Source: Tubulanus polymorphus (taxonomy: Eukaryota > Animalia > Nemertea). Taken from it: 64,000 nucleotides of DNA. The notes beneath the pieces are model-generated. The model was not told where the DNA came from and ran no database searches. It saw only the letters and a list, made by a program, of their open reading frames with translations. A program made the position numbers and the translations under genes. Below, piece after piece: positions 1 through 64,000 of this stretch. The stretch lies in assembly GCF_964204645.1 (NCBI RefSeq), contig NC_134026.1, forward strand, positions 12,956,050 to 13,020,049, given 5' to 3'. Numbering within the stretch: position 1 is the stretch's first letter; each line of letters starts with the position of its first letter.

Positions 1-113
1 TAAGTGCTAATACATGAAACTATTTCACTCCTTTTTGACTGGGTAGTTGAATCCGAGAACGAGAACAGACTTTGAAACAGATCAACGCAATATATCGGCT
101 AAATCAAGATACC

Positions 114-870
114 TTTTTGATTTGATTTGATTTGAAAACTTTATTTTTCAAATATAATTTACAGCATAGTGTACAAAGCATAATACAAAATACAGTAAAT
201 TAGACCTGGAGGGGCCTGTAGAAACTAAGGAATAGTTTGTATAAAACAGGTCCTTCAAAAGAGAAAAGAAAAAAAGAGAAATGCAATAAAGAAAATAATA
301 TGCTCACAGTCAACCCTTAACACACAAAATGCAATCAAAGTAAACTATGATAACAGCTTGATTAAGATATAATCATTTAATAAGCTAATTATTTTCTGAA
401 ATATTCCAAAAACAATAATTTTAGTTCGAATAACTGTATGATAAAATCAAGCACAAAGTTGCTTTCTATAATTTCTTAGGAACAGTTTAGAATTTTCCAT
501 GTTTTTTAGATTTTCACTGATGTTATTCCAAAGTAAAGGGCCGGATACTTTTACTGAAAATTTTCTTCTTAGACTATTGAAAGAAAGTGTTTGTAAATCT
601 TGACGTCGCCGAGTATTGTGACTGTGGATTTGAAAATTTTGGTTCCAATAATTTTCGAATGATTTCGGTAATTCGGAGTGGACAGATCTGTAGATAAAAG
701 TACCTAGCTGAAGTTTATTAATATCTTTGAGCTTGAGGATATTAAAAGCTTTGAATATAGGGTCAGTGTGCGCCAAATAATAGGAATTAGAAATTAGCCT
801 GATAGCTCTTTTTTGCAATACAATTAATGGCTGAAGTTTATTTTCAAAATTTCGTCCCCAAACTAAGTTA
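114..870 (-). mobile_element. 5'-truncated LINE (CR1/L2-like) 3' end: ORF2 C-terminus, 3' UTR and (TCAAA)n tail
   Basis: ORF 447-818 (QKRAIRLI...HTDPIFK..LKL..I...HSHNTR...SGPLLWN) is typical of the post-RT C-terminus of LINE ORF2. On the minus strand AATAAA is followed by a (TCAAA)n tail at 114-146. Confidence 0.8.
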
Positions 871-3249
871 CAAGTTTATTTTCATCATCGCAATAAATGT
901 AATCACAGACATTCGAAATCACAGATATAATTGATAACAATTTAATAGTTAAAATTATATTCAGTTATAAATTTGATACATTCATATTCTCAAATGATTC
1001 ATACATCATTCATATTCTATAAACAATTTCAAGTTATACCACTTTTGAGAAACAGTTTTAAGACTAGTCTTAATGAATTTTTGGTTTTATCAATAAAAAC
1101 CCGATTCAAATCATTTCAAATGATATTCAAGTCTTTTGATCACGTCTTGATAAACAAGTGACAAGTGAAATTTGCAGAATCTACGAATCTACTTCAAATT
1201 TTGAAGAATTTCTACCAATCTTATCAACTGCGGCCACGACAATTAGAATCGCTTTAGGTGACAACTATCTCAGACATTCAGGCCAAGTAAATGAGCCCAA
1301 TATCTTGGCCGCAGACCGTGTATTAATCAACGTTCTCCAATCAGATATCCATACATCCCATTCTAATTAATAATAGGCCTACAATATGTGATTTTCTGTA
1401 TTTTCAATGTAAAATATTTAGTTTGGTCACTCTAACCACATACCAGCGCTTATGTATCATTTAGCTAAAATCATTCAATATTTTGTTTCAAAAATACTAC
1501 AGCATTTGTTTTGCTCCTTGTACAAAGCCATGCCAATGACACCGACCAAACATACACTTGCTACAGACTGGGCACAATTCGGTAGGCTAGATGGGGAACT
1601 AGCAAGCAAGCAAGTATTAGAGATTCCATCCATCAGGAACAAGGCAGTTTAACCTTATTAAGGAATAATTCTATAGTTTATTCTAAGTTTACTTCATCTT
1701 ATTGAGTGACACAAATTAATTACTGATAAGCACTGACTAGAGCTAAACTGTTATATTAATCAAATACTCAAACATGTTGATTATGATTAGGCACATATTT
1801 ACATATTTGATAATATTCTATCCCATTTGATCCAGTAAAACAGTATTTCATCTATTAAGCAAGACAGTAATAGATAGATGAAAATTTCGATGTCAAATGA
1901 AATGTATTAACAGTTCATATATAGAATTTTGATGAGATGATAGCCATACACCCTATCAGTCACTAAAATTCCTTAAAAGCGCATACTAAGCATCAATGTA
2001 TATTATAAACATTATTGTTATTATATGAGTTTAACGGCATCAAAAATAGCTGAAAATCTAATTAGGTCAGCAAATAACTGTGCACCAATGACACATGACA
2101 GGGTATCATACTTTGACAGGATTCAAACTTGAATACAGTTTCGATGAATATAAGGGCTCTGAGATAACACTGAAAAAAAATCTATCAAACGGAAAAATAC
2201 ACTTACCATTAAAATCAGAAAATATCCATATTCCACTTGTAAGCCAGCTTTTCTAAAAGTTTTCTGGGACGCAACAAAGTTGTATAGTGTTTGTCATGAC
2301 TAGATTTATTAGATAAAACACATTTGCGAAGGTCTTTTTTAATTTGATGATATGTCGAGTGAACTAAAGATTGCACTGCGTGTTCCGACCGGCGTAATCT
2401 ATCCGCATTTAAAGTCATGAAAGTTTTACTAAGTTTAGCCTGATGACGAAGCTCATCATATCTGGTGACGCATTCGGCAGGCCCGAGTACCTCAAACAAC
2501 AACTTCCCCCATGATGTTTGTATTACTGGGTAATCTGATCATTCTTCCTGAGAAAAAAAATTCAAAACTTTAGTTTCATTTTTATAAGATATGAAAATAT
2601 GTTCGGCCTAGAAGCTTATTACCTGATGTACTTCTGATGGGGAAGGTATCAGTTTCATCTGGCAAACTGGGTCTTCTGGTTCCAACTAAAAATAATAGAA
2701 ACACAATAAGAAAAGCTTAATGATATTGAATGGAAGTAGTGTTGAAACATGTTTAATGTCTACTAAATTTCTTGAATTTCCCAAAAAAAAAATAATGATT
2801 CGGATTTTGATCAGATGAGGGTGCAATGACCCAACCAGTCAGCTTTAGCTATTTTGATCATCGGGGGAGGCACTTTCTATTAATCAAACTCAATTTAAGA
2901 TGACATACCTGATTTGATATATTTATTTCCTCCTCTTGTTCTTTTTCGGTGTCGGGTTGTGCACTTTCTTCGATTGTACTTGCCGGTAATGTTTCATGAT
3001 CCTGAAAACCCAAAGTTTCTATTGCTACAGTTTGAAAGTTTTTTGAACAATCTTTCAAGATAGATAACTTACATTCGGGGTTTGTGCTTCTAATTGAACA
3101 TTTTGAGTTTGTTCGTTTTCGTCATAACCAATCTCCGCCTGAAACAAATAGCATTTCACGTGAATATAGCTTCAATTCAAAAAAGCTTGAACAACTTTAT
3201 TTCTTGAAATACAGCAAACCTACGTCATTTTCTAAGCCCGAATCATCCA

Positions 3250-6200
3250 AAGAATCTCTCCGAAATGATATTTTCTCACCATTATAACGGATCCACAAAG
3301 CTGGGATATCAAATACGCCCTCAGCAAGTATAAAAGAAAGAAAGGATTATTCAACAAATTAATTTTTAGTTTTGATAAGATAAATCTAAGTATATCTATA
3401 TGTATATGATATTTGGGCTCTTCACACACCTAGACTCTTCTCAACACAATTATGCCTGTATTTGTTAATTATATCAGATTCTTGATGAAGGGTAGTACTA
3501 CGGAATGACATCTATGACGGTCTTTCCGGTTTAAAATCATCTTGATCGTCACCATCAAAGAAAATAATATCGTCGCCATCCCAACTCCACCAGACACCTT
3601 CACCACAGTTAAAAACATCAGAAAGTCGTTTAATATGGTGTTGCCACGAAGCTGCATCGATTTCGTGACAAGAAAATCTAGAGTACTTTGAGGGAGGGGG
3701 TATTAATCAATCTTGGTACGTACTTTATGTACAAAACTCAAATGAAAATATTCGTTGGTGTTTTATCGGCTTTTAGTACCGGGTATGTAAAATCAATAAA
3801 CAACAATACTTGCTTAATTCTTTTGTTGCGTCATTTATTTAATTATCGGAATTTTGTTCTAGACAAAATGTCGAGGTACCAGAAGTTTATTTCTGTTTTC
3901 GTGGAAACTAAAGGTTCTGAAAAACCTAGTAGGCCTAGTCTTCATGAAAACTTCAAACTTCCGTATATGTTGATGGAGCCCAGTGCCTGCATAATCTTTT
4001 TCGTAGGAATTCACCCTAACCCTAATTCAGATGAAAAATTAAGTTTTGTGACTCTATCATCCTACGAATAAAAATTATGCTGCCTGGCAACAGGAGAGGC
4101 TGAAACAGAAACAAACAAACAATTCCACTTGTGACTTGCAGTAGACTTCAACTGGGATTTCCCCAATACCGGGTACCGGTATCGATCTTTCACGCACTTG
4201 TTGGTACATCATTAATGAAATTAATGTTTTATTTGTGTTCTTTGCATCAATATAATTGGGGGGGGGGGGGTGGTCATGGGTGCGTCGGTACGTACCTAAG
4301 AGGGGGGTCAGTGAATTTGGTACAAAGGTGGTACAAGGGGGGAGGGGGGTCAGAAAAACGGGAGATTTTGAGGTACGTAATTTGCGAACGCTCCCTAAAG
4401 CATGTTTATAAGTTAGATTATAGAACTGTAGAATAAGTCTTGGCGAACGATTGTTTTCGGATATATACATACAACGGTTAATTAAAACAAGCGTTTTAAG
4501 TAATTGTTCGACATCAGTGGTAACAAGATCCTGTGAATATAAACGATAAATAACGCGATAAAGAGAAATAACGGCTTCTCTATAGTCACATCCACGATAC
4601 ACATTTTTGCCCGAAAATAATGCATTGTACGCAGCACAATATAATTTCTTAGTATTCTCAGGCAAGTGAAGTTGAAGCTCGAGTAAAACATTCTTAGAAT
4701 GTTCTTTACACGTATGAAGAGGTTCACAACCAAGATTTTCGTACGTATCCAAATTCATAGAAGATAGTGTTTCGCGGTGATTAAAAAATAATAAAGATGG
4801 CACACGCTGAATACCTGAAAGTTCGTCACGTAATAAATCGGTTAGATCGCTCTTGGTTGAGTTTTCATCATATTGAATATTACGGCGGTCTAGCTCAAGT
4901 TTTAAATTTTCCTTGGAAACATTCGAAAATGGATGTGTTATTCCGTTCGCTTGAAGTGAACTAAGCGGAGATATATTTACAGTGCGTATCCGTTCATCGG
5001 CCGATATATATTTAGCATTCAATGCAGCAGGTAAAAAAGTTAAATAATTTCGCATTCAATTTACAATCAACACACGGAAAATGTCCACCTTTTTGATGTC
5101 CAAATTCAAACTGTTGAGCCGGTGAATCTCCATGGAAAAAGCGTATGACATCACGAACTGGAGTCCCATCGGGAAGATTGAGCGTGATCGACATTTCTTT
5201 CAAACATTCCTGTCGAGCAGTGGTAAAAGCAAGCTGATCTTCCTCATTCGCACGACAACGACCAAATATGTATAACATTGGCTTTTCTACAACAGCTTGC
5301 ACATCAATAGATTTTCCGGTTTTAAGTAAATATTCCTCATCAGTTAGAAAAAATACAGGGTCATATATGGAAGAAACAGTATGTAATATATGTGAACGAT
5401 TCGCAATCGTACTTTCATCATGCCATATTATCAGGTGGCGAATCCTGAACGAATCAACGAGGAGTTTTTTAAGAGCATCACGGCTCTGCGCAATATCCAC
5501 ATCACATTTCAAAAGTAACAGTTTAGAAATAATTTCATCACGCGGAAGAGAGTCAAAATAAGCATCGGAATGATCTCGGATAAGTCCTAGTTCCGAAAAA
5601 TAAACTAATGAATCTTTCCGAAGATTAACGAGCGGAATTCGCCGACCGGTTAAAGTTAAAGTCTCTTCCACAATCTCGACTTCTTGAGAAATTGTCGTTT
5701 TCGTAAAGTCCCGTTCCGCAATTTTGTCACCGACAATCAGTTCTCCAGATTCCACTAGGGCATACATGTCTGATTTAATTGTTGATGAACATCGAGACAC
5801 CGGAATAGAAATTTCACCACCTTTTCCACGTCTCAGTCTACGCCGAGAATGGGGGCATTGTAAAAATGCTTCTTTTGGTAGGCCTTCAGATAGCAGAAAT
5901 TCTTTTACAATCTCGCCCTTATTCGAACTGAAAATGGGTGAATTGGTTTTCTTTGATGTTATCAGATACTGACGAGATAAAGCTGAACAGTTTATTTTTT
6001 TCTGACTATTCGCTAACTGGATGGCTTGTCTCAACATACTTTCACTATCAAATTCTAAGTTAACTATTGTTGGTATGTGTTTTTTAGAAGGAACACCTTC
6101 ATAACCTTCGAGCTTTCTTCGTTTTTGATACCGTGCATTAGCTTCAGCAGGAGTTTCAAAAAATGTAGCTTTTCTCTTCCTGTCGTAAGCAAGGAAGCTT

Positions 6201-6912
6201 TGATTTGATGCTAAATGAATTATAGTATCATTCTCTCGCATTTTCTGCTCTGAAGCTCTTTTACATTTCGAAAATATCTCACGTCGTTTTTTCTTTTTAG
6301 CTTATACCGTCTCTTTTTACATAAGTTTAATTGCGGAATGCGTACGAAATAATCACTAATCTCCTCTTCATATCTCTTCGAAAAAACAGTTTGGCATTTC
6401 TTATACAAGTCATACGCAGCTTTAGTCTTTTCGGTAATGCTTGCTTTCAGTGGTTTACGTCCACGCGTTGAAATGTTGAGTGACTCTGTTAACTCAGATA
6501 CAAATCTTCTGAAACCAGGGAAAAGCTGAAGCAATGAAGAATCTTCCGCACACGCAGCACATTTTTCGATTGAGTGTTTAGTCTTGTCCTCAGGTGAAAG
6601 TTTGCGAAAGTTTTCGGAGGAATAAAACAGCACAAACTTCTCTTTCAAATCCCGGTCGCTCCACTTCGCATTAAAATTATCGATTACGATTTGCGAATCG
6701 GCTTTGAAATTTATAAAATCCATTCGAAACGAAGCAGCAACATGAGTATCAGAAAACAAATCCGATATGATGTCATTGTATGCGGAATACCACTGTTGTA
6801 GGATTTCATTTTTCGCACTGACAGATTTTCGTCCACGTAGATTACCAATGCCGGAGCGCGCCAACTTAATAAAAGATAGTACATAGCCGCACTGAATCCG
6901 TGTAGTCTTCAT
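3250..6912 (-). pseudogene. Frameshifted DDE transposase-like gene (RAG1/Transib/Chapaev-like RNase H fold), interrupted by an insertion
   Basis: Overlapping ORFs 6220-6912, 5012-6241 and 4398-5055 read as one protein. Motifs: IIWHDES (D1), FFHGDSP (D2), GGHFPCVDC (CxxC), a SAP-like helix pair, and GCEPLH. Coding-like sequence resumes at ~3500-3660 (SWQHHIKRLSDVFNCGEGVWW). No TIRs identified. Confidence 0.55.
3690..4397. mobile_element. Non-autonomous DNA element or insertion inside the transposase gene
   Basis: The transposase reading frame breaks after YKHAL. The right end has G-runs and ends ACGTAATTTGCGAACGCTCCC-TA, a common invertebrate MITE-type terminus. The left boundary is approximate. 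Confidence 0.45.
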
Positions 6913-6934
6913 TGCAATAAATAAATGTACCGTA

Positions 6935-7311
6935 AGTAATAGGGATAATAGGCTTTCAAATCAAAGGTCGAACGGTCGAGTTCATTAAAAACAAAACATT
7001 AAAAGTAATTTAAAACTATAATATATTTTCATAACCGTGTGTATTTTATATTATAACTAAATATTTATTCTAAGATATCAATAATTTAAAAAGCATATAA
7101 TCAAATATATTTTAATAATAATTATTATTCTATTATTCAACTGAAATACACGGTTATGAAAATATATTATAGTTTTAAATTACTTTTAATATTTGTTATT
7201 AATGAACTCGACCATTCAACCTTTAACCTGAAAGCCTATTATCCCTATTACTCTTAAAATAATCATATAAATGAATAACATATAAATTGACAGATTATTA
7301 AATATAAAAGT
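6935..7311 (+). repeat. Left TIR of Polinton 1, containing an internal hairpin at 6935-7252
   Basis: Near-identical reverse complement of 23663-24041. Bases ~6935-7044 pair with ~7145-7252. Confidence 0.95.
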
Positions 7312-7342
7312 GTAAGCTCTTATAGAATAGATATATAAATAG

Positions 7343-7954
7343 TTATTTTATAAATTTATATTCATATGGAAATTGTAGTCTCAGTAATAATTTTGAACCT
7401 TTATTATTCTTTAATTTATTCATATATTCATCATGTAATTCAGTAGGTATAATTTGATTTTCTTCCAATGATTGTTGCATAGATTTTCTATCTTTGTTAT
7501 AAAATAAAACTAGAAATCTAATGTTTTCTCTAAAGTCTTTAACAATTGAATTATATTTTTGATTTAAAACCCATGTTGTTATCCCAAAATGTCTTCCAGA
7601 GAAAGCTAAATAACATAACTCACTTTCTCTCACTTTTGAATCATGTAAATTTGCGCAATCATCTATAATGAATAATGTATTTGATCCTTTATAAGTATCA
7701 ATTGCTATTTTTATACAATTATCTAAATTTTCTTTTACTGTTTTAGGATTTAATATAATAAACTTTTTTATCTTAACTATATCTCTATTATATGTTTTAT
7801 TCATTTCATAAGTAGGACAGAATAATATTATATTATCAAAATGATTCTTATAAATAGTTTCTAACAAGTCTAATATGAAATGTGTTTTACCACAATTGGT
7901 TACACCAGTAACTAACATATTATGCGGTTCAAATATAAATAAATCTTTATTCAT
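7343..7954 (-). CDS. A32/FtsK-like DNA packaging ATPase
   Basis: Walker A GVTNCGKT, Walker B LFIIDD, and SGRHFG and LNQ..IRENI-type motifs. Intact 203-aa ORF. Confidence 0.92.
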   Translation of the reverse strand: MNKDLFIFEPHNMLVTGVTNCGKTHFILDLLETIYKNHFDNIILFCPTYEMNKTYNRDIVKIKKFIILNPKTVKENLDNCIKIAIDTYKGSNTLFIIDDCANLHDSKVRESELCYLAFSGRHFGITTWVLNQKYNSIVKDFRENIRFLVLFYNKDRKSMQQSLEENQIIPTELHDEYMNKLKNNKGSKLLLRLQFPYEYKFIK

Positions 7955-9042
7955 TTATTCTTTTAATTTTACTAGATAAAATCCATTCATTAAATTTATC
8001 ATCATATCCTTTGTATTTCACCAAAGAATACTTTTTTCCTTTAAGAGTTTTTGTTTTCAATACTTTTTCTATTTTGTATTCTATTTCATCTGGGTTTGGT
8101 ACAAGTGATAATTTTTGTTCATAGAAATAACCTAATATTTCTTCATCTTTTATATCTTCTTATTTATAAACAAATGGTTTAGTTAATATTATCTTTTTAA
8201 TCTTGAATATTTCTTCTGTAAAATTAGGGGTATAACCTTTATAAAATGTTTTTCTATATTTAGATATTCTTACATGTTGCCCTATTTTAAATTTAGGTTC
8301 ACCGAAATCATGTGTAACAAACGCGCCATATAAATTATTCCAAACTATTTCTGAATTATCTTCTTTTCTAGCTTGTATAGGTTTCATATTTATAGAACTA
8401 TGTTTAGAATTATTATAACCTTTCACTAAATCATCTAACACATCGATATATTTATATGTTTCATTAGCAGTAAAATATTTCCACATTCTAGTTTTCAATG
8501 TTTTATTAAATCTTTCTATAATAGATGCTTTTTTATCTGAATGTGTTGAAAAATATTTTACATCGTTATCAGATAATAGTTTTTTAAAATGTTTGTTATA
8601 AAATTCCTTACCTTCATCAAATTGTATCTTATCTGGAATAGCTTCTTTAAATATAGATTTAAAAGCATTTGTAACATTTTCTATTCCAGTTGTATTTTTG
8701 ATTGGAATTGACCATGCGTATCTACTGAATATGTCTTTAAGATTCAGTATCCAAAAATATCCTTTGTTGTATTCCTCTAAGTTCTTCATTGTTAATTAAA
8801 TCTGCTTGCCATTGTTGATCAATATATGAAACCATAACTTTTCTTGTTAAATAAGTTTTATCCATTTTCTTGTGTATTTGATATGTTGGTTGATTTTGTA
8901 ACCATGATTTTAATTCACTATATTTTATATTACCATTTTCTTTATCAGATTTAATTTTATCCCATAATTCTGTAACACTAGAATATGATACTTCACTTTC
9001 TGGGTTATAATATAACTCTCTTAAATATTGTTCTTTTTTCAT
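7947..9042 (-). pseudogene. Retroviral-like (RVE) integrase with C-terminal chromodomain, broken reading frame
   Basis: LYYNP N-terminus, QWQADL (D), IQFDEGKEF (D), IIERFN (E) and YNNSKHSSI. A chromo-like tail YKIEKVLK...SLVKYKGYDDKFNEWI lies at ~7960-8080. Split into ORFs 8737-9042, 8160-8789 and the tail. Confidence 0.92.
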
Positions 9043-9056
9043 CTTATTTTAATCCA

Positions 9057-9422
9057 TTAATAATAATTTAGATTTAGTTTCAATGACTTTATGATTTGAC
9101 TTATTTTCTGGTATGATAGGTTTATTGTCATTGGAATCATCTTATCTTTATCATCAGATTTGAATTTTGATTTATATATTACACCGGATAATATAATAAC
9201 TGTTACTAATCCAATTGTAATATATAATTTATAATTACTTCCAGCATTAGAAGAATCAGATGGATTATTATTTGAATCAATATCAGATGAAGTCTGTGAT
9301 TCATTCATATCAGTTAATTTCTTTTTCTTAGCTTTTTTTAATTCTGAAGATCTTTTACCTAATTCTCTTGCCCATTTAATTTGTTTCTCGGATCTAGCCT
9401 TTTTCTTAACTCCATCACTCAT
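9057..9422 (-). CDS. Polinton hypothetical protein, basic N-terminus with one TM helix
   Basis: 121-aa ORF with RSEKQ..W..ELG motif and hydrophobic LYITIGLVTVIILSGVIY. Confidence 0.65.
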   Translation of the reverse strand: MSDGVKKKARSEKQIKWARELGKRSSELKKAKKKKLTDMNESQTSSDIDSNNNPSDSSNAGSNYKLYITIGLVTVIILSGVIYKSKFKSDDKDKMIPMTINLSYQKISQIIKSLKLNLNYY

Positions 9423-10017
9423 CTATTTTAGTTAATTTTTGTTCTGATTCATTTTCTGTTTCGACGTTTGGTTGTAGTACATCTGTTTCAATCTTACCTG
9501 ATTTACATTCCATAGGCTTGATGTTCGAAAATGTTATGACGCCAGTAGAAATTAATGTCATAACCGATCCTAATTGAAATGAAGCATAACCAACCCATTT
9601 TTGTAATTCAGTCATAACTAAGTAGTCATTTTTCAAATCACTATATAATTTATTTTCATCATCAATTGGTATTAACTGGTTACATAACTTAGAATAACAT
9701 TTGACAATACCATCTGAAATAGAATCATTTATTCTAGCTAATCTAGCTTCTTCATAAATCTTAAAATATTTTAAAACTTTATCTGGTTTCATAGAGTCTA
9801 GTTCTTGAAAAGTAATGATTCAATTAAAAAACTCATTAGTTTTTCCACCGGCAATCAATAGTTCTATATGATGCTTACAATATAAATAGTATTCATAATC
9901 TATATTGTTATTAACTTGAATAGAATTAGAAACAACTGTATCTTTATTATCACTTATACCCAAATCATCTAATGTTTTTTCAATATCAATACTATTCTTA
10001 CTCGATTTCTTTGTCAT
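9415..10017 (-). pseudogene. Polinton hypothetical protein split in two
   Basis: ORFs 9820-10017 (TAAATG start) and 9415-9792 are adjacent and probably one disrupted gene. Confidence 0.6.
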
Positions 10018-11192
10018 TTATATTAGAGAAATTTAATAAGAAAAATATTATAAGTATTATAAAATGATACTAGCTAGTTAAAGCTAAAGAATTCTAGTAT
10101 TGACTACTGATACTAGCTATTTCAATTTAAAGAATTTCTATTTGAATCTATTCAAAATATAAAGTATTCTCTTTTTGAAAAGAAAATATTAAAAATAAAA
10201 TTTTAAATAATTTTAAGTAATTTTAAATACTTTTTATTTAAATTAGGATTTAGATTAACTAGACTACTATTGTCTATCTATTAGGAGCAGTAATTATAAC
10301 TGTCCAGATAAGTCATTTCGGATTCTCGATAAATAAATCCTAAAACTGAAAATAAATTCAAAGAAACGACTGTTGGAAATACTATTTCATAAACACATAT
10401 ATATATTTTATTCTACAATCATTATCGATTTCCACATTCCAAGCCGCTCCACTCAGTCCCGGTAAGTTATGCGTGGAATGCAGGAATCAATAAAGTATAA
10501 TACAACATCTGTCACTGTGTGTCATTAACAACAGCTTAATGACGCAATTGAAATTCCGACAAACGTAATGCATTGGAAGCCTATACAGTATGGCTAAACT
10601 GCTACAGTCTCATGAGTTGAAATATCCATTATTTCTGATTTCACATCCATCTATCTTCACTTTCTTCATTCAATGGCCTTCATTTTGTTATCTAAAAGAT
10701 AAATATCTAGCGTAGAATAAAACTAACTTGAAGTTGTAGTTGTAAAATATAAGATAAGTTTTGCATGTTTAACGTTTCCCAACGCCTTAATAACAACAAA
10801 AACAGTACTTACATTTATAACTGTAAACTCCTAAAATTGTGTTTATAGAGAGAATATCCTATACGTTCCTATGCTTATGTGCTGCGCGTTTATAACTGCC
10901 AGTTATTCACTAGCTAAACACTGTCTGTGCAACATATGTTCCTTCCTTTGTAATATAATTGATTAATCCTTTTCAACTGAAATAGCACATTCGATCAATA
11001 TTCAAATGAGATACACCCTATTCAACTGAATATGAAATACGGCACAGATGTTTTTGTAAACAACCTAATACAATTACATACAGGCGGTTTGACATAGATC
11101 GAGAGTAACCGGTTTTCTAAGCGTTTAAGCTTCAACGTATTTTTCATTATGGGTTGAGTTCCATAATTCAACAAATGTCTTTGCTTTATCGT

Positions 11193-11783
11193 TTATAGTT
11201 GATCTAAATATAATTTCATATCTAGTTTGTTAGATTTAATTATATTTTCTTTCTTTTCAAGAGGCCTTAAATTTCTCCAGTTCCATATTAGCTTCTTATT
11301 ACAATCATCACTCATGTCAAATTTAGAAATCGGCAACACGTGATCAATATGAAAGTATTCACCATAATTATCTATATTCATTTTATCATCGAATTGATAT
11401 ATTATCCATGATTTGAGAAATTCATCTGAACAACCCAACAAATTAGATAATGTTTCTGAATGTGTTTCTTTGTTGAATAATTGTGTTAATCTAGATCTTA
11501 AGCATTGTTTCAATCTAAAATTAAGATCTGTTTGATATCTTTCTCTCATATATTCTGCCATATAATAATTATAATGTTCTATATTATCTTCTCGATATTG
11601 TTTGGTATATAGTTTAGTGCAGGTTTTACAGCAATATTGAAAACCATCTTTGCTAATCTCACGCTTACTAAATTCTGTTAAAGCTAATTTATCTAATTCA
11701 CATTTAGAACACTTCTTGTAATATATATTTATAACACCAGTGTTATTTGTAATATTTATAGTTTGTGGTTGTTCTGGTTCCAT
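11193..11783 (-). CDS. HNH endonuclease with N-terminal CxxC..CxxC zinc ribbon (large DNA virus/phage type)
   Basis: CSKC...KDG..CCKTC, LRSRL...LLGCS, NYGEYFHIDHVLPIS and NWRNLRPL..EN..K. Confidence 0.85.
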   Translation of the reverse strand: MEPEQPQTINITNNTGVINIYYKKCSKCELDKLALTEFSKREISKDGFQYCCKTCTKLYTKQYREDNIEHYNYYMAEYMRERYQTDLNFRLKQCLRSRLTQLFNKETHSETLSNLLGCSDEFLKSWIIYQFDDKMNIDNYGEYFHIDHVLPISKFDMSDDCNKKLIWNWRNLRPLEKKENIIKSNKLDMKLYLDQL

Positions 11784-11855
11784 TTATTATACATATTTTT
11801 TTACTAAATTGATTTTAGAAGTTATTCATTTATATGTTATTCATGAATACCTATG

Positions 11856-12245
11856 TATTAGATACCCTATTAGATACCCTATTAGATACCCTATTAGATA
11901 CCCTAATACCTGATACCCTATTAGATACCTTAAATACTTAAAACCCCCTTTTTTAAAATAAATATTATTTATACAATTTTCAACCAATTCATTCTTATTT
12001 TTTCAACTAATATATGAATAAGTTTGAAAATAATAAAGGTTATTTATTATTACTGAGGTTTCAATTTCCATATGAATATCAGTTTATAAAATAGGATATT
12101 TTATGTATTAGATTGTATTAGATTGTATTAGATATGTATTAGATTGTTTTAGATATGTATTAGATATGTATTAGATACGTATTAGATACCTTAAATACTT
12201 AAAACCCCCTTTTTTATTTACTATTATTTTATACAATTTTCAACC
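11856..12245. repeat. Two arrays of TATTAGA-core short tandem repeats, each followed by a duplicated ~55-bp unit
   Basis: (TATTAGATACCC)n at ~11856-11930 and (TATTAGATTG/TATTAGATATG)n at ~12105-12190. Both are followed by TTAAATACTTAAAACCCCCTTTTT...TATTATTTTATACAATTTTCAACC. Confidence 0.85.
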
Positions 12246-12252
12246 TTTATTA

Positions 12253-13170
12253 TTATTTGAGTGTTAGATAATTAATTTTTGAATCATTTTCAATATCATA
12301 CCCTAACAATTTTCCCAAATTCTCTACCGTATCTTCTTCTAATTCTTCATTATTTTTATACTTATTCTTCGTCCTTTTTGCCGCAACATCAATAGTTGTT
12401 TCATTGTTATGCTTACTCATCCTTTCTATCATATCATCAATAGTTTCTTCTTTATGTTTCATAGAATCTTTATTATCAATATGCTTATCTGTAACTATAT
12501 CACCATGTGGGTGCCGTATGGCGCCATTTTCATTATTATCTTTATTAGTGTTTGCTCCTAATATTTCATTTACAGTGTTTGATCCTAATATTTTATTAGC
12601 ATCGGTTAAATCTAATTCATCTTTATTAGGTGTTGCTAATAAAAAATCTTCATATAATTCTTTACCATTTACTTTTTTATTTGAAACAAATTTTGTAACA
12701 TATCTAAATGGGTGTTCTATAAATTCTCTTAAACCAACGCGTTCTATAACATTAGCAATATGTGAATTTGTATTCATATGTTTATTCCAATTTGATGGAG
12801 CGTTTGAAAATTCACCTTTACAATAATCACAATAATTTCTATTTTCACTAACATTTAATATTATTGCATTATCATATGTAGAAGGTATTACATTATTAGA
12901 TGTAGAAGTTATTACATTATTAGATGTAGTAGGTATTACATTATTAGATGTAGTAGGTATTACATTATTAGATGTAGTAGGTATTACATTACTTAAATTA
13001 TCAACTACACCACTTTTATTATTATCGATTTCTATTAGTTTAGTTTTATAAATTTTGAAAATAGGATCAAATATCAAAGCTATATTACAAGGTATTACAT
13101 AATATAAACCATCATTATTTTCATGTGTATCGATGTATGGAATATGTTTATATACTTTACCTCCTTCCAT
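12253..13170 (-). CDS. Polinton hypothetical protein with VIPTTSNN repeats and a U1/C2H2-like zinc finger
   Basis: 305-aa ORF with TAAATG start, 24-bp tandem repeats at ~12870-12990 and CDYC...HMNTNSH. Confidence 0.7.
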   Translation of the reverse strand: MEGGKVYKHIPYIDTHENNDGLYYVIPCNIALIFDPIFKIYKTKLIEIDNNKSGVVDNLSNVIPTTSNNVIPTTSNNVIPTTSNNVITSTSNNVIPSTYDNAIILNVSENRNYCDYCKGEFSNAPSNWNKHMNTNSHIANVIERVGLREFIEHPFRYVTKFVSNKKVNGKELYEDFLLATPNKDELDLTDANKILGSNTVNEILGANTNKDNNENGAIRHPHGDIVTDKHIDNKDSMKHKEETIDDMIERMSKHNNETTIDVAAKRTKNKYKNNEELEEDTVENLGKLLGYDIENDSKINYLTLK

Positions 13171-13202
13171 TTATTATATATATTTTTATTAAAGTTAAAA
13201 TT

Positions 13203-14446
13203 CGAATACATAACACTATCTAATTGTGTATTTACAATATTTAATTGCGCGTCAGATATAATATAAATGTGCATTTTGAAATTTAGGCTTCCTTTTTTCT
13301 TTGTCATGAATAATTGTATTCCATCTTTAGTGTTTTGTAATTTTTTTCCAGAACCATGTAATGAATTATCCTCTGTTGTTCTAAAATCTAACCATAATGC
13401 ATATTTATTACCGGTATAATAATCAATTTGATTAATGTTACAATTTTCAGATGATTTTACTTTTTCATTCATAAAATGTTTTCTAATTTCTGGCCACTGA
13501 TCTATCATTCTCGTTCCTTGACAAAATATTTTATTTGCTATTCCTTCGATAGTTATTTCTACTTTTGTTATTTCAGGATTATAATACTTATCAACCTGTA
13601 TTGCACCATTAGAATATGTTGCAATGGTAAAAAATATTAATATACCTTTAATAGATCTTCTTGGGAAGTTAATATTCTCATTAATTATTTCATCATTTGC
13701 ATAAATAGTTACAGTTTTAAATTTATCAATATAATCATATAATAATGAAAATCCTTGATTGTATTGAGTTTGAATTATACTTGTTTTCATCAGTTACTGT
13801 ATCATATTCTAAACATATATTTGATAATTTATAACTCATATCTTTAACAACGCTAGAATAATACAATTTCATTTACAGGAGCAAATGTTATCTCAAATAT
13901 AACATCTTCTTGAATTGCATATTTATATAAAGGCGCATTATTATTTATCAATTCAAAGTCTAATGGAATTTTATATTTGCTTCCATAAATCTTTTTTATC
14001 AAATTATCTGCGGTACGAGTTACTATTGCGTCATTAGCTCCTGATCTTAATTTACTTTGGTTTTCTGATTGGATGCCTTGAAATATCATATTATTTCTAT
14101 TTTCTTTAGTTAACCATAAATCTTTATAATGCATAAATAAATAATAATCATCTAATGAGAAAACTGTTTCTGGACCAATCTTTATTGTTAACTTTTTAAT
14201 CAAATATCTCCCAACATTATCAACAACATAATTATTATTATTACCGATTACTTTTATATCAGCTGATAAATAAATACTATTTGGAACGTAAAAAGTATTT
14301 TGTGTTAATCGAGGAATTCTAACATATAAAGTTTCATCAGGATTAATATTAGAAGGGTTATGAGTAATTATATGATGTGATCTTTCTGCTTTAATAGCAT
14401 TAGATATTCTAGAAATCTTAGAAGGACTTATATAACTCCCACTCAT
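13203..14446 (-). pseudogene. Major capsid protein (double jelly-roll/hexon-like), frameshifted
   Basis: ORFs 13853-14446 and 13095-13790 (ITHNPSNI...LYVRIPRL; RSIKGILIFF; YALWLDFRT..DNSLHGSG) fit the size and motifs of Polinton MCPs. The stop codon TAG seen in copy 2 is TCG here (13203-13205). Confidence 0.8.
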
Positions 14447-14469
14447 TTATTTAACAATAAAATTAATTA

Positions 14470-15915
14470 TTTATTTTTTATCATGGTTACTTGATATTTT
14501 TTGATATCATATTCACTAACCCAAAAATAATAGCACTTACAACTGTAATTAAAAATGAAATAATATGTTCAGCAGCAAACTTAAGAATATTCCCAGCAGA
14601 TTTCAATATAAAACCAACAATTGATGCAATAATTCCTGGTAAAGCTGCAGCAGATTTTTTAGATAGTTCTCATAAATATTTTGCTAATTTCTTTAAACCA
14701 TCCCTAACTTTATCTTGTATAGAATTATTATCTGGGGGTTTATCCGGTTTATTGGGAGTAGGAGTAGATTTTAAAGCATTTGATATAGCTAAACCAATTG
14801 TTGTGAATACTATAGTTACAGCTGTTAGAATTGAAAGAATTGTTATTTTTAAACTTAAATAATAATTTTATTCTATCTTTCAATGATATTTTAGAATTTG
14901 GTTTTATTAGATATCTTTTAAAAACATCTTTTAATCTATCAATATTATAATCATATGATTTTAATAATAATTTAATTTCTTCTTTTTGTAATTCTATGTT
15001 ATATTCTAAATCATCTTTTTCTTTTTCTAAACGTAATTCTTTTTGCCTATATTCTATTTCATCAATAACTTTATTATCTCTATCTAATTTTAATTGTTCT
15101 ATTTCTTTATTTTTATCAGTTAATTATTTTTCTAAAAATCTAATTTTAAAATCTCTTATTTCTTTTTCATGCGCAATTTTATCAGATGCAAGTCTTATAC
15201 TAATAATTTCTCTAATTGCTTTATCAGAAAATATATCTAAATCTTCTAATTCTTGATCTGTTGCATCAAGTAATCCCTTCGGTAAAAGTTTTTCAGTTTG
15301 AACTTCTCTTGAATTAGGTCTACTAGTTTCTGGTTCTAAATTATTATCGATTGTTTCAAATAATTTATTAATTCTTTGTTTAAATACTCTTTCATTTTTA
15401 ATAATTTCTTCTTGTGTTACATCTTCTATTTCATTATTATTCTTATTCTTTTAATTCTAGATAGTACTTAGTCAGACTTAAAGCAAAGTTGATTCTGCTA
15501 ATATTTTGTTTTGTTTTTTATAAGAGATATCAATATAATAATCACCTTTCAAACGATAATAAGATTCACCATCTAAAAACTTTAATTCTTGTACTAAAAG
15601 TCTGGCGCCTCTGGCATTTATATTATATCCAGATTTTTCAAATATAGGTTTGAAATTATGAATATATTCATTATATTCTAAATTTTCCTTTAATAAACCT
15701 GGATTTTCATTTTCAATAGGTATTCTAGATCTAGTTCTTCTATCAAATTCATCTGTTGATGGGCCTTTAGAACCACTATCTGCTAAATTAGAATTATATG
15801 CTGATTCATCATCATTATCAATATTAGTTTCTGCATCATTATAATCATCATCAATATATCCCTCATTATTATTTCCCATTTCTCCCATTTCATAATCTTC
15901 TCCACCTTCTGCCAT
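14470..15915 (-). pseudogene. Long acidic/coiled-coil protein with hydrophobic-amphipathic C-terminus, disrupted
   Basis: Starts MAEGGED (15915). The C-terminal frame reads ITILSILTAVTIVFTTIGLAI...AAALPGIIASIVGFILK. Homologous termini occur in copy 2. Confidence 0.65.
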
Positions 15916-15929
15916 TTACATAATACAAA

Positions 15930-17318
15930 AATTAAAATTTAAAATATAATATTCCTCCGATTACAATTCCTATACAAGTTATAGCTAATTTAGCATTTTT
16001 CATGGGATTTATTATCATCATTTAGTTTAATTATATCATGTTGAATAATATCAGTTTCTTTATTTTCTGATGTATTGTAATCTTTTATTTTAGAATCATT
16101 ATTTAATTTTATTAGTTTTAGTTTCTGTTGATTGAATGTGTTTTTTATTTTTTTCACTTTCCATTAATTTTGGAGCAGTGATAATCTTTTTATTCATATC
16201 ATTCAATCCAAATGAATTATTTATTGTTGCAGTATTAATTAGATTATTATAACCAATTATATTTCCCATCTTTAGTACTAAATCATTAGAAATAATGAAT
16301 AGATTAGGGCCTATACAATAATTTAATCTAATATGTGATTTATCTAAATAATTTTGATATCTTACAATGTTTTCTGGAATCGATCTATTTTTATCATTAT
16401 GAATTGAATCTTCAAATAATACTTTAAATTGTTTTTCTGTATCGAATGATGTATTCAAATTTCCAATTATCGGTGATCTTGTTTCAACTTGCGCACCTAG
16501 AATACATATCAAATAAGTTCTAATAGATTGATTTATTCTTTCTATACCTGATTTAGTAAAACCTTCACTATTTTCTAAAATAAAATAAACCCAACCATTA
16601 TTGTTTTCTTGTTTTAAATGATCATAAAATTTCGGTAATTTATTGAAATTTAATGTTTCTAAATCCTTTGTTTCTATTTTACCATAACCTAATTTATTAT
16701 TATAGATATTATAAAAACTATTAGATGGTATGGGAAGTGCACAATATTCTGCAATCTTTTTAGGGCAAGGAAGTGATCTTATTGTTCCAATTTTTGTTCT
16801 AAAATCAGAATTATTTATATCTATATTAAATTCATTACAAATTTTATAAAACTTTGATACATTAATATTATTATCTAATTCTTTAAAATATCTAGATCCT
16901 GGTAAAGCGCACTCTAATTCGTTTAATATTATTCTGATTTGAAAGTATGTATGAAATCTAAATAAACTTTGAATTAATTTATATTTAGAATTATTCAAAT
17001 GATCATTCCAACTTTCATTCCACATCCTGTTGTTGCACAATAAACAGCAAAATTTAATTGGTTCTGCCAATACTTCATATTAGATTTTAATAACCATTGT
17101 TTTTCATCTTTCAATTTTTTAAAATTAATTAAATATACATGAAATATATTTTCCATCTTTGCATTAAAATTATTAGTTTCAGTAACATAAATTTCTAAAT
17201 TAGTTAATGAATCTAAAACTTCATTTCTATATGTAATATCTTTATTAAAATCTATTGCTGGAATATTATATTTAATTGATTTATTATATTGGGAAGCTTT
17301 TGGAAAACTATCTACCAT
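15930..17318 (-). pseudogene. Conserved Polinton protein (WQNQLNFAVYCATTGCG family), frameshifted
   Basis: ORFs 16995-17318 and 16099-17070 join. Homologue at ~40770-42070. Probable C-terminal TM anchor near 15950-16000. Confidence 0.7.
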
Positions 17319-17334
17319 TTATATAATTAAAAAA

Positions 17335-17769
17335 TTAATAATTTATTAACTCTTTTAATAATTTATCTTGTTCTTCAACTGTTATATGGCCATTTAAACT
17401 CATTATATAATCTAGTGTATTCTTTAATTTATTAATTTCTTTTATATTAGTTTTAATTTTTTCTTTATTACTTTTTATATTTAATTTTGAACTTATACCG
17501 GTTAAAACACTTGAACTTAATCCTAATACGCCAATTGATATAGCTAAAGGTGTTAATGGACTGAATATTGCTAGAAATGTTATTACAGAACTAATTGTAA
17601 CCGAACCACTTATAATCAAATAATATATAATTTTACTTTTTAGATATTTTTTCTTTTTAACTTTTAAGTCACTTTCAAATTCTAATATTTGTTTTTCTAA
17701 ATATATTTTTAATTTAGTTTTATTTATATCATGAGGAATAATATCAATACTATCAACTTTATCTTCCAT
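17335..17769 (-). CDS. Two-TM coiled-coil membrane protein (possible adintovirus membrane-active protein)
   Basis: 144-aa ORF with a hydrophobic hairpin IIYYLIISGSV...LGLSSSVLTGIS flanked by basic coiled coils. A decayed homologue lies at ~42083-42520. Confidence 0.7.
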   Translation of the reverse strand: MEDKVDSIDIIPHDINKTKLKIYLEKQILEFESDLKVKKKKYLKSKIIYYLIISGSVTISSVITFLAIFSPLTPLAISIGVLGLSSSVLTGISSKLNIKSNKEKIKTNIKEINKLKNTLDYIMSLNGHITVEEQDKLLKELINY

Positions 17770-17788
17770 TTATTTAGAAAAAAAATTA

Positions 17789-18209
17789 CTAATAAGTAAA
17801 TTTATATGCTACAAATATAACAATAACTGTTCCACCTAAAATCCAAATTATTTCATATTTCTGTTGTTCTTTACTTGGGGTATAATAATCTGATAATTTA
17901 GGTTTGTATAGATGTAATTTTTCTTTATTGGTTACCGCGTTATATAAACTCATTGCATCATCGACTGATTGAAAATCTATGTGAAATCTTCTGATCATAT
18001 AATTCTTTATTGATGTAAACCATATAGTTTTGTCTCTTTTCTCTATATTCTTCTGCAGCTTTATTATATTTTTCTAATGCTAAGTTATGTCTTCTTTGTT
18101 CTCCTAATGAACTATTTTTATCAATATGTTTAAATAAATATCCACCACCAGTAAATGCTAAAGCGTTAACAATTGCCGATCCTATAATAGTTATAATTGC
18201 AGAAGCCAT
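17789..18209 (-). pseudogene. Small hydrophobic Polinton protein (MASAIITIIGSAIVNALAF), frameshifted
   Basis: ORFs 17958-18209 and 17789-17998 together equal the single 134-aa ORF at 42561-42965. Confidence 0.8.
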
Positions 18210-18233
18210 TTATTTAGAAAAATAATTACGCAT

Positions 18234-18455
18234 TTATATGGGAGGAATATATTTTTGTTTTTCCAAATAATCAATAGTTAAATTAGATAAAGTAATTGCT
18301 AATGCTAATTTTAAAATATCATTTATATCAAATCTATCAACATTAACACTTCCCATTTTGAATACTTTTTTTAATACCATTGAATAACCAACAGTTCCAA
18401 CTGATAGTAATGCTCCATTATATAATCCAGTTATTATCCACTTATTATCACTCAT
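18234..18455 (-). CDS. Small two-helix hydrophobic Polinton protein
   Basis: 73 aa with TAAATG start; conserved in copy 2 (43023-43211). Confidence 0.75.
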   Translation of the reverse strand: MSDNKWIITGLYNGALLSVGTVGYSMVLKKVFKMGSVNVDRFDINDILKLALAITLSNLTIDYLEKQKYIPPI

Positions 18456-18797
18456 TTATTTATCAAAAAAATTAATATCATCAAAATATTTAGTTATCTT
18501 AGTGATGATTAATTCAACATTTATTTCATTACTAGTTTTATGATTATCATATATTTTGGTTAATATGTTTTTAATATCATCAAAAATTCCATCTTCATTT
18601 AATTCATAATATTCTAAAGGCGATTTAATTAAATCAATTACTTTTTCTATATTATAATTTTCTTTATCAATCATTGATGCATTGTTAAATGATTTACTTT
18701 TTATATCAGTAATTACATCATTTAGTTTAATTCTCATTTCTTTACCATGTTTAAAATCAAACCCAAAACATATACTCGGGCCTACAGTTATATTCAT
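18456..18797 (-). CDS. Polinton hypothetical protein
   Basis: 113 aa; its stop abuts the next start (TAA-ATG). A decayed homologue lies at ~43212-43550. Confidence 0.7.
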   Translation of the reverse strand: MNITVGPSICFGFDFKHGKEMRIKLNDVITDIKSKSFNNASMIDKENYNIEKVIDLIKSPLEYYELNEDGIFDDIKNILTKIYDNHKTSNEINVELIITKITKYFDDINFFDK

Positions 18798-18816
18798 TTA
18801 TATAGTGAAAAAAAAA

Positions 18817-19575
18817 TTACTCTCTACATCTTATAACTAATTCATATATCACAGGAAAGTTATTCAAATCAATTAAATATCCATTATGATTTCTAATTTC
18901 TAATCTAAAATTATTAAAACGAGGAATGCATGGTTTGAAATCACATTCTGTTAAATTATAATTTATTTGCGTTCCAAATTCTTTAACATTCTTCAATGGT
19001 AAAATGTTTAATAAACCAGAATTACAAGTTATATCTTTAGTTGCTTCGAATGTTTTTGTAGGATCGATTAAATTGCAATAAATATAAAAGTGTGTAAAAG
19101 GTATTAAGTTTGGTGTAGCATCAGCATTGCGTATCCTTACATCTGGGGTTATTCCTAAAATTTTAGCTAAAGGTTTTTTAACTAGAAATTGATGTTGATC
19201 TTCATTACCTAATTTTATTCTTATTTTATCGGAGCTATCACTTTTAATCAGTCTTAATCCAAATCCAGCAGATGCACCCATTTTCAACCGAGCTCTTCTA
19301 TTAATTTCCTGCGCTAATGTATCTAAATTATATAATCCTGGTTTAAGATAAAGATGAAACCATTTACTTTTATTTCTATCATGAATTAAAAATACTCTAT
19401 GTTCAATAGTTTTATCCGATACATTGTAAAAAGAATTACATAAACTTATATTAACTAATTTTAAATCAACACAATTCTTAAATTCTCTATCTAATTGTAC
19501 TAGTAAATTATGAGATTTATAATTTGTAAGTCTTCTAGAATCTACAAATATTCTGTATTCTTTTAATTCTACCAT
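18817..19575 (-). CDS. Minor capsid protein (penton, single jelly roll)
   Basis: IFVDSR..NY...L.REFKN...LKLV; NSFYNV; PGLYN; FYIYCNLID; LEIRNHNG.LIDLN..P...EL match the Polinton/virophage penton pattern. Confidence 0.85.
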   Translation of the reverse strand: MVELKEYRIFVDSRRLTNYKSHNLLVQLDREFKNCVDLKLVNISLCNSFYNVSDKTIEHRVFLIHDRNKSKWFHLYLKPGLYNLDTLAQEINRRARLKMGASAGFGLRLIKSDSSDKIRIKLGNEDQHQFLVKKPLAKILGITPDVRIRNADATPNLIPFTHFYIYCNLIDPTKTFEATKDITCNSGLLNILPLKNVKEFGTQINYNLTECDFKPCIPRFNNFRLEIRNHNGYLIDLNNFPVIYELVIRCRE

Positions 19576-19592
19576 TTATTTTACATATTTTC

Positions 19593-19946
19593 TTATTCGA
19601 AATCTATTTCATGGTGCCCTTTTTCATTCTTACCTTTGTATACGAAATAGAAATCTCCAGAACATAATTTTTCTAGATCTTCACTTGATAATCTATGAAA
19701 TCTATCAGGTAAATATGTTCTGGATTTATATGTATTTCCTTTTAATCCTTCATATTCTAAGTGTATAACTAATTTATCTCCATAGTTATTAGTAACTGTA
19801 TCAATATTTGTAATTAGATATTTCTTATGGATTGTTAATTCTGTTAACTTTTTGAATTTATAATCTACAGATTTTACATTGGTAGTATCTTTTATTCTAT
19901 CTAGAAATGATTTGTTTTTCTCACTGTGCGCTTGTTTACTCTCCAT
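19593..19946 (-). CDS. Small beta-rich hypothetical protein (possible OB-fold ssDNA-binding protein)
   Basis: 117 aa, FKKLTEL..KKYLI...YGDKLVI.L...YLPDRF; lies directly downstream of PolB. The fold is inferred. Confidence 0.6.
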   Translation of the reverse strand: MESKQAHSEKNKSFLDRIKDTTNVKSVDYKFKKLTELTIHKKYLITNIDTVTNNYGDKLVIHLEYEGLKGNTYKSRTYLPDRFHRLSSEDLEKLCSGDFYFVYKGKNEKGHHEIDFE

Positions 19947-19975
19947 TTTAATAACATATTTTTATTAAAATTTGA

Positions 19976-22900
19976 TTAACACATTAGAATTCTTTTCATT
20001 ATCTCGTTCTCTTTTGTTTCTTCACTTTTAAATTTTAAGTATTCATCTAAATTACAACCATAAGCAACTGTATGAATTCCATCATCCAGAATATATCTTT
20101 TATCATCAAATGGGTTTGGACTTATCTTTTCAATTTCTTGAATAAATGTTTCATGATCTTCAGATCTTAAACATCTCATTTTATGTTTTCTAACTTCTTC
20201 ATTGAATATACAATTGATGTAATCTTTGAAATGAATATTCTTTTCTACTACACTTTTGGTTATTCCTTTTAACTTTTTAGCTTCATGTTCATTCATGTTT
20301 CATTCTGTAAAACTTCAGTTAATTCAAATACTCCATAAGGTTGTGGTTTCATCATTGCCCAACCATACAAATTATTTGCATCTATATATAATAACTTATA
20401 TCCAGGGTTATCATTTACATTGAAATATCTATCACCTAATACACCCGAAACTCCTCCTCTTATAGATTTTTCGAATAATAGTAATTGATCTATATTTGTT
20501 AACAAATCCATTTTTATATCTGTAAATTTTAATCCACAATCCCATGTTAATCCTGGTGATGAATAACAATGACATGGATCAATATTTAAATATTTTAGGT
20601 TTACATCTCTAAACCTTTCGAATATATCAGTTAATAATAATACATCTGATTTTAGATATAAATCTACTAATTGCCCATGATTTTCTATTTTGAAATGATT
20701 CCAAATATTCAATGTTCTATTATATACTTCATCTTTAACATATTCATTTTTTTAATTCATCATAGAATTGTTCTTTTAATAATTCAGTTATGTTAAAATC
20801 ATTATGATTTTTATAGAAAGAATATGGAATTGCTCCTTTATATCTCATTAATTGAAAATCATCATTATTTGGGTAGTGTTGCTTTAATATTTTTAATTCA
20901 TCATCAACTAATGATTTTGATAAGTTATCTAATGAACTATTTAAAAATCTATATGAATCTATAAATCTTAGACATCCAAATTGGAATGATATATAATTCT
21001 CAGATGTTTTAGCTAACATTCTAAATTTATAAGTTGGTATTTTATCTTTTGATCTATTTGAATTTAATCTTTCTATTTCATTATTGATTTCTTCTATTTT
21101 ATGGCATAACTGTTTGATGAATAAATGTGCATCATATCCTGATAGATTATGAAATATAACTGGTACAAAGTTAATTTTCTTAGCTTGTAAATTACAATTC
21201 TCATGCGCTGCGCCTGTAAACTTTCCATTCAAATGATCATGGTCTCTTACTTTTTTATCTTTATAATTAAATATCTTTTCACAATAATAACATTTATCTG
21301 CAAACTCAAATGCTTCTTTATCTTCTTCTGTCATTATAATTTCTATATTTGTATTCAATAATTTACTAAATCTTATTTCATATTCAATTAATAAGTCACA
21401 AAAATGATTGATAACATTTTCATTTCTATAATGATAATATTCACTTTCAATTAGTTCTGGATAATCAGATTTAATATATAACCCGAAAGCTGCAGCTGAT
21501 TGATGAATCTTTTTAATTGTATTTGTTATTGGTGGTTCATCTGAAAAATCATTTTCATTAGAATTTAATTTCTTTCTTTTATAATATATTTCTTTTCTAT
21601 CTTGATCAGTTAGTTCTTTATTTAATGATTCAAAATCTCCATATATTACAAATGGTACTTTATTTTTGTAATCATATTTTTTGAATTCTAATATTTTATC
21701 TTTTTCATTTGGTAAAACTAATTAACAATAATCATGATTTTCACATAATTGTTTATGATTTAATAATGTACTTTCATTACTGAATTTATGTAAACATTTT
21801 CTACAAAGATATATTTTATTATGGTGATCACTTTCTGTTCTAAAGAATAAATCTATTTGTTTAAAACTCATTCGCTGGGGATATATTTCTTCATTATCCA
21901 TTCAATCTGGGGGAATTAATTTTTTCTTCATATTTCAATGTAAAGGTCGATACATTTCCAGTGTAGAGACCCTCCTAAAACCAATATCTGTTATGAAGCT
22001 AATAGGTATCTCTACCAGAAAATGTTAGTTATAAAAAGTTTGGACCTACGGGTGCAAGGTAGACCCCAAAACCTGAGGTCAAGTTGAGGTCACGCAACCA
22101 AAAAAGTCGCCGACAACCAGTACATACTGCCTGTGTGTGTAGAGTATATACAATCGCTTGTGAGCTCTCTATAGAGCATGCTGACTCAGTGTAAGCAGCC
22201 AGACTCGACTAGTTTGCCATCTATCGGGGGTAATAGGAACCGTCACTTGAGGCGTGGCCACGACCCAGTTTCTTTGTTTACGCTGTCACGTGAGGCGTGA
22301 CGACGCCAACTGAATTCCACATATAATGATTCTTATAATATAGTATATCTATAACATCATTTGAATCATAATCTTTTGATAGGTATAAAGGTTCTAATGT
22401 ATAATATTTTATATTGTTACCTTTGTTAAATCAAATACATTTATCTTTATATTATTATCTCTTTCTATTTTTGGGATGTTTTTAATTCTAACAGGATACT
22501 TATCTATCTTATAATTATTTTCAAATGGTTTATAATGAGTTAATCTACAAATATTATAAGTTGCAGGATGTAAGCAACTTATTATAGCCCATAGAAAACA
22601 TTTATCATCTTCATTTTGTACATTTATAACAGCATTAGTTTTAAATGGTAGTTTAATATAACTCGATGCTTCAATATCTGGTTCTTTATAATATGATACA
22701 TTATTTTCATCAATTGGTTTTGATTTAGTTAACTTATTATATTTTGTGTTATAAACATGTAAAGTCATAAATATTATTTCATCAAATATTAAACCAGATC
22801 CTTCAAAATATTTCTCTTCTATTTTAGTTTTTACTTCATTATAACATTTATCTAATTTATCATCTATATGTTGTTTAGATAAAATATGTTGTGAATGAGA

Positions 22901-23516
22901 ATTTATATTATATATTGGTTTATCTTCAGATTTTATAAACTTTACTTTAGAAGATATACTAATTTTAGGATATTCAACATCAGTTATTATTTTTATTATT
23001 TCTTTCATATTTTCTAAATGTTTTTTGTTTTCTTCTAATGTTTTTCCTTTATGAAATTTAAACTCATAGCTGCTGGGCGAATATCACTTTTAAATGCTTC
23101 GGTTATCTCTATATCTTTTTTATTATCTAATGAATTAATATATTTTCTTACATCTTCCATGTATGATCTTTTATTGTTTAATTTATTTTTTATGCTTTTA
23201 ATTGTCTTCTGTTTCTTATCATTATCTTTATCAGAATAATCTTCACCTAAAATATCATTATTCTTATTTCTTATTTACTTTTAGATTTTAAATGTTCATT
23301 ATAATATCTTTTATCACTGAATGATTGATTACATGTATCACATTTATATGTTTCTTTTTCATTCTTTAATTCTTCTAATTTAGTTTCTAATATATCATCT
23401 TTATATTCTAGTTTCAATTTATTCTCTAAATGTGTTTTAGTTTTATTGTGTCTTGATTTTTGGGATTTATCTATATTGATATTACATGTTGGACAGTAGT
23501 ACTTCTTTGCTTCCAT
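19976..23516 (-). pseudogene. polB: Protein-primed DNA polymerase B, disrupted
   Basis: N-terminal C2H2 fingers (23271-23516), NEDDKCFLWAI, ExoI YGDFES, EndoVII-like CYYC...RDHDH..G..H..CN, ExoII FHNLSGYD, ExoIII YLKSDV, Pol motif A YIDANNLYG and C-terminal KGI...FDDKRY. Motifs B and C are missing (deleted); frameshifts and an insertion are also present. Confidence 0.93.
21863..22314. mobile_element. ~450-bp unclassified insertion in PolB
   Basis: A GC-richer block interrupts sequence that is contiguous in the second PolB copy (46381-46410). Confidence 0.7.
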
Positions 23517-23662
23517 TTTAATACTAAATTCTTTATTAAAATTGATTTTAGAAGTTCAATGATTTATATCATGTATTATTTCAATCACACTTTACTAACA
23601 CTTTTAATGTTTAAAATCTAACTCACACAAATATGAATATTGAAATAATGTTGTAAATATAT

Positions 23663-24041
23663 ACTTTTATATTGAATAATCTGTCAATTTATATGTTATT
23701 CATTTATATGATTATTTTAAGAGTAATAGGGATAATAGGCTTTCAGGTTAAAGGTTGAATGGTCGAGTTCATTAATAACAAATATTAAAAGTAATTTAAA
23801 ACTATAATATATTTTCATAACCGTGTGTATTTCAGTTGAATAATAGAATAATTATTATTATCAAAATATATTTGATTATATGCTTTTTAAATTATTGATA
23901 TCTTAGAATAAATATTTAGTTATAATATAAAATACACACGGTTATGAAAATATATTATAGTTTTAAATTACTTTTAATGTTTTGTTTTTAATGAACTCGA
24001 CCGTTCGACCTTTGATTTGAAAGCCTATTATCCCTATTACT
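23663..24041 (-). repeat. Right TIR of Polinton 1, containing an internal hairpin at 23722-24041
   Basis: Reverse complement of 6935-7311. Confidence 0.95.
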
Positions 24042-25190
24042 ACCGTAATATTATGTAATCATAAACTGAAACACCTCGAACATTAACCTTAGAAAGATGC
24101 TGCTACACTAGTTGACTTGTCTCAAGATCAGAGAAATAAAACAACTAGTTTCATCTCCCTACCATTCGCGCAAGAAAATCGAAATTTCCCGGCAAAAACG
24201 CTGTTGACTCATCGTCACATCAATCTTTTTGACAGGATGAAAACAAAAACATTGGCCTGTGTACTGTCAGTAGGCATTCGAAATAGGGTACTTCTAAAGT
24301 ACGAAACTACTAAATTAAGAAATATGCAACGAAATTACGAAATATGAAACGAAATTACGAAATGCAAAACGAAATTAAGAAATGCTAAAGTACGAAACGA
24401 AATACTATACGAAATGCTAAACTACGAAACGAAATGGTCATTTTTTCGCGGGTCCTGCTAAAGTATAAAATGAAATACGAAACGAAAATTTTGTAATTTT
24501 TTGCGCTATAGCAGCGGATTCGTGGAGCTGGCTTAAACATGCGCACCCGGTCTAGTGTGGCAGGGTTCCGTGCCGCGACTGAGTTTAGCGATGCCATCAG
24601 GGAGAATGATCTGCGCATGCTCATATACAACTGGAAGGTAGCGATTAATAAATTACGGGTTAGAGAACGAAGTGTGCCTTAAAATATATCCTGCAGTGTT
24701 TAGGCTAAAAATTGATACCTGGTTTCTCCTCCGCTGAGGAGCTTAAAAGTCTGGATTTTGCAAGGGATGCGGATTCGAAAAGAAAATTCACGGCCGGAAT
24801 TTTTTTCAAATTGCTCGTCATTACGCTAAGTGGTAAAAAGATCATCATGTAGTCCATGTGTAGGGCCTATCATTTCACTATGCTTTACCGCGTCTGAGTT
24901 CGTGGAAATGGCGCAGCGTATTCATTATTTGTTTTTGAGAACATCGTACAAGTTTCTACTATTTGTAGACGTTCTTAAAACCCTCCAGTTTGAGAAAATA
25001 AATTCTTAAATATGGTACTTTCAAAAGATCATTTACATGCACCGCCGAGATTTTTACAGTCCCGTAGCGTTATAACGAGCTTTGACCATAATATGGGCGT
25101 GTGTTTGAAATGTGACCATTTCGTTTCGTATTTCGGTTCGTATTTCAGCACTACTGGCAAAAAATTTCCATTTCGTAATTTCGTTTCGTA

Positions 25191-25451
25191 CGTCGTGACC
25201 GAATACAGTACTGTTGTATTATGTCCATGTTGTATTGTCAATATCTTTTGAATACAAGTTGTCACGTGTCGCGTCACCCATATATAATCTTCACTGTACT
25301 AGTTTCATGGTTACATGAACATATCATATCATGTGAATTCTGAGATTTTGAGATTTTGAAGAGTATTAAACGGAATGCCATATAGTTCGAACGTGTGCTT
25401 GTTGAGTTGCCTTTTCGTCAGGAACCGAGGAAATACAAGTCCGTCAACACA
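25191..25451 (+). repeat. 5' LTR
   Basis: (C/T)GTCGTGACC...CAACACA. Differs from the 3' LTR by a few substitutions and an 8-bp duplication. Confidence 0.93.
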
Positions 25452-25508
25452 TTTTGTGAGAAATGCTACCAGTTAATCGTTAAACGCTAGAAGAAGACGA
25501 AGAGTAAA

Positions 25509-27605
25509 TTGAACAAATTCGAAGAATTCAGAAAGTTGAAATTTGGCATCATGGCGACAGAATTCGACGTCGAAAAGGAGAAGAATATCCGTAGAGGACA
25601 CATAGGTCGGTGCACAACGTTATTGCGAGAATGCGAATTTTACATTAGTAAAGATAACATCATTAAGTCTAATTCGACCCTACTGAATTTACAACGCAAT
25701 ATTAAACAATTAGAAGAAATCGATCAGAAAATTGTGAATTACGCAGAATTCAAAAAGGAGGATTCGCTCGAATCTTTCATAATTGAGAGCGACGAATATA
25801 TTTCGAATTTAACTAGTGCGATATATGAGATGGATCAGGCGGTTAAAGAGTTATCGTTTCAGTCGCGTAGCGGTGAGAACTTTCAAAAAACCTCAGAACA
25901 AAGTGCTATGAAATATTCGATAAAGTTACCGAAAATTCAGTTGATGAAATTTGGCGGGAATGTCCTAGAATGGAAAACTTTTTGGGACCTGTACGAATCC
26001 TGCGTTCACAGCAATACCGATTTGAATAACATTCAAAAATTTTCGCACCTAAAAAGTGTTCTGTTCGGTGATGCGAAGTTAACAATCGACGGCCTTCCTT
26101 TAATTCATGAAAATTACCAAACGGCAGTAGATCTGCTGACTGATCGATTCGGTCGTCCTCATAAGATCGTAGAAAATATCATTGAAACTTTAATAGATAT
26201 TCAAAGACCAAATTATACGGTTAAATCTATGCGTCGATTTTACGACACAATTGAATCTCACATTCGCACTCTTGAATCTTTGAATAAGAAACCCGATTCC
26301 TACGGAACTATTCTCGTTCCCATTTTGATGAAAAAGTTACTAGTAGGAATAAAACGAGATTTAGCAAAAACACATGGGGATTGTGAATGGGATACCAATG
26401 ATCTTAGGACTTCTATTTTGAGGGAAGTAAAAATAATGGAATCATGCATGGCAATCGATCAGTCAGATGGAACGCCCGATTACGGTACTGCTACCCAGTT
26501 ATTATATTTAGGCAATGGTATTTACGGTAATAGGCAACAGGGTAGAAATAGGTATTCAATAAAATGTTCTTATTGTATGAATAGTCATTATTCGACAGAT
26601 TGTCCAGTGGTCAAAGATCTTCAATCGAGATTAGACGTAATAGCAAAGAAACGTTTGTGTAATAATTGCTTGAGGTATAATCATAAAGCCGTAGATTGTA
26701 GATCGCCTAAACGATGTTGGAAATGTATGAAAAAACATCACACTAGTATTTGCAATGAACGTTTCAACGCGTGTTCCGATTCACAATCGAATAATTCATC
26801 TGTCGCTCCTTCTGGAAATAAATCAGCTCCATTGTTTAAGAACCATTCCGAAGAGTATAATAGTCGGAAGAACGTAACTAATTCAGGCAATTCTAGTAAT
26901 CAGTGTATAGCTACGTCTCAGTCCTGTGAACAGTCAAAATGTATATTGTTAAAAACTGCTATTGCTGATTTTTGCAGTGAGAATGGAAATTTTTCCACCG
27001 CTCACATAATGTTTGACGATGGTTCGACACATACTTTCATTTCAAAGAGGCTTGTGCAAGATTTGGGTTTACACCCCATTGGGCAGGTAAATCTGAATAT
27101 TGCAATTTTTGGTTCTAACGAACGTAAAAGTAGAATTTTGGAAAAAGTCAGATTGTTAGTTATGTGTAAAGATCGCTCTACAATTGAGATTGAGGCATTG
27201 GTTTTCCCAAACATAACCAACCCATTAAAAGTACCGACTGATTTATCCAAAGGTCTCGGTTTGAGTCAAGACGGATTAGCTCACCCTCAGAGTCATGTAT
27301 CAGGAAACTCAAATATATTTGACGTTACATTACTTATAGGCACAGACTACTACTATAATTTTATTGACGGAAAGATTAGACGAGTATCTAATGACGGTCC
27401 AGTTATTGTTGACTCCAAATTGGGCTACATTATTTGCGGCTCCTTAATCGACGACTCCACAGTAACTATTTTATCAGCAATTACTGAATCTAACGAAACC
27501 GACTTAAGCCAATTTTGGGCTTTGGAAACTATTGGAATTCAACCTCCATGTGACTACAATGTCAATTTTCTTGATAACTATTGCGAGAATTCCATAACGT
27601 TTTAG
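25509..27605 (+). CDS. BEL/Pao Gag (DUF1759-like, Zn knuckles) and aspartic protease
   Basis: KLPKIQL..F.G...EW..FWD.Y; three Cys/His knuckles; IMFDDGSTHTFI. Frameshifted from pol. Confidence 0.9.
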   Translation: MNKFEEFRKLKFGIMATEFDVEKEKNIRRGHIGRCTTLLRECEFYISKDNIIKSNSTLLNLQRNIKQLEEIDQKIVNYAEFKKEDSLESFIIESDEYISNLTSAIYEMDQAVKELSFQSRSGENFQKTSEQSAMKYSIKLPKIQLMKFGGNVLEWKTFWDLYESCVHSNTDLNNIQKFSHLKSVLFGDAKLTIDGLPLIHENYQTAVDLLTDRFGRPHKIVENIIETLIDIQRPNYTVKSMRRFYDTIESHIRTLESLNKKPDSYGTILVPILMKKLLVGIKRDLAKTHGDCEWDTNDLRTSILREVKIMESCMAIDQSDGTPDYGTATQLLYLGNGIYGNRQQGRNRYSIKCSYCMNSHYSTDCPVVKDLQSRLDVIAKKRLCNNCLRYNHKAVDCRSPKRCWKCMKKHHTSICNERFNACSDSQSNNSSVAPSGNKSAPLFKNHSEEYNSRKNVTNSGNSSNQCIATSQSCEQSKCILLKTAIADFCSENGNFSTAHIMFDDGSTHTFISKRLVQDLGLHPIGQVNLNIAIFGSNERKSRILEKVRLLVMCKDRSTIEIEALVFPNITNPLKVPTDLSKGLGLSQDGLAHPQSHVSGNSNIFDVTLLIGTDYYYNFIDGKIRRVSNDGPVIVDSKLGYIICGSLIDDSTVTILSAITESNETDLSQFWALETIGIQPPCDYNVNFLDNYCENSITF

Positions 27606-29974
27606 ATGGTTTATACTACGCTAGACTCCCATGGAAGCATAACCATCCACCATTACCTAGTAATATTGAATTGGTGGCGTCTAGAACACGTTCAACTATC
27701 AACAGACTGGCTTTATCACCCCATTTATTTCAGGCTTACGGTGACATTATCGACGAACAACTTGCACGTGATTTTATCGAAAAGATAGAATTTCCATATT
27801 TTTCCGATATGGTTCACTACATTCCACATCACCCAGTCTACCGTGATTCAGCTACTACGCCCGTACGCATAGTGTTTGATTGCAGTTTTTCTCAATCGCC
27901 CAGTATGCCTTCTCTCAACGACTGCTTGGAGTCTGGTCCAGCATTACAGAACGACATCGTAGACATTCTAATAAGATTTCGTCTTGGTCCCTACGCAGCC
28001 ATTACCGATATTGAAAAGGCTTTTCTTAGTGTCGGGCTTCACGAGGATGATGGAGACATGACTAGATTTTTTTGGTTGAGAGACCGTCGTGATCCAAAAA
28101 GTGATTTCGATATCTATCGTTTTAAACGGGTATTGTTTGGTGCCACATGCAGTCCCTTTATACTCAATAGCACATTGATACATCATATACGTAATTCCGA
28201 TTCTCCAGTTGCTCAAAAAATATTACATGACATTTATGTTGACAACATAGCCTCAGGTTTCTTTTCCGGAGATGAATTAGTTAAGTTTTACTCGGCTTCT
28301 CGTGAATTAATGACTATTGTCAATTTTAATCTCCGATGTTGGTTATCCAACTCGGACACTGTGATGCAACTAGCTAACAACGACGGCGTAAAGGAATCTT
28401 CCACAACAGCTAAGGTTTTCGGTATTCATTGGAATGCTATCGAAGATACGCTCCTTTTTCCTGTAAAGGACGTTTTCTATTCTGAACCTACTACAAAGCG
28501 TTCTATATTACAGCAGATCGCAAAGGTTTTTGACCCTTTGGGCTTAGTAAGACCAGTAACTATACGGGCTAAGATACTTCTACAAAGGTTATGGTCTGGA
28601 AAGTTTGATTGGGATTCACATTTACCAGTTTCTATGGTAACTAAGTGGAAATCAATTCAGCAAGATATCCATGATGCTATGTCTAATTTGTTTATACCGA
28701 GACAGTATTTTCCAGCGATTTCCTCTACTCTTGATGACTGTAACATTCATGTTTTTGGAGATGCCAGTCAGAAAGCCTATGGTTCAACTGTTTATTTGGT
28801 CTCCAATACAAACACAGTGTTAGTTTTGTCTCAGTCAAGGGTTGCTCCAATATCCCCGTTGACTCTTCCGAGATTAGAACTGATAGCCGCTACGACATCA
28901 GCAAGGTTAGGCAATTTTGTCTCTGCGTCGTTTTCGAAAATGGGATGTAATTGTGACGTACATTATTGGACAGACAGTCAAATTGTACTAGGCTGGCTCA
29001 AATCACCCCCTACTAAAGCCGGTTCTACCTTTATTTCGAATCGAGTTGGACACATCAACAATTTAACCGCTGGTTCTCTCTGGCGATTCTGTCGCTCAGC
29101 AGATAATCCGTCGCATTTATTGACTAGAGGCTTGACTGCAAAGGAACTAAGAGACTCTGACTTATGGAAACAGGGCCCTTCTTGGCTACTTTCCAGGACT
29201 GATTGGCCGACTGATATTTCTGTGAATTCAGTACTTTCTGAAGAGATAACAAACTATGAGTTAGGCAACAATGTTCACGACGACGACATCAATCTAGACA
29301 AAGTTATCGGCATCGATCAATATCCCAGTTTAAGCAGATTGCTACGAGTGACTTCATACGTTAGACGATTTATCTATAATGCTCGAAACCCAAAAAACAA
29401 AATGATCGGTCCATTAGAATTGTCTGAAACAGAGAATTCAAAATTACTTTGGATTAGACACTGTCAAAAGTCAGTATATTTGAGTGTGATCAATGAGTTG
29501 AAAAATGGTAAACCTAATACAAAGAAATATCCGATCATTTCTCAATTACAATTGTTTCTAGACAATAATGGGTTGATTAGATGTCGAGGTCGGTTACAGA
29601 ATTCACCATTGCCTCAATCGACATTTCATCCAATTCTGTTGCCAAAGTTTCACACAATTACGAGATTGGTTATATGGAAAACTCATTATGAAACGCTCCA
29701 CTTCGGAGTGGGTGCTACATTAACAAAACTTTGGGACACCTACTGGGTTCCGTGTGCGCGACAAATGATAAAGAATACTATAAGAAGATGTGTAACATGT
29801 CGCATCGTAGCATCATTACCGTACCGTTTGCCTGACCCACCACCCCTCCCATCATGCCGCGTAATTGATGTGCCAGCATTTATCACACGGGAGTTGATTT
29901 CTTCGGGCCTATGTATGCCAAAAGTAATTCTGATCTTCAAAAATATTACGGGTGCCTATTCACCTGTGCCGTAA
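27581..29974 (+). CDS. BEL/Pao reverse transcriptase, RNase H and integrase Zn finger
   Basis: YIPHHPV...VRIVFD, DIEKAF, FGATCSPF, YVDN, FGDAS..AYG, PRLEL, WTDSQ, H..H...CVTC. Confidence 0.92.
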   Translation: MREFHNVLDGLYYARLPWKHNHPPLPSNIELVASRTRSTINRLALSPHLFQAYGDIIDEQLARDFIEKIEFPYFSDMVHYIPHHPVYRDSATTPVRIVFDCSFSQSPSMPSLNDCLESGPALQNDIVDILIRFRLGPYAAITDIEKAFLSVGLHEDDGDMTRFFWLRDRRDPKSDFDIYRFKRVLFGATCSPFILNSTLIHHIRNSDSPVAQKILHDIYVDNIASGFFSGDELVKFYSASRELMTIVNFNLRCWLSNSDTVMQLANNDGVKESSTTAKVFGIHWNAIEDTLLFPVKDVFYSEPTTKRSILQQIAKVFDPLGLVRPVTIRAKILLQRLWSGKFDWDSHLPVSMVTKWKSIQQDIHDAMSNLFIPRQYFPAISSTLDDCNIHVFGDASQKAYGSTVYLVSNTNTVLVLSQSRVAPISPLTLPRLELIAATTSARLGNFVSASFSKMGCNCDVHYWTDSQIVLGWLKSPPTKAGSTFISNRVGHINNLTAGSLWRFCRSADNPSHLLTRGLTAKELRDSDLWKQGPSWLLSRTDWPTDISVNSVLSEEITNYELGNNVHDDDINLDKVIGIDQYPSLSRLLRVTSYVRRFIYNARNPKNKMIGPLELSETENSKLLWIRHCQKSVYLSVINELKNGKPNTKKYPIISQLQLFLDNNGLIRCRGRLQNSPLPQSTFHPILLPKFHTITRLVIWKTHYETLHFGVGATLTKLWDTYWVPCARQMIKNTIRRCVTCRIVASLPYRLPDPPPLPSCRVIDVPAFITRELISSGLCMPKVILIFKNITGAYSPVP

Positions 29975-30903
29975 CTCGTGCTGTACATTTGGAACTCGTC
30001 AGTTCATTGTCTACGCCTGATTTTATGTTAACCTTTCGTAGATTCGTTGCGCGACGGTCATTACCGAAGATTTTATTGTCTGACAATGCATCAACTTTCG
30101 AATGTGCAGAGAAAGAGTTGATGCGGTTACTTCGATCACCAGATTTAAGGCACGAGTTAACGACACAGGGCATAAAATGGCGCTTTATAGTTAAACGAGC
30201 CCCCTGGCATGGTGGATTTTGGGAGAGGATGGTGGGGTTAACTAAAACCGCAATTAAAAAGGTTTTAGGTCGTTCACTTTGTTCTTTCGATGAATTGCGT
30301 ACTTTGTTAACTGAGATAGAGGCCTATTTAAACGATCGGCCGTTAACTTATGTATCCGGTGATATCAACGATGAAAATCCGCTAACACCTTCTCATCTAC
30401 TCATCGGCAGGAAATTGTGTGTATTACCACATCTAGAATTCGATCTAGATGACTACCAGCCGCCTATTACTGATATCGTTGAAAGAAAACGCTACTTAGA
30501 ATCCGTGTTACGCTCGTTTTGGATACGTTGGAAACACGAATATTTAGTGTCGTTGCGAGAATCACATAAGAAATCCGGGAGTTCTAATTACATAGTTCCA
30601 GGAGCGATTGTTCAAATTCACGAGGACGAAACATCTCGTTTAAAATGGAATCTCGCTATCGTAATATCCGTTCATCCGGGAGCGCGATCCGCAACGCTTA
30701 AAACCGCCAACGGTGTTACCTCGCGGCCAGTATCCAAGTTATATCCTTTGGAGGTATTCGCAGCGGATGTTCGAAATTGCGTAAAATCCGAGGAAAGGCG
30801 TGGCGACGTTGAGATTAAGGAACGACCTGCGAAACGTTCCGCAGCGGCGGCTGCAGAACGTCGTATCAGTGATATCTTGGGCCGGGAGGATTCTGAAATC
30901 TAA
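29911..30903 (+). CDS. BEL/Pao integrase core and C-terminal domain
   Basis: FTCAVTRAVHLEL, SDNA, APWHGGFWER, NDRPL, LTPSHLL, FW.RW..EYL, RPVSKLYPLE. Confidence 0.92.
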   Translation: MYAKSNSDLQKYYGCLFTCAVTRAVHLELVSSLSTPDFMLTFRRFVARRSLPKILLSDNASTFECAEKELMRLLRSPDLRHELTTQGIKWRFIVKRAPWHGGFWERMVGLTKTAIKKVLGRSLCSFDELRTLLTEIEAYLNDRPLTYVSGDINDENPLTPSHLLIGRKLCVLPHLEFDLDDYQPPITDIVERKRYLESVLRSFWIRWKHEYLVSLRESHKKSGSSNYIVPGAIVQIHEDETSRLKWNLAIVISVHPGARSATLKTANGVTSRPVSKLYPLEVFAADVRNCVKSEERRGDVEIKERPAKRSAAAAAERRISDILGREDSEI

Positions 30904-31002
30904 AACTGTTTGTAAATATACTTGATTTGTTAAACTCAAACTATACTTGTTTTGTTAAACTCAAACTATATATTCTGTGATTAATCAAGTGTGGCTGGAG
31001 GA

Positions 31003-31255
31003 TGTCGTGACCGAATACAGTACTGTTGTATTATGTCCATGTTGTATTGTCAATATCTTTTGAATACAAGTTGTCACGTGTCGCGTCAGCCATATATAAT
31101 CTTCACTGTACTAGTTTCATGGTTACATGAACATATCATATCATGTGAATTCTGAGATTTTGAAGAGTAATAAACGGAATGCCATAGTGTTCGAACGTGT
31201 GCTTGTTGAGTTGCCTTTTCGTCAGGAACCGAGGAAATACAAGTCCGTCAACACA
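31003..31255 (+). repeat. 3' LTR
   Basis: TG...CA direct repeat of 25191-25451. Confidence 0.93.
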
Positions 31256-31590
31256 TCGTATTTCGTAATTTCGTTTCGTTTCGTAATTTCGCTCCATATT
31301 TCGTAATTTCGTTTCATATTTCGTAATTTCGTACTTTAGCAGGACCCTTCGAAATACAAACAAAACAAAGTATTCCTCCATTATTTAGGCCTAGAGATTA
31401 ATCAAATTTACCTCTCACTAATAGTTTCTGAGGTACACTATACACGTACTTACTTTGTTTGAAGAACCAGACGAATGCTGGCATTGATAATCGACTCCAT
31501 CCATTCCAACAAAACGATGATTGATATTGATTTGAAAAATGAAAAAAAATCATCGACAAAACAGGCTTTATCCAAGCATTTACTCTCAAA

Positions 31591-31710
31591 GACTCGTCAC
31601 ATTAATTCGGGGCCGATGAATTGAGTCAAATCCAGCATCTGACACCTAATCATAACATAGATCAGATGTTGGATTCCACTCTTTCGTCCCAAAAATTAAT
31701 GTGACGAGTC
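31591..31710. repeat. 120-bp imperfect palindrome (MITE-like hairpin)
   Basis: GACTCGTCACATTAATT...AATCCAGCATCTGA / TCAGATGTTGGATT...AATTAATGTGACGAGTC. Confidence 0.75.
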
Positions 31711-32429
31711 CCTGCGTTTCTGTGTAAGCTGCCATTTTATTGTTTTAATTATTGCACTGCGTGCGCATCTTCGACCTGCGGTGTGTCCTAGTTCGAGGTG
31801 TGTTTCCAGACAGTTCGCGCGCGCTATGGTATGCCGTATGTAGGCCACCTTACAGTGAACTTATCACGCTGCAGCCAGGAAATACACGTCACTGATACAG
31901 ATATAGCCGTGCTGTAGACGCGATGAAATCACCAAAATTACTAATATAGCGGAATTTTATACAAATTATACTTCAACTCTTTCATATCGTCAAGATTTCC
32001 ATCTTAATGTAGAAAAAAACCGGGAATTCACAAATCAATTATTTATTAAGTTATGGTTCTGTCAGTGCAAAAATAGCCTATTTCGAGGCTAAAGTACGGA
32101 ATTAATCAGCCCAACCTACATATTTTTCCAGGATCTTTTAGAATAGTGTAGGGTAGAGCATTAGAATTGTAAATCAACACGCGACCTCGAATAGGAAAAT
32201 CCCGCTCATTTTTTTTCTAAGTGACAGAAGTTTTTGAGTTAGATTTTTGTAGCGTAAACGAGGTTTCATCTAAAAACAAATTACATATTAAAATAGCATT
32301 GAATCTTTTTGTTAAAATGAATCAAGAATTAATTGAATCGAATGAATAATAACGAAGTTATGAGCATTTGAAATAGACAAGACGCGCTCTGCAGCGCGCT
32401 ATACATTGACCCGCGCCGTACTATCACTG

Positions 32430-35400
32430 AGTACTGTGATTATGAAAAGGGCTCCATCTGATATGTGCATTAATAATTAGTCTCCAGTACTATTGTCTGC
32501 TTGGCAAGCGAATATGGATCTACAATTTGTCTCCAACGTATATGCTTGCATACAGTACGTCGGATCATATATAACAAAAAATGAGCGTGAAATGGATACT
32601 CTTTTGAATGCAGTAGCTAAGGAAACATCTGATGAAACAATTCGACAACAAATGAGAAAGTGCATTCATGAATTCTAGATGTATCAGTGCACAAGAGGCC
32701 ATTTATAGACTTCTAGCATTACCCCTTTAGAAGTCAAGCTTTCAAACCACATGGATACCAACAGGTTTACCGCATCAAAGAGTTGGTTTTCTGAGACCTC
32801 AAACCCAGATCAGCCTAATGGATGACGATGATGACAATGTATTTTCTACAACCATTGCTGAAAAATATAGCAAACGACCCAATTCTTTAGAGAGCTGTTC
32901 TCTTGCTGATTTTGCATCGTGGTATTCATCTTCAACATTGTCAAACACAACTGCTAATCATGCTGCTGATCAAGATGGTCATGATGTTGATTTTGATAAC
33001 AATGATATACAGCTCCATTTACTACAAACACGTCCAAACACAGCATATGTGGAAATGAACCTGCCAGAGGAGTTAATCATAGTGGTCCATGCCAAACCAT
33101 ATAAGATGAAGAAAAGGAAAAGGCAAACCCTTATCCGTTACCATAAATTCTCCGTGGTGAAAGAGCCAGATTCATTCTTCTTCTCAGAATTGTTTCTTTT
33201 TTTCCCATGGAGAGATGAGACCAAAATTATGTGTAACTTCGAAACTTATGAACATATTTACAATGATAAGAAAAAATCCTTTGATGACAACAAATCGAAG
33301 TTTTTCAAGCATGAACAGCGTGTTGATGCTGCTTCAACTGATCTCTTGGAAAACAGCCCTCTACAAATCAATTGGGATAGGCTTGCTCCTGCTGCTGAAC
33401 AAGAAAACGAAGACTGTGTCATTGAAGGACCTGAACTTGATAAACGCTTTGCTGTGCTTCATATCACTAACCTTAGTATTGCTAATTCATCTGCCGTACC
33501 TTCATCTGAAGTCATTCATGTAAGTCCCCCAACCAATCACATGTCTAACCAGATCATTCCTAATGATGACTACCTCTATATGATAAGGACTTTGAATGAT
33601 GAACAGCGTAAACTGTTTCAACTTGTTAGTGATTGGTGCTTCAGAAAAACAATTTCTCATCCAAATTCCCCACCTGATCCAATATATATTGTTGTGTCTG
33701 GTGGAGCTGGAACTGGGAAATCGTATATCATAACTGCTATCAAACATTTAGTAGAGACCTGGCGATGACCTATTACAGTGTAAATGCTTGTTAGTTGCAC
33801 CTACTGGAACTGGGGCCTTCAACGTCAAAGGTTCTACACTGCATGCAGCATTCTTAATAACACTGAATCAAGCCAAGAATACTTCCTATCGACGGTTGTC
33901 TGATGATAAACGTAACTCTCTACGAAATATGTATGAAAACCTACAAATCATCATAATTGATGAAATATCAATGGTAGGAAGTGATCTGCAACTGCATCGG
34001 CGCCTACAAGATATCTTCTCCAGTAACGCTGACTTCGCAGGAATTTCTATATTGTGCTTTGGTGATCTCTATCAATTACCTCCTGTTTCCCAACGATTTG
34101 TCTTCCAACATCCATCTGATCAATATGCTCAACTGTGTGGTGGCTTATGGCAAAACTTCAAACTGCTACAACTGTCCTCCGTAATGAGACAAAAAGATGA
34201 CTTGGCAGAATACGTACTGCATCATATAATGAAGATGATATTATATTGCTAAAATCTAAGAATATTACAGAAACACCAACTGTAAATCCACTATCCTCGA
34301 GACTACACATTTACACTACTAATGAAGCTGTTAACACCCACAATTTAATTATGTTGAACGCCATGAAGGAGCCAGTGATTACCATTTCTGCAAGAGATAT
34401 TGTTCCTGTTCCATTGAAAAACCGTCAAATTCCTGCTGACTCCAGATCCACAGGAGGCCTTCCATAAACCATCGATATCTGTAAAGGTGCAAGAATAATG
34501 CTCACAAGAAATGTGAACATTTCAGATGGTTTAAGTAATGGTGCTCAAGGAACAGTTGTAGACTGGATTCTGAATAGTAAAGATGTACCTATTGCGATCC
34601 TTGTGAAATTTGATGTACCTACAATTGGCAGAGAAACCACCATGCTGTCAAAATTTGATATATCATCTTACCCTTCGCAAGCAGTACCTATTGAACGAAT
34701 TGATGTTAAATTCTCATTGACCAGAACCAAGCAGAATCTTCAAATTACTCGTACACAATTCCCGATTAAACTTTGCTGGGCTTCAACCATCCATAAAGTA
34801 CAAGGCCAAACTCTAGACACCGTCCACATCTCATTTAAAAATCAAATGCAGTCAAGCCAGGCGTATGTTGCTCTATCACGTGTAAGATCTATGCAGGCTC
34901 TAAAATTAGAACAGTTTGATGCAAATAAAATCAAATGTAGTAAAACTGTTAAACAAGAAATGGAAAGAATGGCACTTCACTCATCTTTACTTGACCACGA
35001 TGACTACCAACACGATGATCGTCCACTAATTGTATTTATAAATGCTCGATCTGGTAAACTACATTATGAAGACATACTTCATGATCCAAACATAAAGAAT
35101 GCTCAGATCATAGCTGTGGCAGAAAGCCACTTTACTGATAATGATTTGAAGAACATCACAGCCTACACAACATCTATCCTGCCAATGAATGCAGCCACCA
35201 ATACCAATCGATTGACAGTATTCACTTTGGAAAATTTAGAGATGCATTGTGTTATGAGTAAAAGGTTCTCATCATTCGAATTACTTCATGTCGCTGGTAG
35301 AAATTTGAATGTTATTACTATCTACCGATCACCAAGTGTATCCATAAGTAACTTTTTGGCAGACATCATGAATATTCCAACTACAACAGAGCCTTCAGTT

Positions 35401-35610
35401 ATCATTGGAGATTTTAACATTGACCGCTCAGATGCCTATTACAACAAATTGATCCTGCATTTCCAGCACTATGGTTATAAAAACATAGTCCATGATCCAA
35501 CCACTATCCAAGGCAGCTATCTAGATGTGACATTCACCAATATCCATAATTATGAAGCAACTGTCCATTCTACGTACTATTCTGATCATGCGGCAGTACT
35601 TTTGCACTAG
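32430..35610 (+). pseudogene. Helentron (Helitron with APE endonuclease): Rep C-terminus, PIF1 helicase and AP endonuclease; 5'-truncated with stops
   Basis: [10 protein letters not shown]...Y..SYITK (Rep end), SGGAGTGKS, APTG.GA, IIDEISMV, GDLYQLPPV, MRQ, TIHKVQG.TL, YVALSR, then NARS..AESH..IIGDFN..LD..YSDH. Confidence 0.92.
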
Positions 35611-36704
35611 AACATATACATGTGACTCAAAAATCTAAATCAAGCTTATACACTGTCATCTTTTGAGTCATTAACTCACCTTTCTCCTTTCTCTTTACTC
35701 AGACGTTGAAAGCATAAAGAAAGAACATAAGAATAATGTTGAATATCAGAAAAAAACAGAGAAGATGATAGCTGAGGCTAATGTCAGTATAGCAATTGCT
35801 GTGGTTGCATTATTCTGTTTGATTGATATTTGCCTATAACTTAAGTAAAAAGTTGTACTGATTGGTTGGTATTTCTGGTATAACTTGCTAAGTAATCCTT
35901 TCGTCTAAAGATGTTGGTGTTTCATATAGACTATAACTTATTATATACTTACAATATTGGCACGTTTTCTTTCTTTCTATTTCTTCTAATTACTTTTCAT
36001 TTTCTTCTAACATCCTTTCATTTTCTATATGCGCCTGAGATTTTTTATGTTTGAAATAATTACTTTTACAAATATCTAAATTACAAATGTTACAACGTTT
36101 TTTAGAATCATCAATTGTTTCATTATCTGTTATATTATTATCATTAGTTTCAAGTGTATTAACATTATCTGTTATATTTTCTATGGTATCCTTAGTTTCA
36201 ATTGTATTAACATTATTTATTAAATTATCTATGATATTATTATCAGATATATTATTATCATTATTATTCTTTTCTTTTTCTACATGTTTCTTTGATTTCT
36301 TATGTGATTCCCAATTTTTATATGATATTCATTTCTTACATACGTCACAATATTTTTCATTTGTCTTTTTGGTTTTGATATCAGGTTCAATCTTTGTATT
36401 ATAATTATCATTACTCGATGTAGAAGGTATAACATCTATATTTACATTATTATCTTCTTTCTTAGGTTCAACTTTATTAGTATCTTCTATTTTAGATTCA
36501 ATATTATTAGTATCCTCTATTTTAGTTTCAATATTCTTTTCTATTTTACTTATTCTATATTTGAATTGATTAAAGAATTCTCAAAAATACTTACTATATT
36601 CATAAGCTTTTATATAATATATATCTGATAGCATTTCAATTGGAATTTGTATTTCATATATTCCACTTTCCATTTATTATGATATTTTTATTAAAATTAA
36701 AATT

Positions 36705-37931
36705 CTAATACATAACACTGTGTAATTGTGAATTTGTAATATTTAGTTGCGCATCAGATATAATATAAATATGTATTTTGAAATTTAGACCCGCTTTTTT
36801 CTTTTTCATGAATAATTGTATTCCATCTTTTGTGTTCTGTAGCTTTTTACCAGAACCATGTAATAACTTATCTTCAGTTGTTCTAAAATCTAACGATAAT
36901 GCATATTTATTGCCGGTATAATGATCAATTTGATTAATTTTCAGATGATTTTATTTTTTCATTCATAAAATGTTTTTTAATTTCTACCCATTGATCTATC
37001 ATTCTCATTCCCTGACAAAATGTCTTATTTGCAATGCCTTCAATTGTTATTTCTACTTTTGAAATTTCCGGATTATATCAAGTATCAACCTGTATTGCGC
37101 CATTAGAATATGTTGCAATGGTAAAAAATATTAATATACCTTTAATAGATCTTCTTGGGAAGTTGATATTCTCATTAATTATTTCATCGTTTGCACTAAT
37201 AGTTACAATTTTAAATTGATCAATGTAATCATATGATAATGAAAATCCTTGATTATATTGAGTTTGAATTATACTTGAAATATTTTCATTAGTTATTGTA
37301 TCATATTCTCAACATATATTCGATAATTTATCACCCATATCTTTAACAACACTAGATAATACAATTTCATTAACAGGAGCAAATGTTATTTCGAATATAA
37401 TGTCTTCTTGAATTGCACATTTATATAAAGGTGCATTATTATTTATCAATTCAAAATCTAATGGAAATATATATTTACTTCCATAAATCTTTTTTATCAA
37501 ATTATCTGTAGCATTATCTGCTATTCTTCTGATCTTAATTTATTTTGATTTAAGGATTGGGTTCCTTGAAATATCATATTATTTTCTATTTTCTTCTGTT
37601 AACCATGAATCTTTGTAATGCATAAATAAATTATAATCATCTAATGAAAAAATAGTCTTCGGACCGATCTTTATAGTTAATTTTTTAATCAAATATCTTC
37701 CATTATCAACAACATAATTATTATCATGACCAGTTACTTTTATATCAGCTGAAAATAAATACTATTTGGAACATAAAAAGTATTTTGATTTAATCTCGGA
37801 ATTCTAACATATAAAGTTTCATCAGGATTAATATTAGAAGGATTATGAGCAATTATATGATGAGATCTCTCTGCTTTAATAGCATTTGATATTCTAGAAT
37901 TTTTAGAAGGATTTATGTAACTCCCACTCAT
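36705..37931 (-). pseudogene. MCP, copy 2
   Basis: Fragments 37740-37931 and 37309-37500 are nearly identical to 13203-14446; multiple frameshifts. Confidence 0.85.
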
Positions 37932-38125
37932 TTATTTAAGAGAAAAAAATTAATTAAGAATCATTACTTGGGGATTTATCCGGTTCATTAGGAGTAGGAG
38001 TAGATTTTAATGAATTTGAAATAGCTAAACCAATTGTTGTAAATACCGTAGTTACAGCTGTTAGAATTGAAAGAATTGTGATACCTTCTAACTTCAATAA
38101 TAATTTTATTCTATCTTTTAATGAT

Positions 38126-39420
<1,295 letters not shown>

Positions 39421-42400
39421 AATCCGGTTTTATTATTTAATCTTTAAAAATAACTTTTTATTTTTTAATATGATTGAGATCATATGATTTTAATAATATA
39501 TCTCTTTCTTTTTCCTGTAATTCTTTGTTATATTTTAAATCATCAATTTCTTTTTCTAAAGATGAATTTCTGCTTTCATATTCAGCTTCATCAACTACTT
39601 GACGATTTCTATCTAATTCTAATTGTTCTAATTCTTCATTTGTATCAGTTACTTCTTTTCTAACATGGTTATTTTAGAAAATCTCATCTTAATATCGGTA
39701 ATTTTATCAGTTTCATCGTTTATACTAATAATTTCTCTACGTGCTTGTTTGGGAAATATTTTTAATTCTTCATCAGTTAAATCAAAAAATCCTTTTTCTA
39801 ATAAAAGTTCCATTTGATTTGTTCCAGTTTCAGTACCATGTGTATCTCAAGTATTATTTATCTGTTTTTCTGCCACATTAATTGAATCTATTGAGTCAAA
39901 TATTTGTTTTACTAATTGTAATTGACTTATCAATGTCAATTGGTTGACTGTCTCTTCTCGATGTTTCTGGTGTTGAAGATCTTAATTTATCTAATCGATC
40001 TCCATACTCTTCCATTTCTGGATCAACATAAGTAGGTTTTACATTTCGATTCTTAAATGGTGAATATTTGTCAATATCTATATCCTTAATTGGTTCTTCT
40101 TCGTTTATTCTATCGATTGCATTCCATATAATTCTGAGAAATTCTGTACCACCTTTTGAACGTTCAATTGTAGATCTTGCTAACATTACAGGATGGGACA
40201 GATCTTCTTGCCCCATTTTAGATAATTGTAATTTTACATTTTCACCATTTAGGACAAGATTATAATACCATGCATCATTTTTGAATTCTAATTATTATTC
40301 ATGAAATGTGGATCATCTAATTTCTCTTATTTGTTCTGAAATATCTTCTGGTTCAATGTAATCTGTTAAATTTTTGATACTATTTCTTCAAAAACTGTAT
40401 TTGTTACACCATGTTTTATGATTAATAATTGTTTTTTCAATTCAGGGTTTTTTGTTCTTTCTAATCTATTAATAAAATCTTTTCTTTCTGGTCTAGTTTT
40501 AATTATTACCTCATCGCGGGTTCTTAAATAGTCTATTAATTTTTCATTTGTTTCAGTATCATCTTTAAATTCGTCATAATCATATAATATAGGCCCACTA
40601 GAATCATCTTCATCTAAATAAGTATTATATTTTATTTTATTTTTTTATCACCACTTAAACTTGTATCAGGAAACTCAGGTTGTTATATTATACCTGATTC
40701 ATCAAAAGTATCCATTGGAATATCTTCTCCACCTTCTGCCATTTATATCTTATAAAGATTAAAATTTAGAATAAAATATTCCTCCTATTACAATTCCTAT
40801 ACAAGTTATAGCTGATTTACTATTTTCATGTGATTTATTATCATTATTACTTTTAATTATATCATGTTGAATAATATCAGTTTTTATATTTTCTGTAGTA
40901 TTGTAATCTTTTATTTAGAATCATTATTTAATTTAATATTCTTAGTTTTAGTTTCTGTTGATTGAATATTTTGAATGTTTTTTAATTTTTTCACCTTCCA
41001 TTAATTTTGGAGCCATAATAATCTTTTTATTTATATCATTTCACCCAAACTTATTATTTATTGTTGCAGTTTTAATCAAATTATTATAACCAATTATATT
41101 TCCCGTTTTTAATATGAAATCATTTGAAATAATTAACAAATTAAGGCCTATACTATAATTTAATCTTACATGAGATTTATTTAGATAATTTTGGTACCTG
41201 GCTATATTTTCTGGAATCGATCTATTTTCATCATTATGAATAGAATCTACAAATAAAACTTTAAATTGTTTCTGCGCATCAAATGAAGTATTATCATTCC
41301 CAACTATTGGTGATCTTGTTTCAACTTTTGCACCTAGAATACATATCAAATATATTCGTATAGATTGATTTATTCTTTGTATACCTGATTTTGTAAATCC
41401 TTCACTATTATCTAAAATAAAATAAACCCAACCATTATTATTATCAATTTTATAATTATGATAAGCTCCAACGCTATGCATATAATCAATTCTTTTTATT
41501 TCAAACTGTTCACCAACACCATGTAATTTACCATGCGCTCTAAAATCGGAATTAATACTTATATTAAATTCATTACATATTTTATAAAACTTAGAGAGAT
41601 TAATATTACTATCCAATTTTTTAAAATATCGACCCAGGTAAAGGACATTCTAATTCATTTAATCTAATTCTGATTTGAAATGTGTGAAATCTAAAGATTT
41701 TATGAATTAATTTTAAATCAGAATAATTCAAATTTTTATCTAAGTTACTAAGATGATCATTCCAACTTACACCACACCCTGTTGTTGCGCAATAAACTGC
41801 AAAATTTAATTGGTTCTGCCAATACTTCATATTAGATTTTAATTACCATTGTTTTGCCTCATTTAAATTTTTAAAATTAATTACGTAAATATGTAATATA
41901 TTTTCCATCTTAACATTTAAATTATTAGTTTCAGTATCATGAATATCTAAATTAATTAATGAATTCAAAACTTCATTTCTATAAGTGATATTCTTATTAA
42001 AATCTATTGCTCGAATATTATATTTAATTGATTTATTATATTGGAAAGCTTTTGGAAAACTAATTGCCATTTATATAAATAATTAATAATTCATTAATTC
42101 TTTTAATAATTAATCTTGTTCTTCAATTGTAATATTACCATTTAAACTAATAATATAATCTAATTTATTTTTTAATTTATTAATTTCTTTTATATTAGAT
42201 TTATTAGATTTTCTTTATTATTTTTAATATTTAATTTTGAGCTTATTCCGGTTAAAACACTTGAACTTAAACCTAAAGCTCCAATCGCGGATAGCTAAAG
42301 AAGTTAATGGTGAGAATATTGCTAGAAATGTTATTACAGAACTAATTGTAACTGAACCACTAATAATAAAATAATATATAATTTCACTTTTTAAATATTT

Positions 42401-42560
42401 TTTCTTTTTAACTTTTAAATCATTTTCAAATTCTAATATTTGTTTTTCAAAATATGTTTTTAATTTAGTTTTATTTATATCATGAGGAATAATATCATTA
42501 TTATCAACTTATTTACCCATTTATTTAGCAAAAAATAATATATAATTAATTAGTAAATTT

Positions 42561-42965
42561 TTATGCTACAAATATAACAACTGTTCTACCTAAAATCCAT
42601 ATTATTTCATATTTCTGTTGTTCTTTTCTAGGGGTATAATAATCTGATAATTTAGGTTTATATAGATGTAATTTTTCATGATTTGTTATCCCGTTATATA
42701 AACTCGTTGCATCATCGACTGACTTAAAATCTCTATGTGAAATATTTTGATTATATAATTCTTTATTGATATAATCCATGTAGTTTTGTCTTTTTTCTCT
42801 ATATTCTTCTGCAGCTTTATTATATTTCTCTAATGCTAAGTTATGTCTTTTTTGTTCTGCTAACGAACCATTTTTATCAATATGCTTAAATAAATACCCA
42901 CTACCAGTAAATGCTAAAGCGTTAACAATTGCCGATCCTATAATAGTTACAGCAGCAGACGCCAT
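42561..42965 (-). CDS. Small hydrophobic Polinton protein, copy 2
   Basis: Uninterrupted 134-aa version of the split gene at 17789-18209. Confidence 0.75.
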   Translation of the reverse strand: MASAAVTIIGSAIVNALAFTGSGYLFKHIDKNGSLAEQKRHNLALEKYNKAAEEYREKRQNYMDYINKELYNQNISHRDFKSVDDATSLYNGITNHEKLHLYKPKLSDYYTPRKEQQKYEIIWILGRTVVIFVA

Positions 42966-43549
42966 TTATTTAATGAAAAAATTATGCATTTATATAGGAG
43001 GAATATATTTTTGTATTTCTAACTAATCAATAGTTAAATTAGATAAAGTTACTGCTAACGTTAATTTTAGAATATTATTTATATCAAATCTATCAACTTT
43101 AGCACTTCCCATTCTAAATACTTTTTTTAATACCATTGTATATCCAACAGTTCCTACTGATAATAATTCTCCATTATATAATCCATTTATTATCCACTTA
43201 TTATCACTCATTTATTTATCAAAAAAATTATTATCCTCAAAATATTTAGTTGTGTTATTTATAATTATTTTAACATTTATTTTATCACTACTTTTATGAT
43301 TATCATATATTTAAGATAATATATTTTTAATATCATCGATAATTCCATCTTCAGTTAATTCATAATATTCTAAAGATTTTTTAATTAAATCAGTTACTTA
43401 TTCTATATTATAATTTTCGTTATTAATCATTGATTCATTATTAAATGATTTACTTTTTATATCAGTAATTACATCATTTAATTTAATTCTCATTTCATTA
43501 CCATGTTTAAAATCAAACCCAAAACAAATACTCGGCCCTACTGTTATAT

Positions 43550-44319
43550 TTATTTATATAACAGAAAAAAATACTCTTTCCATCTTATAACTAATTCATT
43601 AATTACAGGAAAGTTATTCAAATCAATTAAATATCCATTGTGATTTCTTATTTCTAATCTAAAATTATTAAAATTAGGAATACATGGCTTGAAATCACAC
43701 TCAGCTAAATTATAATTTATTTGTGTTCCAAATTCTTTTACATTTTTTAATGGTAAAATATTTAATAAACCAGAATTACAAATTGTATCTTTAGTTGCTT
43801 CAAATGTCTTTGTAGGATCAATTAAATTGCAATAAATATAATAGTGTGTAAAAGGTATTAAGTTTGGTGTAGCATTAGCATTACGTATCCTTACATCTGG
43901 GTTAATTCCTAACAGTTTAGCTATAGGTTTTTTAACTAGAAATTGATGTTGATCTTCATTACCGAGCTTTATTCTTATTTTATCAGAGCTAGCACTTTTA
44001 ATAAGTCTTAATCCAAATCCAGCAGATGCCCCCATTTTTGAGCGTGCTCTTTTATTAATTTCTTGCGCTGATGCGCTGATCCTGGTTTAAGATAAAGATG
44101 AAACCATCTACTTTTATTTCTATCATGAATTAAAAAGACTCTATGTTCAATACTTTTATCCGAAATATTATAAAAAGAATTACATAAACTTACATTTACT
44201 AATTTTAAATCTACACAATTCTTAAATTCTCTATCTAATTGTACTAGTAAATTATGTGATTTATAATTTGTAAGTCTTCTTGAATCAACAAATATTTCAT
44301 ATTCTTTTAATTCTACCAT
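43550..44319 (-). pseudogene. Penton, copy 2 (frameshifted)
   Basis: ORFs 44008-44319 and 43550-44035 are nearly identical to 18817-19575. Confidence 0.88.
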
Positions 44320-45465
44320 TTATTTTACATATTTTTTTATTCAAAATCTATTTCATAGTGCCCTTTTTCATTCATACCTTTATATATGAAATAGAAATCA
44401 CCTGAACATAATTCTTCTAGACCTTTTGGTAAATATGTTCTGAATTTATATTTATTTCCTTTAATGCTTCATATTCTAAGTGAATTACTGATTTACTACC
44501 ATATCTATTAGTAATTGTTTCAATATTTGTAATTAGATATTCATTTGTAGTATCTTTAATTCTATTTAAGAATTCACTGTGTATTTGTTTACTCTCCATT
44601 TTAATAACATATTTTTTTATTAGAATTGATTTTAGAAGTTGTTAATTTATATATGTTATTCATTTTAATGTTATTCATTTATATGAATATTATTAGTGTG
44701 GTATTATGGGAAATACCCATTAACCAATACAGTTTATATTTCAGATTTCCCCTTTCAGTCTATCATAATGCATGTACGTGTTGCTAGCATTTCTGTAATC
44801 TCATAACCATGTTTTTCACACTTAATGTACCAGCAATTCCAATTGCTACCAAAACCTATATATCTAACCCACACATTCAGTGTGGCGCATTCATTCATTC
44901 ATGCCTCTAGCAAGGCAGGAACAAGTGTCTTCGCATTTACTGGTGAGTTTTACTTTATACTTCGAATTTGTCAATTTTGCTCTGTCTCTCGAGTTTATTT
45001 TCCTGTGGCATAGGTGGCAAAGCTTTACATGTTCTTCGTGGGCATAGCTAAATAATATAGCATTTCCATGTTGAATAATATAGAGTTTTTTGACTTAATA
45101 TAGATTTAATAGATTTTCCTTAATAGTGATTGATATTGTTTTGAGAGTTGATTAATTATAGTGTAGTTATTATTCAATTCAGTTTGAGATTCAGTTGCAT
45201 TAATGAATTAATATACTTTATGTTTTATGCAAATGCTAAGAGATGTTTTTTATATTTTGTAGACCTTGCTAGTTAATAACTACTATAGTTATAGTTGCCA
45301 GTCACATTTCCGATAGTTCCGGCGTTATTGAAATTTCGCTACGATGTAAACTAACTGATACTTAGATAATCTGTTAATACGCGCCAATTCTATAGTCTTT
45401 TTTGCTGATGTGCCTGGGACAGGTTTTCTTTCCCTCCGGACCTTAACCCCTGCATACCACATTAG

Positions 45466-45603
45466 AGTAATTGGGAATAAGTTGGTTCAGGTTAAAGGGT
45501 TGAGAGGTCGAGTGAGTAGAAAAATAAATTCTCGCACGCTCGAATTTATTTTTCTACTCACTCGACTCAACCTTTGACCTGAACCAACACATTCCCAATT
45601 ACT
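45466..45603. repeat. Polinton-family terminal hairpin (AGT...ACT)
   Basis: AGTAATTGGGAAT...TTCAGGTTAAAGG...AAATAAATTCTCGCACGCTCGAATTTATTT...ATTCCCAATTACT. The loop is nearly the same as in the hairpins at 53636 and 60610. Confidence 0.88.
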
Positions 45604-48545
45604 ATTATACCAAATTTTCCCGATAATTGTTTTATAAATAAATGAGTATCATATCCTCATAAATAATGAAATAATATTGGTACGAAATTAACCTTTTTAG
45701 CTTGTAAATTAGAATCTTTATGAGCAGCTCCACGATATTCTGGATCTAAATGATAATGGTCTCTTACTTTATTATCAAATGAATAAAATGGCTTTTCACA
45801 AAACCAACAATAAGTTGCATAATTAAAATCAATTTCATCTATCGTCATTATTATGGTTTTTATTTTTGTTTAATAATTGTGCAAAATCACTTTCTTATTC
45901 AATTATCTTATTACAAAATCCATTTGCTACATCTTCACCTCTGAAAGAAATATATTTACTTTCATATAATTCAGGGTAATTTGATTTTATATAAACTCCA
46001 TAAGCAGCTGCTCTTTGATGAACTTTTTTAATTGTATTTATAATTGGATCTTGAATTGTATCTTCATTTAATTAATTTTCTTTATCCATTGATTTTGAAA
46101 TTTGATTTTTGTTGTATATTTCTTTTCTATCTTGATCAGTTAAATCTTTATTCAATGATTCAAAATCTCCATATATTACAAATGGAACCATGTTTTTAGA
46201 TTTATAAATAGTAAATTTCAATTTATACTCTTTTTCTGTTGGCATTATTAATTTGCAAAAATCTTTATAATCACATAACTCTTCATGTTTTAGTAACGCA
46301 TTTTCTGTCATAAATTTAGATAAACATTTTCAATATAGATAAATTTTATTATGGTGATCACTTTCTGTTCTGAAAAATAAATATATTTGTTTTAACCACA
46401 TATAATGTTCATTTTCATCTTTTTTCATAGTATAATAAATCTATAACATTTGCGTCATAATCTTTTGTTAAATTTAAAGCTTCTACTGTATAATCTTTAA
46501 TATTTTCACCTTTTGTCTTTGGTAATTGCATTAATTCGAATACATTTATTTTTTTTAAACTATTAACTTTATTGATCGATTTTATATAATGTTTCATATT
46601 TCCGGTAATCTGATATTCTAAAACTATGTGTAATTTCTTCTGTTGGGTATAAACAACTAATAGACGACCATAGAAAACATTTGTTATCTTTATTTTGAAT
46701 ATTTATTACTGCTTTTGTCGTAAATGGTAATTTAATGTAAGACGATGCTTTAATATCCGTTGCTCTTGTAAAGTTTGAATTATTTGTAAAAATTTTATTA
46801 CTTATTGATTTTTATCATGGGCTTGCATGCTTGCAAGCCCATATTGCTATTACACGTATTGATAACTTGCTTGGGGAGTCGATAACTTTCGTTAGAAACG
46901 TTCTTGGGCTCTGATATTTACACACATTTAATGCAGTTATAAAATCTAGGTTCCTGTCGTATATTGGCTATATCGGTTGTCGTTTTCATTGTTTTATAAT
47001 TTTGTTTAATCGTTTTTGTTATTTCAGCAGCGCATACCAACCTTGGTTGAGCATGCGTGATCAGTCTTGAAAATTGGTATTCATGCGCGGCATAGTGCTG
47101 CCGACAATTCAATTCATTCTTTATTGACACAATAAAACATTTACTTTCACGTTTTAAAAAAATTCTTTTGATTTTCTTTTACTTTCTTTCGGGGCTTGCG
47201 TTAGCGGCCATTTGACAAATCTTTGTATGAACATTTATATTTTTCAGTTTAGATATCTAAAACTTAAAATCCGCTTTTCTGTAAAATAAATTCTGAATTG
47301 AATAGAAGACTGGTTCCCTGTCTATTCAAAGAGCCAGGGGGCGGTAGTCTATGGTGGCAATAAACCTTATGAGTAAACTTTATCGGATGATCGTAGTGGA
47401 TTGTCGTTTGAAGGAGATGTAACTTATTCTTGCTTAATGTCTTTCTTAATGTTTTTTCTTTCAGCTGTAAATTTTTCTATGCAAAATCATTTCAACACAA
47501 TCCGATACGTAATCTAGCAATTATCAACATGATGATAAATTCCGTTAAGACACTACAATACTCAAATAACAACTATCCAAAAGCTTGCACTAACTTGGTC
47601 CACGTCTACAATAAAACCATTCCGATATTCCCAGTCCCCGTGTATAACATTTCATGTACGATGTACGACAAAACCGATCTCTTAGCTCTTTAAGTAATCA
47701 GTTCAAAGTACGATTAATTCTACTACAGAAATACAAAACCACCAAGCAAGCTTTCGGTACAACCATGTCAGCAAGCCCATTTTTAGAATTTCTGTCTTGT
47801 TCCTATTTGTATTGTAAATATTTAAATCTAGAAATAAAATTTTATTCAATGTTTAATGTTTAACCAGAACCTTTTTTAATATCTTTCTTCAATATAGCTT
47901 TTAGATTCATTATATATGTTTTCTAATTTCTCTTTTATTTGTGTTTTTGAAATTATTTCTTCGGAATGTGTTTGAATATTACTCTCCATTTTTTCTTCTG
48001 ACTTTATATAACTTACTTTTCCAGAAATACGAATTTTTGGATATTCAACATCAGTTAAGAAATCCAATATCATTTCAAAAAATTTACTTTAATCTTCTAC
48101 TCTTGTGCCTTTAAAAAATTTAAATATAATAGCTGCAGGACCAATTTTTCTACGTAATGTTTCTAAAATTTCAATTCTATCTTTTATTTTAAGTGAATCG
48201 ATATAAGTTCAAACATTTTCCATCTAAGGTTTTTTTGAAATACATTTAGTTTCTTTAATAGATATTTTTACTTGTTGAGATTAATCATCAAAATATTCTG
48301 TTCCTAAAATATTTTTACTTAACTTTTGTTGATGTTTTTATGATTCAAGATGTCTTTTATAATTCCTTTTACTTATAAATTCATTACAAACATCACATTT
48401 AATTTCATATTTTTTCATATTTTCTAATTGTTCTTTTTTTTCATTTGGAATTTTCTGGTGTCTCAAAACCTATAACATTTATTTTATGAATAACAGTTTT
48501 TTTGTCGAGATTTTTGAGATTTATCAATGTATTGTTCACAATATG
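45604..48545 (-). pseudogene. polB: pPolB N-terminal half, second copy, truncated after ExoII
   Basis: DVEYPKI.IS.KV, KCFLWS, VPFVIYGDFES, CWFC..RDHYH...GAAH and GYDTHLFIKQL, ending at the hairpin. Confidence 0.88.
46809..47801 (+). mobile_element. HINE-like (Helentron-associated) non-autonomous element inserted in the PolB remnant
   Basis: T-rich 5' flank, subterminal IR ATGGGCTTGC with a local palindrome, GCAAGCCCAT at 47771-47780, and CTTGTT end. Confidence 0.65.
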
Positions 48546-48599
48546 TACAATAATATTGATTTTTATTTTTATTATTGATTTTTTTATGTTCACTGTCTC

Positions 48600-49600
48600 C
48601 CATTTATTAGGGGAAAAATTACGAGTGGTGATGGGTGATGTGCCGACCTCTCGACATCTGGTATAAAAGCCTATATTTCCAATTACTGAAAGACAACGAT
48701 AAATCGATTGATTCAGATATTCCTTGGAAATTAGACCCTAGTCATTTGTCACGATGGCTACCAGTTAAAGAAGGTGGAATAGATACTACAGGAAAATTCT
48801 CATTCATTCGTATTTATGCGTGGTCCTTGCGATTCATTAGAATCTGTCGATCACCAAAAAAGTCACGTATTATCATCCAAAGAATTGAAAGAAGCCGAAC
48901 TGACAATTTTAAAATTCGATCGGCGAAAACGTTATCCCGACGAAATAGCAGCTCTGAAAAAGAAAAACAATGTTCTTCTTATAGCAGTAAACTTGTTGCG
49001 TTCATTCCGTTCTTGGGTGAAAAAGATGTATAGCGTTCGCGAACTCGATTAGAAAATAGTCCTGAGTTACCGAGTGAAGCGAAATTTCCGATTATCTTTG
49101 CGAAATCTATTCCCGTCGCGGGACCCTTGATACTTCAGGAGCACGATGATACCGACCATAGCGTCAGACCAGCTCATATTCATAATTCGTTGAGACAGAA
49201 GTATTTGATCTTACAAGGATTAACTCTCGTGAAGAATATAATTCGCGCTGTTCACTTAAAAACAACCGATAGTTTAGATACCGATTCGTTACTCTCCAGA
49301 TTCGTTCGTTTTGCAGCAAGACAAGGTTGGCCAAAACGATGTTTATCAGACAACGGAGGTTGTTTTGTATCTGGAGAGTCAGAATTGCGAGAACTTACCG
49401 ATTTGTTAAGTCGATCTAGACCAGGAAAAATTGCGAACAATTAAGCGAATAATGGAGTTCAGTGGGTTTGGAATCTTCCCGCCAGCCCGCATTTTGGAGG
49501 CGTGTTTGAAGTCATGATAAAAGCAGCTAAACGTTCGATTAAAGCGATGATAAAAAATAGCGATCTTAATGATGAACAATTCCGAACGAGTAATTGGACG
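48600..49600 (+). pseudogene. Degenerate BEL/Pao pol fragment (integrase region)
   Basis: RAVHLKTTDSLDTDS...RFAARQGWP...SDNGG.F, followed by W.WN.PASPHFGGVFE..IK..KR; internal deletions. Confidence 0.8.
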
Positions 49601-50554
49601 ACTGATCGGGCCATGTAATGAAAAACCACGGACGTTATAAACTTTCTTTTACAGACACTTTAAGTTGTAACCACGTTCAGACGCAAAAACACCACGATAA
49701 TACGATCGCGGTATCGCGGTAATTTTCATTTTAACGCAGCAATTTAACGAAACGGAACCGAACATGCCAGAGAATCGAATCAGCCACCAGCTGTGTTAGT
49801 AAGGACAAATAATATGTTATTATCAGGCCTTGTAATGTTGATTTTTCATTAAATATGAAAATATTTTCAATGGAGTTTGTATAAGTTTGACAACCATTGT
49901 TCGCTTTCTCCCTGAAGATTTTGCTGTGCCTGTTATTCATCTGCTTTTAAGGGTTAATCAGTGATGCGCATTTTGAAACTGGAATGGTTGGAAAAGGTTT
50001 CAAATATTTAAACCTCCATAGGAATTACTAGCGAAAAGTTTCTGCTCATGCAAATCTTTGAGAAAATATGGCCAGAAAACAAGCATAACTTTCAAAATCA
50101 AGACAGTATTGAATTGTAAATAACATTTCATCACAAGTGGTGACATGTATATTTGTTATAATTGTAATTGATACCGTTAGCTACATTGACACACTTGCCG
50201 GGCGAAGCAAGACGTGTTCCTTTTGCCAAACTGGAACTTCCGATTATCTCGACGAAGTCTAAACGTCCTCTTGTAAAAAAACATTTCGTACGAAATTCGA
50301 ATTGTGGAACTTCTTCTTAATGCCTGAAAATGGACCATCCTAAGTACACTGATATTGCACAGCTAGTAAAACATCGCATCAGAATATATCAGAATAACAT
50401 CAGAATATCTAGCAAAATTCCCAGCGAGGGGTATCCGAATTATGTATGACGGTTGATGTATTTTAGGCGACATTCTTCAAGTAGGTACACACACAAATGC
50501 ACGATCAAATATTTTTCCTGCTGGCAGGATATGATTTTTTGGTGATGTGTTATC

Positions 50555-50640
50555 TATAAATGCACGTGAATGCATCCATCAAATTTCACACGTTTCAATT
50601 TGTACCATAGCAGATAAAATAATTTACGTAGATTATGCAG
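50555..50640 (+). promoter_or_regulatory. Putative TATA box and non-coding first exon of the host gene
   Basis: TATAAAT at 50555, donor CAG|GTAATA at 50640/50641, and acceptor TTCAG ending at 50733, 11 nt before the ATG. Confidence 0.5.
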
Positions 50641-50744
50641 GTAATATAATCTAAAAAGCATGCATTGGCAGTTAACATTAATGGGCTTCCGTTGAAACGG
50701 TATTTATACGTCGAATCACTACACTATATTCAGAAGTTAATACA

Positions 50745-53700
50745 ATGAAGTCATTAATAGTTTGTCTATGTCTGGTCGCCAGTATTTTTGCCAAGGAACT
50801 GTTCTCTCAAAGAGAGTTAGCTGTCCTTCGAAATCTTGATAGAAGTGATTTGCCGAGGTACATTAAGACAGCGTTACGACGAATCCGTAGACAAGTACAA
50901 GGGTACGTAGGTGTTCCAACTTCAAATTTAAGTGAACTCCTGACAAGGGGATGGAAGATCAACAGTTTTTTTTTCTGTGAAATAATCTTGGTTCTACAAC
51001 TAGAAGTGGAGATAAATGGCATGGAAATACTGTCAAAATTGAAATAGCATTTTGACGCGTCAATCGACGCGTCAAACGACGCGTCAATCTACGCATCAAA
51101 TTCAGGGCATTGCTAGGGCAATTTAGGGCATTGCTTGAAAAATCTTTTTAATTCGTGACTTCAGGTAAGTTCCACAAGTTTATATTGTATTTTATCTTTC
51201 TTCAGGAATTATTTTGTAGTCAAATAAGACCAAAGATATACATTTGGTTACGGTCCGTGTCCAAAATTTTGTAGGGTACAGGTAGGCGCGGCAGGGAAAC
51301 TATTTAATATTTTCAAAAAAATATGTTTCACAATATGAAAAAAATATTCAAATAAGGCCATACCAAAATAATTGTCTGTTTGCCGTAACAACGAATGAAC
51401 TTTTCAGGATGAGTCGGAAGGTAGGTAGAAGGTAGGTAGGTTTTTTGCAAAATTTTTGGGCAAAAAAAAGAAACAAATTTACCACCTTTTTCACATGGAA
51501 ACAATATCGTAGAAATCATCTACGTTGTGCACGGGAATTTTGTCTAATAGCGTAGATTTCGAGAATTATTCCAAAATTATAACTTCGTCCAGAGCGGCAT
51601 CTCTGTGTTAAAAATGAAACAGTACATTGAATATGAGCGAGCGTTTACGTTACCAGCTTTAATATAGTCACTATGAGAATGAATGGCAGCTTATTGGAAC
51701 ACTGCCAGTTTCCTGGAAAACTTAAATTAGGCCACATGTCAAGGCATGTTTTCACACAATGCACACTTGAATTCAAACATACGTAGCACATACGTCGGCA
51801 GTGTGTCGGTCGGTCGGCCGTTTTTATCAAAAATAAAGTTTATTTCAATGAATCCCAGAAAAAAGTTTTCACTCGGTACCTTTGAAGTCGGGTCGGTCGG
51901 TCCTCGTTACCTCGTTGTCTCAAGGTCTCGTTGTATACACGTACTTAATACATGCATGCGAACGCCGTAGACACAAAGTCCTAATGGCTTTTTGGGCACC
52001 CGAGAGGACTCTGAAAAAAAATAAATCATTTTTTTAGCATATACAATGACTAGAACAAAAGCACCGGCAATATTTCACCACTGTATGTGTAACTTTCCTA
52101 AGCCAGGTTGTAAAGATGTCATCTTAGATGTCAAAAATAGGGCTGCTTAGGACCCCTTGAATGCACCCATGATACAGCACTTTGGAGAGTGATCTTGACA
52201 CACCTTTTTTATCAGTGGGTTATTACGCAATCGGCAGCCATCCTAGTATCTTCAGTCCTCGTTCATAGAAGGAAAACGGGTTTGTGGAGGATATCAACAG
52301 GTTTAACACATAATTACGTATGTTATTCGATAATTTGTATCTATCGTATGACACATCCCAATCGAATTGGGATTACCCGGTGTTGTATTATCTCACCAAA
52401 GGAGGGAAATTTTGAATAAAATACAATTTACCTTTTTTCATTGGTACCTATCCATATAAACAACAAAAGAAAAATTTCTTTTTATAGTGCAACTGGGCAC
52501 ATATTCATACGAATCATGCATTCAAGCTTTGTCAATTACTCATAGGAAGCCAAATTTTGAAAAGGCCCTTGATTAAATTGTTGTTCGCGAAAATCTGAAC
52601 GCAGAAATGTTGGAAAAAGCCTCTATGGTCGGCTTAGCCGCTGTCATGTGAACCCGCGGTATGTCTACTATATTACTTTCGCGTTTTATTTGGTTAAAGT
52701 GATCAATTGCGCGATCGGGACGAATAGTTATAAAATACGACGAAAATAACTTCGAATCAAATTCAATTTTAAACCGCATTCATATCAATTAGACAGGAAA
52801 AAACTCTAGTCTGTGGTATTCGTTCCTGCCATCTCCCCGTTGCGACTTGTAAAAACACGATTGAACTGTGTTAATCCACGGGGCTCGTATCAGAGTTGCA
52901 GTGTAAAAATGATAATCTGTTAATTCAATGTCTATAGTATATATAAAATAACAAGGGGCTAACGACGCTCACAAACTACTCAGCTTCAGTCACTTACTGT
53001 TCCTTTATTTCTCATCCAATTTCGATAATTTCGGGCATGATATGAAAGCTAATAGCTTCCTGCTTCTGACGAAATTAATCCCTTTAACTTCCAATGAATA
53101 GTTCGTGAACAAATATAGAATGTTTTGTGTATTTGAAGCTCACGATCATCAAAATCGGTGAAAGACTTCGCGTCGAACTGAACGTTTTAAATTTCGAAAT
53201 CGGCAAAAACCGGCGTCATAGCATTTTCGGTCCAGGCAATTTCGGCCCCAATTTCGCGTTCAAAGACGTATAACTATTCTTTGGAAATTAATGGGATTAG
53301 TTTCCTTAGAAGCAGGAAGCTATTAGCTTTCACATCATGCCCGGATTATTGAAATTAGATGAGAAATAACGAAATAGTAAGTGACTGAAGTTGAGTAGTT
53401 TCTGAGCGTTGTTAGTCCCCTTGTTGAGACGAGGAGATACACAATATCCGTGTAAGATGATAACGAGAGAAATTCCACGATAAATCCAGCCATGACCAAA
53501 AACCTGAAAAGAAGAGTATATATATTTGCGCAACTTTTTGGCTAAAGACTATTAGCCATCATCAGGCGTACTGAGAATAGGAGAATACTACACGATAATT
53601 ATACAAGACCAAACTGAGTGAGTGATTACAATGTTAGTAATAGGGAATATAGGGGTTCAGATCAAAGGTCGTAAGGTCGAAAAATAAATTCTCGCACACT

Positions 53701-56700
53701 CGAATTTATCTTTCGACCATCCAACCTTTGATCTGAACCCCTATATTCCCTATTACTTAAAGTTTAAATGTGTTAAATTTTTGATTTTAACATAAAAAAG
53801 TACGAGTAATTAACAAGTGTAAACTTGCGTCGAGAAAACAGTGAATATTTATATTTGTATGTGTTAAATTCTTATTTTAACATAAAAGTAACGAGTAATA
53901 AAAAATTTGATATTAAAATGGAAGCAAATAAGTACTACTGCCCGACATGTAAAATCAATATAGATAAATCTCAAAAATCAAGACACAATAAAACTAAATC
54001 TCACTTAGAAAATAAATTAAAATTAGAATATAAAGATGAAATATTAGAAAATAAATTAGAAGAATTAAAGAATGAAAAAGAAATATGTAAATGTGATAAG
54101 TACTACTGTCCAACATGTAAAATAAATATAGATTAACCTCAAAAATCAAGACATGATAAAACTAAATCTAACTTAGAAAATAAATTAAAGTTAGAATATA
54201 AAGATGAAATTCTAGTTCTATTTGAATTCTAGTTTTTCTATCTTCTTCATTCTATCTTTTTCATTTTCAAACTTAACTTGAATTATACAGTTTATCATTC
54301 AATTCATGAATATATTTATGAGTTTTTAAACTCTTTTCATTTTTATACCTTTTATTACATATTTCCAGCATTTAATATTATTAATTCGATCTGATAGATA
54401 ATTTATATTTTCTTTTAATTCTGTATATTTAATTTTACAGCTATCATAGAATTCTAACATCTGTTTCAATGAGTAAACTGAGAAAGAAAATAAACCTGAA
54501 ATCATAATTAATTTAATATTCTGTTGATTTCTGTAAATAAGATGTAATATTTCTAATACCTTACTTTCACTCATTTTTGTAGTTAAAATATATAAATTAA
54601 ATTAGATTAAAAGATGCTGTTTATATCCTCTAATTCTTTTAAACCATTAACTTTTTATGATTATTTTTATTTCCATTTAACTTCTTTAATTTCTTGCTCA
54701 ATTTAATATTTTCATTCATTAGATCCTTACTAATATTTTCATAATAGAAATATAATGCAGCCAATATTAACCCTCCTGCTATAAGATAATGCTTCAAATC
54801 ACTTTTCCCAATTGGAATGCTGAAATCTTCCATTTAATTAAGAGAAAAATTAAACAGTTTATAAAATATTAGATAATTAGTGTTGAATTATTATTTTTGA
54901 GTTATGATATTTTGATTTAAGATGGTGTGATTTATTGCTTCGAGTATAATATTTTCCACAATTACATAACACCTTTTCATTAGGTTCATATTTAGGTGTT
55001 TCGATTATATCGTCTAAGTTACATTGAATTCCAACATCTTTATATGATTTTTCATTTGGAATGTCAGGGTTAAATCTGTTTTCTTCTACTCTGAAAAACA
55101 TTACATAGCATTCTCTGAAAGGACAATAACGTAAGTGTAGAAATAATGATTTATCTTAATTTTCATTATTAAAAAGTGATTGCATTTCATCTGTAATTAT
55201 TAAATGTTTAACTGTTTCATCAAATCTTGTGAATTTTGGAATAATTGTATTGAATAAGATTTTATCTTTATCATTCGATAACTCTATTATTAGATAATGA
55301 TTTTTAAACATTGATTCGGTAATATTTTTCACTTGAAAACGGAAACGTCCAGTTTTAATCAAATCTTTAATAGGAATGAAATTTTTAATTGTAAAATATT
55401 TTTCTAATTCATTTAAATCGATATCTTTAAACTGTAGTATCTGTTCACTCATTTATTAGTCATTTTTTTTATTTAAATGGATATTTTCTTCAGTACTCGT
55501 TACTTTTTATATGGTGGACAGTAGTACTTATCACATTTATATATTTCTTTTTCATTCTTTAATTCTTCTAATTTATTTTCTAATATTTCATCTTTATATT
55601 CTAACTTTAATTTATTTTCTAAGTGAGATTTAGTTTTATTGTGTCTTGATTTTTGAGATTTATCTATATTGATTTTACATGTCGGACAGTAGTACTTATT
55701 TGCTTCCATTTTAATATCAAATTTTTTATTAAAATTGTTATTTTCTTCAACTCGTGAATTCCTCGTTACTTTTATGTTAAAATAAAAATTTAACACATAC
55801 AAATATAAATATTCACTGTTTTCTCGACGCAAGTTTACACTTGTTAATTACTCGTACTTTTTATGTTAAAATCAAAAATTTAACACATTTAAACTTAAAG
55901 TAATAGGGAATATAGGGGTTCAGATCAAAGGTTGGATGGTCGAAAGATAAATTCGAGTGTGCGAGAATTTATTTTTCGACCTTACGACCTTTGATCTGAA
56001 CCCCTATATTCCCTATTACTAATGTTGAAGGGGAATAGAATCAAGTAAGGACATAACAGCTGGAAAACAATAGTAAATAGTAAAGAAAGCAAAGGCAAAC
56101 TAGGGGCAATATAGATTAAAGAATTTTAAAAACAAAAGACACAAACTTAAGTGATTAAAACGTAAGGACAAGCTAAGGGGTAATCAGATGAAAACAAAGA
56201 GAAGGCACATGAAAGGCTTTGATCTATTACACTTCAACATTTTAATCCCTCACTCTGTTTCTATTGTTTTGGTATTTTCTAATAGTCTTTAGCCGAAACT
56301 TTGCCCAAAAGTTTATACTCTTCCATTCAAGTTTCTCGTTTTGGCTGAATTTATCGTATGATTTCTCGCGTTAGCCCCCCTTGTTATTTTATATATGCTA
56401 TAGACATGGGATAAACAGATTACCAGATCAACAGATTGGATTAATAGATTATATTACCTACAACTCTGATACGAGCCCCTGTGTGTAAATCACACTGAGC
56501 GAAAAGTGTATTTTGGCAAATGTAACCCACAGATTGCATTGCACCATGGTGGATCATTCGTTGTAATTATCTGGATTGGATTCCATAGCCTCGCGATTTG
56601 TATCTTAACTTGCCACAATGTGTTATTCTTTATTATTGGAAATTTGCAATAGCTCGTGTTTGGCCTGTATGGAATAAGGAGGTGGTGTTTCATTTTTATT

Positions 56701-58006
56701 TAGACATTGGTGTTGTGCCAATGACCAACCAATTAATTCAATTCAAAGAAGTAAAATATCGATGGAAATGGTCAAGGTGACGGAGAAAGTGAAAATAGGT
56801 TACACAGAATGTAAATGGTTAGGAAGTGGCCGTTGTTCACTCTACGATGTCAGATATAGGTAGGTATATATAGTTATGTCTGCTTAATCGTCGTACCTCA
56901 GTTATTTACCCAAAAATTTTCTTAATGGTATGGCTACTTTATTGTACCCCGCGCGGCATAGGCCGCGGATGGGGGACTTGGTATCCGCCTCCGTCCGTCC
57001 GTCCGTCCACATCAGCTTGTGAACGCGATTCAAGATGAACCATCGATCGCTGGACTATGATATTACACAGTATGGTAACCCCTATGGAGAGGATGTGCCC
57101 TTTTGATTTTTGAGTCCATGAATCAAAGATCAAGGTCGCTACAGGTCATTCATGCGAAATCTTTTGAACGCGATTCAAGAAGAACCGTTGATCGCACGAC
57201 TCGTTACGTATTATAATTACCCCTAGGCAGAGGATGTGCCCGATTTTGGGTTCAAGGATCAAAGGTCAAGGTCACTACAGGTCATTCAATTGAAGCACTG
57301 TGAACGTGATTCAGGGAGAACCGTTAATTGCAGGACTATGCTATTACGTAGTATGATTAACCCTGGGGAGAGGATGTGCCCTATTGATTTTGGGGTCCGA
57401 AAATCAAGGGTCAAGGTCACTACAGGTCATGTGAATTCTTGTAAATGCGATTCAAGAAGAACCGTTGACAACAGGACAATGCTATTCCATAGTATCATTA
57501 CCCCTGGGAAGAGGATGTGCCTTATTGATTTTGGAATTCTAGGGTCAAAAGTCCAGGTTAGTAGAGGTTTTTTGCCTAAAACCCTGTAAACTCAAATCTT
57601 AAATAACTATTGATAGCAGGACATTGATATTTTATAGTATGGTTATCCCTGGATACACTTATCATTTTTTCGATATTAAAGATCGGTTTCTTCAGGGGGA
57701 TTCCATACTGGCTATCGCGGGGACGTAGTACGTAGTATCAAATTGCCTTGTTTAATGTGCATTCTCCCACACTAGCTATTTCCATTATGTATACGTTTTG
57801 TAGAAGTCAGCCGACTTATTTCACTGATTATTACGAGGTTCCCGACATGAAAGCTTGTCCAGACCAGCACGTTAAGTGTTGCAAAGGTTTCGTTATGATT
57901 GCCAATGAGAATTGCATCAGTAAGTATCGCCATCTAATCCGCATAGTATAAATGTGATGGAAATCGAGCCCGCGGACAGGTATTTGTGCCTTTAATTCTG
58001 TGTGTG

Positions 58007-58066
<60 letters not shown>

Positions 58067-58214
58067 TGTAGGCAAATATACTTGTAATAAAGTACGTAAT
58101 TTATAATAATTTATAATAAAGTACGTATTAATGAATACGTTTTCAGGCTTGGACGAGGCAAAGGAGCATATTGAAACACTGAAAGATCTCATCGCCGCTG
58201 GACTTATTGGATAA
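50745..58214 (+). CDS. Spliced host gene: 165-aa secreted Cys-rich (EMI-domain-like) protein
   Basis: Coding exons 50745-50902, 56704-56859, 57804-57919 and 58147-58214 have GT/AG ends and matching phases (2,2,1), totalling 498 nt. Signal peptide, RRIRR|Q cleavage site, Cys pattern CC..C..C..C..CC.G...C, and AATAAA at ~58291. Confidence 0.8.
53918..54136 (+). CDS. C2H2 zinc-finger peptide matching the PolB N-terminus, in the left TIR
   Basis: MEANKYYCPTC...HNKTKSH; about 54 of the first 60 aa are identical to 23271-23516. Confidence 0.65.
   Translation: MEANKYYCPTCKINIDKSQKSRHNKTKSHLENKLKLEYKDEILENKLEELKNEKEICKCDKYYCPTCKINID
54326..54574 (-). CDS. Cargo gene C (hydrophobic segment; Zn-finger tail frameshifted)
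   Basis: Homologue of 61897-62199 and 63241-63486. Confidence 0.7.
   Translation of the reverse strand: MSESKVLEILHLIYRNQQNIKLIMISGLFSFSVYSLKQMLEFYDSCKIKYTELKENINYLSDRINNIKCWKYVIKGIKMKRV
54639..54833 (-). CDS. Cargo gene B: single-TM peptide with basic coiled-coil tail
   Basis: HYLIAGGLILAALYFYY; three copies in the window. Confidence 0.75.
   Translation of the reverse strand: MEDFSIPIGKSDLKHYLIAGGLILAALYFYYENISKDLMNENIKLSKKLKKLNGNKNNHKKLMV
54877..55452 (-). pseudogene. Cargo gene A with an in-frame stop at 55156-55158
   Basis: ORFs 55156-55452 and 54877-55101 together equal the 193-aa ORF at 61040-61621. Confidence 0.8.
55500..55709 (-). CDS. C2H2 zinc-finger peptide matching the PolB N-terminus, in the right TIR
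   Basis: Inverted copy of 53918-54136. Confidence 0.65.
   Translation of the reverse strand: MEANKYYCPTCKINIDKSQKSRHNKTKSHLENKLKLEYKDEILENKLEELKNEKEIYKCDKYYCPPYKK
56937..57753 (+). mobile_element. HINE/pearl(CvA)-like element with (GTCC)n and ~120-150-bp internal tandem repeats
   Basis: GTACCCCGCG...CGCGGGGAC subterminal IR, (CCGT)n at ~56990-57008, repeated TGTGCCC.ATTGATTTT...AAGGTCAAGGTCAC units, and CTTGTTT end. Confidence 0.8.
57998..58068. repeat. (TG)n(CGTG)n microsatellite
   Basis: Seen directly in the sequence. Confidence 0.95.
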
Positions 58215-58644
58215 TGGTAGACACAAAGATGCACGCACACACCCTACTTCAATGTACACACACCAATGTTTCGGCCAGGAAGGCACCGCTTAATAAAGTA
58301 TGATGTCTTCCCTAAGGCACCGCTTAATAAAGTATGATGTCTTCCCTATATCAAATTGTATCTTATTTCAATTCTTATTTCTTATTTATTAACGTGAATA
58401 TCATTAATGCCAAAACCTGCAGGTTCTGAAAATTCCCTGTTATTTTTGTTTCACATGTTGTGTTAGTTTTTATGCTAAATGAGAATATTCATAGAGTAGC
58501 CGTGTTAACCAGGTTTAGAATAGATAACGAGAGTAGTACTATTTAGGTTAAATTTCGATAAGACGCACGAGCTTTCGCTACTAACATATAGAAGCTTCGT
58601 TAGGTGAATGAGTATAGTCAATGGAAAAACAACGGTATTTAAAT

Positions 58645-58893
58645 TTAACGAGACTTACCTGTAAGATGGAGTTTGATTGTAATTCTGTCGAATTATAAAT
58701 CACGAACTAGGGATCGCATGAGATGTGTGCAGCTAGCTCACAGTCAGTGTTTAAAGTTTAAGCGAGGCATCAGGAAAAAATTTAGGGATAAGTAACAGGG
58801 TAGGGAGATTCTGGGCGGGCATGTGATCCCTAGTTCGTGATTTATAATTCGACAGAATTACAATAAAACTTCAACTTACAGGTAAGACTAGTT
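58645..58893. repeat. Fold-back element, probably derived from DIRS ITRs
   Basis: CTTACCTGTAAG...GTAATTCTGTCGAATTATAAATCACGAACTAGGGATC is mirrored at ~58825-58887. Confidence 0.7.
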
Positions 58894-59739
58894 TATTCAA
58901 TAAATTCTATCTCATCATAAATCACTTCACTAGACGTATCGGCCCCACTCCGCGCGGTGGCGCCACCGCGCGGGATTTACGCGAAGCAGCAAACACAAAC
59001 ACGGCCACTCTCTCAATTTTCAATGATAGAAATCGTGTGTGCATTTCAATTATTTCGGCTGTTAGGGTTTTAAAGCACAATATAAGATGATGTGATATGG
59101 CGATGTTAATTAATGATAATTCCGCAGTGAAGCTAGTCACGAACGGTGCCGATTGAGTGTACAGCTGCCAAAAACACTGAAATGTGCGTAGTTGCGTAAC
59201 TGTTTGCAGTGAATTGCAGGCGAAACATGAAGCCTTAACGGCCGTTTAAAAAAAAATTTATACCAATCGCAATTGTAAAATAAAAATGAGATAGAACCTA
59301 AGTTAAAATTCTGGCCATTTCTAAAATGTTATTACTAATTTTTAGTCAGTGCCGAACGTTTAGTTTTCTAACAATAATGAGGGGTGGTAGGTATTCATGC
59401 AATGTAAGTCATCATTTATTACACGTTACTTCCGTGTTGTTGAAAATCTCGCGAGTCCTGGACCAAACCCCATTGAACAATGTGATCTGTGTGCTGGCCA
59501 CAAATGCACACAGATCACACTACACTACCCATTACACACTCCAGTACCCACAGCTTTCATATATCCATCCAAATATTTAGAGTGTCTTTCTTCCTGGGTC
59601 ACACATGAGACTTCAAGGCCGAAATTACCATGTCACACAAAACATAATTGATCAAAAATCAAAATCCGGTTCCAATATCATCAATACTATATAGTGCTTA
59701 TTTATCATATGTATAATTTTTCAACAATTCATTCCCGAT

Positions 59740-60600
59740 ATTAACATCTGTAGTTGACTCAATGTTCTTGTTATAATATTCCTGAAAAGTCTTTGCATCT
59801 GACCAACTAATCTTATTAATTATCTCCTATATAGGAACTCCACCAATCTTGACGCGGTCGCTGATCTAGTCGAATGAGCGTGGAATATATTTGTATCAAT
59901 TCCCGCATCCAGTAGAGTGCTCTAAATCCATTTGCCGATTGTCCCGCCCGTTACGCTGCGATGTGGAGCTATAAAACTAATAAAAAAATTCTGAGGTGTC
60001 TACTCTCAATGATTTTGTCATTTCTAAGTACATTGAAATGTGCGACTATACACAGTTCACTGTCCTCTTCAAGGGCTAAGAATTCTAATGAACTTTGGTG
60101 TTTGCCAGGTTTACTGGTTTTCAAGTTTTTTCCAAATAAAAGATATAACTCTTATCGGATGCCACAAATTTGTCTGTTTTAGGAGAGTTTTCTGCCTTTG
60201 ACCTGTCAATATTGCCACCAAAGTCACAGTTCTGACAGTCAGCTGTTTTAAGTTACAATCTGCAATGACATTTTCCTTAAAGTGATTAAACATCGGCGTG
60301 ACGGGCGTGAGTTGAAAACGCCTTTCATAAATCTACTAATAAGTTTATGTTCGCCACATGGAACATAAGGGTGAAATGTGATAACAATTGAAAGTGCCGA
60401 CCTAGCAGTAATCAGCGCACTATAGGCTAATCCTGATTCATAAAGTTCAGTCAAGAATGTTAACACCGGTTATACATCAGGTTCATCCCGAGAAACCGAG
60501 TGTTTCACCGAAAACAACAACCACCGCTTTTGATACATGTCGTATTGCTTGACAGTGGATCTCCTATCCTTGCATCATAACGTCTATTGTGGAACTTTCA
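59740..60600 (-). pseudogene. DIRS-type tyrosine recombinase remnant
   Basis: LTFLTELYESGLAYSALITARSALS...GEHKLISRFMKGVFNSRP, LKQLT...LVAILTGQR.KTL, and an AHSTRS-like motif near 59870. Confidence 0.8.
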
Positions 60601-61039
60601 AGGCCGGTTAGTAACAGGGATAATAGGGGTTCAAGCCAATGGTCGAAAGGTCAAAAAATAAATTCTCGCACACGAATTTATTTTTCGACCTTTCAACCTG
60701 TGAACTGAACCCCTATTATCCCTATTACTCTTGAAATATTCATATAAAGGAACATTATTTAAATGAATTTCATATATTTTAAAATAAATTTCATGTTTTA
60801 AAAGTGAGAGTAAAATGTTAGCATAATAAACTAGAAAAATAAGATCAAATATAGATTTCGAATGATAAAAAATCAATTTTTAACATAAAAAGTGTGAGTA
60901 AAGTGTGAGTGAAATAATTCATATTTAAAACAGTGAATATTTATATTTATATGCGTTAAATTCTTATTTTCAATATAAAAATAACGAGTAATTAACAAGT
61001 TGAAGAAAATATCAATTTTAATAAAAAAATGACTAATAA

Positions 61040-61621
61040 ATGAATGAACAGATACTACAGTTCAAAGATATCTTTTTAATTGAATTAGAAAAATATTTTA
61101 CAATTAAAAATTTTATTCCTATTAAAGATTTCATTAAAACTGGACGTTTTTGTTTTCAAGTGAAAAATATTACTGAATTAATGTTTAGAAATAATTATCT
61201 AATAATAGAGTTATCGAATGATAAAGATAAAATCTTATTCAATACAATAACTCCAAAATTAACAACATTTGATGAAATAGATCAACATTTAATAATTACA
61301 GATGAAATACAATCACTTTTTGATAATGAAAATTCCCATAAATCTTTATTTCTACACTTACGTTATTGCCCTTTCAGAGAATGCTATGTAATGTTTGTCA
61401 AAGTAGAAGAAGAAAGATTTACCCCTGCCATTCCAAATGAAAAATCATTCAAAGATGTTGGAATTCAATGTAACTTAGATAATGAAATTGTTACACCTAA
61501 AGAGAAATATGAACCTAATGAAAAAGCGTTATGTAATTGTGGAAAATATTATACTCGAAGCAATAAACCACACCATCTTAAATCAAAATATAATAACTCA
61601 AAAATAATAATTCAACTCTAA
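61040..61621 (+). CDS. Cargo gene A: 193 aa, unknown N-domain, DVGIQC motif, C-terminal CxCG..H..(H) zinc finger
   Basis: Intact ORF with TAAATG start; three copies in the window. Confidence 0.8.
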   Translation: MNEQILQFKDIFLIELEKYFTIKNFIPIKDFIKTGRFCFQVKNITELMFRNNYLIIELSNDKDKILFNTITPKLTTFDEIDQHLIITDEIQSLFDNENSHKSLFLHLRYCPFRECYVMFVKVEEERFTPAIPNEKSFKDVGIQCNLDNEIVTPKEKYEPNEKALCNCGKYYTRSNKPHHLKSKYNNSKIIIQL

Positions 61622-61672
61622 ATATTCAAAATAAGATATTTCAAATTACTTTTAATTCTTTCTCTCAAATAA

Positions 61673-61876
61673 ATGGATGGTTTCAGCATTCCAATTGGGA
61701 AAAGTGATTTAAAACATTATTTAGTTGCTGGAGGTTTAATATTAGCTGCACTTTACTTTTACTATGAAAATATCGGTAAGGATCTAATGAATAAAAATAT
61801 AAAATTGAGTAAAAAGTTAAAAAAGAAATTCAATGAAAACAATAATCGAAATAAAAAAGTTATTGAATCAGATTAG
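61673..61876 (+). CDS. Cargo gene B: single-TM peptide
   Basis: TAAATG start; conserved in three copies. Confidence 0.75.
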   Translation: MDGFSIPIGKSDLKHYLVAGGLILAALYFYYENIGKDLMNKNIKLSKKLKKKFNENNNRNKKVIESD

Positions 61877-61896
61877 TGAATTAATTAAATAATCAA

Positions 61897-62199
61897 ATGA
61901 GTGAAAATATATTAAGTTTATTACATCTAATATATAAAAATCAACAGAATATTAAATTAATCATTATGCTTACAGGATTAGTTTCATTTTCAATTCATAG
62001 TATAAAACAGATGTTAGAATTTTGTGATTCTTGTAAAATTAATTATACAGAATTGAAAGATAACATAAATTATATTTCAGATAGAATTAATAATATTAAG
62101 TGTTGTGATATATGCAATAAAAAATATAAAAATAAAAAGAGTTTAAAAACTCATAGATATATTCATGAATTAGATGAGAAATTACATAATTCAAATTAA
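61897..62199 (+). CDS. Cargo gene C: hydrophobic segment, coiled coil and C2H2 zinc finger
   Basis: CDICNKKYKNKKSLKTHRYIH. Confidence 0.78.
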   Translation: MSENILSLLHLIYKNQQNIKLIIMLTGLVSFSIHSIKQMLEFCDSCKINYTELKDNINYISDRINNIKCCDICNKKYKNKKSLKTHRYIHELDEKLHNSN

Positions 62200-63240
62200 G
62201 TTTGATAATGAAAAAGATTAATTTCTATTTACATATTGATGGACGAATTGGACGAATGGACGAGTGGACGAGGGTACGAGACGGGGGTCTTATATTCAAA
62301 TAAACCCCTATGTCTTCACAGATTTATCATATGCATATTTGTAACTAATATATTTTATATTTTCAGCTAATATAATTTATATTTTATTAAAATGATATTT
62401 AAATATCGTATAAAATTGATAAAATCACTTAAAATCAAACTCGTACTGTTTTTTTAATAAAAACATATGTAAATCATATATTATTACACTCGTACCATTC
62501 GTCCAATTCGTCCACTCGTTCACTCATACACATTCAAAATCCTCTCATTTTCCAAATTATGATTTTATTTTATAAATTTATATTCATATGATATTAGTGG
62601 TATCTTTACGCAGCACTAGAATAATACGAGTGATACTAAGTTAGTTGGTTTATTGTTTTTCTCGTCAAATGTAAAGTCATTTAGTATTAAAAAGAATTAA
62701 TAAAAAAACATTAGAAAAACAATAGGTGTCTTTAACAACACTAGCTTATTCAATTGTATTGTTTTTCTAGTTGAATCTATTCAAAATATCATTTAACCCA
62801 GTGAGCAAAAAGAAACAATAACTAGTCTTATTTTAAAGATAAGCATCATATTCTTTACGCACCACTAGAATATGATATTTATCTAGTGCTGCGTAAAGAA
62901 TATGATATTGAGCGTAATAATATATGATTTACATATGTTTTTATTTAAAAAACAGTACGTGTTTGATTTTTAGTTATGTTATCAATTTTATACTATATTA
63001 AAATATTAATTTAATAGAATATAAATTATATTAGCTGAATATATAAAATATATTAGTTAAAAATATGCATATGATAAATCTGTGAAGACATGGGGGTTTA
63101 TTTGAATATAAGACCCCCCTCTCGTACCCACGTCCACTCGTCCGTTCGTCCAATTCGTCCAATCGTCCATCAATGTGTAAATAGAAATTAATCTTTTTCA
63201 TTATCAAACTTAATTTGAATTATGTAATTTCCCATTTAAT

Positions 63241-63486
63241 TCATGAATATATCTTATGAGTTTTTAAACTCTTTTCATTTTTATATTTTTTATTGCATAT
63301 ATCACAACACTTAAATATGTGATCTTTTAATTCTGTATATTTAATTTTACAAGAATCATAAAATTCTAACATCTGTTTTATACTATAAATTGAAAATGAA
63401 ACTAATCCTGAAAGCATAATGATTGATTTAATATTCTGTTGATTTTTGTATATTAGTTGTAGTAAATTTAATATATTTTCACTCAT
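63241..63486 (-). CDS. Cargo gene C, inverted arm (internal deletion)
   Basis: Homologue of 61897-62199. Confidence 0.7.
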   Translation of the reverse strand: MSENILNLLQLIYKNQQNIKSIIMLSGLVSFSIYSIKQMLEFYDSCKIKYTELKDHIFKCCDICNKKYKNEKSLKTHKIYS

Positions 63487-63490
63487 TTAA

Positions 63491-63709
63491 TTATTTAATT
63501 AATTCACTAATCTGATTCAATAACTTTTTTATTTCGATGATTGTTTCCATTTTTGATTTCTTTAACTTTTTACTCAATTTTATATTTTCATTCATTAGAT
63601 CCTTACTGATATTTTCATTGTAAAAGTTAAGTGCAGCTAATATTAAACCTCCAGCAACTAAATAATGTTTTAAATCACTTTTCCCAATTGGAATGCTGAA
63701 ACCATCCAT
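63491..63709 (-). CDS. Cargo gene B, inverted arm
   Basis: Homologue of 61673-61876 with a C-terminal frameshift. Confidence 0.7.
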   Translation of the reverse strand: MDGFSIPIGKSDLKHYLVAGGLILAALNFYNENISKDLMNENIKLSKKLKKSKMETIIEIKKLLNQISELIK

Positions 63710-63752
63710 TTAAAAAAATCAAAAGTAATTTGAAATATCTTATTTTGAATAT

Positions 63753-64000
63753 TTAGAGTTCAATTATTATTTTTGAGTTATGATATTTTGATTTAAGATG
63801 GTGTGATTGATTGCTTCGAGGATAATATTTTCCACAATTACATAACGCTTTTTCATTAGGTTCATATTTCTCTTTAGGTGTAACAATTTCATTATCTAAG
63901 TTACATTGAATTCCAACATCTTTGAATGATTTTTCATTTGGAATGTCAGGGGTAAAAACATTACATAGCATTCTCTGAAAGGGCAATAACGTAAGTGCAG
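63753..64000 (-). pseudogene. Cargo gene A 3' part, inverted arm (frameshifting deletion; 5' end outside window)
   Basis: DVGIQCNL...CNCGKYY..SHHLKSKYH; deletion after CYVMF. Confidence 0.75.

Follow-up and report, generated by a model that had tools for sequence, protein, structure and literature searches.

Terminal palindromes with co-varying arms and strand-polarised mismatches in Polintons of the nemertean Tubulanus polymorphus

In a stretch of 64,000 nucleotides from the genome of the nemertean Tubulanus polymorphus (the window, meaning the whole stretch that was analysed), six Polinton ends carry a terminal palindrome inside their TIR, and comparison of the arms between elements indicates that this palindrome is genuinely maintained, with its two arms co-evolving. 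We propose, with slightly less than even confidence, that a displaced strand folds back at its 3′ end and serves as its own primer for the second strand, while protein priming is kept. The palindromes, the relationship between their arms, a strand bias in the arm mismatches and the replication genes of the element are described below, together with the other explanations that we weighed.

The window is a nest of mobile elements, whose features are collected in Table 1. The largest, E1 (6935..24041), is a complete 17.1-kb Polinton (17,107 bp) flanked by the 6-bp target duplication ACCGTA (6929-6934 and 24042-24047), in which several genes are frameshifted and GC is 24%, against 35-38% in the flanks. 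Since Polintons/Mavericks are recognised by a size of 15-20 kb, a 6-bp target duplication and TIRs of 100-1000 bp (PMC4196379), E1 is a Polinton by size, duplication and TIR, as well as by its pPolB, integrase and ATPase. Its TIR measures 380 bp, of which the palindrome is the outer 318 bp, and the left and right copies differ by 4 substitutions and one 2-nt indel over the 380 bp. A Pao retrotransposon, recognised by Pfam, neighbours E1 and is itself a sign of an animal host, BEL/Pao elements being metazoan. Just to its left (4075-6912) lie three minus-strand ORFs (326, 409 and 230 aa), the last ending near the insertion site; the sole match among the three is that of the 326-aa ORF to the T4 endonuclease VII dimerisation (SAP-like) domain, E 2e-5.

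Elements 2a, E3 and E4 are related to E1, and 2b more distantly so. The outer ACT of element 2a interrupts the polymerase gene of element 2b, so that one Polinton is seen to be inserted in the polymerase gene of another (2b, 45604-48687), which in turn ends beside Pao-like sequence; the pPolB pieces of 2b are 49-57% identical. The insertion directly inside the 2a hairpin is, from its ends, probably a solo LTR, and past it the usual inner TIR sequence resumes. E3 and E4 are non-autonomous and have ~1.25 kb in common (84%), in opposite orientation. The large palindrome of E4 pairs 61418-62491 with 62910-63956 at 91%, with a small hairpin (62845-62906) near the centre, and one of its arms contains a 276-bp unit (62240-62515) between inverted TGGACG-repeat arms, of which there is a partial copy on the other arm; this unit is possibly a small inserted element. 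Two more hairpin-shaped repeats (52959-53415 and 58654-58886) are unrelated to the Polinton ends and are probably MITEs.

Table 1. Elements, terminal palindromes and E1 genes located in the window
Feature	Coordinates	Strand	Details
E1 left terminal palindrome	6935..7252		outer arm from 6935, inner arm to 7252; outermost part of the TIR
E1 left TIR, inner part, non-palindromic	7253..7314		matches 23660-23721
A32-like packaging ATPase	7343..7954	-	Pox_A32 E 3e-12
rve integrase with chromodomain, three reading-frame pieces	7947..9048	-	rve E 1.3e-7, Chromo E 7e-6; order kept in related loci
HNH-like ORF, candidate nuclease (weak)	11193..11783	-	HNH_4 E 0.49
Probable major capsid protein, two pieces	13095..14446	-	Capsid_N E 0.005, below cut-off
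pPolB, in pieces	19976..23083	-	DNA_pol_B_2 E 1.3e-5, Endonuclease_7 E 4.8e-4
pPolB N-terminal piece	22409..23083	-	first ~110 residues: predicted PRD1-like terminal-protein fold
E1 right terminal palindrome	23722..24041		outer end 24041
Element 2a	36050..45603		left-truncated relative, ~88% nt identity to E1, without pPolB; terminates in the 45466-45603 hairpin
TG...CA insertion directly inside the 2a hairpin	44697..45461		TTAG duplication; from its ends, probably a solo LTR
2a right terminal palindrome	45466..45603		outer end 45603; tip in the opposite orientation to those of E3 and E4
Element 2b	45604..48687	-	more distant Polinton remnant; pPolB interrupted exactly at 45603; hairpin-less end 48687
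E3	53636..56020		2.4-kb non-autonomous element; target duplication AATGTT; 264-bp TIRs
E3 hairpins	53636-53757, 55899-56020		identical, 122 bp, first part of each TIR
E4	60610..64000		non-autonomous; large imperfect palindrome, centre near 62875; leaves the window
E4 left terminal palindrome	60610..60729		folds as a hairpin with 56-bp arms

The first-pass annotation of this DNA had described six terminal stretches as hairpins that begin with AGT and end with ACT, and all six are as described in position, end motif and fold, though one detail is to be added: the stretch at 45466-45603 closes a deleted element on its right side, with 45603 as the outer end. The arms measure ~105-110 bp in E1, 56 bp at 53636, 55899 and 60610, and ~60 bp at 45466. 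At the five ends folded with dinucleotide shuffles, folding z-scores were between -12 and -22, and none of the 100-200 shuffles of each folded as well, while a local-palindrome scan of 10 block-shuffled windows returned no hairpin of this kind. The end motif is AGTAAT (AGTAAC at 60610), an imperfect form of the (AGT)2 motif of vertebrate elements, where Polinton ends have been reported to start 5′-(AGT)2 or (AG)3 (PMC8097293).

It had also been supposed that every terminus of the family is a hairpin, which holds for these six ends but not for a seventh. When the window was scanned with a profile of the end, 13 strong sites were found, corresponding to the two arms of the six hairpins plus a lone site at 48687, which belongs to the more distant relative 2b. 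This end, on the minus strand, has the same end motif with 5 differences over 24 nt from that of E1. It has no inner arm, and its fold is no better than that of shuffles (z -0.6, -0.8 and -0.9). Since this relative has the same end motif and polymerase type and lacks a hairpin, the hairpin is not needed by the whole group. By eye, 48600-48687 contains a C-rich stretch followed by a T run, approximately where hairpin tips lie elsewhere; the hairpin tip may be an older TIR motif captured by fold-back.

The outer and inner arms of E1 differ from each other, and the differences quoted earlier are correct and found at both E1 ends. From this agreement the hairpin had been called an inherited design. 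Inherited it is, but for another reason: agreement between the two ends of an element is uninformative because both are copies of one TIR. The real support for inheritance is co-variation of the arms across subfamilies together with strand-polarised mismatches. A check for compensatory changes between arms had been suggested, and it did reveal co-variation between subfamilies, which is visible in raw reads as well as in the window. Among four independent hairpins, the first 24 nt contain 11 variable columns, of which 8 differ between elements yet match between the arms, the arms disagreeing in the other three. The true pairing of outer with inner arms is the best of the 24 possible permutations, with 3 differences against 7 for the next (p at most 1/24, this being a small test). 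Indels are symmetric as well: the two arms of 2a share a 9-nt segment, and those of E1 a ~60-nt extension.

Raw reads extend this picture to many more copies. We aligned reads from run X5, which carries the same species label but another sample and study code, to the left ends of E1 and E3; ~12% of the run was read, and all data come from integrated copies. At the E1 left end, covered by 8,867 reads, depth rose from 11-20 in the flank to ~2,900 in the outer arm, then fell to ~2,000 in the inner arm and to ~1,570 on its interior side. Ahead of the outer AGT, 1,571 reads carry unrelated sequence (agreement 0.34), which is the mark of many insertion sites. Integration thus takes place at the outer AGT, where host-junction reads pile up, and the six best-supported loose ends, each with at least 281 reads, include no pile at the inner boundary (7252). 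Host-junction and inner-boundary counts are about equal, suggesting an inner arm at most ends of the close family, although the two counts were made differently and the comparison is rough. We estimate that the hairpin is present at a hundred or more ends. An assembly artefact was considered and ruled out by the imperfect arms, the agreeing ends, the intact target duplication and the raw reads that cross the inner boundary (depth ~1570).

The reads also show variants mirrored between arms. Among the variants listed, the commonest outer-arm variants recur at the paired inner position in 8 pairs. Allele frequencies at paired outer/inner positions were 0.50/0.65 and 0.45/0.49 in E1, and 0.51/0.62, 0.22/0.20 and 0.92/0.89 among six pairs in E3; these alleles are unphased, and there were two possible placements for 115 and 93 of the reads. 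In E3, a ~35-bp core around the tip reaches a depth of ~1,380 as against 160-400 on E3-type arms, meaning that the same tip sits in hairpins with other arms. The ~100-bp AT loop noted at first is present in E1 but is not the sole form in the family: ~600 reads exit the E1 loop at 7098 and ~530 re-enter at 7094, carrying an extra self-complementary segment, so the long AT loop of E1 is one variant among several. A few reads switch strand (8 at 6968-6970 and 13 at 53709-53714), as if the fold-back were shorter or doubled, and may be single genomic copies or library chimeras.

Mismatches between arms are unevenly distributed. In nt 1-24 they occupy 3 of 96 positions, whereas nt 25-45 have 20 in 88, a difference with Fisher p 7e-5; for nt 46-56 the count is 2 of 44. 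The zone boundary at nt 24 was read off the same data. Near-perfect pairing of the last 24 nt is what a primer terminus would need. The mismatches are also polarised. The 22 substitutions between arms comprise 7 transversions and 15 transitions; of the latter, 14 give G·T pairs on the 3′-ended strand (the strand whose 3′ end is the element end) and a single one gives such a pair on the other. If each shared site is counted a single time, the ratio is 10:1 (p 0.012), and for sites found at both ends of E1 or E3, which are therefore older than the insertion, it is 7:0 (p 0.016). At each of the six ends it is the 3′-ended strand that has the better fold, with a margin of 1.3-6.3 kcal/mol. The polarity test is post hoc, as it was devised on an alignment already seen, and covers four related elements. 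The same polarity is equally expected from C-to-T and A-to-G deamination on one strand; CpG transitions account for 3 of the 10 G·T sites. Against a deamination origin in the course of ordinary strand displacement, it can be argued that this process exposes the 5′-ended strand longest and would give the opposite bias.

Would these features arise if the hairpin were a mere by-product? A fold-back copying accident might have duplicated the end, with occasional arm-to-arm copying keeping the tips alike and no role in replication, an account that we regard as rather unlikely. It would explain why the sister end at 48687 works without a hairpin and why arm length (56 to >100 bp) and tip vary freely. 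Fold-back accidents are, moreover, common in these elements, as the giant palindrome of E4 illustrates, and accidental annealing is offered as an alternative in a preprint on Halocafeteria (bioRxiv 10.64898/2026.07.28.741278). What such accidents account for poorly is a hairpin kept in four subfamilies and at what we estimate to be a hundred or more ends, a ~35-bp tip core common to ~1380 reads with differing arms, and a mismatch polarity of 14:1.

What the element might use to replicate such ends can be read in part from its genes. The pPolB of E1 has 169 relatives at E<=1e-30, and its DNA_pol_B_2 match is on one piece only, just under the Pfam cut-off. The structure of the N-terminal piece was predicted with four relatives (mean pLDDT 47; 50-65 over residues 1-110), and the terminal-protein region has a predicted β-α-β-β-α-β topology, with S95 in an invariant GSG loop. 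In a comparison with 48,161 chains, the best structural match of this model was 4IR1, the little-finger domain of a DNA polymerase IV (Z 9.9; 95 residues superposed at an rmsd of 2.7), and Y-family polymerase structures make up 9 of the 11 top matches. The Polinton terminal protein has been described as a little-finger fold, homologous to 4IR1, with the linking Ser/Tyr between helix 2 and strand 4 (bioRxiv 10.1101/2024.03.18.585575), and S95 of E1 sits between helix 2 and strand 4. Because the E1 polymerase has the terminal-protein fold in this low-confidence model, protein priming seems to be retained in E1.

Among the E1 ORFs scanned with Pfam, several of which have no assignment, there was no match to a Rep (HUH) nickase, nor, among those scanned, to an adenovirus-like maturation protease. 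The HNH-like ORF (11193-11783) has a Cys-rich N-terminus and homologues in two metagenome loci, L005 and L007 (39-41%); it has no PDB match, and HNH_4 (E 0.49) is its only Pfam match. Relatives of the ATPase, up to 82% identical, occur at 20 metagenome loci (L001-L020) with the same gene set in shuffled order and the ATPase away from the end, and these loci show no recognisable Polinton terminus. A search of viral contigs and prokaryote genomes with the ATPase found no relative, and pattern scans for the end motif and the tip gave no match.

From these observations a replication route can be sketched, for which we infer that the fold forms in vivo and primes synthesis. Protein-primed first-strand synthesis, starting from the terminal protein, would displace one strand, and the 3′ tip of the displaced strand would fold onto the inner arm, with the terminal base at the 3′ end paired in the predicted hairpin fold. 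The folded 3′ end would then be extended by the polymerase of the element; for phi29, recessed 3′ ends have been described as good primers in ordinary polymerisation (PMC4150772). If the folded tip were trimmed and extended anew, inner-arm sequence would be copied onto the outer arm, and the tips would stay alike. Such synthesis would yield a duplex with one closed end, and opening or re-initiation of this end solely at the outer arm would hold outer and inner arms in their places. Opening at the outer arm only is a guess, made because it is needed for the fixed arm orientation. The inner AGT would serve as a pairing template and not as a second working end.

The standard Polinton model is an end-to-end racket or panhandle (PMC4196379), for which direct evidence is said to be lacking even in PRD1 and adenovirus (PMC11886824). 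For E1, the computed energy of the end-to-end panhandle is -392 kcal/mol as against -91 and -105 for the local hairpins. Since the panhandle is far more stable, the hairpin could win only kinetically. A different use of the hairpin, which we consider improbable, is as a built-in panhandle, in which the folded 3′ end would be a local duplex origin for TP priming and the far end of the 17-kb strand would be unneeded. Such an origin would fit the kept TP (predicted), the identity of the arms over the last 24 nt, the polarity of the G·T pairs and the orientation of the arms, which is fixed, and TP-capped telomeres of Streptomyces use folded 3′ palindromes (PMC5449611). In phi29, however, origins with the non-template strand running beyond the template 3′ end were markedly less active, and such ends needed blocking against ordinary extension (PMC4150772), a comparison that carries over loosely because the phi29 TP is of a different fold.

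The hairpins had originally been likened to parvovirus or poxvirus termini. Of this likeness only 3′ fold-back priming is kept, since the TP domain is, by prediction, retained and the arms are unswapped. In a cycle of that type, the genome would be released or matured, also from the chromosome, either by nicking followed by hairpin transfer or by a resolvase that cuts a cruciform. Whole-hairpin flipping would swap the arm types and erase the mismatch polarity, and neither is seen: the outer arms have C28 in four of four and C35 in three of four, like the hairpin-less 48687 end, the inner arms have T35 in four of four, and outer- and inner-type arms are unswapped at all six ends, with the polarity intact. 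A check of flip/flop orientations had been suggested; whole-hairpin flip/flop was absent in this small sample, which lends no support to a parvo/pox-type cycle. Inversion of just the tip is present at one of four tip-bearing ends (2a versus E4 and both ends of E3), and an outer-type arm continues into an inverted tip in 3 reads, compared with ~400 covering the arm, although joints undercount such reads. Both observations would suit the cycle, but we take tip inversion to be occasional exchange inside the stem. In AAV, flip/flop is independent at each end (PMC11575299), whereas both complete elements here have matching ends. The Endonuclease_7 match in pPolB is a possible resolvase, and the weak HNH-like ORF is another candidate nuclease. 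Against a dedicated role, an endonuclease-VII domain is common in pPolB relatives (77 of 120 among those listed), and a stretch homologous to this insert is also present in the hairpin-less 2b. On balance we think a cycle of this type highly improbable.

Least probable of all, to the point that we give it very little weight, is a reading in which the inner AGT is a second integrase site, as had been supposed, and the hairpins move alone as miniature end-capping elements: the AGT...ACT ends of each hairpin are indeed identical or nearly so over 24 nt, but none of the six window hairpins is flanked by its own 6-bp target duplication, so that the proposed search for solo hairpins found none, the TIR runs on inside the inner ACT, and host junctions lie at the outer AGT, the inner boundary being absent from the six best-supported loose ends (smallest 281 reads).

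The proposed fold-back self-priming in an element with a predicted terminal protein raises a broader possibility, which we put forward tentatively and with more doubt than belief: that this animal Polinton lineage uses a hybrid route, with a protein-primed first strand and a hairpin-self-primed second, and is a living intermediate between TP-capped and hairpin-ended genomes, in which the G·T polarity of the arms records the folding strand. If self-priming coexists with a terminal protein, it would offer a route from protein-capped linear genomes to hairpin-ended ones. How the displaced strand of a Polinton becomes duplex, and how the element leaves the chromosome, is still a matter of models and not of observation. 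A single genome that has ends with and without hairpins, an estimated hundred or more of them, and a strand signature makes the question testable from sequence alone.

E1 shares with the Polintons/Mavericks of animals a size of 15-20 kb, a 6-bp duplication, TIRs of some hundred bp and AGT...ACT ends (PMC8097293, PMC8502044), as well as a pPolB with (predicted) TP domain, an rve integrase and an A32 ATPase. It differs in that each TIR folds on itself and in that the end is AGTAAT and not exact (AGT)2. The main text of the two animal-element surveys (PMC8097293, PMC8502044) uses neither "hairpin" nor any word in "palindrom-", and in the parts of PMC6431247 and PMC11296320 consulted, hairpins are mentioned only for Helitrons and poxviruses. 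We found no description of self-folding TIRs in animal Polintons in this literature; Repbase entries or the supplements of the Halocafeteria preprint may contain such ends.

Among hairpin-ended genomes, the ITRs of AAV and other parvoviruses are terminal palindromes of similar size, and self-priming from their 3′ end can produce a duplex with one closed end, but AAV needs nicking by Rep, and its flip/flop ends are independent (PMC11575299, PMC10924063). Here, no Rep was recognised, the arms are unswapped, and the element is double-stranded, bears an integrase and has kept its TP (predicted). Poxvirus hairpin telomeres are likewise imperfect, AT-rich inverted repeats with inherited mismatches and a possible cruciform (PMC8956199). 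In poxviruses a resolvase acts on concatemer junctions to produce ends that are covalently closed (PMC8956199), whereas the ends described here integrate with a 6-bp duplication, have both arms in duplex DNA and are known from integrated copies. The TP-capped telomeres of Streptomyces also belong to a protein-primed linear replicon in which the 3′ strand folds on terminal palindromes, with fold-back end repair (PMC5449611). They are bacterial, and combine an internal origin and end patching with several short palindromes and the proteins Tpg and Tap (PMC5449611).

The closest parallel is found in the endogenous virophages (subtypes 1, 2, 5 and 6) and a PLV (subtype 4) of Halocafeteria seosinensis, whose terminal palindromes lie inside the TIR beside the target duplication and for which hairpin priming was proposed, as a hypothesis (bioRxiv 10.64898/2026.07.28.741278, 2026). 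That host is a protist, the palindrome measures 52 nt in the example given, and there is a preference, though not an absolute one, for replication genes other than pPolB. In contrast, we describe an animal Polinton with pPolB and a predicted TP fold, and a palindrome of 120-320 bp that has a separate tip, arms that co-vary and mismatches polarised by strand. Terminal palindromes themselves are thus already described for protist virophages and PLVs by that 2026 preprint (bioRxiv 10.64898/2026.07.28.741278), and what is new from this window is the strand polarity of the arm mismatches together with the retention of a (predicted) terminal protein.

Follow-up and report, generated by a model that had tools for sequence, protein, structure and literature searches.

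Genes of a Polinton-like endogenous virus in Tubulanus polymorphus share a start signal resembling a poxvirus late promoter

How the genes of animal Maverick-Polintons are transcribed is a question that a pox-type promoter on nearly every gene of such an element would address, and it is raised by a 64,000-nucleotide stretch of Tubulanus polymorphus DNA (the window). The element concerned (copy 1, positions 6935-24041, genes on the minus strand) is a decayed Polinton-like virus of 17.1 kb with ~24% GC (about 76% AT), several of whose genes are broken. It is flanked by a 6-bp target-site duplication (6929-6934 and 24042-24047) and bounded by left (6935-7314) and right (23660-24041) terminal inverted repeats that match at 98% over 382 columns; the first 318 nt of the left repeat form a fold-back, as do 320 nt of the right. 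The minus-strand genes begin with an intact A32-like packaging ATPase (7343-7957; Pox_A32 E 3e-12; TAAATG at 7952-7957) and a fragmented rve integrase with a chromodomain (7958-9042, comprising 8737-9042, 8160-8789 and a tail; rve E 1e-7), both domains of which are found in the integrase of the related locus L004. They are followed by a small gene (9057-9422), a split gene (9415-10020, pieces 9820-10017 and 9415-9792; TAAATG at 10015-10020), a likely HNH endonuclease (11193-11786; weak HNH match, E 0.0055, in the L002 homolog; TAAATG at 11781-11786), a gene with 24-nt repeats (12253-13173; TAAATG at 13168-13173) and the major capsid protein in two pieces (13095-14449; TAAATG at 14444-14449). 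Beyond these lie a broken long gene (14487-15918, lower end placed by eye; about 485 aa in L004; TAAATG at 15913-15918), a conserved 442-aa gene that is split in the window (16099-17321; TAAATG at 17316-17321), four small genes (17335-18800; starts 17769, 18209, 18455 and 18797, each with TAAATG and an upstream T-run), a gene whose predicted product we take to be, as is likely, a minor capsid protein (18817-19578; TAAATG at 19573-19578), a 117-aa gene with a TAAAATG start and a T 12 nt ahead of the ATG (19593-19950), and a broken gene encoding a zinc finger, a family-B DNA polymerase and an endonuclease-VII-like domain (19976-23520; TAAAATG start at 23516). No function is assigned to the small gene at 9057-9422, the split gene at 9415-10020, the repeat-containing gene, the long gene or the 117-aa gene.

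Several of these identities draw on relatives of the element. A structure model of the intact capsid relative P0001 (pLDDT 72.7) matches the PBCV-1, iridovirus and mavirus capsids with E values down to 4e-14, from which the capsid is predicted to be a double jelly roll; the mavirus capsid ranks below that of PBCV-1 and is only 9-10% identical to the model. Pfam-type matches among 39 capsid relatives are limited to Capsid_N (11/39) and Hint (once). The polymerase gives a DNA_pol_B_2 match on one piece that falls below the cut-off (E 0.0014) and aligns with E 3e-49 to a 1253-aa protein of L037, a second Polinton lineage; a word within 20293-20511 resembles what we take to be polymerase motif A. 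The 442-aa protein has no fold match (best Z 4.5) and no match in an atlas search, which is not proof of novelty. With a family-B polymerase, an integrase, terminal inverted repeats with a 6-bp duplication, and a capsid plus A32 ATPase, copy 1 is a Polinton/Maverick-type element, and its family is inserted at many sites. The element contains no frame of the size of an RNA polymerase gene and no DFDGD motif. An adenovirus-like cysteine protease was sought by Pfam and by tblastn with the protease-like domains of L037 and L144 and yielded no match, although a divergent one could escape these searches.

A first-pass annotation had reported TAAATG at almost all gene starts, often behind a T-run. 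The twelve minus-strand starts it named (7954, 10017, 11783, 13170, 14446, 15915, 17318, 17769, 18209, 18455, 18797 and 19575) all read so, as do the cargo starts 61040 and 61673, and the T-run is real, T making up 59-93% at -9 to -12. 'Almost all' depends on how starts are counted: the twelve stand among 25 ORFs of at least 60 aa, and become 12 of 16 true starts once nine internal pieces of split genes are set aside. Shuffling the upstream 30 nt of each start while retaining the ORF-calling rule, the AT-matched comparison proposed with the annotation, gave an expectation of 1.62 (P 1e-9). The hexamer itself is only mildly enriched window-wide (137 versus 109 ± 10), so the signal is positional. 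Moreover, a matrix trained on relatives alone placed 13 true starts of the element at the top of all 2461 ATGs in the window. The start signal is thus confirmed. The four exceptions among the 16 starts are 23516 and 19946 (both TAAAATG), 9422 and 9042; the L004 homolog of the 117-aa gene starts with TAAATG, as do the L002, L004 and L005 homologs of the gene at 9422 and the L002 counterpart of the integrase.

The signal recurs in the other elements of the window. Copy 2 (35940-48620, minus strand, ends approximate) is decayed and interrupted, with about 87% identity in the structural block, and keeps TAAATG at nine starts (36673, 37931, 40742, 42070, 42520, 42965, 43211, 44319 and 48603), the last of which is the polymerase start that reads TAAAATG in copy 1. 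The copy-2 equivalents mentioned in the annotation are borne out at these nine; the start at 43553 no longer has its ATG, and that at 44599 has TAAAATG instead. A lone 138-nt terminal-hairpin-like element (45466-45603) sits inside the copy 2 polymerase. Mini element A (53636-56020) has related terminal sequence, a 6-bp target duplication, zinc-finger stubs and three cargo genes, which start with TAAATG at 55452 and 54833 and without it at 54574. Mini element B (60610-64000), largely palindromic and continuing past the window edge, carries TAAATG at its cargo starts 61040, 61673, 63709 and 63486. The minis are non-autonomous terminal-repeat elements whose ends and start signal are common with the full element.

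Ten related metagenomic loci carry TAAATG at 46/53 starts (28/32, 9/11 in loci of 36-44% GC, and 9/10 in the three subsets), giving 58/69 with the window. Nine of 21 loci (L003, L009, L013, L014, L017 and L018-L021) were dropped as near-duplicates or decayed ahead of counting, and homologs share ancestry, so that counts over relatives are not independent. The capsids of motif-bearing loci form one clade in a quick tree (SH-aLRT 95), outside which the motif-less L015 falls. Five other AT-rich Polinton-like loci (GC 25-32%) have TAAATG at only 2/38 starts, and 48 AT-rich viral loci chosen for having the motif have it at 52/363. The motif also occurs farther afield: L037 has it at 7/7 starts (one being the selected match) with the upstream T in 3/6, the giant-virus bin L094 at 6/9 with the upstream T in three, and L044, a non-pox giant-virus fragment with an NCLDV capsid, TBP and ribonucleotide reductase, at 10/22 with the upstream T in three. 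Searches of a viral contig collection with the capsid, ATPase and 442-aa queries returned no relatives, and the integrase returned L037 alone. The exact 19-nt promoter pattern matched two unrelated phage-like contigs, and the best four of at least 120 loci retrieved with a divergent-promoter pattern contained no recognizable poxvirus.

The context of the start codons is distinctive in two respects. T occupies position -3 in 59/69 starts and G position +4 in 45/69, whereas other Polinton-like loci have a purine at -3 in 30/38; this is the opposite of the Kozak bias that had been offered as an alternative. Farther upstream, a T lies nine bases ahead of TAAAT in 54/58 starts, compared with 29 expected from local T content, and the excess is significant in each subset taken separately (window, GC-rich, distant). 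The same T is present at 30% of 96 internal TAAATG sites and at 32% of the 111 TAAATG starts taken from other viruses. It sits inside an A/T-run, and the tenth base ahead of TAAAT is T in 72%. In the vaccinia late consensus, likewise, TAAATG spans the start codon and the tenth nucleotide upstream is a conserved T amid other Ts (PMC11980589, excerpts). As the element T is the ninth base before TAAAT and the tenth before the first A, whereas the vaccinia T is literally the tenth before TAAAT, the two-part architecture appears to lie within one base of the published consensus, with a one-base doubt in the numbering. The -3 to -1 triplet is TAA in 58 of the 69 starts and TAG once, and TAA is the stop codon of the upstream frame in only 3/58. 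Three possible causes of TAAATG are accordingly rejected: AT bias by the shuffled null, Kozak bias by the T at -3, and stop-start coupling by its occurrence in just 3/58. The AT background fails additionally in that the motif persists in relatives of 36-44% GC.

Other poxvirus signals fared less well. TTTTTNT, which the annotation had given as the early terminator, is unsupported as a separate signal: it is depleted in coding DNA (7 versus 22 in close relatives), the same holds for simple T5 runs and for the antisense sequence, and of the 15 sites on the sense strand of copy 1 about half fall in promoter T-runs, making a terminator inseparable from general run avoidance. With one mismatch allowed, the early-promoter consensus occurs 21 times in copy 1 and never immediately ahead of a listed start. 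A two-class late/intermediate model was rejected on spacing, as the T is retained at the A-rich starts, whose A-run lies at -10 to -15, whereas the published vaccinia intermediate core lies 15-19 nt upstream and has no conserved T near -10 (PMC11980589, PMC5294985 and PMC12722222, excerpts).

We favor, with moderate confidence, the reading that TAAATG and the upstream T form a poxvirus-type late promoter read by the polymerase of a co-infecting cytoplasmic large DNA virus. The element would then be an integrating, virophage-like agent that depends on a helper. Borrowed transcription machinery is likely because of the TAAATG starts and because no RNA polymerase gene is detectable in the element. 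The helper RNA polymerase would initiate in the AAA of TAAAT, and slippage there would add a 5' poly(A) leader, replacing the unfavorable T at -3 with A; such leaders arise from TAAAT-type initiators (PMC6211774 and PMC12722222, excerpts). Replication, integration and structural genes are all on one promoter class, as expected if naked DNA enters a virus factory in which post-replicative factors are the only ones available to it, and integrated copies would remain silent until helper infection. Precedents exist in the mavirus/EMALE promoters, which match the helper's late promoter (PMC10945749, excerpts), and in the Polinton-like viruses (PLVs) that occur in entomopoxvirus occlusion bodies (PMC11296320, excerpts). 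The sequence-level checks named in the annotation as able to refute its idea did not do so. Its virophage-like interpretation is thus borne out in its motif and in an architecture near that of vaccinia late promoters, while helper dependence is what we infer and 'poxvirus' is too narrow, because TAAATG-rich starts also occur in the non-pox fragment L044. On balance, the helper is more probably pox-like, though it may be another nucleocytovirus with a similar initiator.

The strongest competing account, which we consider unlikely, is a lineage-specific minimal core promoter used by nuclear host Pol II, perhaps with an element factor such as the zinc finger or the 442-aa protein; mRNAs would be nearly leaderless, the element autonomous and the pox likeness convergent. 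It accommodates integration into nuclear DNA at many sites, the replication of some PLVs without a helper (PMC10945749 and bioRxiv 10.64898/2026.06.19.733378, excerpts), and the TAAATG-rich L044, which has TBP and shows no RNA polymerase beta subunit in a 39%-complete record, a fragment in which absence is unproven. The prevalent T at -3 is nonetheless contrary to scanning preference, unlike the purine of other PLVs, and the conserved T is ~10 nt from the presumed start, compared with about 24-30 for a TATA box. Six head-to-head gene pairs (two of them near-duplicates) have TAAATG on both sides, 19-72 nt apart, and the closest genes, separated by 19-30 nt, are too near each other to accommodate a pair of ordinary Pol II core promoters plus leaders.

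These divergent pairs bear equally on the improbable proposal that the motif is a translation signal, in which an in-frame stop right ahead of the ATG and a U-rich enhancer would support re-initiation on read-through or polycistronic mRNAs. Tight gene packing, three exact stop-start joints and a 7-codon frame that connects a pair of TAAATG sites ahead of 18209 in copy 1 (the first site being kept in copy 2) fit this idea, but 55/58 starts are uncoupled from the upstream frame, the motif stands at the first genes of head-to-head pairs, and the near-exclusive use of TAA is at odds with a role that any stop would serve. Slightly more improbable still are relic promoters, left from an ancestor that relied on a pox-like helper in a family that now spreads in the genome as a helper-free transposon. 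In its favor, both window copies are decayed and non-autonomous minis exist; against it, open-frame relatives have retained the motif even though their capsids are 51-75% identical, their genes are reordered and their GC spans 20-44%, which requires long-term selection, and integrase expression would still require these promoters. An artefact of AT-rich DNA and of opening each ORF at the first ATG that follows a stop is barely credible: a TAA before ATG does open an ORF automatically in an AT-rich element, but the null with the same rule and local composition gave 1.6 rather than 12, equally AT-rich PLVs lack the motif and GC-richer relatives have it.

The preferred reading, of a helper-read late promoter, can be set against the closest known systems. 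Mavirus and the EMALEs of Cafeteria, whose helper is CroV, are likewise integrating small dsDNA viruses with an rve integrase, polymerase B and genes under a common promoter motif ascribed to a large helper (PMC10945749, excerpts); here, by contrast, the host genome is of animal type, the motif is pox-type TAAATG rather than the CroV motif TCTA, no protease is detected, and the helper is a predicted one. The entomopoxvirus PLVs (AHEV_PLV1/2, CBEV_PLV1 and Ca_PLV1), compared by their description, are Polinton-like, proposed poxvirus hyperparasites in animals; they are known from co-purification and all four encode a cysteine protease, which is undetected here (PMC11296320, excerpts). Poxvirus-associated PLVs are therefore already published, as far as the available main text goes without promoter analysis: the words 'promoter', 'motif' and 'TAAAT' do not appear in it. 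Vaccinia late and intermediate promoters share TAAAT(G) over the start codon, a T-rich core shortly upstream, one conserved T and the TAAAAT variant (PMC11980589, PMC5294985 and PMC12722222, excerpts), and differ in that the element T is one base nearer by literal count, its A-rich class lacks the intermediate spacing and its starts have no early promoters. The yeast cytoplasmic elements pGKL1/2 are linear with a TAAAN initiator that yields slippage poly(A) leaders; they encode both an RNA polymerase and a capping enzyme and use an upstream ATNTGA, whereas the present element encodes neither enzyme and has a capsid and integrase (PMC6211774, excerpts). Finally, animal Maverick/Polintons (Polintoviricetes) and Aquintovirus-related PLVs have in common with it polymerase B, rve integrase, ATPase, double-jelly-roll capsid, terminal repeats and a 6-bp duplication, and differ in the protease, none being found here (bioRxiv 10.64898/2026.06.19.733378, excerpts). 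No promoter motif is mentioned in the available part of that preprint or in PMC8502044.

The virions of animal Maverick-Polintons have never been seen (bioRxiv 10.64898/2026.06.19.733378, excerpts). Tentatively, and as a possibility short of an expectation, the clade may be a virophage whose helper is a pox-like virus, as yet undescribed, that infects marine invertebrates. The promoters would then record the helper's transcription system, integrated copies would be activated by infection alone, and the minis would exploit both element and helper as second-order parasites. If so, start-context motifs could sort animal Polintons by helper, the silence of seemingly intact copies would be explained, virophage-type defence would extend to animals, and a pox-like virus yet to be found would be predicted in the host.

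The element under study (copy 1), a decayed Polinton-like virus, spans 17.1 kb at positions 6935-24041, has a GC content of ~24% as compared to 35-40% in its surroundings, and is bounded by ~380-nt terminal repeats (98% identical) and a 6-bp target duplication. Its minus strand encodes a broken zinc finger and family-B polymerase, a major capsid protein (in two pieces), an rve integrase (in pieces), an A32 ATPase, a likely HNH nuclease and small genes, as well as what we take to be the minor capsid protein. An intact relative of the capsid protein is predicted to form a double jelly roll. No RNA-polymerase-sized frame or catalytic motif was detected in the element, nor was a protease detected using Pfam or tblastn from the protease-like domains of the viral loci L037 and L144, searches that a divergent one could escape. 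An inverted fragment of the end of the ATPase gene is found within the element at 11969-12093, and a conserved 442-aa gene (16099-17318; 2996-4324 in the related metagenomic locus L004) has 1321 homologs and a protein model with a pLDDT of 81, yet no fold match. Copy 1 is inserted immediately upstream of a group of three unidentified ORFs on the minus strand (4075-6912), one with a weak endonuclease-VII dimerisation match.

The first-pass annotation claimed that almost all genes start at TAAATG, a hexamer overlying the start codon that was likened to the vaccinia late-promoter initiator. It is indeed present at 12/12 of the starts listed, and the equivalents in the related copy 2 and the cargo genes of the small elements agree with copy 1; "almost all" amounts to 12/25 ORFs of at least 60 aa, or 12/16 once the nine that are inner pieces of split genes are set aside. 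A null that preserves both local composition and the first-ATG-after-stop rule yields 1.62 expected occurrences (P 1e-9), and the 12 genes are mutually unrelated. TAAAATG, the form of the vaccinia G8R initiator described in PMC12722222, occurs at two further starts of the 16. At 18210-18236, a TAAATG contains the stop codon of gene 18455 and begins a frame of seven codons that closes in the TAA of the next gene; this hexamer is kept in copy 2 (42987-42992).

A capsid alignment identified 21 metagenomic loci, of which 12 were counted and nine left out as near-duplicates or decayed, with starts taken by a fixed rule (ORFs of at least 70 aa, not nested, closed upstream). TAAATG occupies 28/32 starts in the four closest loci, 9/11 in three loci of 36-44% GC, 9/10 in three more distant loci and 0/8 in the sister pair L015/L016, homologous genes across loci not being independent. 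Motif-bearing capsids form a single clade with L015 outside (SH-aLRT 95; quick tree, 50 rows). Gene order and strand vary among these loci, and six head-to-head gene pairs, 19-72 nt apart, carry TAAATG on both sides. In the family as a whole (the element and its motif-bearing relatives), the hexamer is found at 58/69 starts and T at Kozak position -3 in 59/69, whereas five other AT-rich Polinton-like loci have it at 2/38 starts and a purine at -3 in 30/38. In 48 AT-rich viral loci chosen for containing TAAATG, it occurs at 52/363 other starts, and TAA is the stop of an upstream frame at only 3/58 TAAATG starts. AT bias, Kozak bias and stop-start coupling therefore all fail to explain the motif and are rejected as its cause.

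A second conserved T lies upstream. When the starts are aligned on TAAAT, 54/58 have T at position -9 (window, 11/12; GC-rich loci, 8/9; distant loci, 9/9), as compared to 30% of 96 internal TAAATG sites and 32% of 111 starts of other viruses; positions -9 to -12 are T-rich, and A precedes this run at -14/-15. A matrix with 46 starts from the relatives as its training set ranked 13 true element starts on top among 2461 window ATGs, with A-rich element starts scoring low (ranks 135-174). The vaccinia late consensus in PMC11980589 comprises TAAATG over the start codon and a conserved T, among other Ts, at the 10th nucleotide upstream, and the late core is placed ~6 nt before the initiator (PMC12722222, PMC5294985). 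Counting upstream, the family T is the 9th base from the motif and the 10th from its first A, the base taken as start site in PMC6211774, and the match is uncertain by one base. In fish and insect poxviruses, too, TAAATG is a mark of late genes (PMC4542343, PMC3061580); other initiators are TATA in ASFV and TCTA in CroV. In the motif-less Polinton-like loci L015, L016 and L144-L146, TATA-rich words adjoin the starts, qualitatively resembling the ASFV late initiator.

Several results argue against a pox-specific reading. TAAATG is present at 10/22 starts (upstream T in 3) of L044, a giant-virus fragment encoding an NCLDV capsid, TBP and ribonucleotide reductase, at 6/9 starts (upstream T in 3) of the giant-virus bin L094, and at 7/7 starts (one being the selecting match; upstream T in 3/6) of L037. 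The latter, a 9034-nt IMG/VR contig of 38% GC, represents a second Polinton lineage with a 48% identical integrase fused to a protease-like domain and a different ATPase; several of its starts have TAAG just upstream of TAAATG, recalling the baculovirus late motif. In addition, the A-rich subclass of starts lacks intermediate-promoter spacing, and TTTTTNT, cited initially as the poxvirus early terminator, is not supported as a terminator here: it is depleted in coding DNA, but plain T5 and the antisense form are as well.

The start signal is real, conserved and promoter-like. By sequence and analogy, the element likely depends on a helper, and we give somewhat better than even chances to transcription of its genes by the helper polymerase, about half of that weight being carried by a true pox-like helper. 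Mavirus-like elements are described as reactivating only with the late motif of their helper (PMC10945749, bioRxiv 2025.10.09.676808). The helper RNA polymerase would initiate in the AAA of TAAAT and then slip, as reported at such initiators in vaccinia and yeast virus-like elements (PMC6211774, PMC12722222). The templated T at -3 would then never enter the message, which would explain why an anti-Kozak T is kept at nearly every gene. Replication and structural genes would share one promoter class, as a virophage needs. A promoter read by host Pol II in these integrated copies is unlikely, though the best placed of the alternatives. A signal acting in translation is improbable, and relic promoters are marginally more so. 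An artefact is scarcely credible.

Raw DNA reads from the same species cover the element ~10-50x more deeply than its flank, and 1062 reads run out of it at 6935 into dissimilar flanks (agreement 0.34); it thus belongs to a family present in multiple copies at many insertion sites. Over 5000-10150, the element is several hundred times deeper than the flank in contig runs X1 and X2 and tens of times deeper in raw-read run X6, contig depths not being copy numbers. Copy 2 (roughly 35940-48620) is decayed and ~87% identical to copy 1. Between the two copies lie a BEL/Pao retrotransposon (25192-31163) with 99% identical direct repeats (at 25192 and at 31004) and Helitron-like Pif1-helicase/endonuclease pieces (32818-35610). 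Two small elements, mini A (53636-56020, with a 6-bp duplication) and mini B (60610 onwards), have terminal sequence related to the full element and the same start signal; of their three cargo genes, one has a homolog in the full-size L004. No capsid or polymerase match was found in either, and they are non-autonomous. At 10340-11483 of L004, a deoxynucleoside kinase gene is head-to-head with a homolog of cargo gene 61040, with TAAATG on both. The ends of copy 1 (6935-7252, 23722-24041; ~320 nt) and of the minis (53636-53757, 55899-56020, 60610-60729; ~120 nt) are fold-backs, 81-89% paired, which recall the hairpin ends of cytoplasmic DNA viruses; speculatively, the endonuclease-VII-like domain of the element polymerase might resolve them.

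Association of Polinton-like viruses with poxviruses has been published (PMC11296320); "promoter", "motif" and "TAAAT" are absent from the main text of that paper, as is "promoter" from the accessible text of PMC8502044, bioRxiv 2026.06.19.733378 and the egovirus preprint 2024.03.23.586382. Among titles and abstracts, with subscription journals outside the search, no report of a pox-type start signal in a polinton or adintovirus was found. A helper-associated lifestyle was known before; evidence for it at the level of promoters, in a Polinton clade endogenous to animals, appears to be new.

What the first reader, a model, noticed from the sequence alone, without database searches (positions are those of the whole stretch)
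53636..56020. Gene-carrying satellite (mini-Polinton) with its own three-gene cargo
Seen: a 2.4-kb element with AGT...ACT hairpin termini whose outer bases match the 17-kb Polinton (AGTAATAGGGA..ATAGG..TTCA.ATCAAAGGTCG), and a perfect 6-bp TSD. It has no integrase, polymerase core or capsid. It carries three genes (A: 193-aa Zn-finger protein; B: TM peptide; C: TM plus C2H2) absent from both large elements here but present three times in this window. Established: 6-bp TSDs and AGT ends are the Polinton integrase signature. Inference: this is not a simple deletion derivative but a satellite or transpoviron-like parasite of a Polinton virus, mobilised in trans and keeping its own accessory genes.
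Basis: partly seen in the sequence, partly recalled or inferred. Interest (0 to 1): 0.88.

Follow-up and report, generated by a model that had tools for sequence, protein, structure and literature searches.

The report
Hairpin-capped defective Polinton with orphan genes
A real 2.4-kb mobile element carries the ends of a virus-like Polinton transposon, the start of its polymerase gene on both arms and three orphan genes (two broken here); it is most likely a cut-down copy moved by a full-length Polinton rather than a new satellite parasite, though that is not excluded.

Summary
The element is real: 53636-56020, perfect AATGTT duplication, 490-520-bp inverted repeats 98.6% alike, 122-bp terminal hairpins. 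Three corrections. (1) Both arms carry the first 60 codons of the Polinton polymerase gene (91% identical to the 17-kb Polinton), so it is built from Polinton ends. (2) Here A has a stop and C a frameshift; the intact 193-aa A lies in a second element (60610 onward). (3) 'Three copies' are two elements; the second is a fold-back dimer. A-B-C look like real Polinton genes: A has the polymerase's leader, starts and codon bias match, and B and C were under purifying selection (pN/pS 0.11, 0.31; A 0.71, not significant). They have no homologues found. A DNA run puts the cassette at roughly tens to a hundred-odd copies, with many one-off rearrangements. Changes since insertion are neutral. Best reading (0.6): defective copy-back or deletion derivatives of an unseen Polinton family with A-B-C beside one end, moved in trans. 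A true gene-keeping satellite (0.25) stays open, because no genome was held to test linkage to core genes. Not a transpoviron.

The parts
53630..53635 (.). left copy of 6-bp target-site duplication AATGTT
53636..54122 (+). left terminal inverted repeat (487 bp)
   Evidence: 7 mismatches in 486 aligned bases and 2 gaps against the right repeat
53636..53757 (.). 122-bp terminal fold-back palindrome, AGT...ACT at both of its own ends
   Evidence: z -17.7
53918..54210 (+). 5' 60 codons of Polinton pPolB (N-terminal zinc finger) followed by a partial tandem duplicate with a stop
   Evidence: 91% nt to 23336-23538; 88% aa; duplicate 54096-54210 92%
54211..54253 (.). 43-bp junction between the pPolB fragment and the 3' flank of C
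54273..54574 (-). gene C, frameshifted near codon 70; hydrophobic stretch plus C2H2-like finger
54639..54833 (-). gene B, 64-aa open frame, weakly hydrophobic peptide with basic tail
54877..55452 (-). gene A, in-frame stop at codon 99; C-terminal CxC...H finger-like motif
55453..55504 (-). leader of A, a second copy of the leader type in front of pPolB
55505..56020 (-). right terminal inverted repeat (516 bp) with pPolB 5' 60 codons (55709-55530) and hairpin 55899-56020
56021..56026 (.). right copy of target-site duplication AATGTT
60610..64000 (.). second mini element: fold-back dimer; hairpin 60610-60729, leader, open A 61040-61621, B 61673-61876, C 61897-62199, centre hairpin 62845-62906, broken mirror copies to the window end (right end expected near 64740)
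6935..24041 (.). 17-kb Polinton (ATPase, rve integrase, capsid-like, pPolB; several frames broken), 380-bp inverted repeats with 318-bp hairpins, ACCGTA duplication; lacks A-B-C
45466..48687 (.). third short Polinton derivative with AGTAATTGG ends, 138-bp hairpin and only part of pPolB

Best explanation
It is a non-autonomous Polinton (Maverick) derivative, with both arms made of the polymerase-side Polinton end, likely produced by copy-back or internal deletion from an unseen Polinton family in which A-B-C likely sat next to one end, and likely copied and inserted by a full-length helper. Shown: Polinton ends, 6-bp duplication, pPolB 5' fragment in both arms, shared leader, past purifying selection on B and C, many related copies, present decay. 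Inferred: during strand-displacement replication the polymerase switches template or skips the interior, giving a short molecule with an origin and an integrase site at each end; helper pPolB copies it and helper integrase inserts it; A-B-C ride along because they lie next to the end. The 60610 element is the fold-back version of the same event, turned at the hairpin 62845-62906. A-B-C are inferred to be small accessory (probably early, regulatory or host-interaction) genes of the parent virus.
For: pPolB start in both arms, 91% nt to the 17-kb Polinton whose own 380-bp repeat stops short of it. Leader of A 90% alike over 102 nt to the pPolB leader. TAAATG/TAAAATG at 11 of 14 hand-picked gene starts of the 17-kb element and 6 of 8 cassette starts, against 41 of 409 background ATGs; GC3 0.12-0.22 as in Polinton genes (0.13-0.20), unlike 0.33-0.36 of neighbouring elements. 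B 0.11 and C 0.31 pN/pS, the same order as dN/dS 0.17-0.28 in 5 of 6 Polinton genes. The two minis share the cassette but not their architecture. In run X1, 11 of the 15 joints shown lie at 40-64x, near single-copy depth, and depth falls about fourfold after C. A third short derivative in the window keeps only pPolB. Polymerase-lacking mobile Polintons and gene-holding 2-kb repeats are reported.
Against: No full-length Polinton with A-B-C was seen: none in the window, no genome held, no related loci in viral or metagenome contigs. Both elements that carry the cassette are short. Neutral change after insertion is expected under the satellite reading too, and the breaks fit decay after insertion (two or three of three genes broken in 49% of simulations). 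The 3 coding indels among the 12 indel rows shown are all in frame and shared at high depth, so subfamilies kept the frames. The copy-back step is inferred from anatomy only.
Confidence: 0.6

Rival explanations
1. A true satellite lineage: short hairpin-capped replicons that never had core genes beside A-B-C, use Polinton promoters, polymerase and integrase, and need A-B-C for their own spread; the chromosomal copies are its fossils.
For: Two differently built short elements keep the whole cassette in order; it is absent from the full-length neighbour; B and C diverged deeply under selection (pS 0.56 and 0.42); summed depth median 6100x against 35-47x for single-copy contigs; both minis have 120-122-bp hairpins against 318 bp in the 17-kb element.
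Against: pPolB 5' end in both arms; no shared architecture or shared 3' boundary; the short hairpin type also caps a pPolB-only element; A shows no significant constraint (0.71, 95% 0.38-1.57).
Confidence: 0.25
2. A-B-C is a swappable end module: a gene block tied to the terminal leader that moves between Polinton ends by recombination in the leader, sometimes displacing pPolB; the minis are by-products.
For: A and pPolB sit behind the same leader; here A follows a second leader copy right after the cut pPolB; leader duplications and deletions are the commonest joints in X1; A is far less diverged than B and C (pS 0.10 against 0.42-0.56), which points to recombination; mobile end modules were proposed for PLVs.
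Against: No recombinase, helicase or nuclease in the cassette; no case seen in two different full-length backbones.
Confidence: 0.1
3. A-B-C are captured host gene pieces (Pack-MULE-like), or the structure is an assembly artefact.
For: No viral homologue found.
Against: Intronless, 22% GC against 38% host flank, Polinton start motif and leader; clean duplication; arms differ by 1.4%; contigs of runs X1-X3 cover the cassette.
Confidence: 0.05

Closest known systems
Polinton/Maverick elements (PMC8097293, passages read)
   Same: terminal inverted repeats, AGT...ACT-type ends, 6-bp duplication, pPolB-derived sequence, intronless genes; most copies defective
   Different: 2.4 kb, no intact core gene; ends AGTAAT rather than (AGT)2; each repeat opens with a 122-bp palindrome
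Non-autonomous Polintons: Polinton-1N1_DR (name seen in PMC9341505; that N means non-autonomous is recalled from Repbase usage) and polB-lacking mobile polintons of Pieris (bioRxiv 10.1101/2025.02.07.637071, passages)
   Same: Polinton ends without a full replication set, still inserted; genes inside long terminal repeats
   Different: those keep structural genes or are not described in the passages I saw; here all core genes are gone and three orphan genes remain
Transpovirons (PMC5499653, passages)
   Same: small, linear layout with terminal inverted repeats, no capsid, zinc-binding small protein, helper-dependent
   Different: about 7 kb, defined by an SF1 helicase-pDNAP fusion and by carriage in mimivirus particles; none of that here
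Palindrome-ended virophages and PLVs of Halocafeteria (bioRxiv 10.64898/2026.07.28.741278, passages)
   Same: palindromes inside the terminal repeats next to the target duplication; hairpin priming proposed
   Different: there 52 nt and mostly with non-pPolB replication genes, in a protist; here 120-318 nt in pPolB-encoding Polintons of what looks like an animal
Copy-back and snap-back defective viral genomes (search listing and abstracts only); AAV and adenovirus snap-back genomes recalled
   Same: two copies of one genome end, interior lost, helper needed
   Different: listed cases are RNA viruses; these are DNA and were fixed in a chromosome by an integrase

Membership tests
Polinton/Maverick (autonomous) | terminal inverted repeats with AG/AGT...CT/ACT ends | tested here: met
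Polinton/Maverick (autonomous) | 6-bp target-site duplication | tested here: met
   AATGTT
Polinton/Maverick (autonomous) | encodes pPolB and rve integrase (and capsid module) | tested here: not met
   only 60 codons of pPolB in each arm; no other core gene
Non-autonomous Polinton derivative | ends homologous to an autonomous Polinton of the same genome | tested here: met
   38/45 outer bases; 91% over the pPolB 5' part
Non-autonomous Polinton derivative | same junctions at several loci with different duplications (amplified as such) | tested here: inconclusive
   cassette multi-copy but contigs too short to count whole elements; no genome
Transpoviron | SF1 helicase fused to inactivated pDNAP | tested here: not met
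   no long frame and no helicase match in the element; definition
Transpoviron | free linear DNA carried in giant-virus particles | not testable with these tools
   only assembled contigs were served; no match in IMG/VR
Satellite (helper-dependent, own genes under selection) | depends on a helper for replication or integration | tested here: met
   inferred from lack of core genes plus integrase-type duplication
Satellite (helper-dependent, own genes under selection) | genes not derived from the helper genome | tested here: inconclusive
   absent from the window's Polintons but arms are helper-derived and other Polinton families could not be searched
Satellite (helper-dependent, own genes under selection) | purifying selection while in the short form | tested here: inconclusive
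   deep branch constrained for B and C; recent branches neutral; form of the element on the deep branch unknown

The most novel reading that the evidence does not exclude
A-B-C marks a genuine satellite of an animal Polinton virus: a family of about a hundred hairpin-capped mini-replicons that replicate as fold-back dimers, hijack the Polinton early leader, polymerase and integrase, and have kept three genes of their own under selection, the first gene-coding parasite of a Polinton.
Probability: 0.25. Interest if true: 0.78.

Novelty: new variant of a known kind. Interest (0 to 1): 0.42.

Why it matters
How Polintons replicate has been modelled but, to my knowledge, never shown. Integrated one-ended and fold-back derivatives are fossils of replication intermediates: they mark the minimal cis signals (hairpin, leader) and suggest template switching and trans-mobilisation. 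If the cassette proves never linked to core genes, this is a gene-coding satellite of a Polinton, for which my nine literature searches (listings read, not all hits) showed no description. If it is linked, it is an ordinary defective copy with three new orphan accessory genes.

Tried and rejected
Whole-genome search: no genome held. Homologues of A: none at E 0.001 among 71 candidates of 106-338 aa; 2 hits among 1.84 billion representatives, both only to the C-terminal finger motif, unnamed or 'hypothetical' singletons; none in viral or metagenome contigs. B and C: no candidate in the word-indexed search at near lengths; not run through the more sensitive search. Pfam and PHROGs: nothing for A; only sub-threshold hits for B and C. 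AlphaFold of A without alignment: pLDDT 31.6, unusable, so no fold search. End patterns: 0 and 5 hits in IMG/VR, the 5 without nucleotide similarity to the window; 0 in metagenomes. Polinton pPolB and ATPase pieces found no related viral loci. Rfam: none. Expression: no RNA holder listed; X2 and X5 show spliced joints elsewhere, but contigs cannot give levels, so nothing is concluded. Loose ends did not show what follows C in most copies (6 of 262 rows shown). No exact empty-site joint among 15 of 165 joints shown. The short leader pattern alone was not above chance (7 of 100 shuffles). Kapitonov and Jurka 2006 and Krupovic and Koonin 2015 were not held; supplements were not read, and Repbase entries on non-autonomous Polintons could bear on novelty. 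Rejected: transpoviron, host-gene capture, artefact.
Full report
Observation. The element runs from 53636 to 56020, begins AGT, ends ACT and is flanked by AATGTT on both sides (chance about 3.5e-4). Its inverted repeats are 487 and 516 bp, with 7 mismatches and 2 gaps, and each opens with a 122-bp palindrome (z -17.7, 0 of 200 shuffles). The outer 45 bases match the 17-kb Polinton at 38 positions. That element (6935-24041) has an ACCGTA duplication, a packaging ATPase, an rve integrase and weak capsid and polymerase matches. Six-base duplications and AGT-type ends are the reported Maverick marks (PMC8097293, passages). So the element is real and was inserted by a Polinton-type integrase (inference from established knowledge).

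About 40% of the element is terminal repeat, and each repeat contains 60 codons that are 91% identical in DNA to 23336-23549 of the 17-kb element. That frame is the zinc-finger start of the polymerase gene: it continues, across frame breaks, into polymerase sequence, and in the relative at 47700-48560 the second finger and the downstream polymerase blocks lie in one frame. The 17-kb element's own repeat is 380 bp and stops short of it. So both arms of the mini come from the polymerase side of a Polinton. One loose end of 8 contigs at 55529 reads, by eye, like the 17-kb continuation, so most genomic copies of this fragment go on into polymerase and not into A.

The cargo. In the focal element A has a stop at codon 99, C a frameshift near codon 70, and B is open at 64 aa with an altered tail. 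The 193-aa A is in a second element starting at 60610, an inverted dimer whose arms differ by 4-6% and whose centre is a 62-bp hairpin with a direct-repeat copy at 62600; its right end lies beyond the window, so its duplication was not checked. A, B, C have no significant match in the large elements and no homologue beyond A's terminal finger motif. The membrane calls are borderline; the fold of A failed. They look like Polinton genes: the leader of A is 90% alike over 102 nt to the polymerase leader; 6 of 8 cassette starts and 11 of 14 hand-picked starts of the 17-kb element read TAAATG or TAAAATG against 41 of 409 background ATGs; GC3 matches.

Selection. Between the two minis, over cleanly aligned codons, pN/pS is 0.11 for B (48 codons, 95% 0.04-0.23), 0.31 for C (68 codons, 0.16-0.58) and 0.71 for A (190 codons, 0.38-1.57, p 0.25). 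Five of 6 Polinton genes compared between the large elements give dN/dS 0.17-0.28; the sixth, badly aligned, 0.89. Since the dimer's arms parted, changes are neutral on both (14 of 17 and 12 of 15 non-silent; neutral share 0.81). Of the 40 difference rows shown out of 211, 23 fall in coding sequence and 21 are non-silent private changes of the 'intact' copy. Against my reading: such decay is expected after insertion under either hypothesis; at this element's age two or three broken genes arise in 49% of simulations; and the 3 coding indels among 12 rows shown (of 32) are in frame and shared.

Other copies. No genome is held. Four of 6 listed runs were laid, one of them again. In X1, contigs identical to unique flanks have depth 36-42; summed depth over A-B-C has a median of 6100, over the hairpin loop and leader 38000-56000, and behind C a median of 1500. 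The tool warns that this is no copy number, and overlapping short contigs inflate it; I read it only as tens to a hundred-odd cassettes and several times more ends. Eleven of 15 joints shown (of 19) are at 40-64x: one-off deletions and inversions. What follows C in most copies could not be read.

Mechanism. Best supported (0.6): defective derivatives of a Polinton family that had A-B-C beside one end. Template switching or deletion during polymerase-driven strand displacement would leave a short molecule with two ends; helper polymerase and integrase would copy and insert it. The focal element fits either copy-back or a plain internal deletion from a parent with a lengthened repeat; the second fits fold-back at an internal hairpin. 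The parent was not seen. Rival (0.25): a satellite lineage for which A-B-C matter. Rival (0.1): a swappable end module, as proposed for PLVs (PMC11296320, passages).

Comparison. It fails membership of autonomous Polintons and of transpovirons (PMC5499653, passages) and works like a non-autonomous Polinton. Polymerase-lacking mobile Polintons and gene-bearing repeats are reported (bioRxiv 10.1101/2025.02.07.637071, passages); a Polinton-1N1 family is named in zebrafish (PMC9341505, one passage); terminal palindromes are reported in protist virophages and PLVs (bioRxiv 10.64898/2026.07.28.741278, passages). Passages of PMC3014272, PMC6431247, PMC4028283, PMC12220804 and bioRxiv 10.1101/2024.01.15.575659 added nothing on minis. 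Nine searches listed no paper on gene-coding satellites or fold-back derivatives of Polintons; I read listings only, subscription papers and Repbase are not covered. Unchecked notes of this scan describe fold-back mini-Polintons in a sea urchin and an annelid: a lead that the form recurs, not evidence.

Verdict. Real element; new variant of a known kind; interest 0.42. The satellite reading is open at about 0.25 and can be settled by one search of the source assembly.

Noticed in passing
window 45466-48687: Separate short Polinton derivative with AGTAATTGG ends, a 138-bp hairpin on the left only and part of pPolB (66-72% to the 17-kb element); no target duplication seen.
   Followed up: partly
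window 6935-7252, 23722-24041, 45466-45603, 53636-53757, 60610-60729: Polinton ends here open with fold-back palindromes of 120 to 318 bp with a conserved outer stem and variable interior; each palindrome has AGT...ACT at both of its own ends. Summed depth of the short hairpin loop and leader in X1 is 38000-56000x, six to nine times the cassette.
   Followed up: partly
window 7343-23516: 11 of 14 gene starts of the 17-kb Polinton read TAAATG or TAAAATG (poxvirus late-promoter-like, recalled), against 10% of background ATGs.
   Followed up: partly
window 62240-62520: Internal 280-bp inverted-repeat unit with GGACGAA repeats behind gene C; two X1 contigs join C to it in the opposite orientation.
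   Followed up: no
window 11193-11783: HNH-like gene in the 17-kb Polinton behind the same leader type as pPolB; tblastx match (E 3e-13) to IMG/VR locus L001.
   Followed up: no
window 56703-56856, 57801-57919, 58147-58273: Spliced host transcript (GT..AG joints in X2 and X5) between the two mini elements.
   Followed up: no
window 53272-53555 and 56279-56452: The element sits inside a host repeat with inverted arms; other copies of that repeat join across the site.
   Followed up: no
window 25192-31256, 32818-35610, 48638-49600: BEL/Pao-like LTR retrotransposon, PIF1-helicase (Helitron-like) element and a second LTR fragment, named by eye from the translations; the window is a dense transposon cluster.
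   Followed up: no

What the first reader, a model, noticed from the sequence alone, without database searches (positions are those of the whole stretch)
60610..64000. Whole-element palindrome: cargo cassette duplicated tail-to-tail behind a hairpin end
Seen: hairpin terminus, promoter, A-B-C, then a ~420-bp spacer (~62490-62910), then the reverse complement C-B-A. The arms are similar but not identical (substitutions, indels). Inference: TIR expansion by template switching during protein-primed or hairpin replication turned nearly the whole element into an inverted repeat, like snap-back defective-interfering genomes. The 53636 element, with ~500-bp TIRs, looks like an intermediate stage.
Basis: partly seen in the sequence, partly recalled or inferred. 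Interest (0 to 1): 0.8.

Follow-up and report, generated by a model that had tools for sequence, protein, structure and literature searches.

The report
Mirror-image mini-Polinton with three genes
In an animal genome, a small relative of virus-like Polinton transposons carries a three-gene block twice, as mirror-image arms around a 418-base centre; it likely arose when the copying enzyme turned back along its own new strand, but its far end lies outside the sequence examined and is unconfirmed.

Summary
The anatomy is real: a terminal hairpin (60610-60729), ORFs A-B-C, a 418-bp centre, then C-B-A inverted. The arms differ at 51 of 1,080 positions plus 7 indels. The hairpin end is shared with a 17-kb Polinton/Maverick (6935-24041) and a 2.4-kb derivative (53636-56020) in the same window, both with 6-bp target duplications. 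So this is a non-autonomous Polinton derivative.

Arm differences are neutral (dN about dS) and symmetric (15 vs 16 private changes), while B and C were under purifying selection between lineages. The arms therefore started near-identical and decayed in place; a fold-back read artefact is unlikely. No inner terminus exists.

Best reading (0.55): one copy-back element of about 4.1 kb, integrated by a helper Polinton. The closing hairpin and TSD CCGGTT, predicted near 64,740, could not be read, as no genome is held. The 53636 element is a younger, parallel end-copying event, not an intermediate. The ends show no flip-flop, which favours protein-primed over rolling-hairpin copying (weak).

TIR extension is in print for Galileo and mentioned for Polintons. 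This scan has noted palindromic Polinton satellites in several other animal genomes. New variant, moderate interest.

The parts
60604..60609 (+). CCGGTT, predicted left copy of a 6-bp target-site duplication (partner not readable)
   Evidence: sequence; the two complete sister elements in the window have 6-bp TSDs directly outside the same AGT...ACT ends
60610..60729 (.). terminal imperfect hairpin, AGT...ACT, left end of the element
   Evidence: 104 of 122 columns identical to the 53636 element's hairpins; 83-84% over 44-46 nt and over 80 nt to the 17-kb Polinton's end
60730..61039 (+). AT-rich upstream region, likely promoter (by likeness only)
   Evidence: 60876-60937 is 86% like 23617-23555, upstream of the Polinton's first gene; 60878-61028 is 81% like the 53636 element
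61040..61621 (+). ORF A, 193 aa, orphan with a C-terminal CxCG...H..KYH zinc-finger-like motif
   Evidence: no Pfam or PHROG family; no hit among 71 candidates; 2 weak hits to residues 146-191 only, E 3e-6 and 8e-4; omega 0.63 against the 53636 copy, not significant
61673..61876 (+). ORF B, 67 aa, orphan with a moderately hydrophobic stretch from residue 17
   Evidence: best 19-residue hydropathy 1.29; omega 0.04 over 50 codons against the 53636 copy
61897..62199 (+). ORF C, 100 aa, hydrophobic stretch plus C2H2-like finger
   Evidence: zf-C2H2 and zf-met hits at E 0.003-0.005, below the curated cut-offs; no homologue; omega 0.18 against the 53636 copy
62200..62491 (+). non-coding inner part of arm 1 with GGACGA-type short repeats; absent from the 53636 element
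   Evidence: a contig of run X1 fits this arm-1 version (record 2)
62492..62909 (.). 418-nt centre, Polinton-related non-coding mosaic
   Evidence: 26-nt exact match (62565-62590) to the last codons of the Polinton ATPase gene at 7343-7368 (best of 300 shuffles: 18 nt) and a 50-nt 84% match to 10112-10160; no ATPase coding remnant beyond that; many variant contigs lie on it
62845..62906 (.). small fold-back hairpin directly at the centre/arm-2 joint, candidate scar of the template switch
   Evidence: its motif recurs at 62603-62626
62910..64000 (-). arm 2: inverted copy of the inner region, C (63486 down), B (63709 down) and the 3' part of A, with indels; cut by the window end
53636..56020 (.). 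related 2.4-kb non-autonomous element: hairpin ends, 486-nt TIRs that include part of a zinc-finger gene, one A-B-C block on -, TSD AATGTT
6935..24041 (-). 17.1-kb decayed Polinton/Maverick of the presumed helper kind: 380-nt TIRs each starting with a 318-320-nt hairpin, TSD ACCGTA
   Evidence: Pox_A32 ATPase E 3e-12, rve integrase E 1e-7 (32.2 bits, cut-off 32.6), PolB_2 fragment E 0.001, Capsid_N E 0.005

Best explanation
This is a non-autonomous Polinton/Maverick derivative whose three-gene end block is present twice in mirror image, likely because a helper's protein-primed polymerase copied about 2.3 kb inward from one end and then switched to its own new strand, giving one copy-back molecule of a predicted 4.1 kb that a helper integrase would have inserted with a 6-bp target duplication. 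Shown: Polinton-type left end, no core genes, inverted arms that started near-identical, no inner terminus, a small hairpin at the centre/arm-2 joint. Inferred: that the right end exists (about 64,740, followed by CCGGTT); that the switch happened outside the chromosome, in this copy or in its master copy; that the helper is a Polinton with these ends; and that A-B-C are accessory genes from one end of such a Polinton lineage. After insertion both arms decayed neutrally.
For: (1) The end is shared with two complete elements that have perfect 6-bp TSDs (ACCGTA, AATGTT), one of them with A32 ATPase, rve integrase, PolB and capsid remnants. (2) No Polinton ORF matches 60610-64000: of 21 ORFs tested, only the zinc-finger gene matched, and only in the 53636 element. 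(3) The arms are sisters: 90 of 782 three-way columns unite both arms against the 53636 copy; 15 changes are private to arm 1 and 16 to arm 2. (4) Arm differences are neutral, 24 non-synonymous to 4 synonymous (pN 0.041, pS 0.032), unlike 64 to 48 between lineages (Fisher P=0.005). (5) At the 19 listed variant sites in the coding part, the arms agree at 14 of the 15 family-polymorphic sites (1 is a gap); at the 4 sites where the contig pool is at least 99% another letter, arm 1 has the pool letter. (6) No AGTAA(T/C)(A/T)GGG terminus lies between 60730 and 64000. (7) The arm-1/centre joint exists in X1 both exactly (109 nt, 0 differences, only 26 nt on the arm side) and in another copy (78 nt, 6 differences, 34 and 44 nt on the two sides), so arm 1 plus centre is a family layout. 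(8) The 53636 element shows an end copied over the other end, stopping at a short microhomology inside the zinc-finger gene.
Against: The decisive right end is unread. No contig was obtained that joins centre and arm 2, so it is not shown that the palindrome is a family layout rather than a single event (details under Tried and rejected). The arms are three to four times more diverged than the TIRs of the two complete elements (4.7% against 1.1% and 1.4%); this may be age alone but gives no sign of arm homogenisation. Judged against the 53636 copy, the sizeable indels (22, 8 and 27 nt lost, 1 nt gained) all fall on arm 2, while arm 1 keeps three open frames. A-B-C occur in neither Polinton of the window, so the parent carrying them is unseen. 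Sister arms with neutral, symmetric decay are equally expected from an in-situ inverted duplication or from a long-TIR parent.
Confidence: 0.55

Rival explanations
1. One element, but made by ordinary internal deletion: an autonomous Polinton already carried A-B-C inside both of its roughly 1.9-kb TIRs and lost all but 418 nt of its interior.
For: The centre begins with the ATPase gene's last codons 74 nt from arm 1; in the 17-kb Polinton the same codons lie 29 nt from the TIR. Published TIRs reach 1,447 bp (PMC8097293, passages) or 1,500 bp (PMC10748475, passages). All arm statistics fit equally well.
Against: In the 53636 element A-B-C is single-copy and outside the TIR. The TIRs seen here are 380 and 486 nt. 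The centre/arm-2 joint carries a fold-back hairpin. A 1.9-kb TIR exceeds both published ranges.
Confidence: 0.17
2. A one-armed element inserted first, and its left part was then duplicated in inverted orientation inside the chromosome by repair or replication template switching, as proposed for Galileo's extended TIRs.
For: Arm 1 plus centre is a multi-copy layout. The arms would be identical at birth and decay neutrally and symmetrically, as seen. The mechanism is described for Galileo 2RT copies (PMC3573991, passages).
Against: It needs a second rare event at this locus. The younger 53636 element has an extended, 98.6% identical TIR with a clean TSD, which shows that end-copied molecules of this family do get inserted whole.
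Confidence: 0.12
3. Two separate copies of the same subfamily inserted tail-to-tail or nested, and the inner ends were deleted.
For: The window is dense in Polinton-derived pieces: five in 64 kb. Copies from one burst would also differ only by neutral changes.
Against: No inner terminus or remnant of one. Equal ages (15 vs 16). Both arms belong to the same sub-lineage although the contig pool is polymorphic at many sites.
Confidence: 0.08
4. Assembly artefact: a fold-back chimera, or a false join of two real copies at the small hairpin 62845-62906.
For: The indel load is one-sided on arm 2. No read-level proof of the right joint was obtained.
Against: A fold-back read gives identical arms. These differ by 51 substitutions split evenly between arms, and arm-1 private letters are present in an independent contig. 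Only a false join of two real copies remains open.
Confidence: 0.08

Closest known systems
Polintons/Mavericks (adintoviruses) of animals; PMC10748475, PMC8097293, PMC6431247 (passages read)
   Same: AGT...ACT ends shared with a 17-kb Polinton in the window; sister elements make 6-bp TSDs; AT-rich; intronless ORFs.
   Different: Predicted 4.1 kb instead of 13-25 kb; no pPolB, integrase, ATPase or capsid gene; about 91% of the length would be inverted repeat; three orphan genes duplicated in the arms. The passages read mention neither non-autonomous forms nor hairpins. From memory only, Kapitonov and Jurka 2006 and Repbase list non-autonomous Polintons with long TIRs; that paper was not held.
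Galileo copies with extended TIRs (2RT), Drosophila mojavensis; PMC3573991 (passages read)
   Same: Internal sequence recruited into the TIR so that a non-autonomous copy becomes TIR-F1-F1-TIR; the longest TIRs are in non-autonomous copies. The paper states that inverted-repeat expansion has also been reported for Polintons (its refs 12, 43, 48; not read).
   Different: Galileo is a cut-and-paste P-superfamily transposon; the proposed route is chromosomal repair; TIRs reach about 1.26 kb; the passages read describe spacer DNA, not whole genes, being recruited.
Copy-back / snap-back defective viral genomes (PMC6140465, passages) and AAV snapback genomes (PMC8235507, abstract only)
   Same: One genome end plus adjacent sequence repeated in reverse complement around a loop; helper-dependent; AAV 5' snapback genomes hold the promoter and part of the first gene.
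   Different: Those are free RNA or ssDNA virus products; this is a chromosomally integrated, decayed dsDNA insertion of a protein-primed element. Its origin during replication is inferred.
Endogenous virophages and PLVs of Halocafeteria seosinensis with terminal palindromes; bioRxiv 10.64898/2026.07.28.741278 (passages read)
   Same: Palindromes inside the TIR, directly next to the TSD; fragments that keep TIRs and TSDs after losing core genes.
   Different: There the palindromes are short (52 nt in the figured subtype) and go mostly with non-pPolB elements of a protist; here they are 120-320 nt and also sit on a PolB-bearing animal Polinton. No whole-element palindrome appears in the passages read.

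Membership tests
Polinton/Maverick (autonomous) | protein-primed PolB gene | tested here: not met
   no match of the window Polinton's PolB-region ORFs in 60610-64000; no Pfam hit. About 740 predicted bases are unread.
Polinton/Maverick (autonomous) | rve integrase gene | tested here: not met
Polinton/Maverick (autonomous) | packaging ATPase and capsid genes | tested here: not met
   only a 26-nt match to the ATPase gene end; a profile of 120 ATPases scores the centre at 2.5 bits at best, inside the range of 200 shuffles (top 7.5)
Polinton/Maverick (autonomous) | length 13-25 kb | tested here: not met
   3.4 kb seen, 4,133 nt predicted if symmetric; range from PMC10748475
Non-autonomous Polinton derivative | terminal sequence shared with a Polinton of the same genome | tested here: met
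   83-84% identity to the ends of the 6935-24041 element. It starts AGTAA, not the vertebrate (AGT)2 motif of PMC8097293.
Non-autonomous Polinton derivative | TIR at both ends | not testable with these tools
   right end is beyond the window; no genome held
Non-autonomous Polinton derivative | 6-bp target-site duplication | not testable with these tools
   left CCGGTT only; met in 2 of 2 complete sister elements; not met by the lone hairpin at 45466
Non-autonomous Polinton derivative | multiple dispersed copies | tested here: met
   second A-B-C copy in the window; 574 X1 contigs laid on 62492-64000, with up to 16 contigs per variant site. Met for the parts; not shown for the whole palindrome.
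Copy-back / snap-back defective genome | one end and adjacent sequence repeated in reverse complement around a loop | tested here: inconclusive
   1.1 kb of inverted arm and the 418-nt loop are shown; the terminal 740 nt are unread
Copy-back / snap-back defective genome | made by polymerase template switching and replicated by a helper | not testable with these tools
   inferred from the joint hairpin and the 53636 element
Rolling-hairpin replicon (parvovirus/AAV type) | terminal hairpins found in both flip and flop orientation (feature recalled from memory) | tested here: not met
   same orientation in 3 of 3 independent comparisons: 316/320 vs 266/333 flipped; 122/122 vs 106/122; 104/122 vs 96/122. 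Small sample.
Rolling-hairpin replicon (parvovirus/AAV type) | Rep/HUH nickase in element or helper | tested here: inconclusive
   none among 34 ORFs scanned against Pfam; the helper is decayed

The most novel reading that the evidence does not exclude
Animal Polintons routinely throw off copy-back genomes like defective-interfering viruses. This one is a dispersed family of 4-kb palindromic satellites that keeps three accessory genes under selection in double dose, with inward-facing promoters that would yield hairpin RNA, inside Polintons whose own TIRs begin with 120-320-nt hairpins. The 53636 and 60610 elements would then be two independent fossil template switches that record how these never-cultured animal viruses copy their ends.
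Probability: 0.3. Interest if true: 0.7.

Novelty: new variant of a known kind. Interest (0 to 1): 0.45.

Why it matters
Polinton replication is known only from models. Integrated end-copied and copy-back forms are fossil products of that replication. Here two of them sit next to a helper-type element, and same-orientation hairpins at both ends favour panhandle, protein-primed copying over rolling-hairpin copying. If the palindrome is a dispersed family, it is a defective-interfering-like satellite of an endogenous animal DNA virus that kept its own genes, and a predicted source of hairpin RNA against its relatives. If it is a single event, it is one more case of TIR extension, already described for Galileo.

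Tried and rejected
Reading past 64,000: no genome is held. Public runs: 2 hold the stretch (X1, share 0.52; X2, share 0.21; one study), both as short contigs, so no long-range test was possible.

Missing cover, not used as evidence: X1 and X2 have no cover at 62886-62904, the centre/arm-2 joint. In X1 the window's own letter has no depth at 7 arm-2 sites (62960, 62978, 63017, 63130, 63628, 63761, 63821) and 2 centre sites (62790, 62810), whereas arm-1 letters and the exact left joint are present. Grouped by me after the fact into likely contigs, this is 3 of 3 for the left part against 0 of 6 for the right part (Fisher P=0.012). The tool states that such contigs drop rare variants, that records are filtered out and that a hole proves nothing. 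It could equally mean that X1 is a haplotype lacking arm 2. It leaves the right joint unverified. Summed contig depths are not copy numbers and were not converted.

Centre as a decayed ATPase gene: rejected beyond 26 nt (profile search within the shuffle range). Homologues: A none (lengths 106-338 aa only, viral contigs), C none (55-175 aa only); B was scanned only against Pfam and PHROGs. The ESM Atlas gave no answer for A. Single-sequence fold of A: pLDDT 31.6, unusable, so no fold search was run. End motif in viral contigs: 5 hits, none with an inverted partner, treated as chance; metagenomes: 0.

Literature: 10 full-text searches listed no paper that, by title and abstract start, describes whole-element palindromic Polintons. 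Most hits were seen as listings only, and supplements were not read. Kapitonov and Jurka 2006 and Krupovic and Koonin 2015 were not held, and Jurka et al. 2007 was not read, so absence from print is not established. PMC11296320, PMC8502044 and PMC5499653 (passages) gave nothing on this layout.
Full report
Setting. The window is animal DNA; scan notes on the same genome call the host a ribbon worm (not checked). Host-like DNA is about 39% GC and the elements are about 24%. No whole genome is held, so nothing past 64,000 could be read.

Observation. A 120-nt imperfect hairpin, AGT...ACT, occupies 60610-60729, preceded by CCGGTT. ORFs A (193 aa), B (67 aa) and C (100 aa) follow on +. 61352-62491 is repeated in reverse complement at 62910-64000 around a 418-nt centre. 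The arms differ at 51 of 1,080 paired positions and by 7 indels. Arm 2 has lost 22, 8 and 27 nt relative to both arm 1 and the 53636 copy. If the element is symmetric it ends near 64,742, is 4,133 nt long and is 91% inverted repeat.

What the ends are. The same end occurs on two complete elements in the window. One spans 6935-24041 (17.1 kb), has 380-nt TIRs with 4 substitutions, each beginning with a 318-320-nt hairpin, and TSD ACCGTA. It encodes an A32-type ATPase (E 3e-12), an rve integrase (E 1e-7, just under the curated cut-off) and weak PolB and capsid remnants. These are the marks of a decayed Polinton/Maverick as defined in PMC10748475 and PMC8097293 (passages). The other spans 53636-56020, has 486-nt TIRs with 7 substitutions and TSD AATGTT. 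The 60610 end is 83-86% like both. None of 21 Polinton ORFs matches 60610-64000. The finding is therefore a non-autonomous Polinton derivative, not a Polinton.

Are the arms one event? Three tests say that they started near-identical. First, each arm is 13-14% from the 53636 copy but 4.7% from the other arm; of 782 three-way columns, 90 unite the arms, 15 are private to arm 1 and 16 to arm 2. Second, arm-arm coding changes are 24 non-synonymous to 4 synonymous (pN 0.041, pS 0.032), which is neutral. Between lineages B and C were under purifying selection (omega 0.04 and 0.18), like the Polinton's own genes (0.14 and 0.15 in two controls); A was not significantly so (0.63, with low dS) (Fisher P=0.005). 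Third, against contigs of a public run of the organism, the arms agree at 14 of 15 listed family-polymorphic coding sites (1 is a gap), and at the 4 sites where arm 2 stands alone arm 1 has the common letter (the table printed 40 rows and withheld 5). A fold-back read artefact would give identical arms. An X1 contig fits arm 1's private letters (131 nt, 11 differences from arm 2, the number arm 1 has). No terminus motif lies between the arms, which counts against two whole insertions. These tests do not separate a palindrome inserted whole from an inverted duplication made in place.

The centre. It is Polinton-related: a 26-nt exact match to the ATPase gene's last codons (best of 300 shuffles, 18 nt) and a 50-nt 84% match elsewhere in the Polinton. 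It is not a recognisable ATPase pseudogene. The arm-1/centre joint occurs in X1 exactly and in at least one other, diverged copy, so arm 1 plus centre is a family layout. The centre/arm-2 joint carries a 62-nt fold-back hairpin whose motif recurs at 62603, a plausible scar of a template switch. That joint could not be verified in the contigs; see Tried and rejected for the full result, which does not favour my reading.

The 53636 element. Its left end carries a zinc-finger gene 88-90% identical to the Polinton's first gene. Its right end carries the same hairpin, upstream region and first 205 nt of that gene, then switches at a short microhomology to the tail of the region upstream of A, followed by A-B-C once. 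So one end was copied over the other. This shows that TIR extension happens in this family and that such molecules are inserted with a clean TSD. It is not an intermediate on the way to the 60610 element: a different gene was duplicated, the cassette lineage differs by 13-14%, and its TIRs are younger (P=0.001).

Mechanism. Most likely (0.55), a helper's protein-primed polymerase started at the A-B-C end, copied about 2.3 kb, switched to its nascent strand near the small hairpin and copied back. A helper integrase then inserted the product, and both arms decayed. With a 418-nt loop this is 'copy-back' in the terms of PMC6140465 (passages). Hairpins have the same orientation in 3 of 3 end comparisons, which fits panhandle copying better than rolling-hairpin copying; the sample is small and the flip-flop criterion is recalled. 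Rivals: internal deletion of a long-TIR parent (0.17), in-situ inverted duplication (0.12), two insertions (0.08), false join (0.08).

The genes. A, B and C have no family in Pfam above cut-off or in PHROGs. A and C have no homologue in the large protein collection within the lengths searched. A has two weak hits confined to its C-terminal zinc-finger-like motif. Selection on B and C shows that they were working genes of the mobile lineage. Their function is unknown; small zinc-finger and hydrophobic accessory proteins is the most that the data allow. Expression was not tested.

Novelty. TIR extension into internal sequence is described for Galileo, and that paper says it has been reported for Polintons (PMC3573991, passages). 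Terminal palindromes inside TIRs are described for protist virophages and PLVs (bioRxiv 10.64898/2026.07.28.741278, passages). AAV snapback genomes are a close functional analogue (PMC8235507, abstract). Ten searches listed no paper on whole-element palindromic Polintons, but the founding paper was not held, and I recall non-autonomous long-TIR Polintons from it and from Repbase. This scan's unchecked notes list palindromic Polinton satellites in several other animal genomes; they are leads, not support. What is particular here is the small size, three selected genes in both arms, nested terminal hairpins and a parallel end-copying event nearby. I class it as a new variant of a known kind, interest 0.45, held down by the unread right end.

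Noticed in passing
window 6935-24041: Complete-ended, decayed Polinton whose 380-nt TIRs each begin with a 318-320-nt near-perfect hairpin; a PolB-bearing animal Polinton with long terminal palindromes. It also holds an endonuclease VII/HNH-like ORF at 11193-11783 (PHROG 1035, E 1e-14).
   Followed up: partly
window 12009-12093: 85-nt inverted copy of the ATPase gene's 3' end inside the Polinton, next to short tandem repeats; another sign of end-proximal template switching.
   Followed up: partly
window 36641-48434: Second, more decayed Polinton, about 87% like the first over its central genes, without visible TIRs.
   Followed up: no
window 45466-45603: Stand-alone 138-nt hairpin of the same end family, inside the PolB region of the second Polinton; flanks CATTAG and ATTATA do not match as a TSD.
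   Followed up: partly
window 52910-56425: The 53636 element sits inside an older small inverted-repeat element (arms 52910-52964/56369-56425 and 53461-53555/56279-56373, plus an internal 155-nt inverted repeat).
   Followed up: no
window 25192-31256: BEL/Pao LTR retrotransposon with 261-nt LTRs at 95.4% identity and a broken gag-pol.
   Followed up: no
window 32818-35610: Broken Pif1-type helicase plus endonuclease ORFs, Helitron-like (label recalled).
   Followed up: no
window 4075-6912: Three overlapping orphan ORFs on - (326, 409, 230 aa) that start right beside the Polinton's left TSD; probably one broken transposon gene.
   Followed up: no
window 57016-57652 and 58647-58893: A diverged tandem repeat of about 141 nt and a 247-nt imperfect hairpin in the flank.
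   Followed up: no
window 61040-62199 against 54270-55460: Synonymous distance between the two A-B-C lineages differs strongly by gene (A 0.12, C 0.59, B 1.35), which suggests recombination between lineages.
   Followed up: no
X1 contigs on window 62492-64000: Single contigs show other rearranged copies: a joint from 62836 to 63900 on opposite strands, skips 63612-63724, 63657-63778 and 62662-62721.
   Followed up: no
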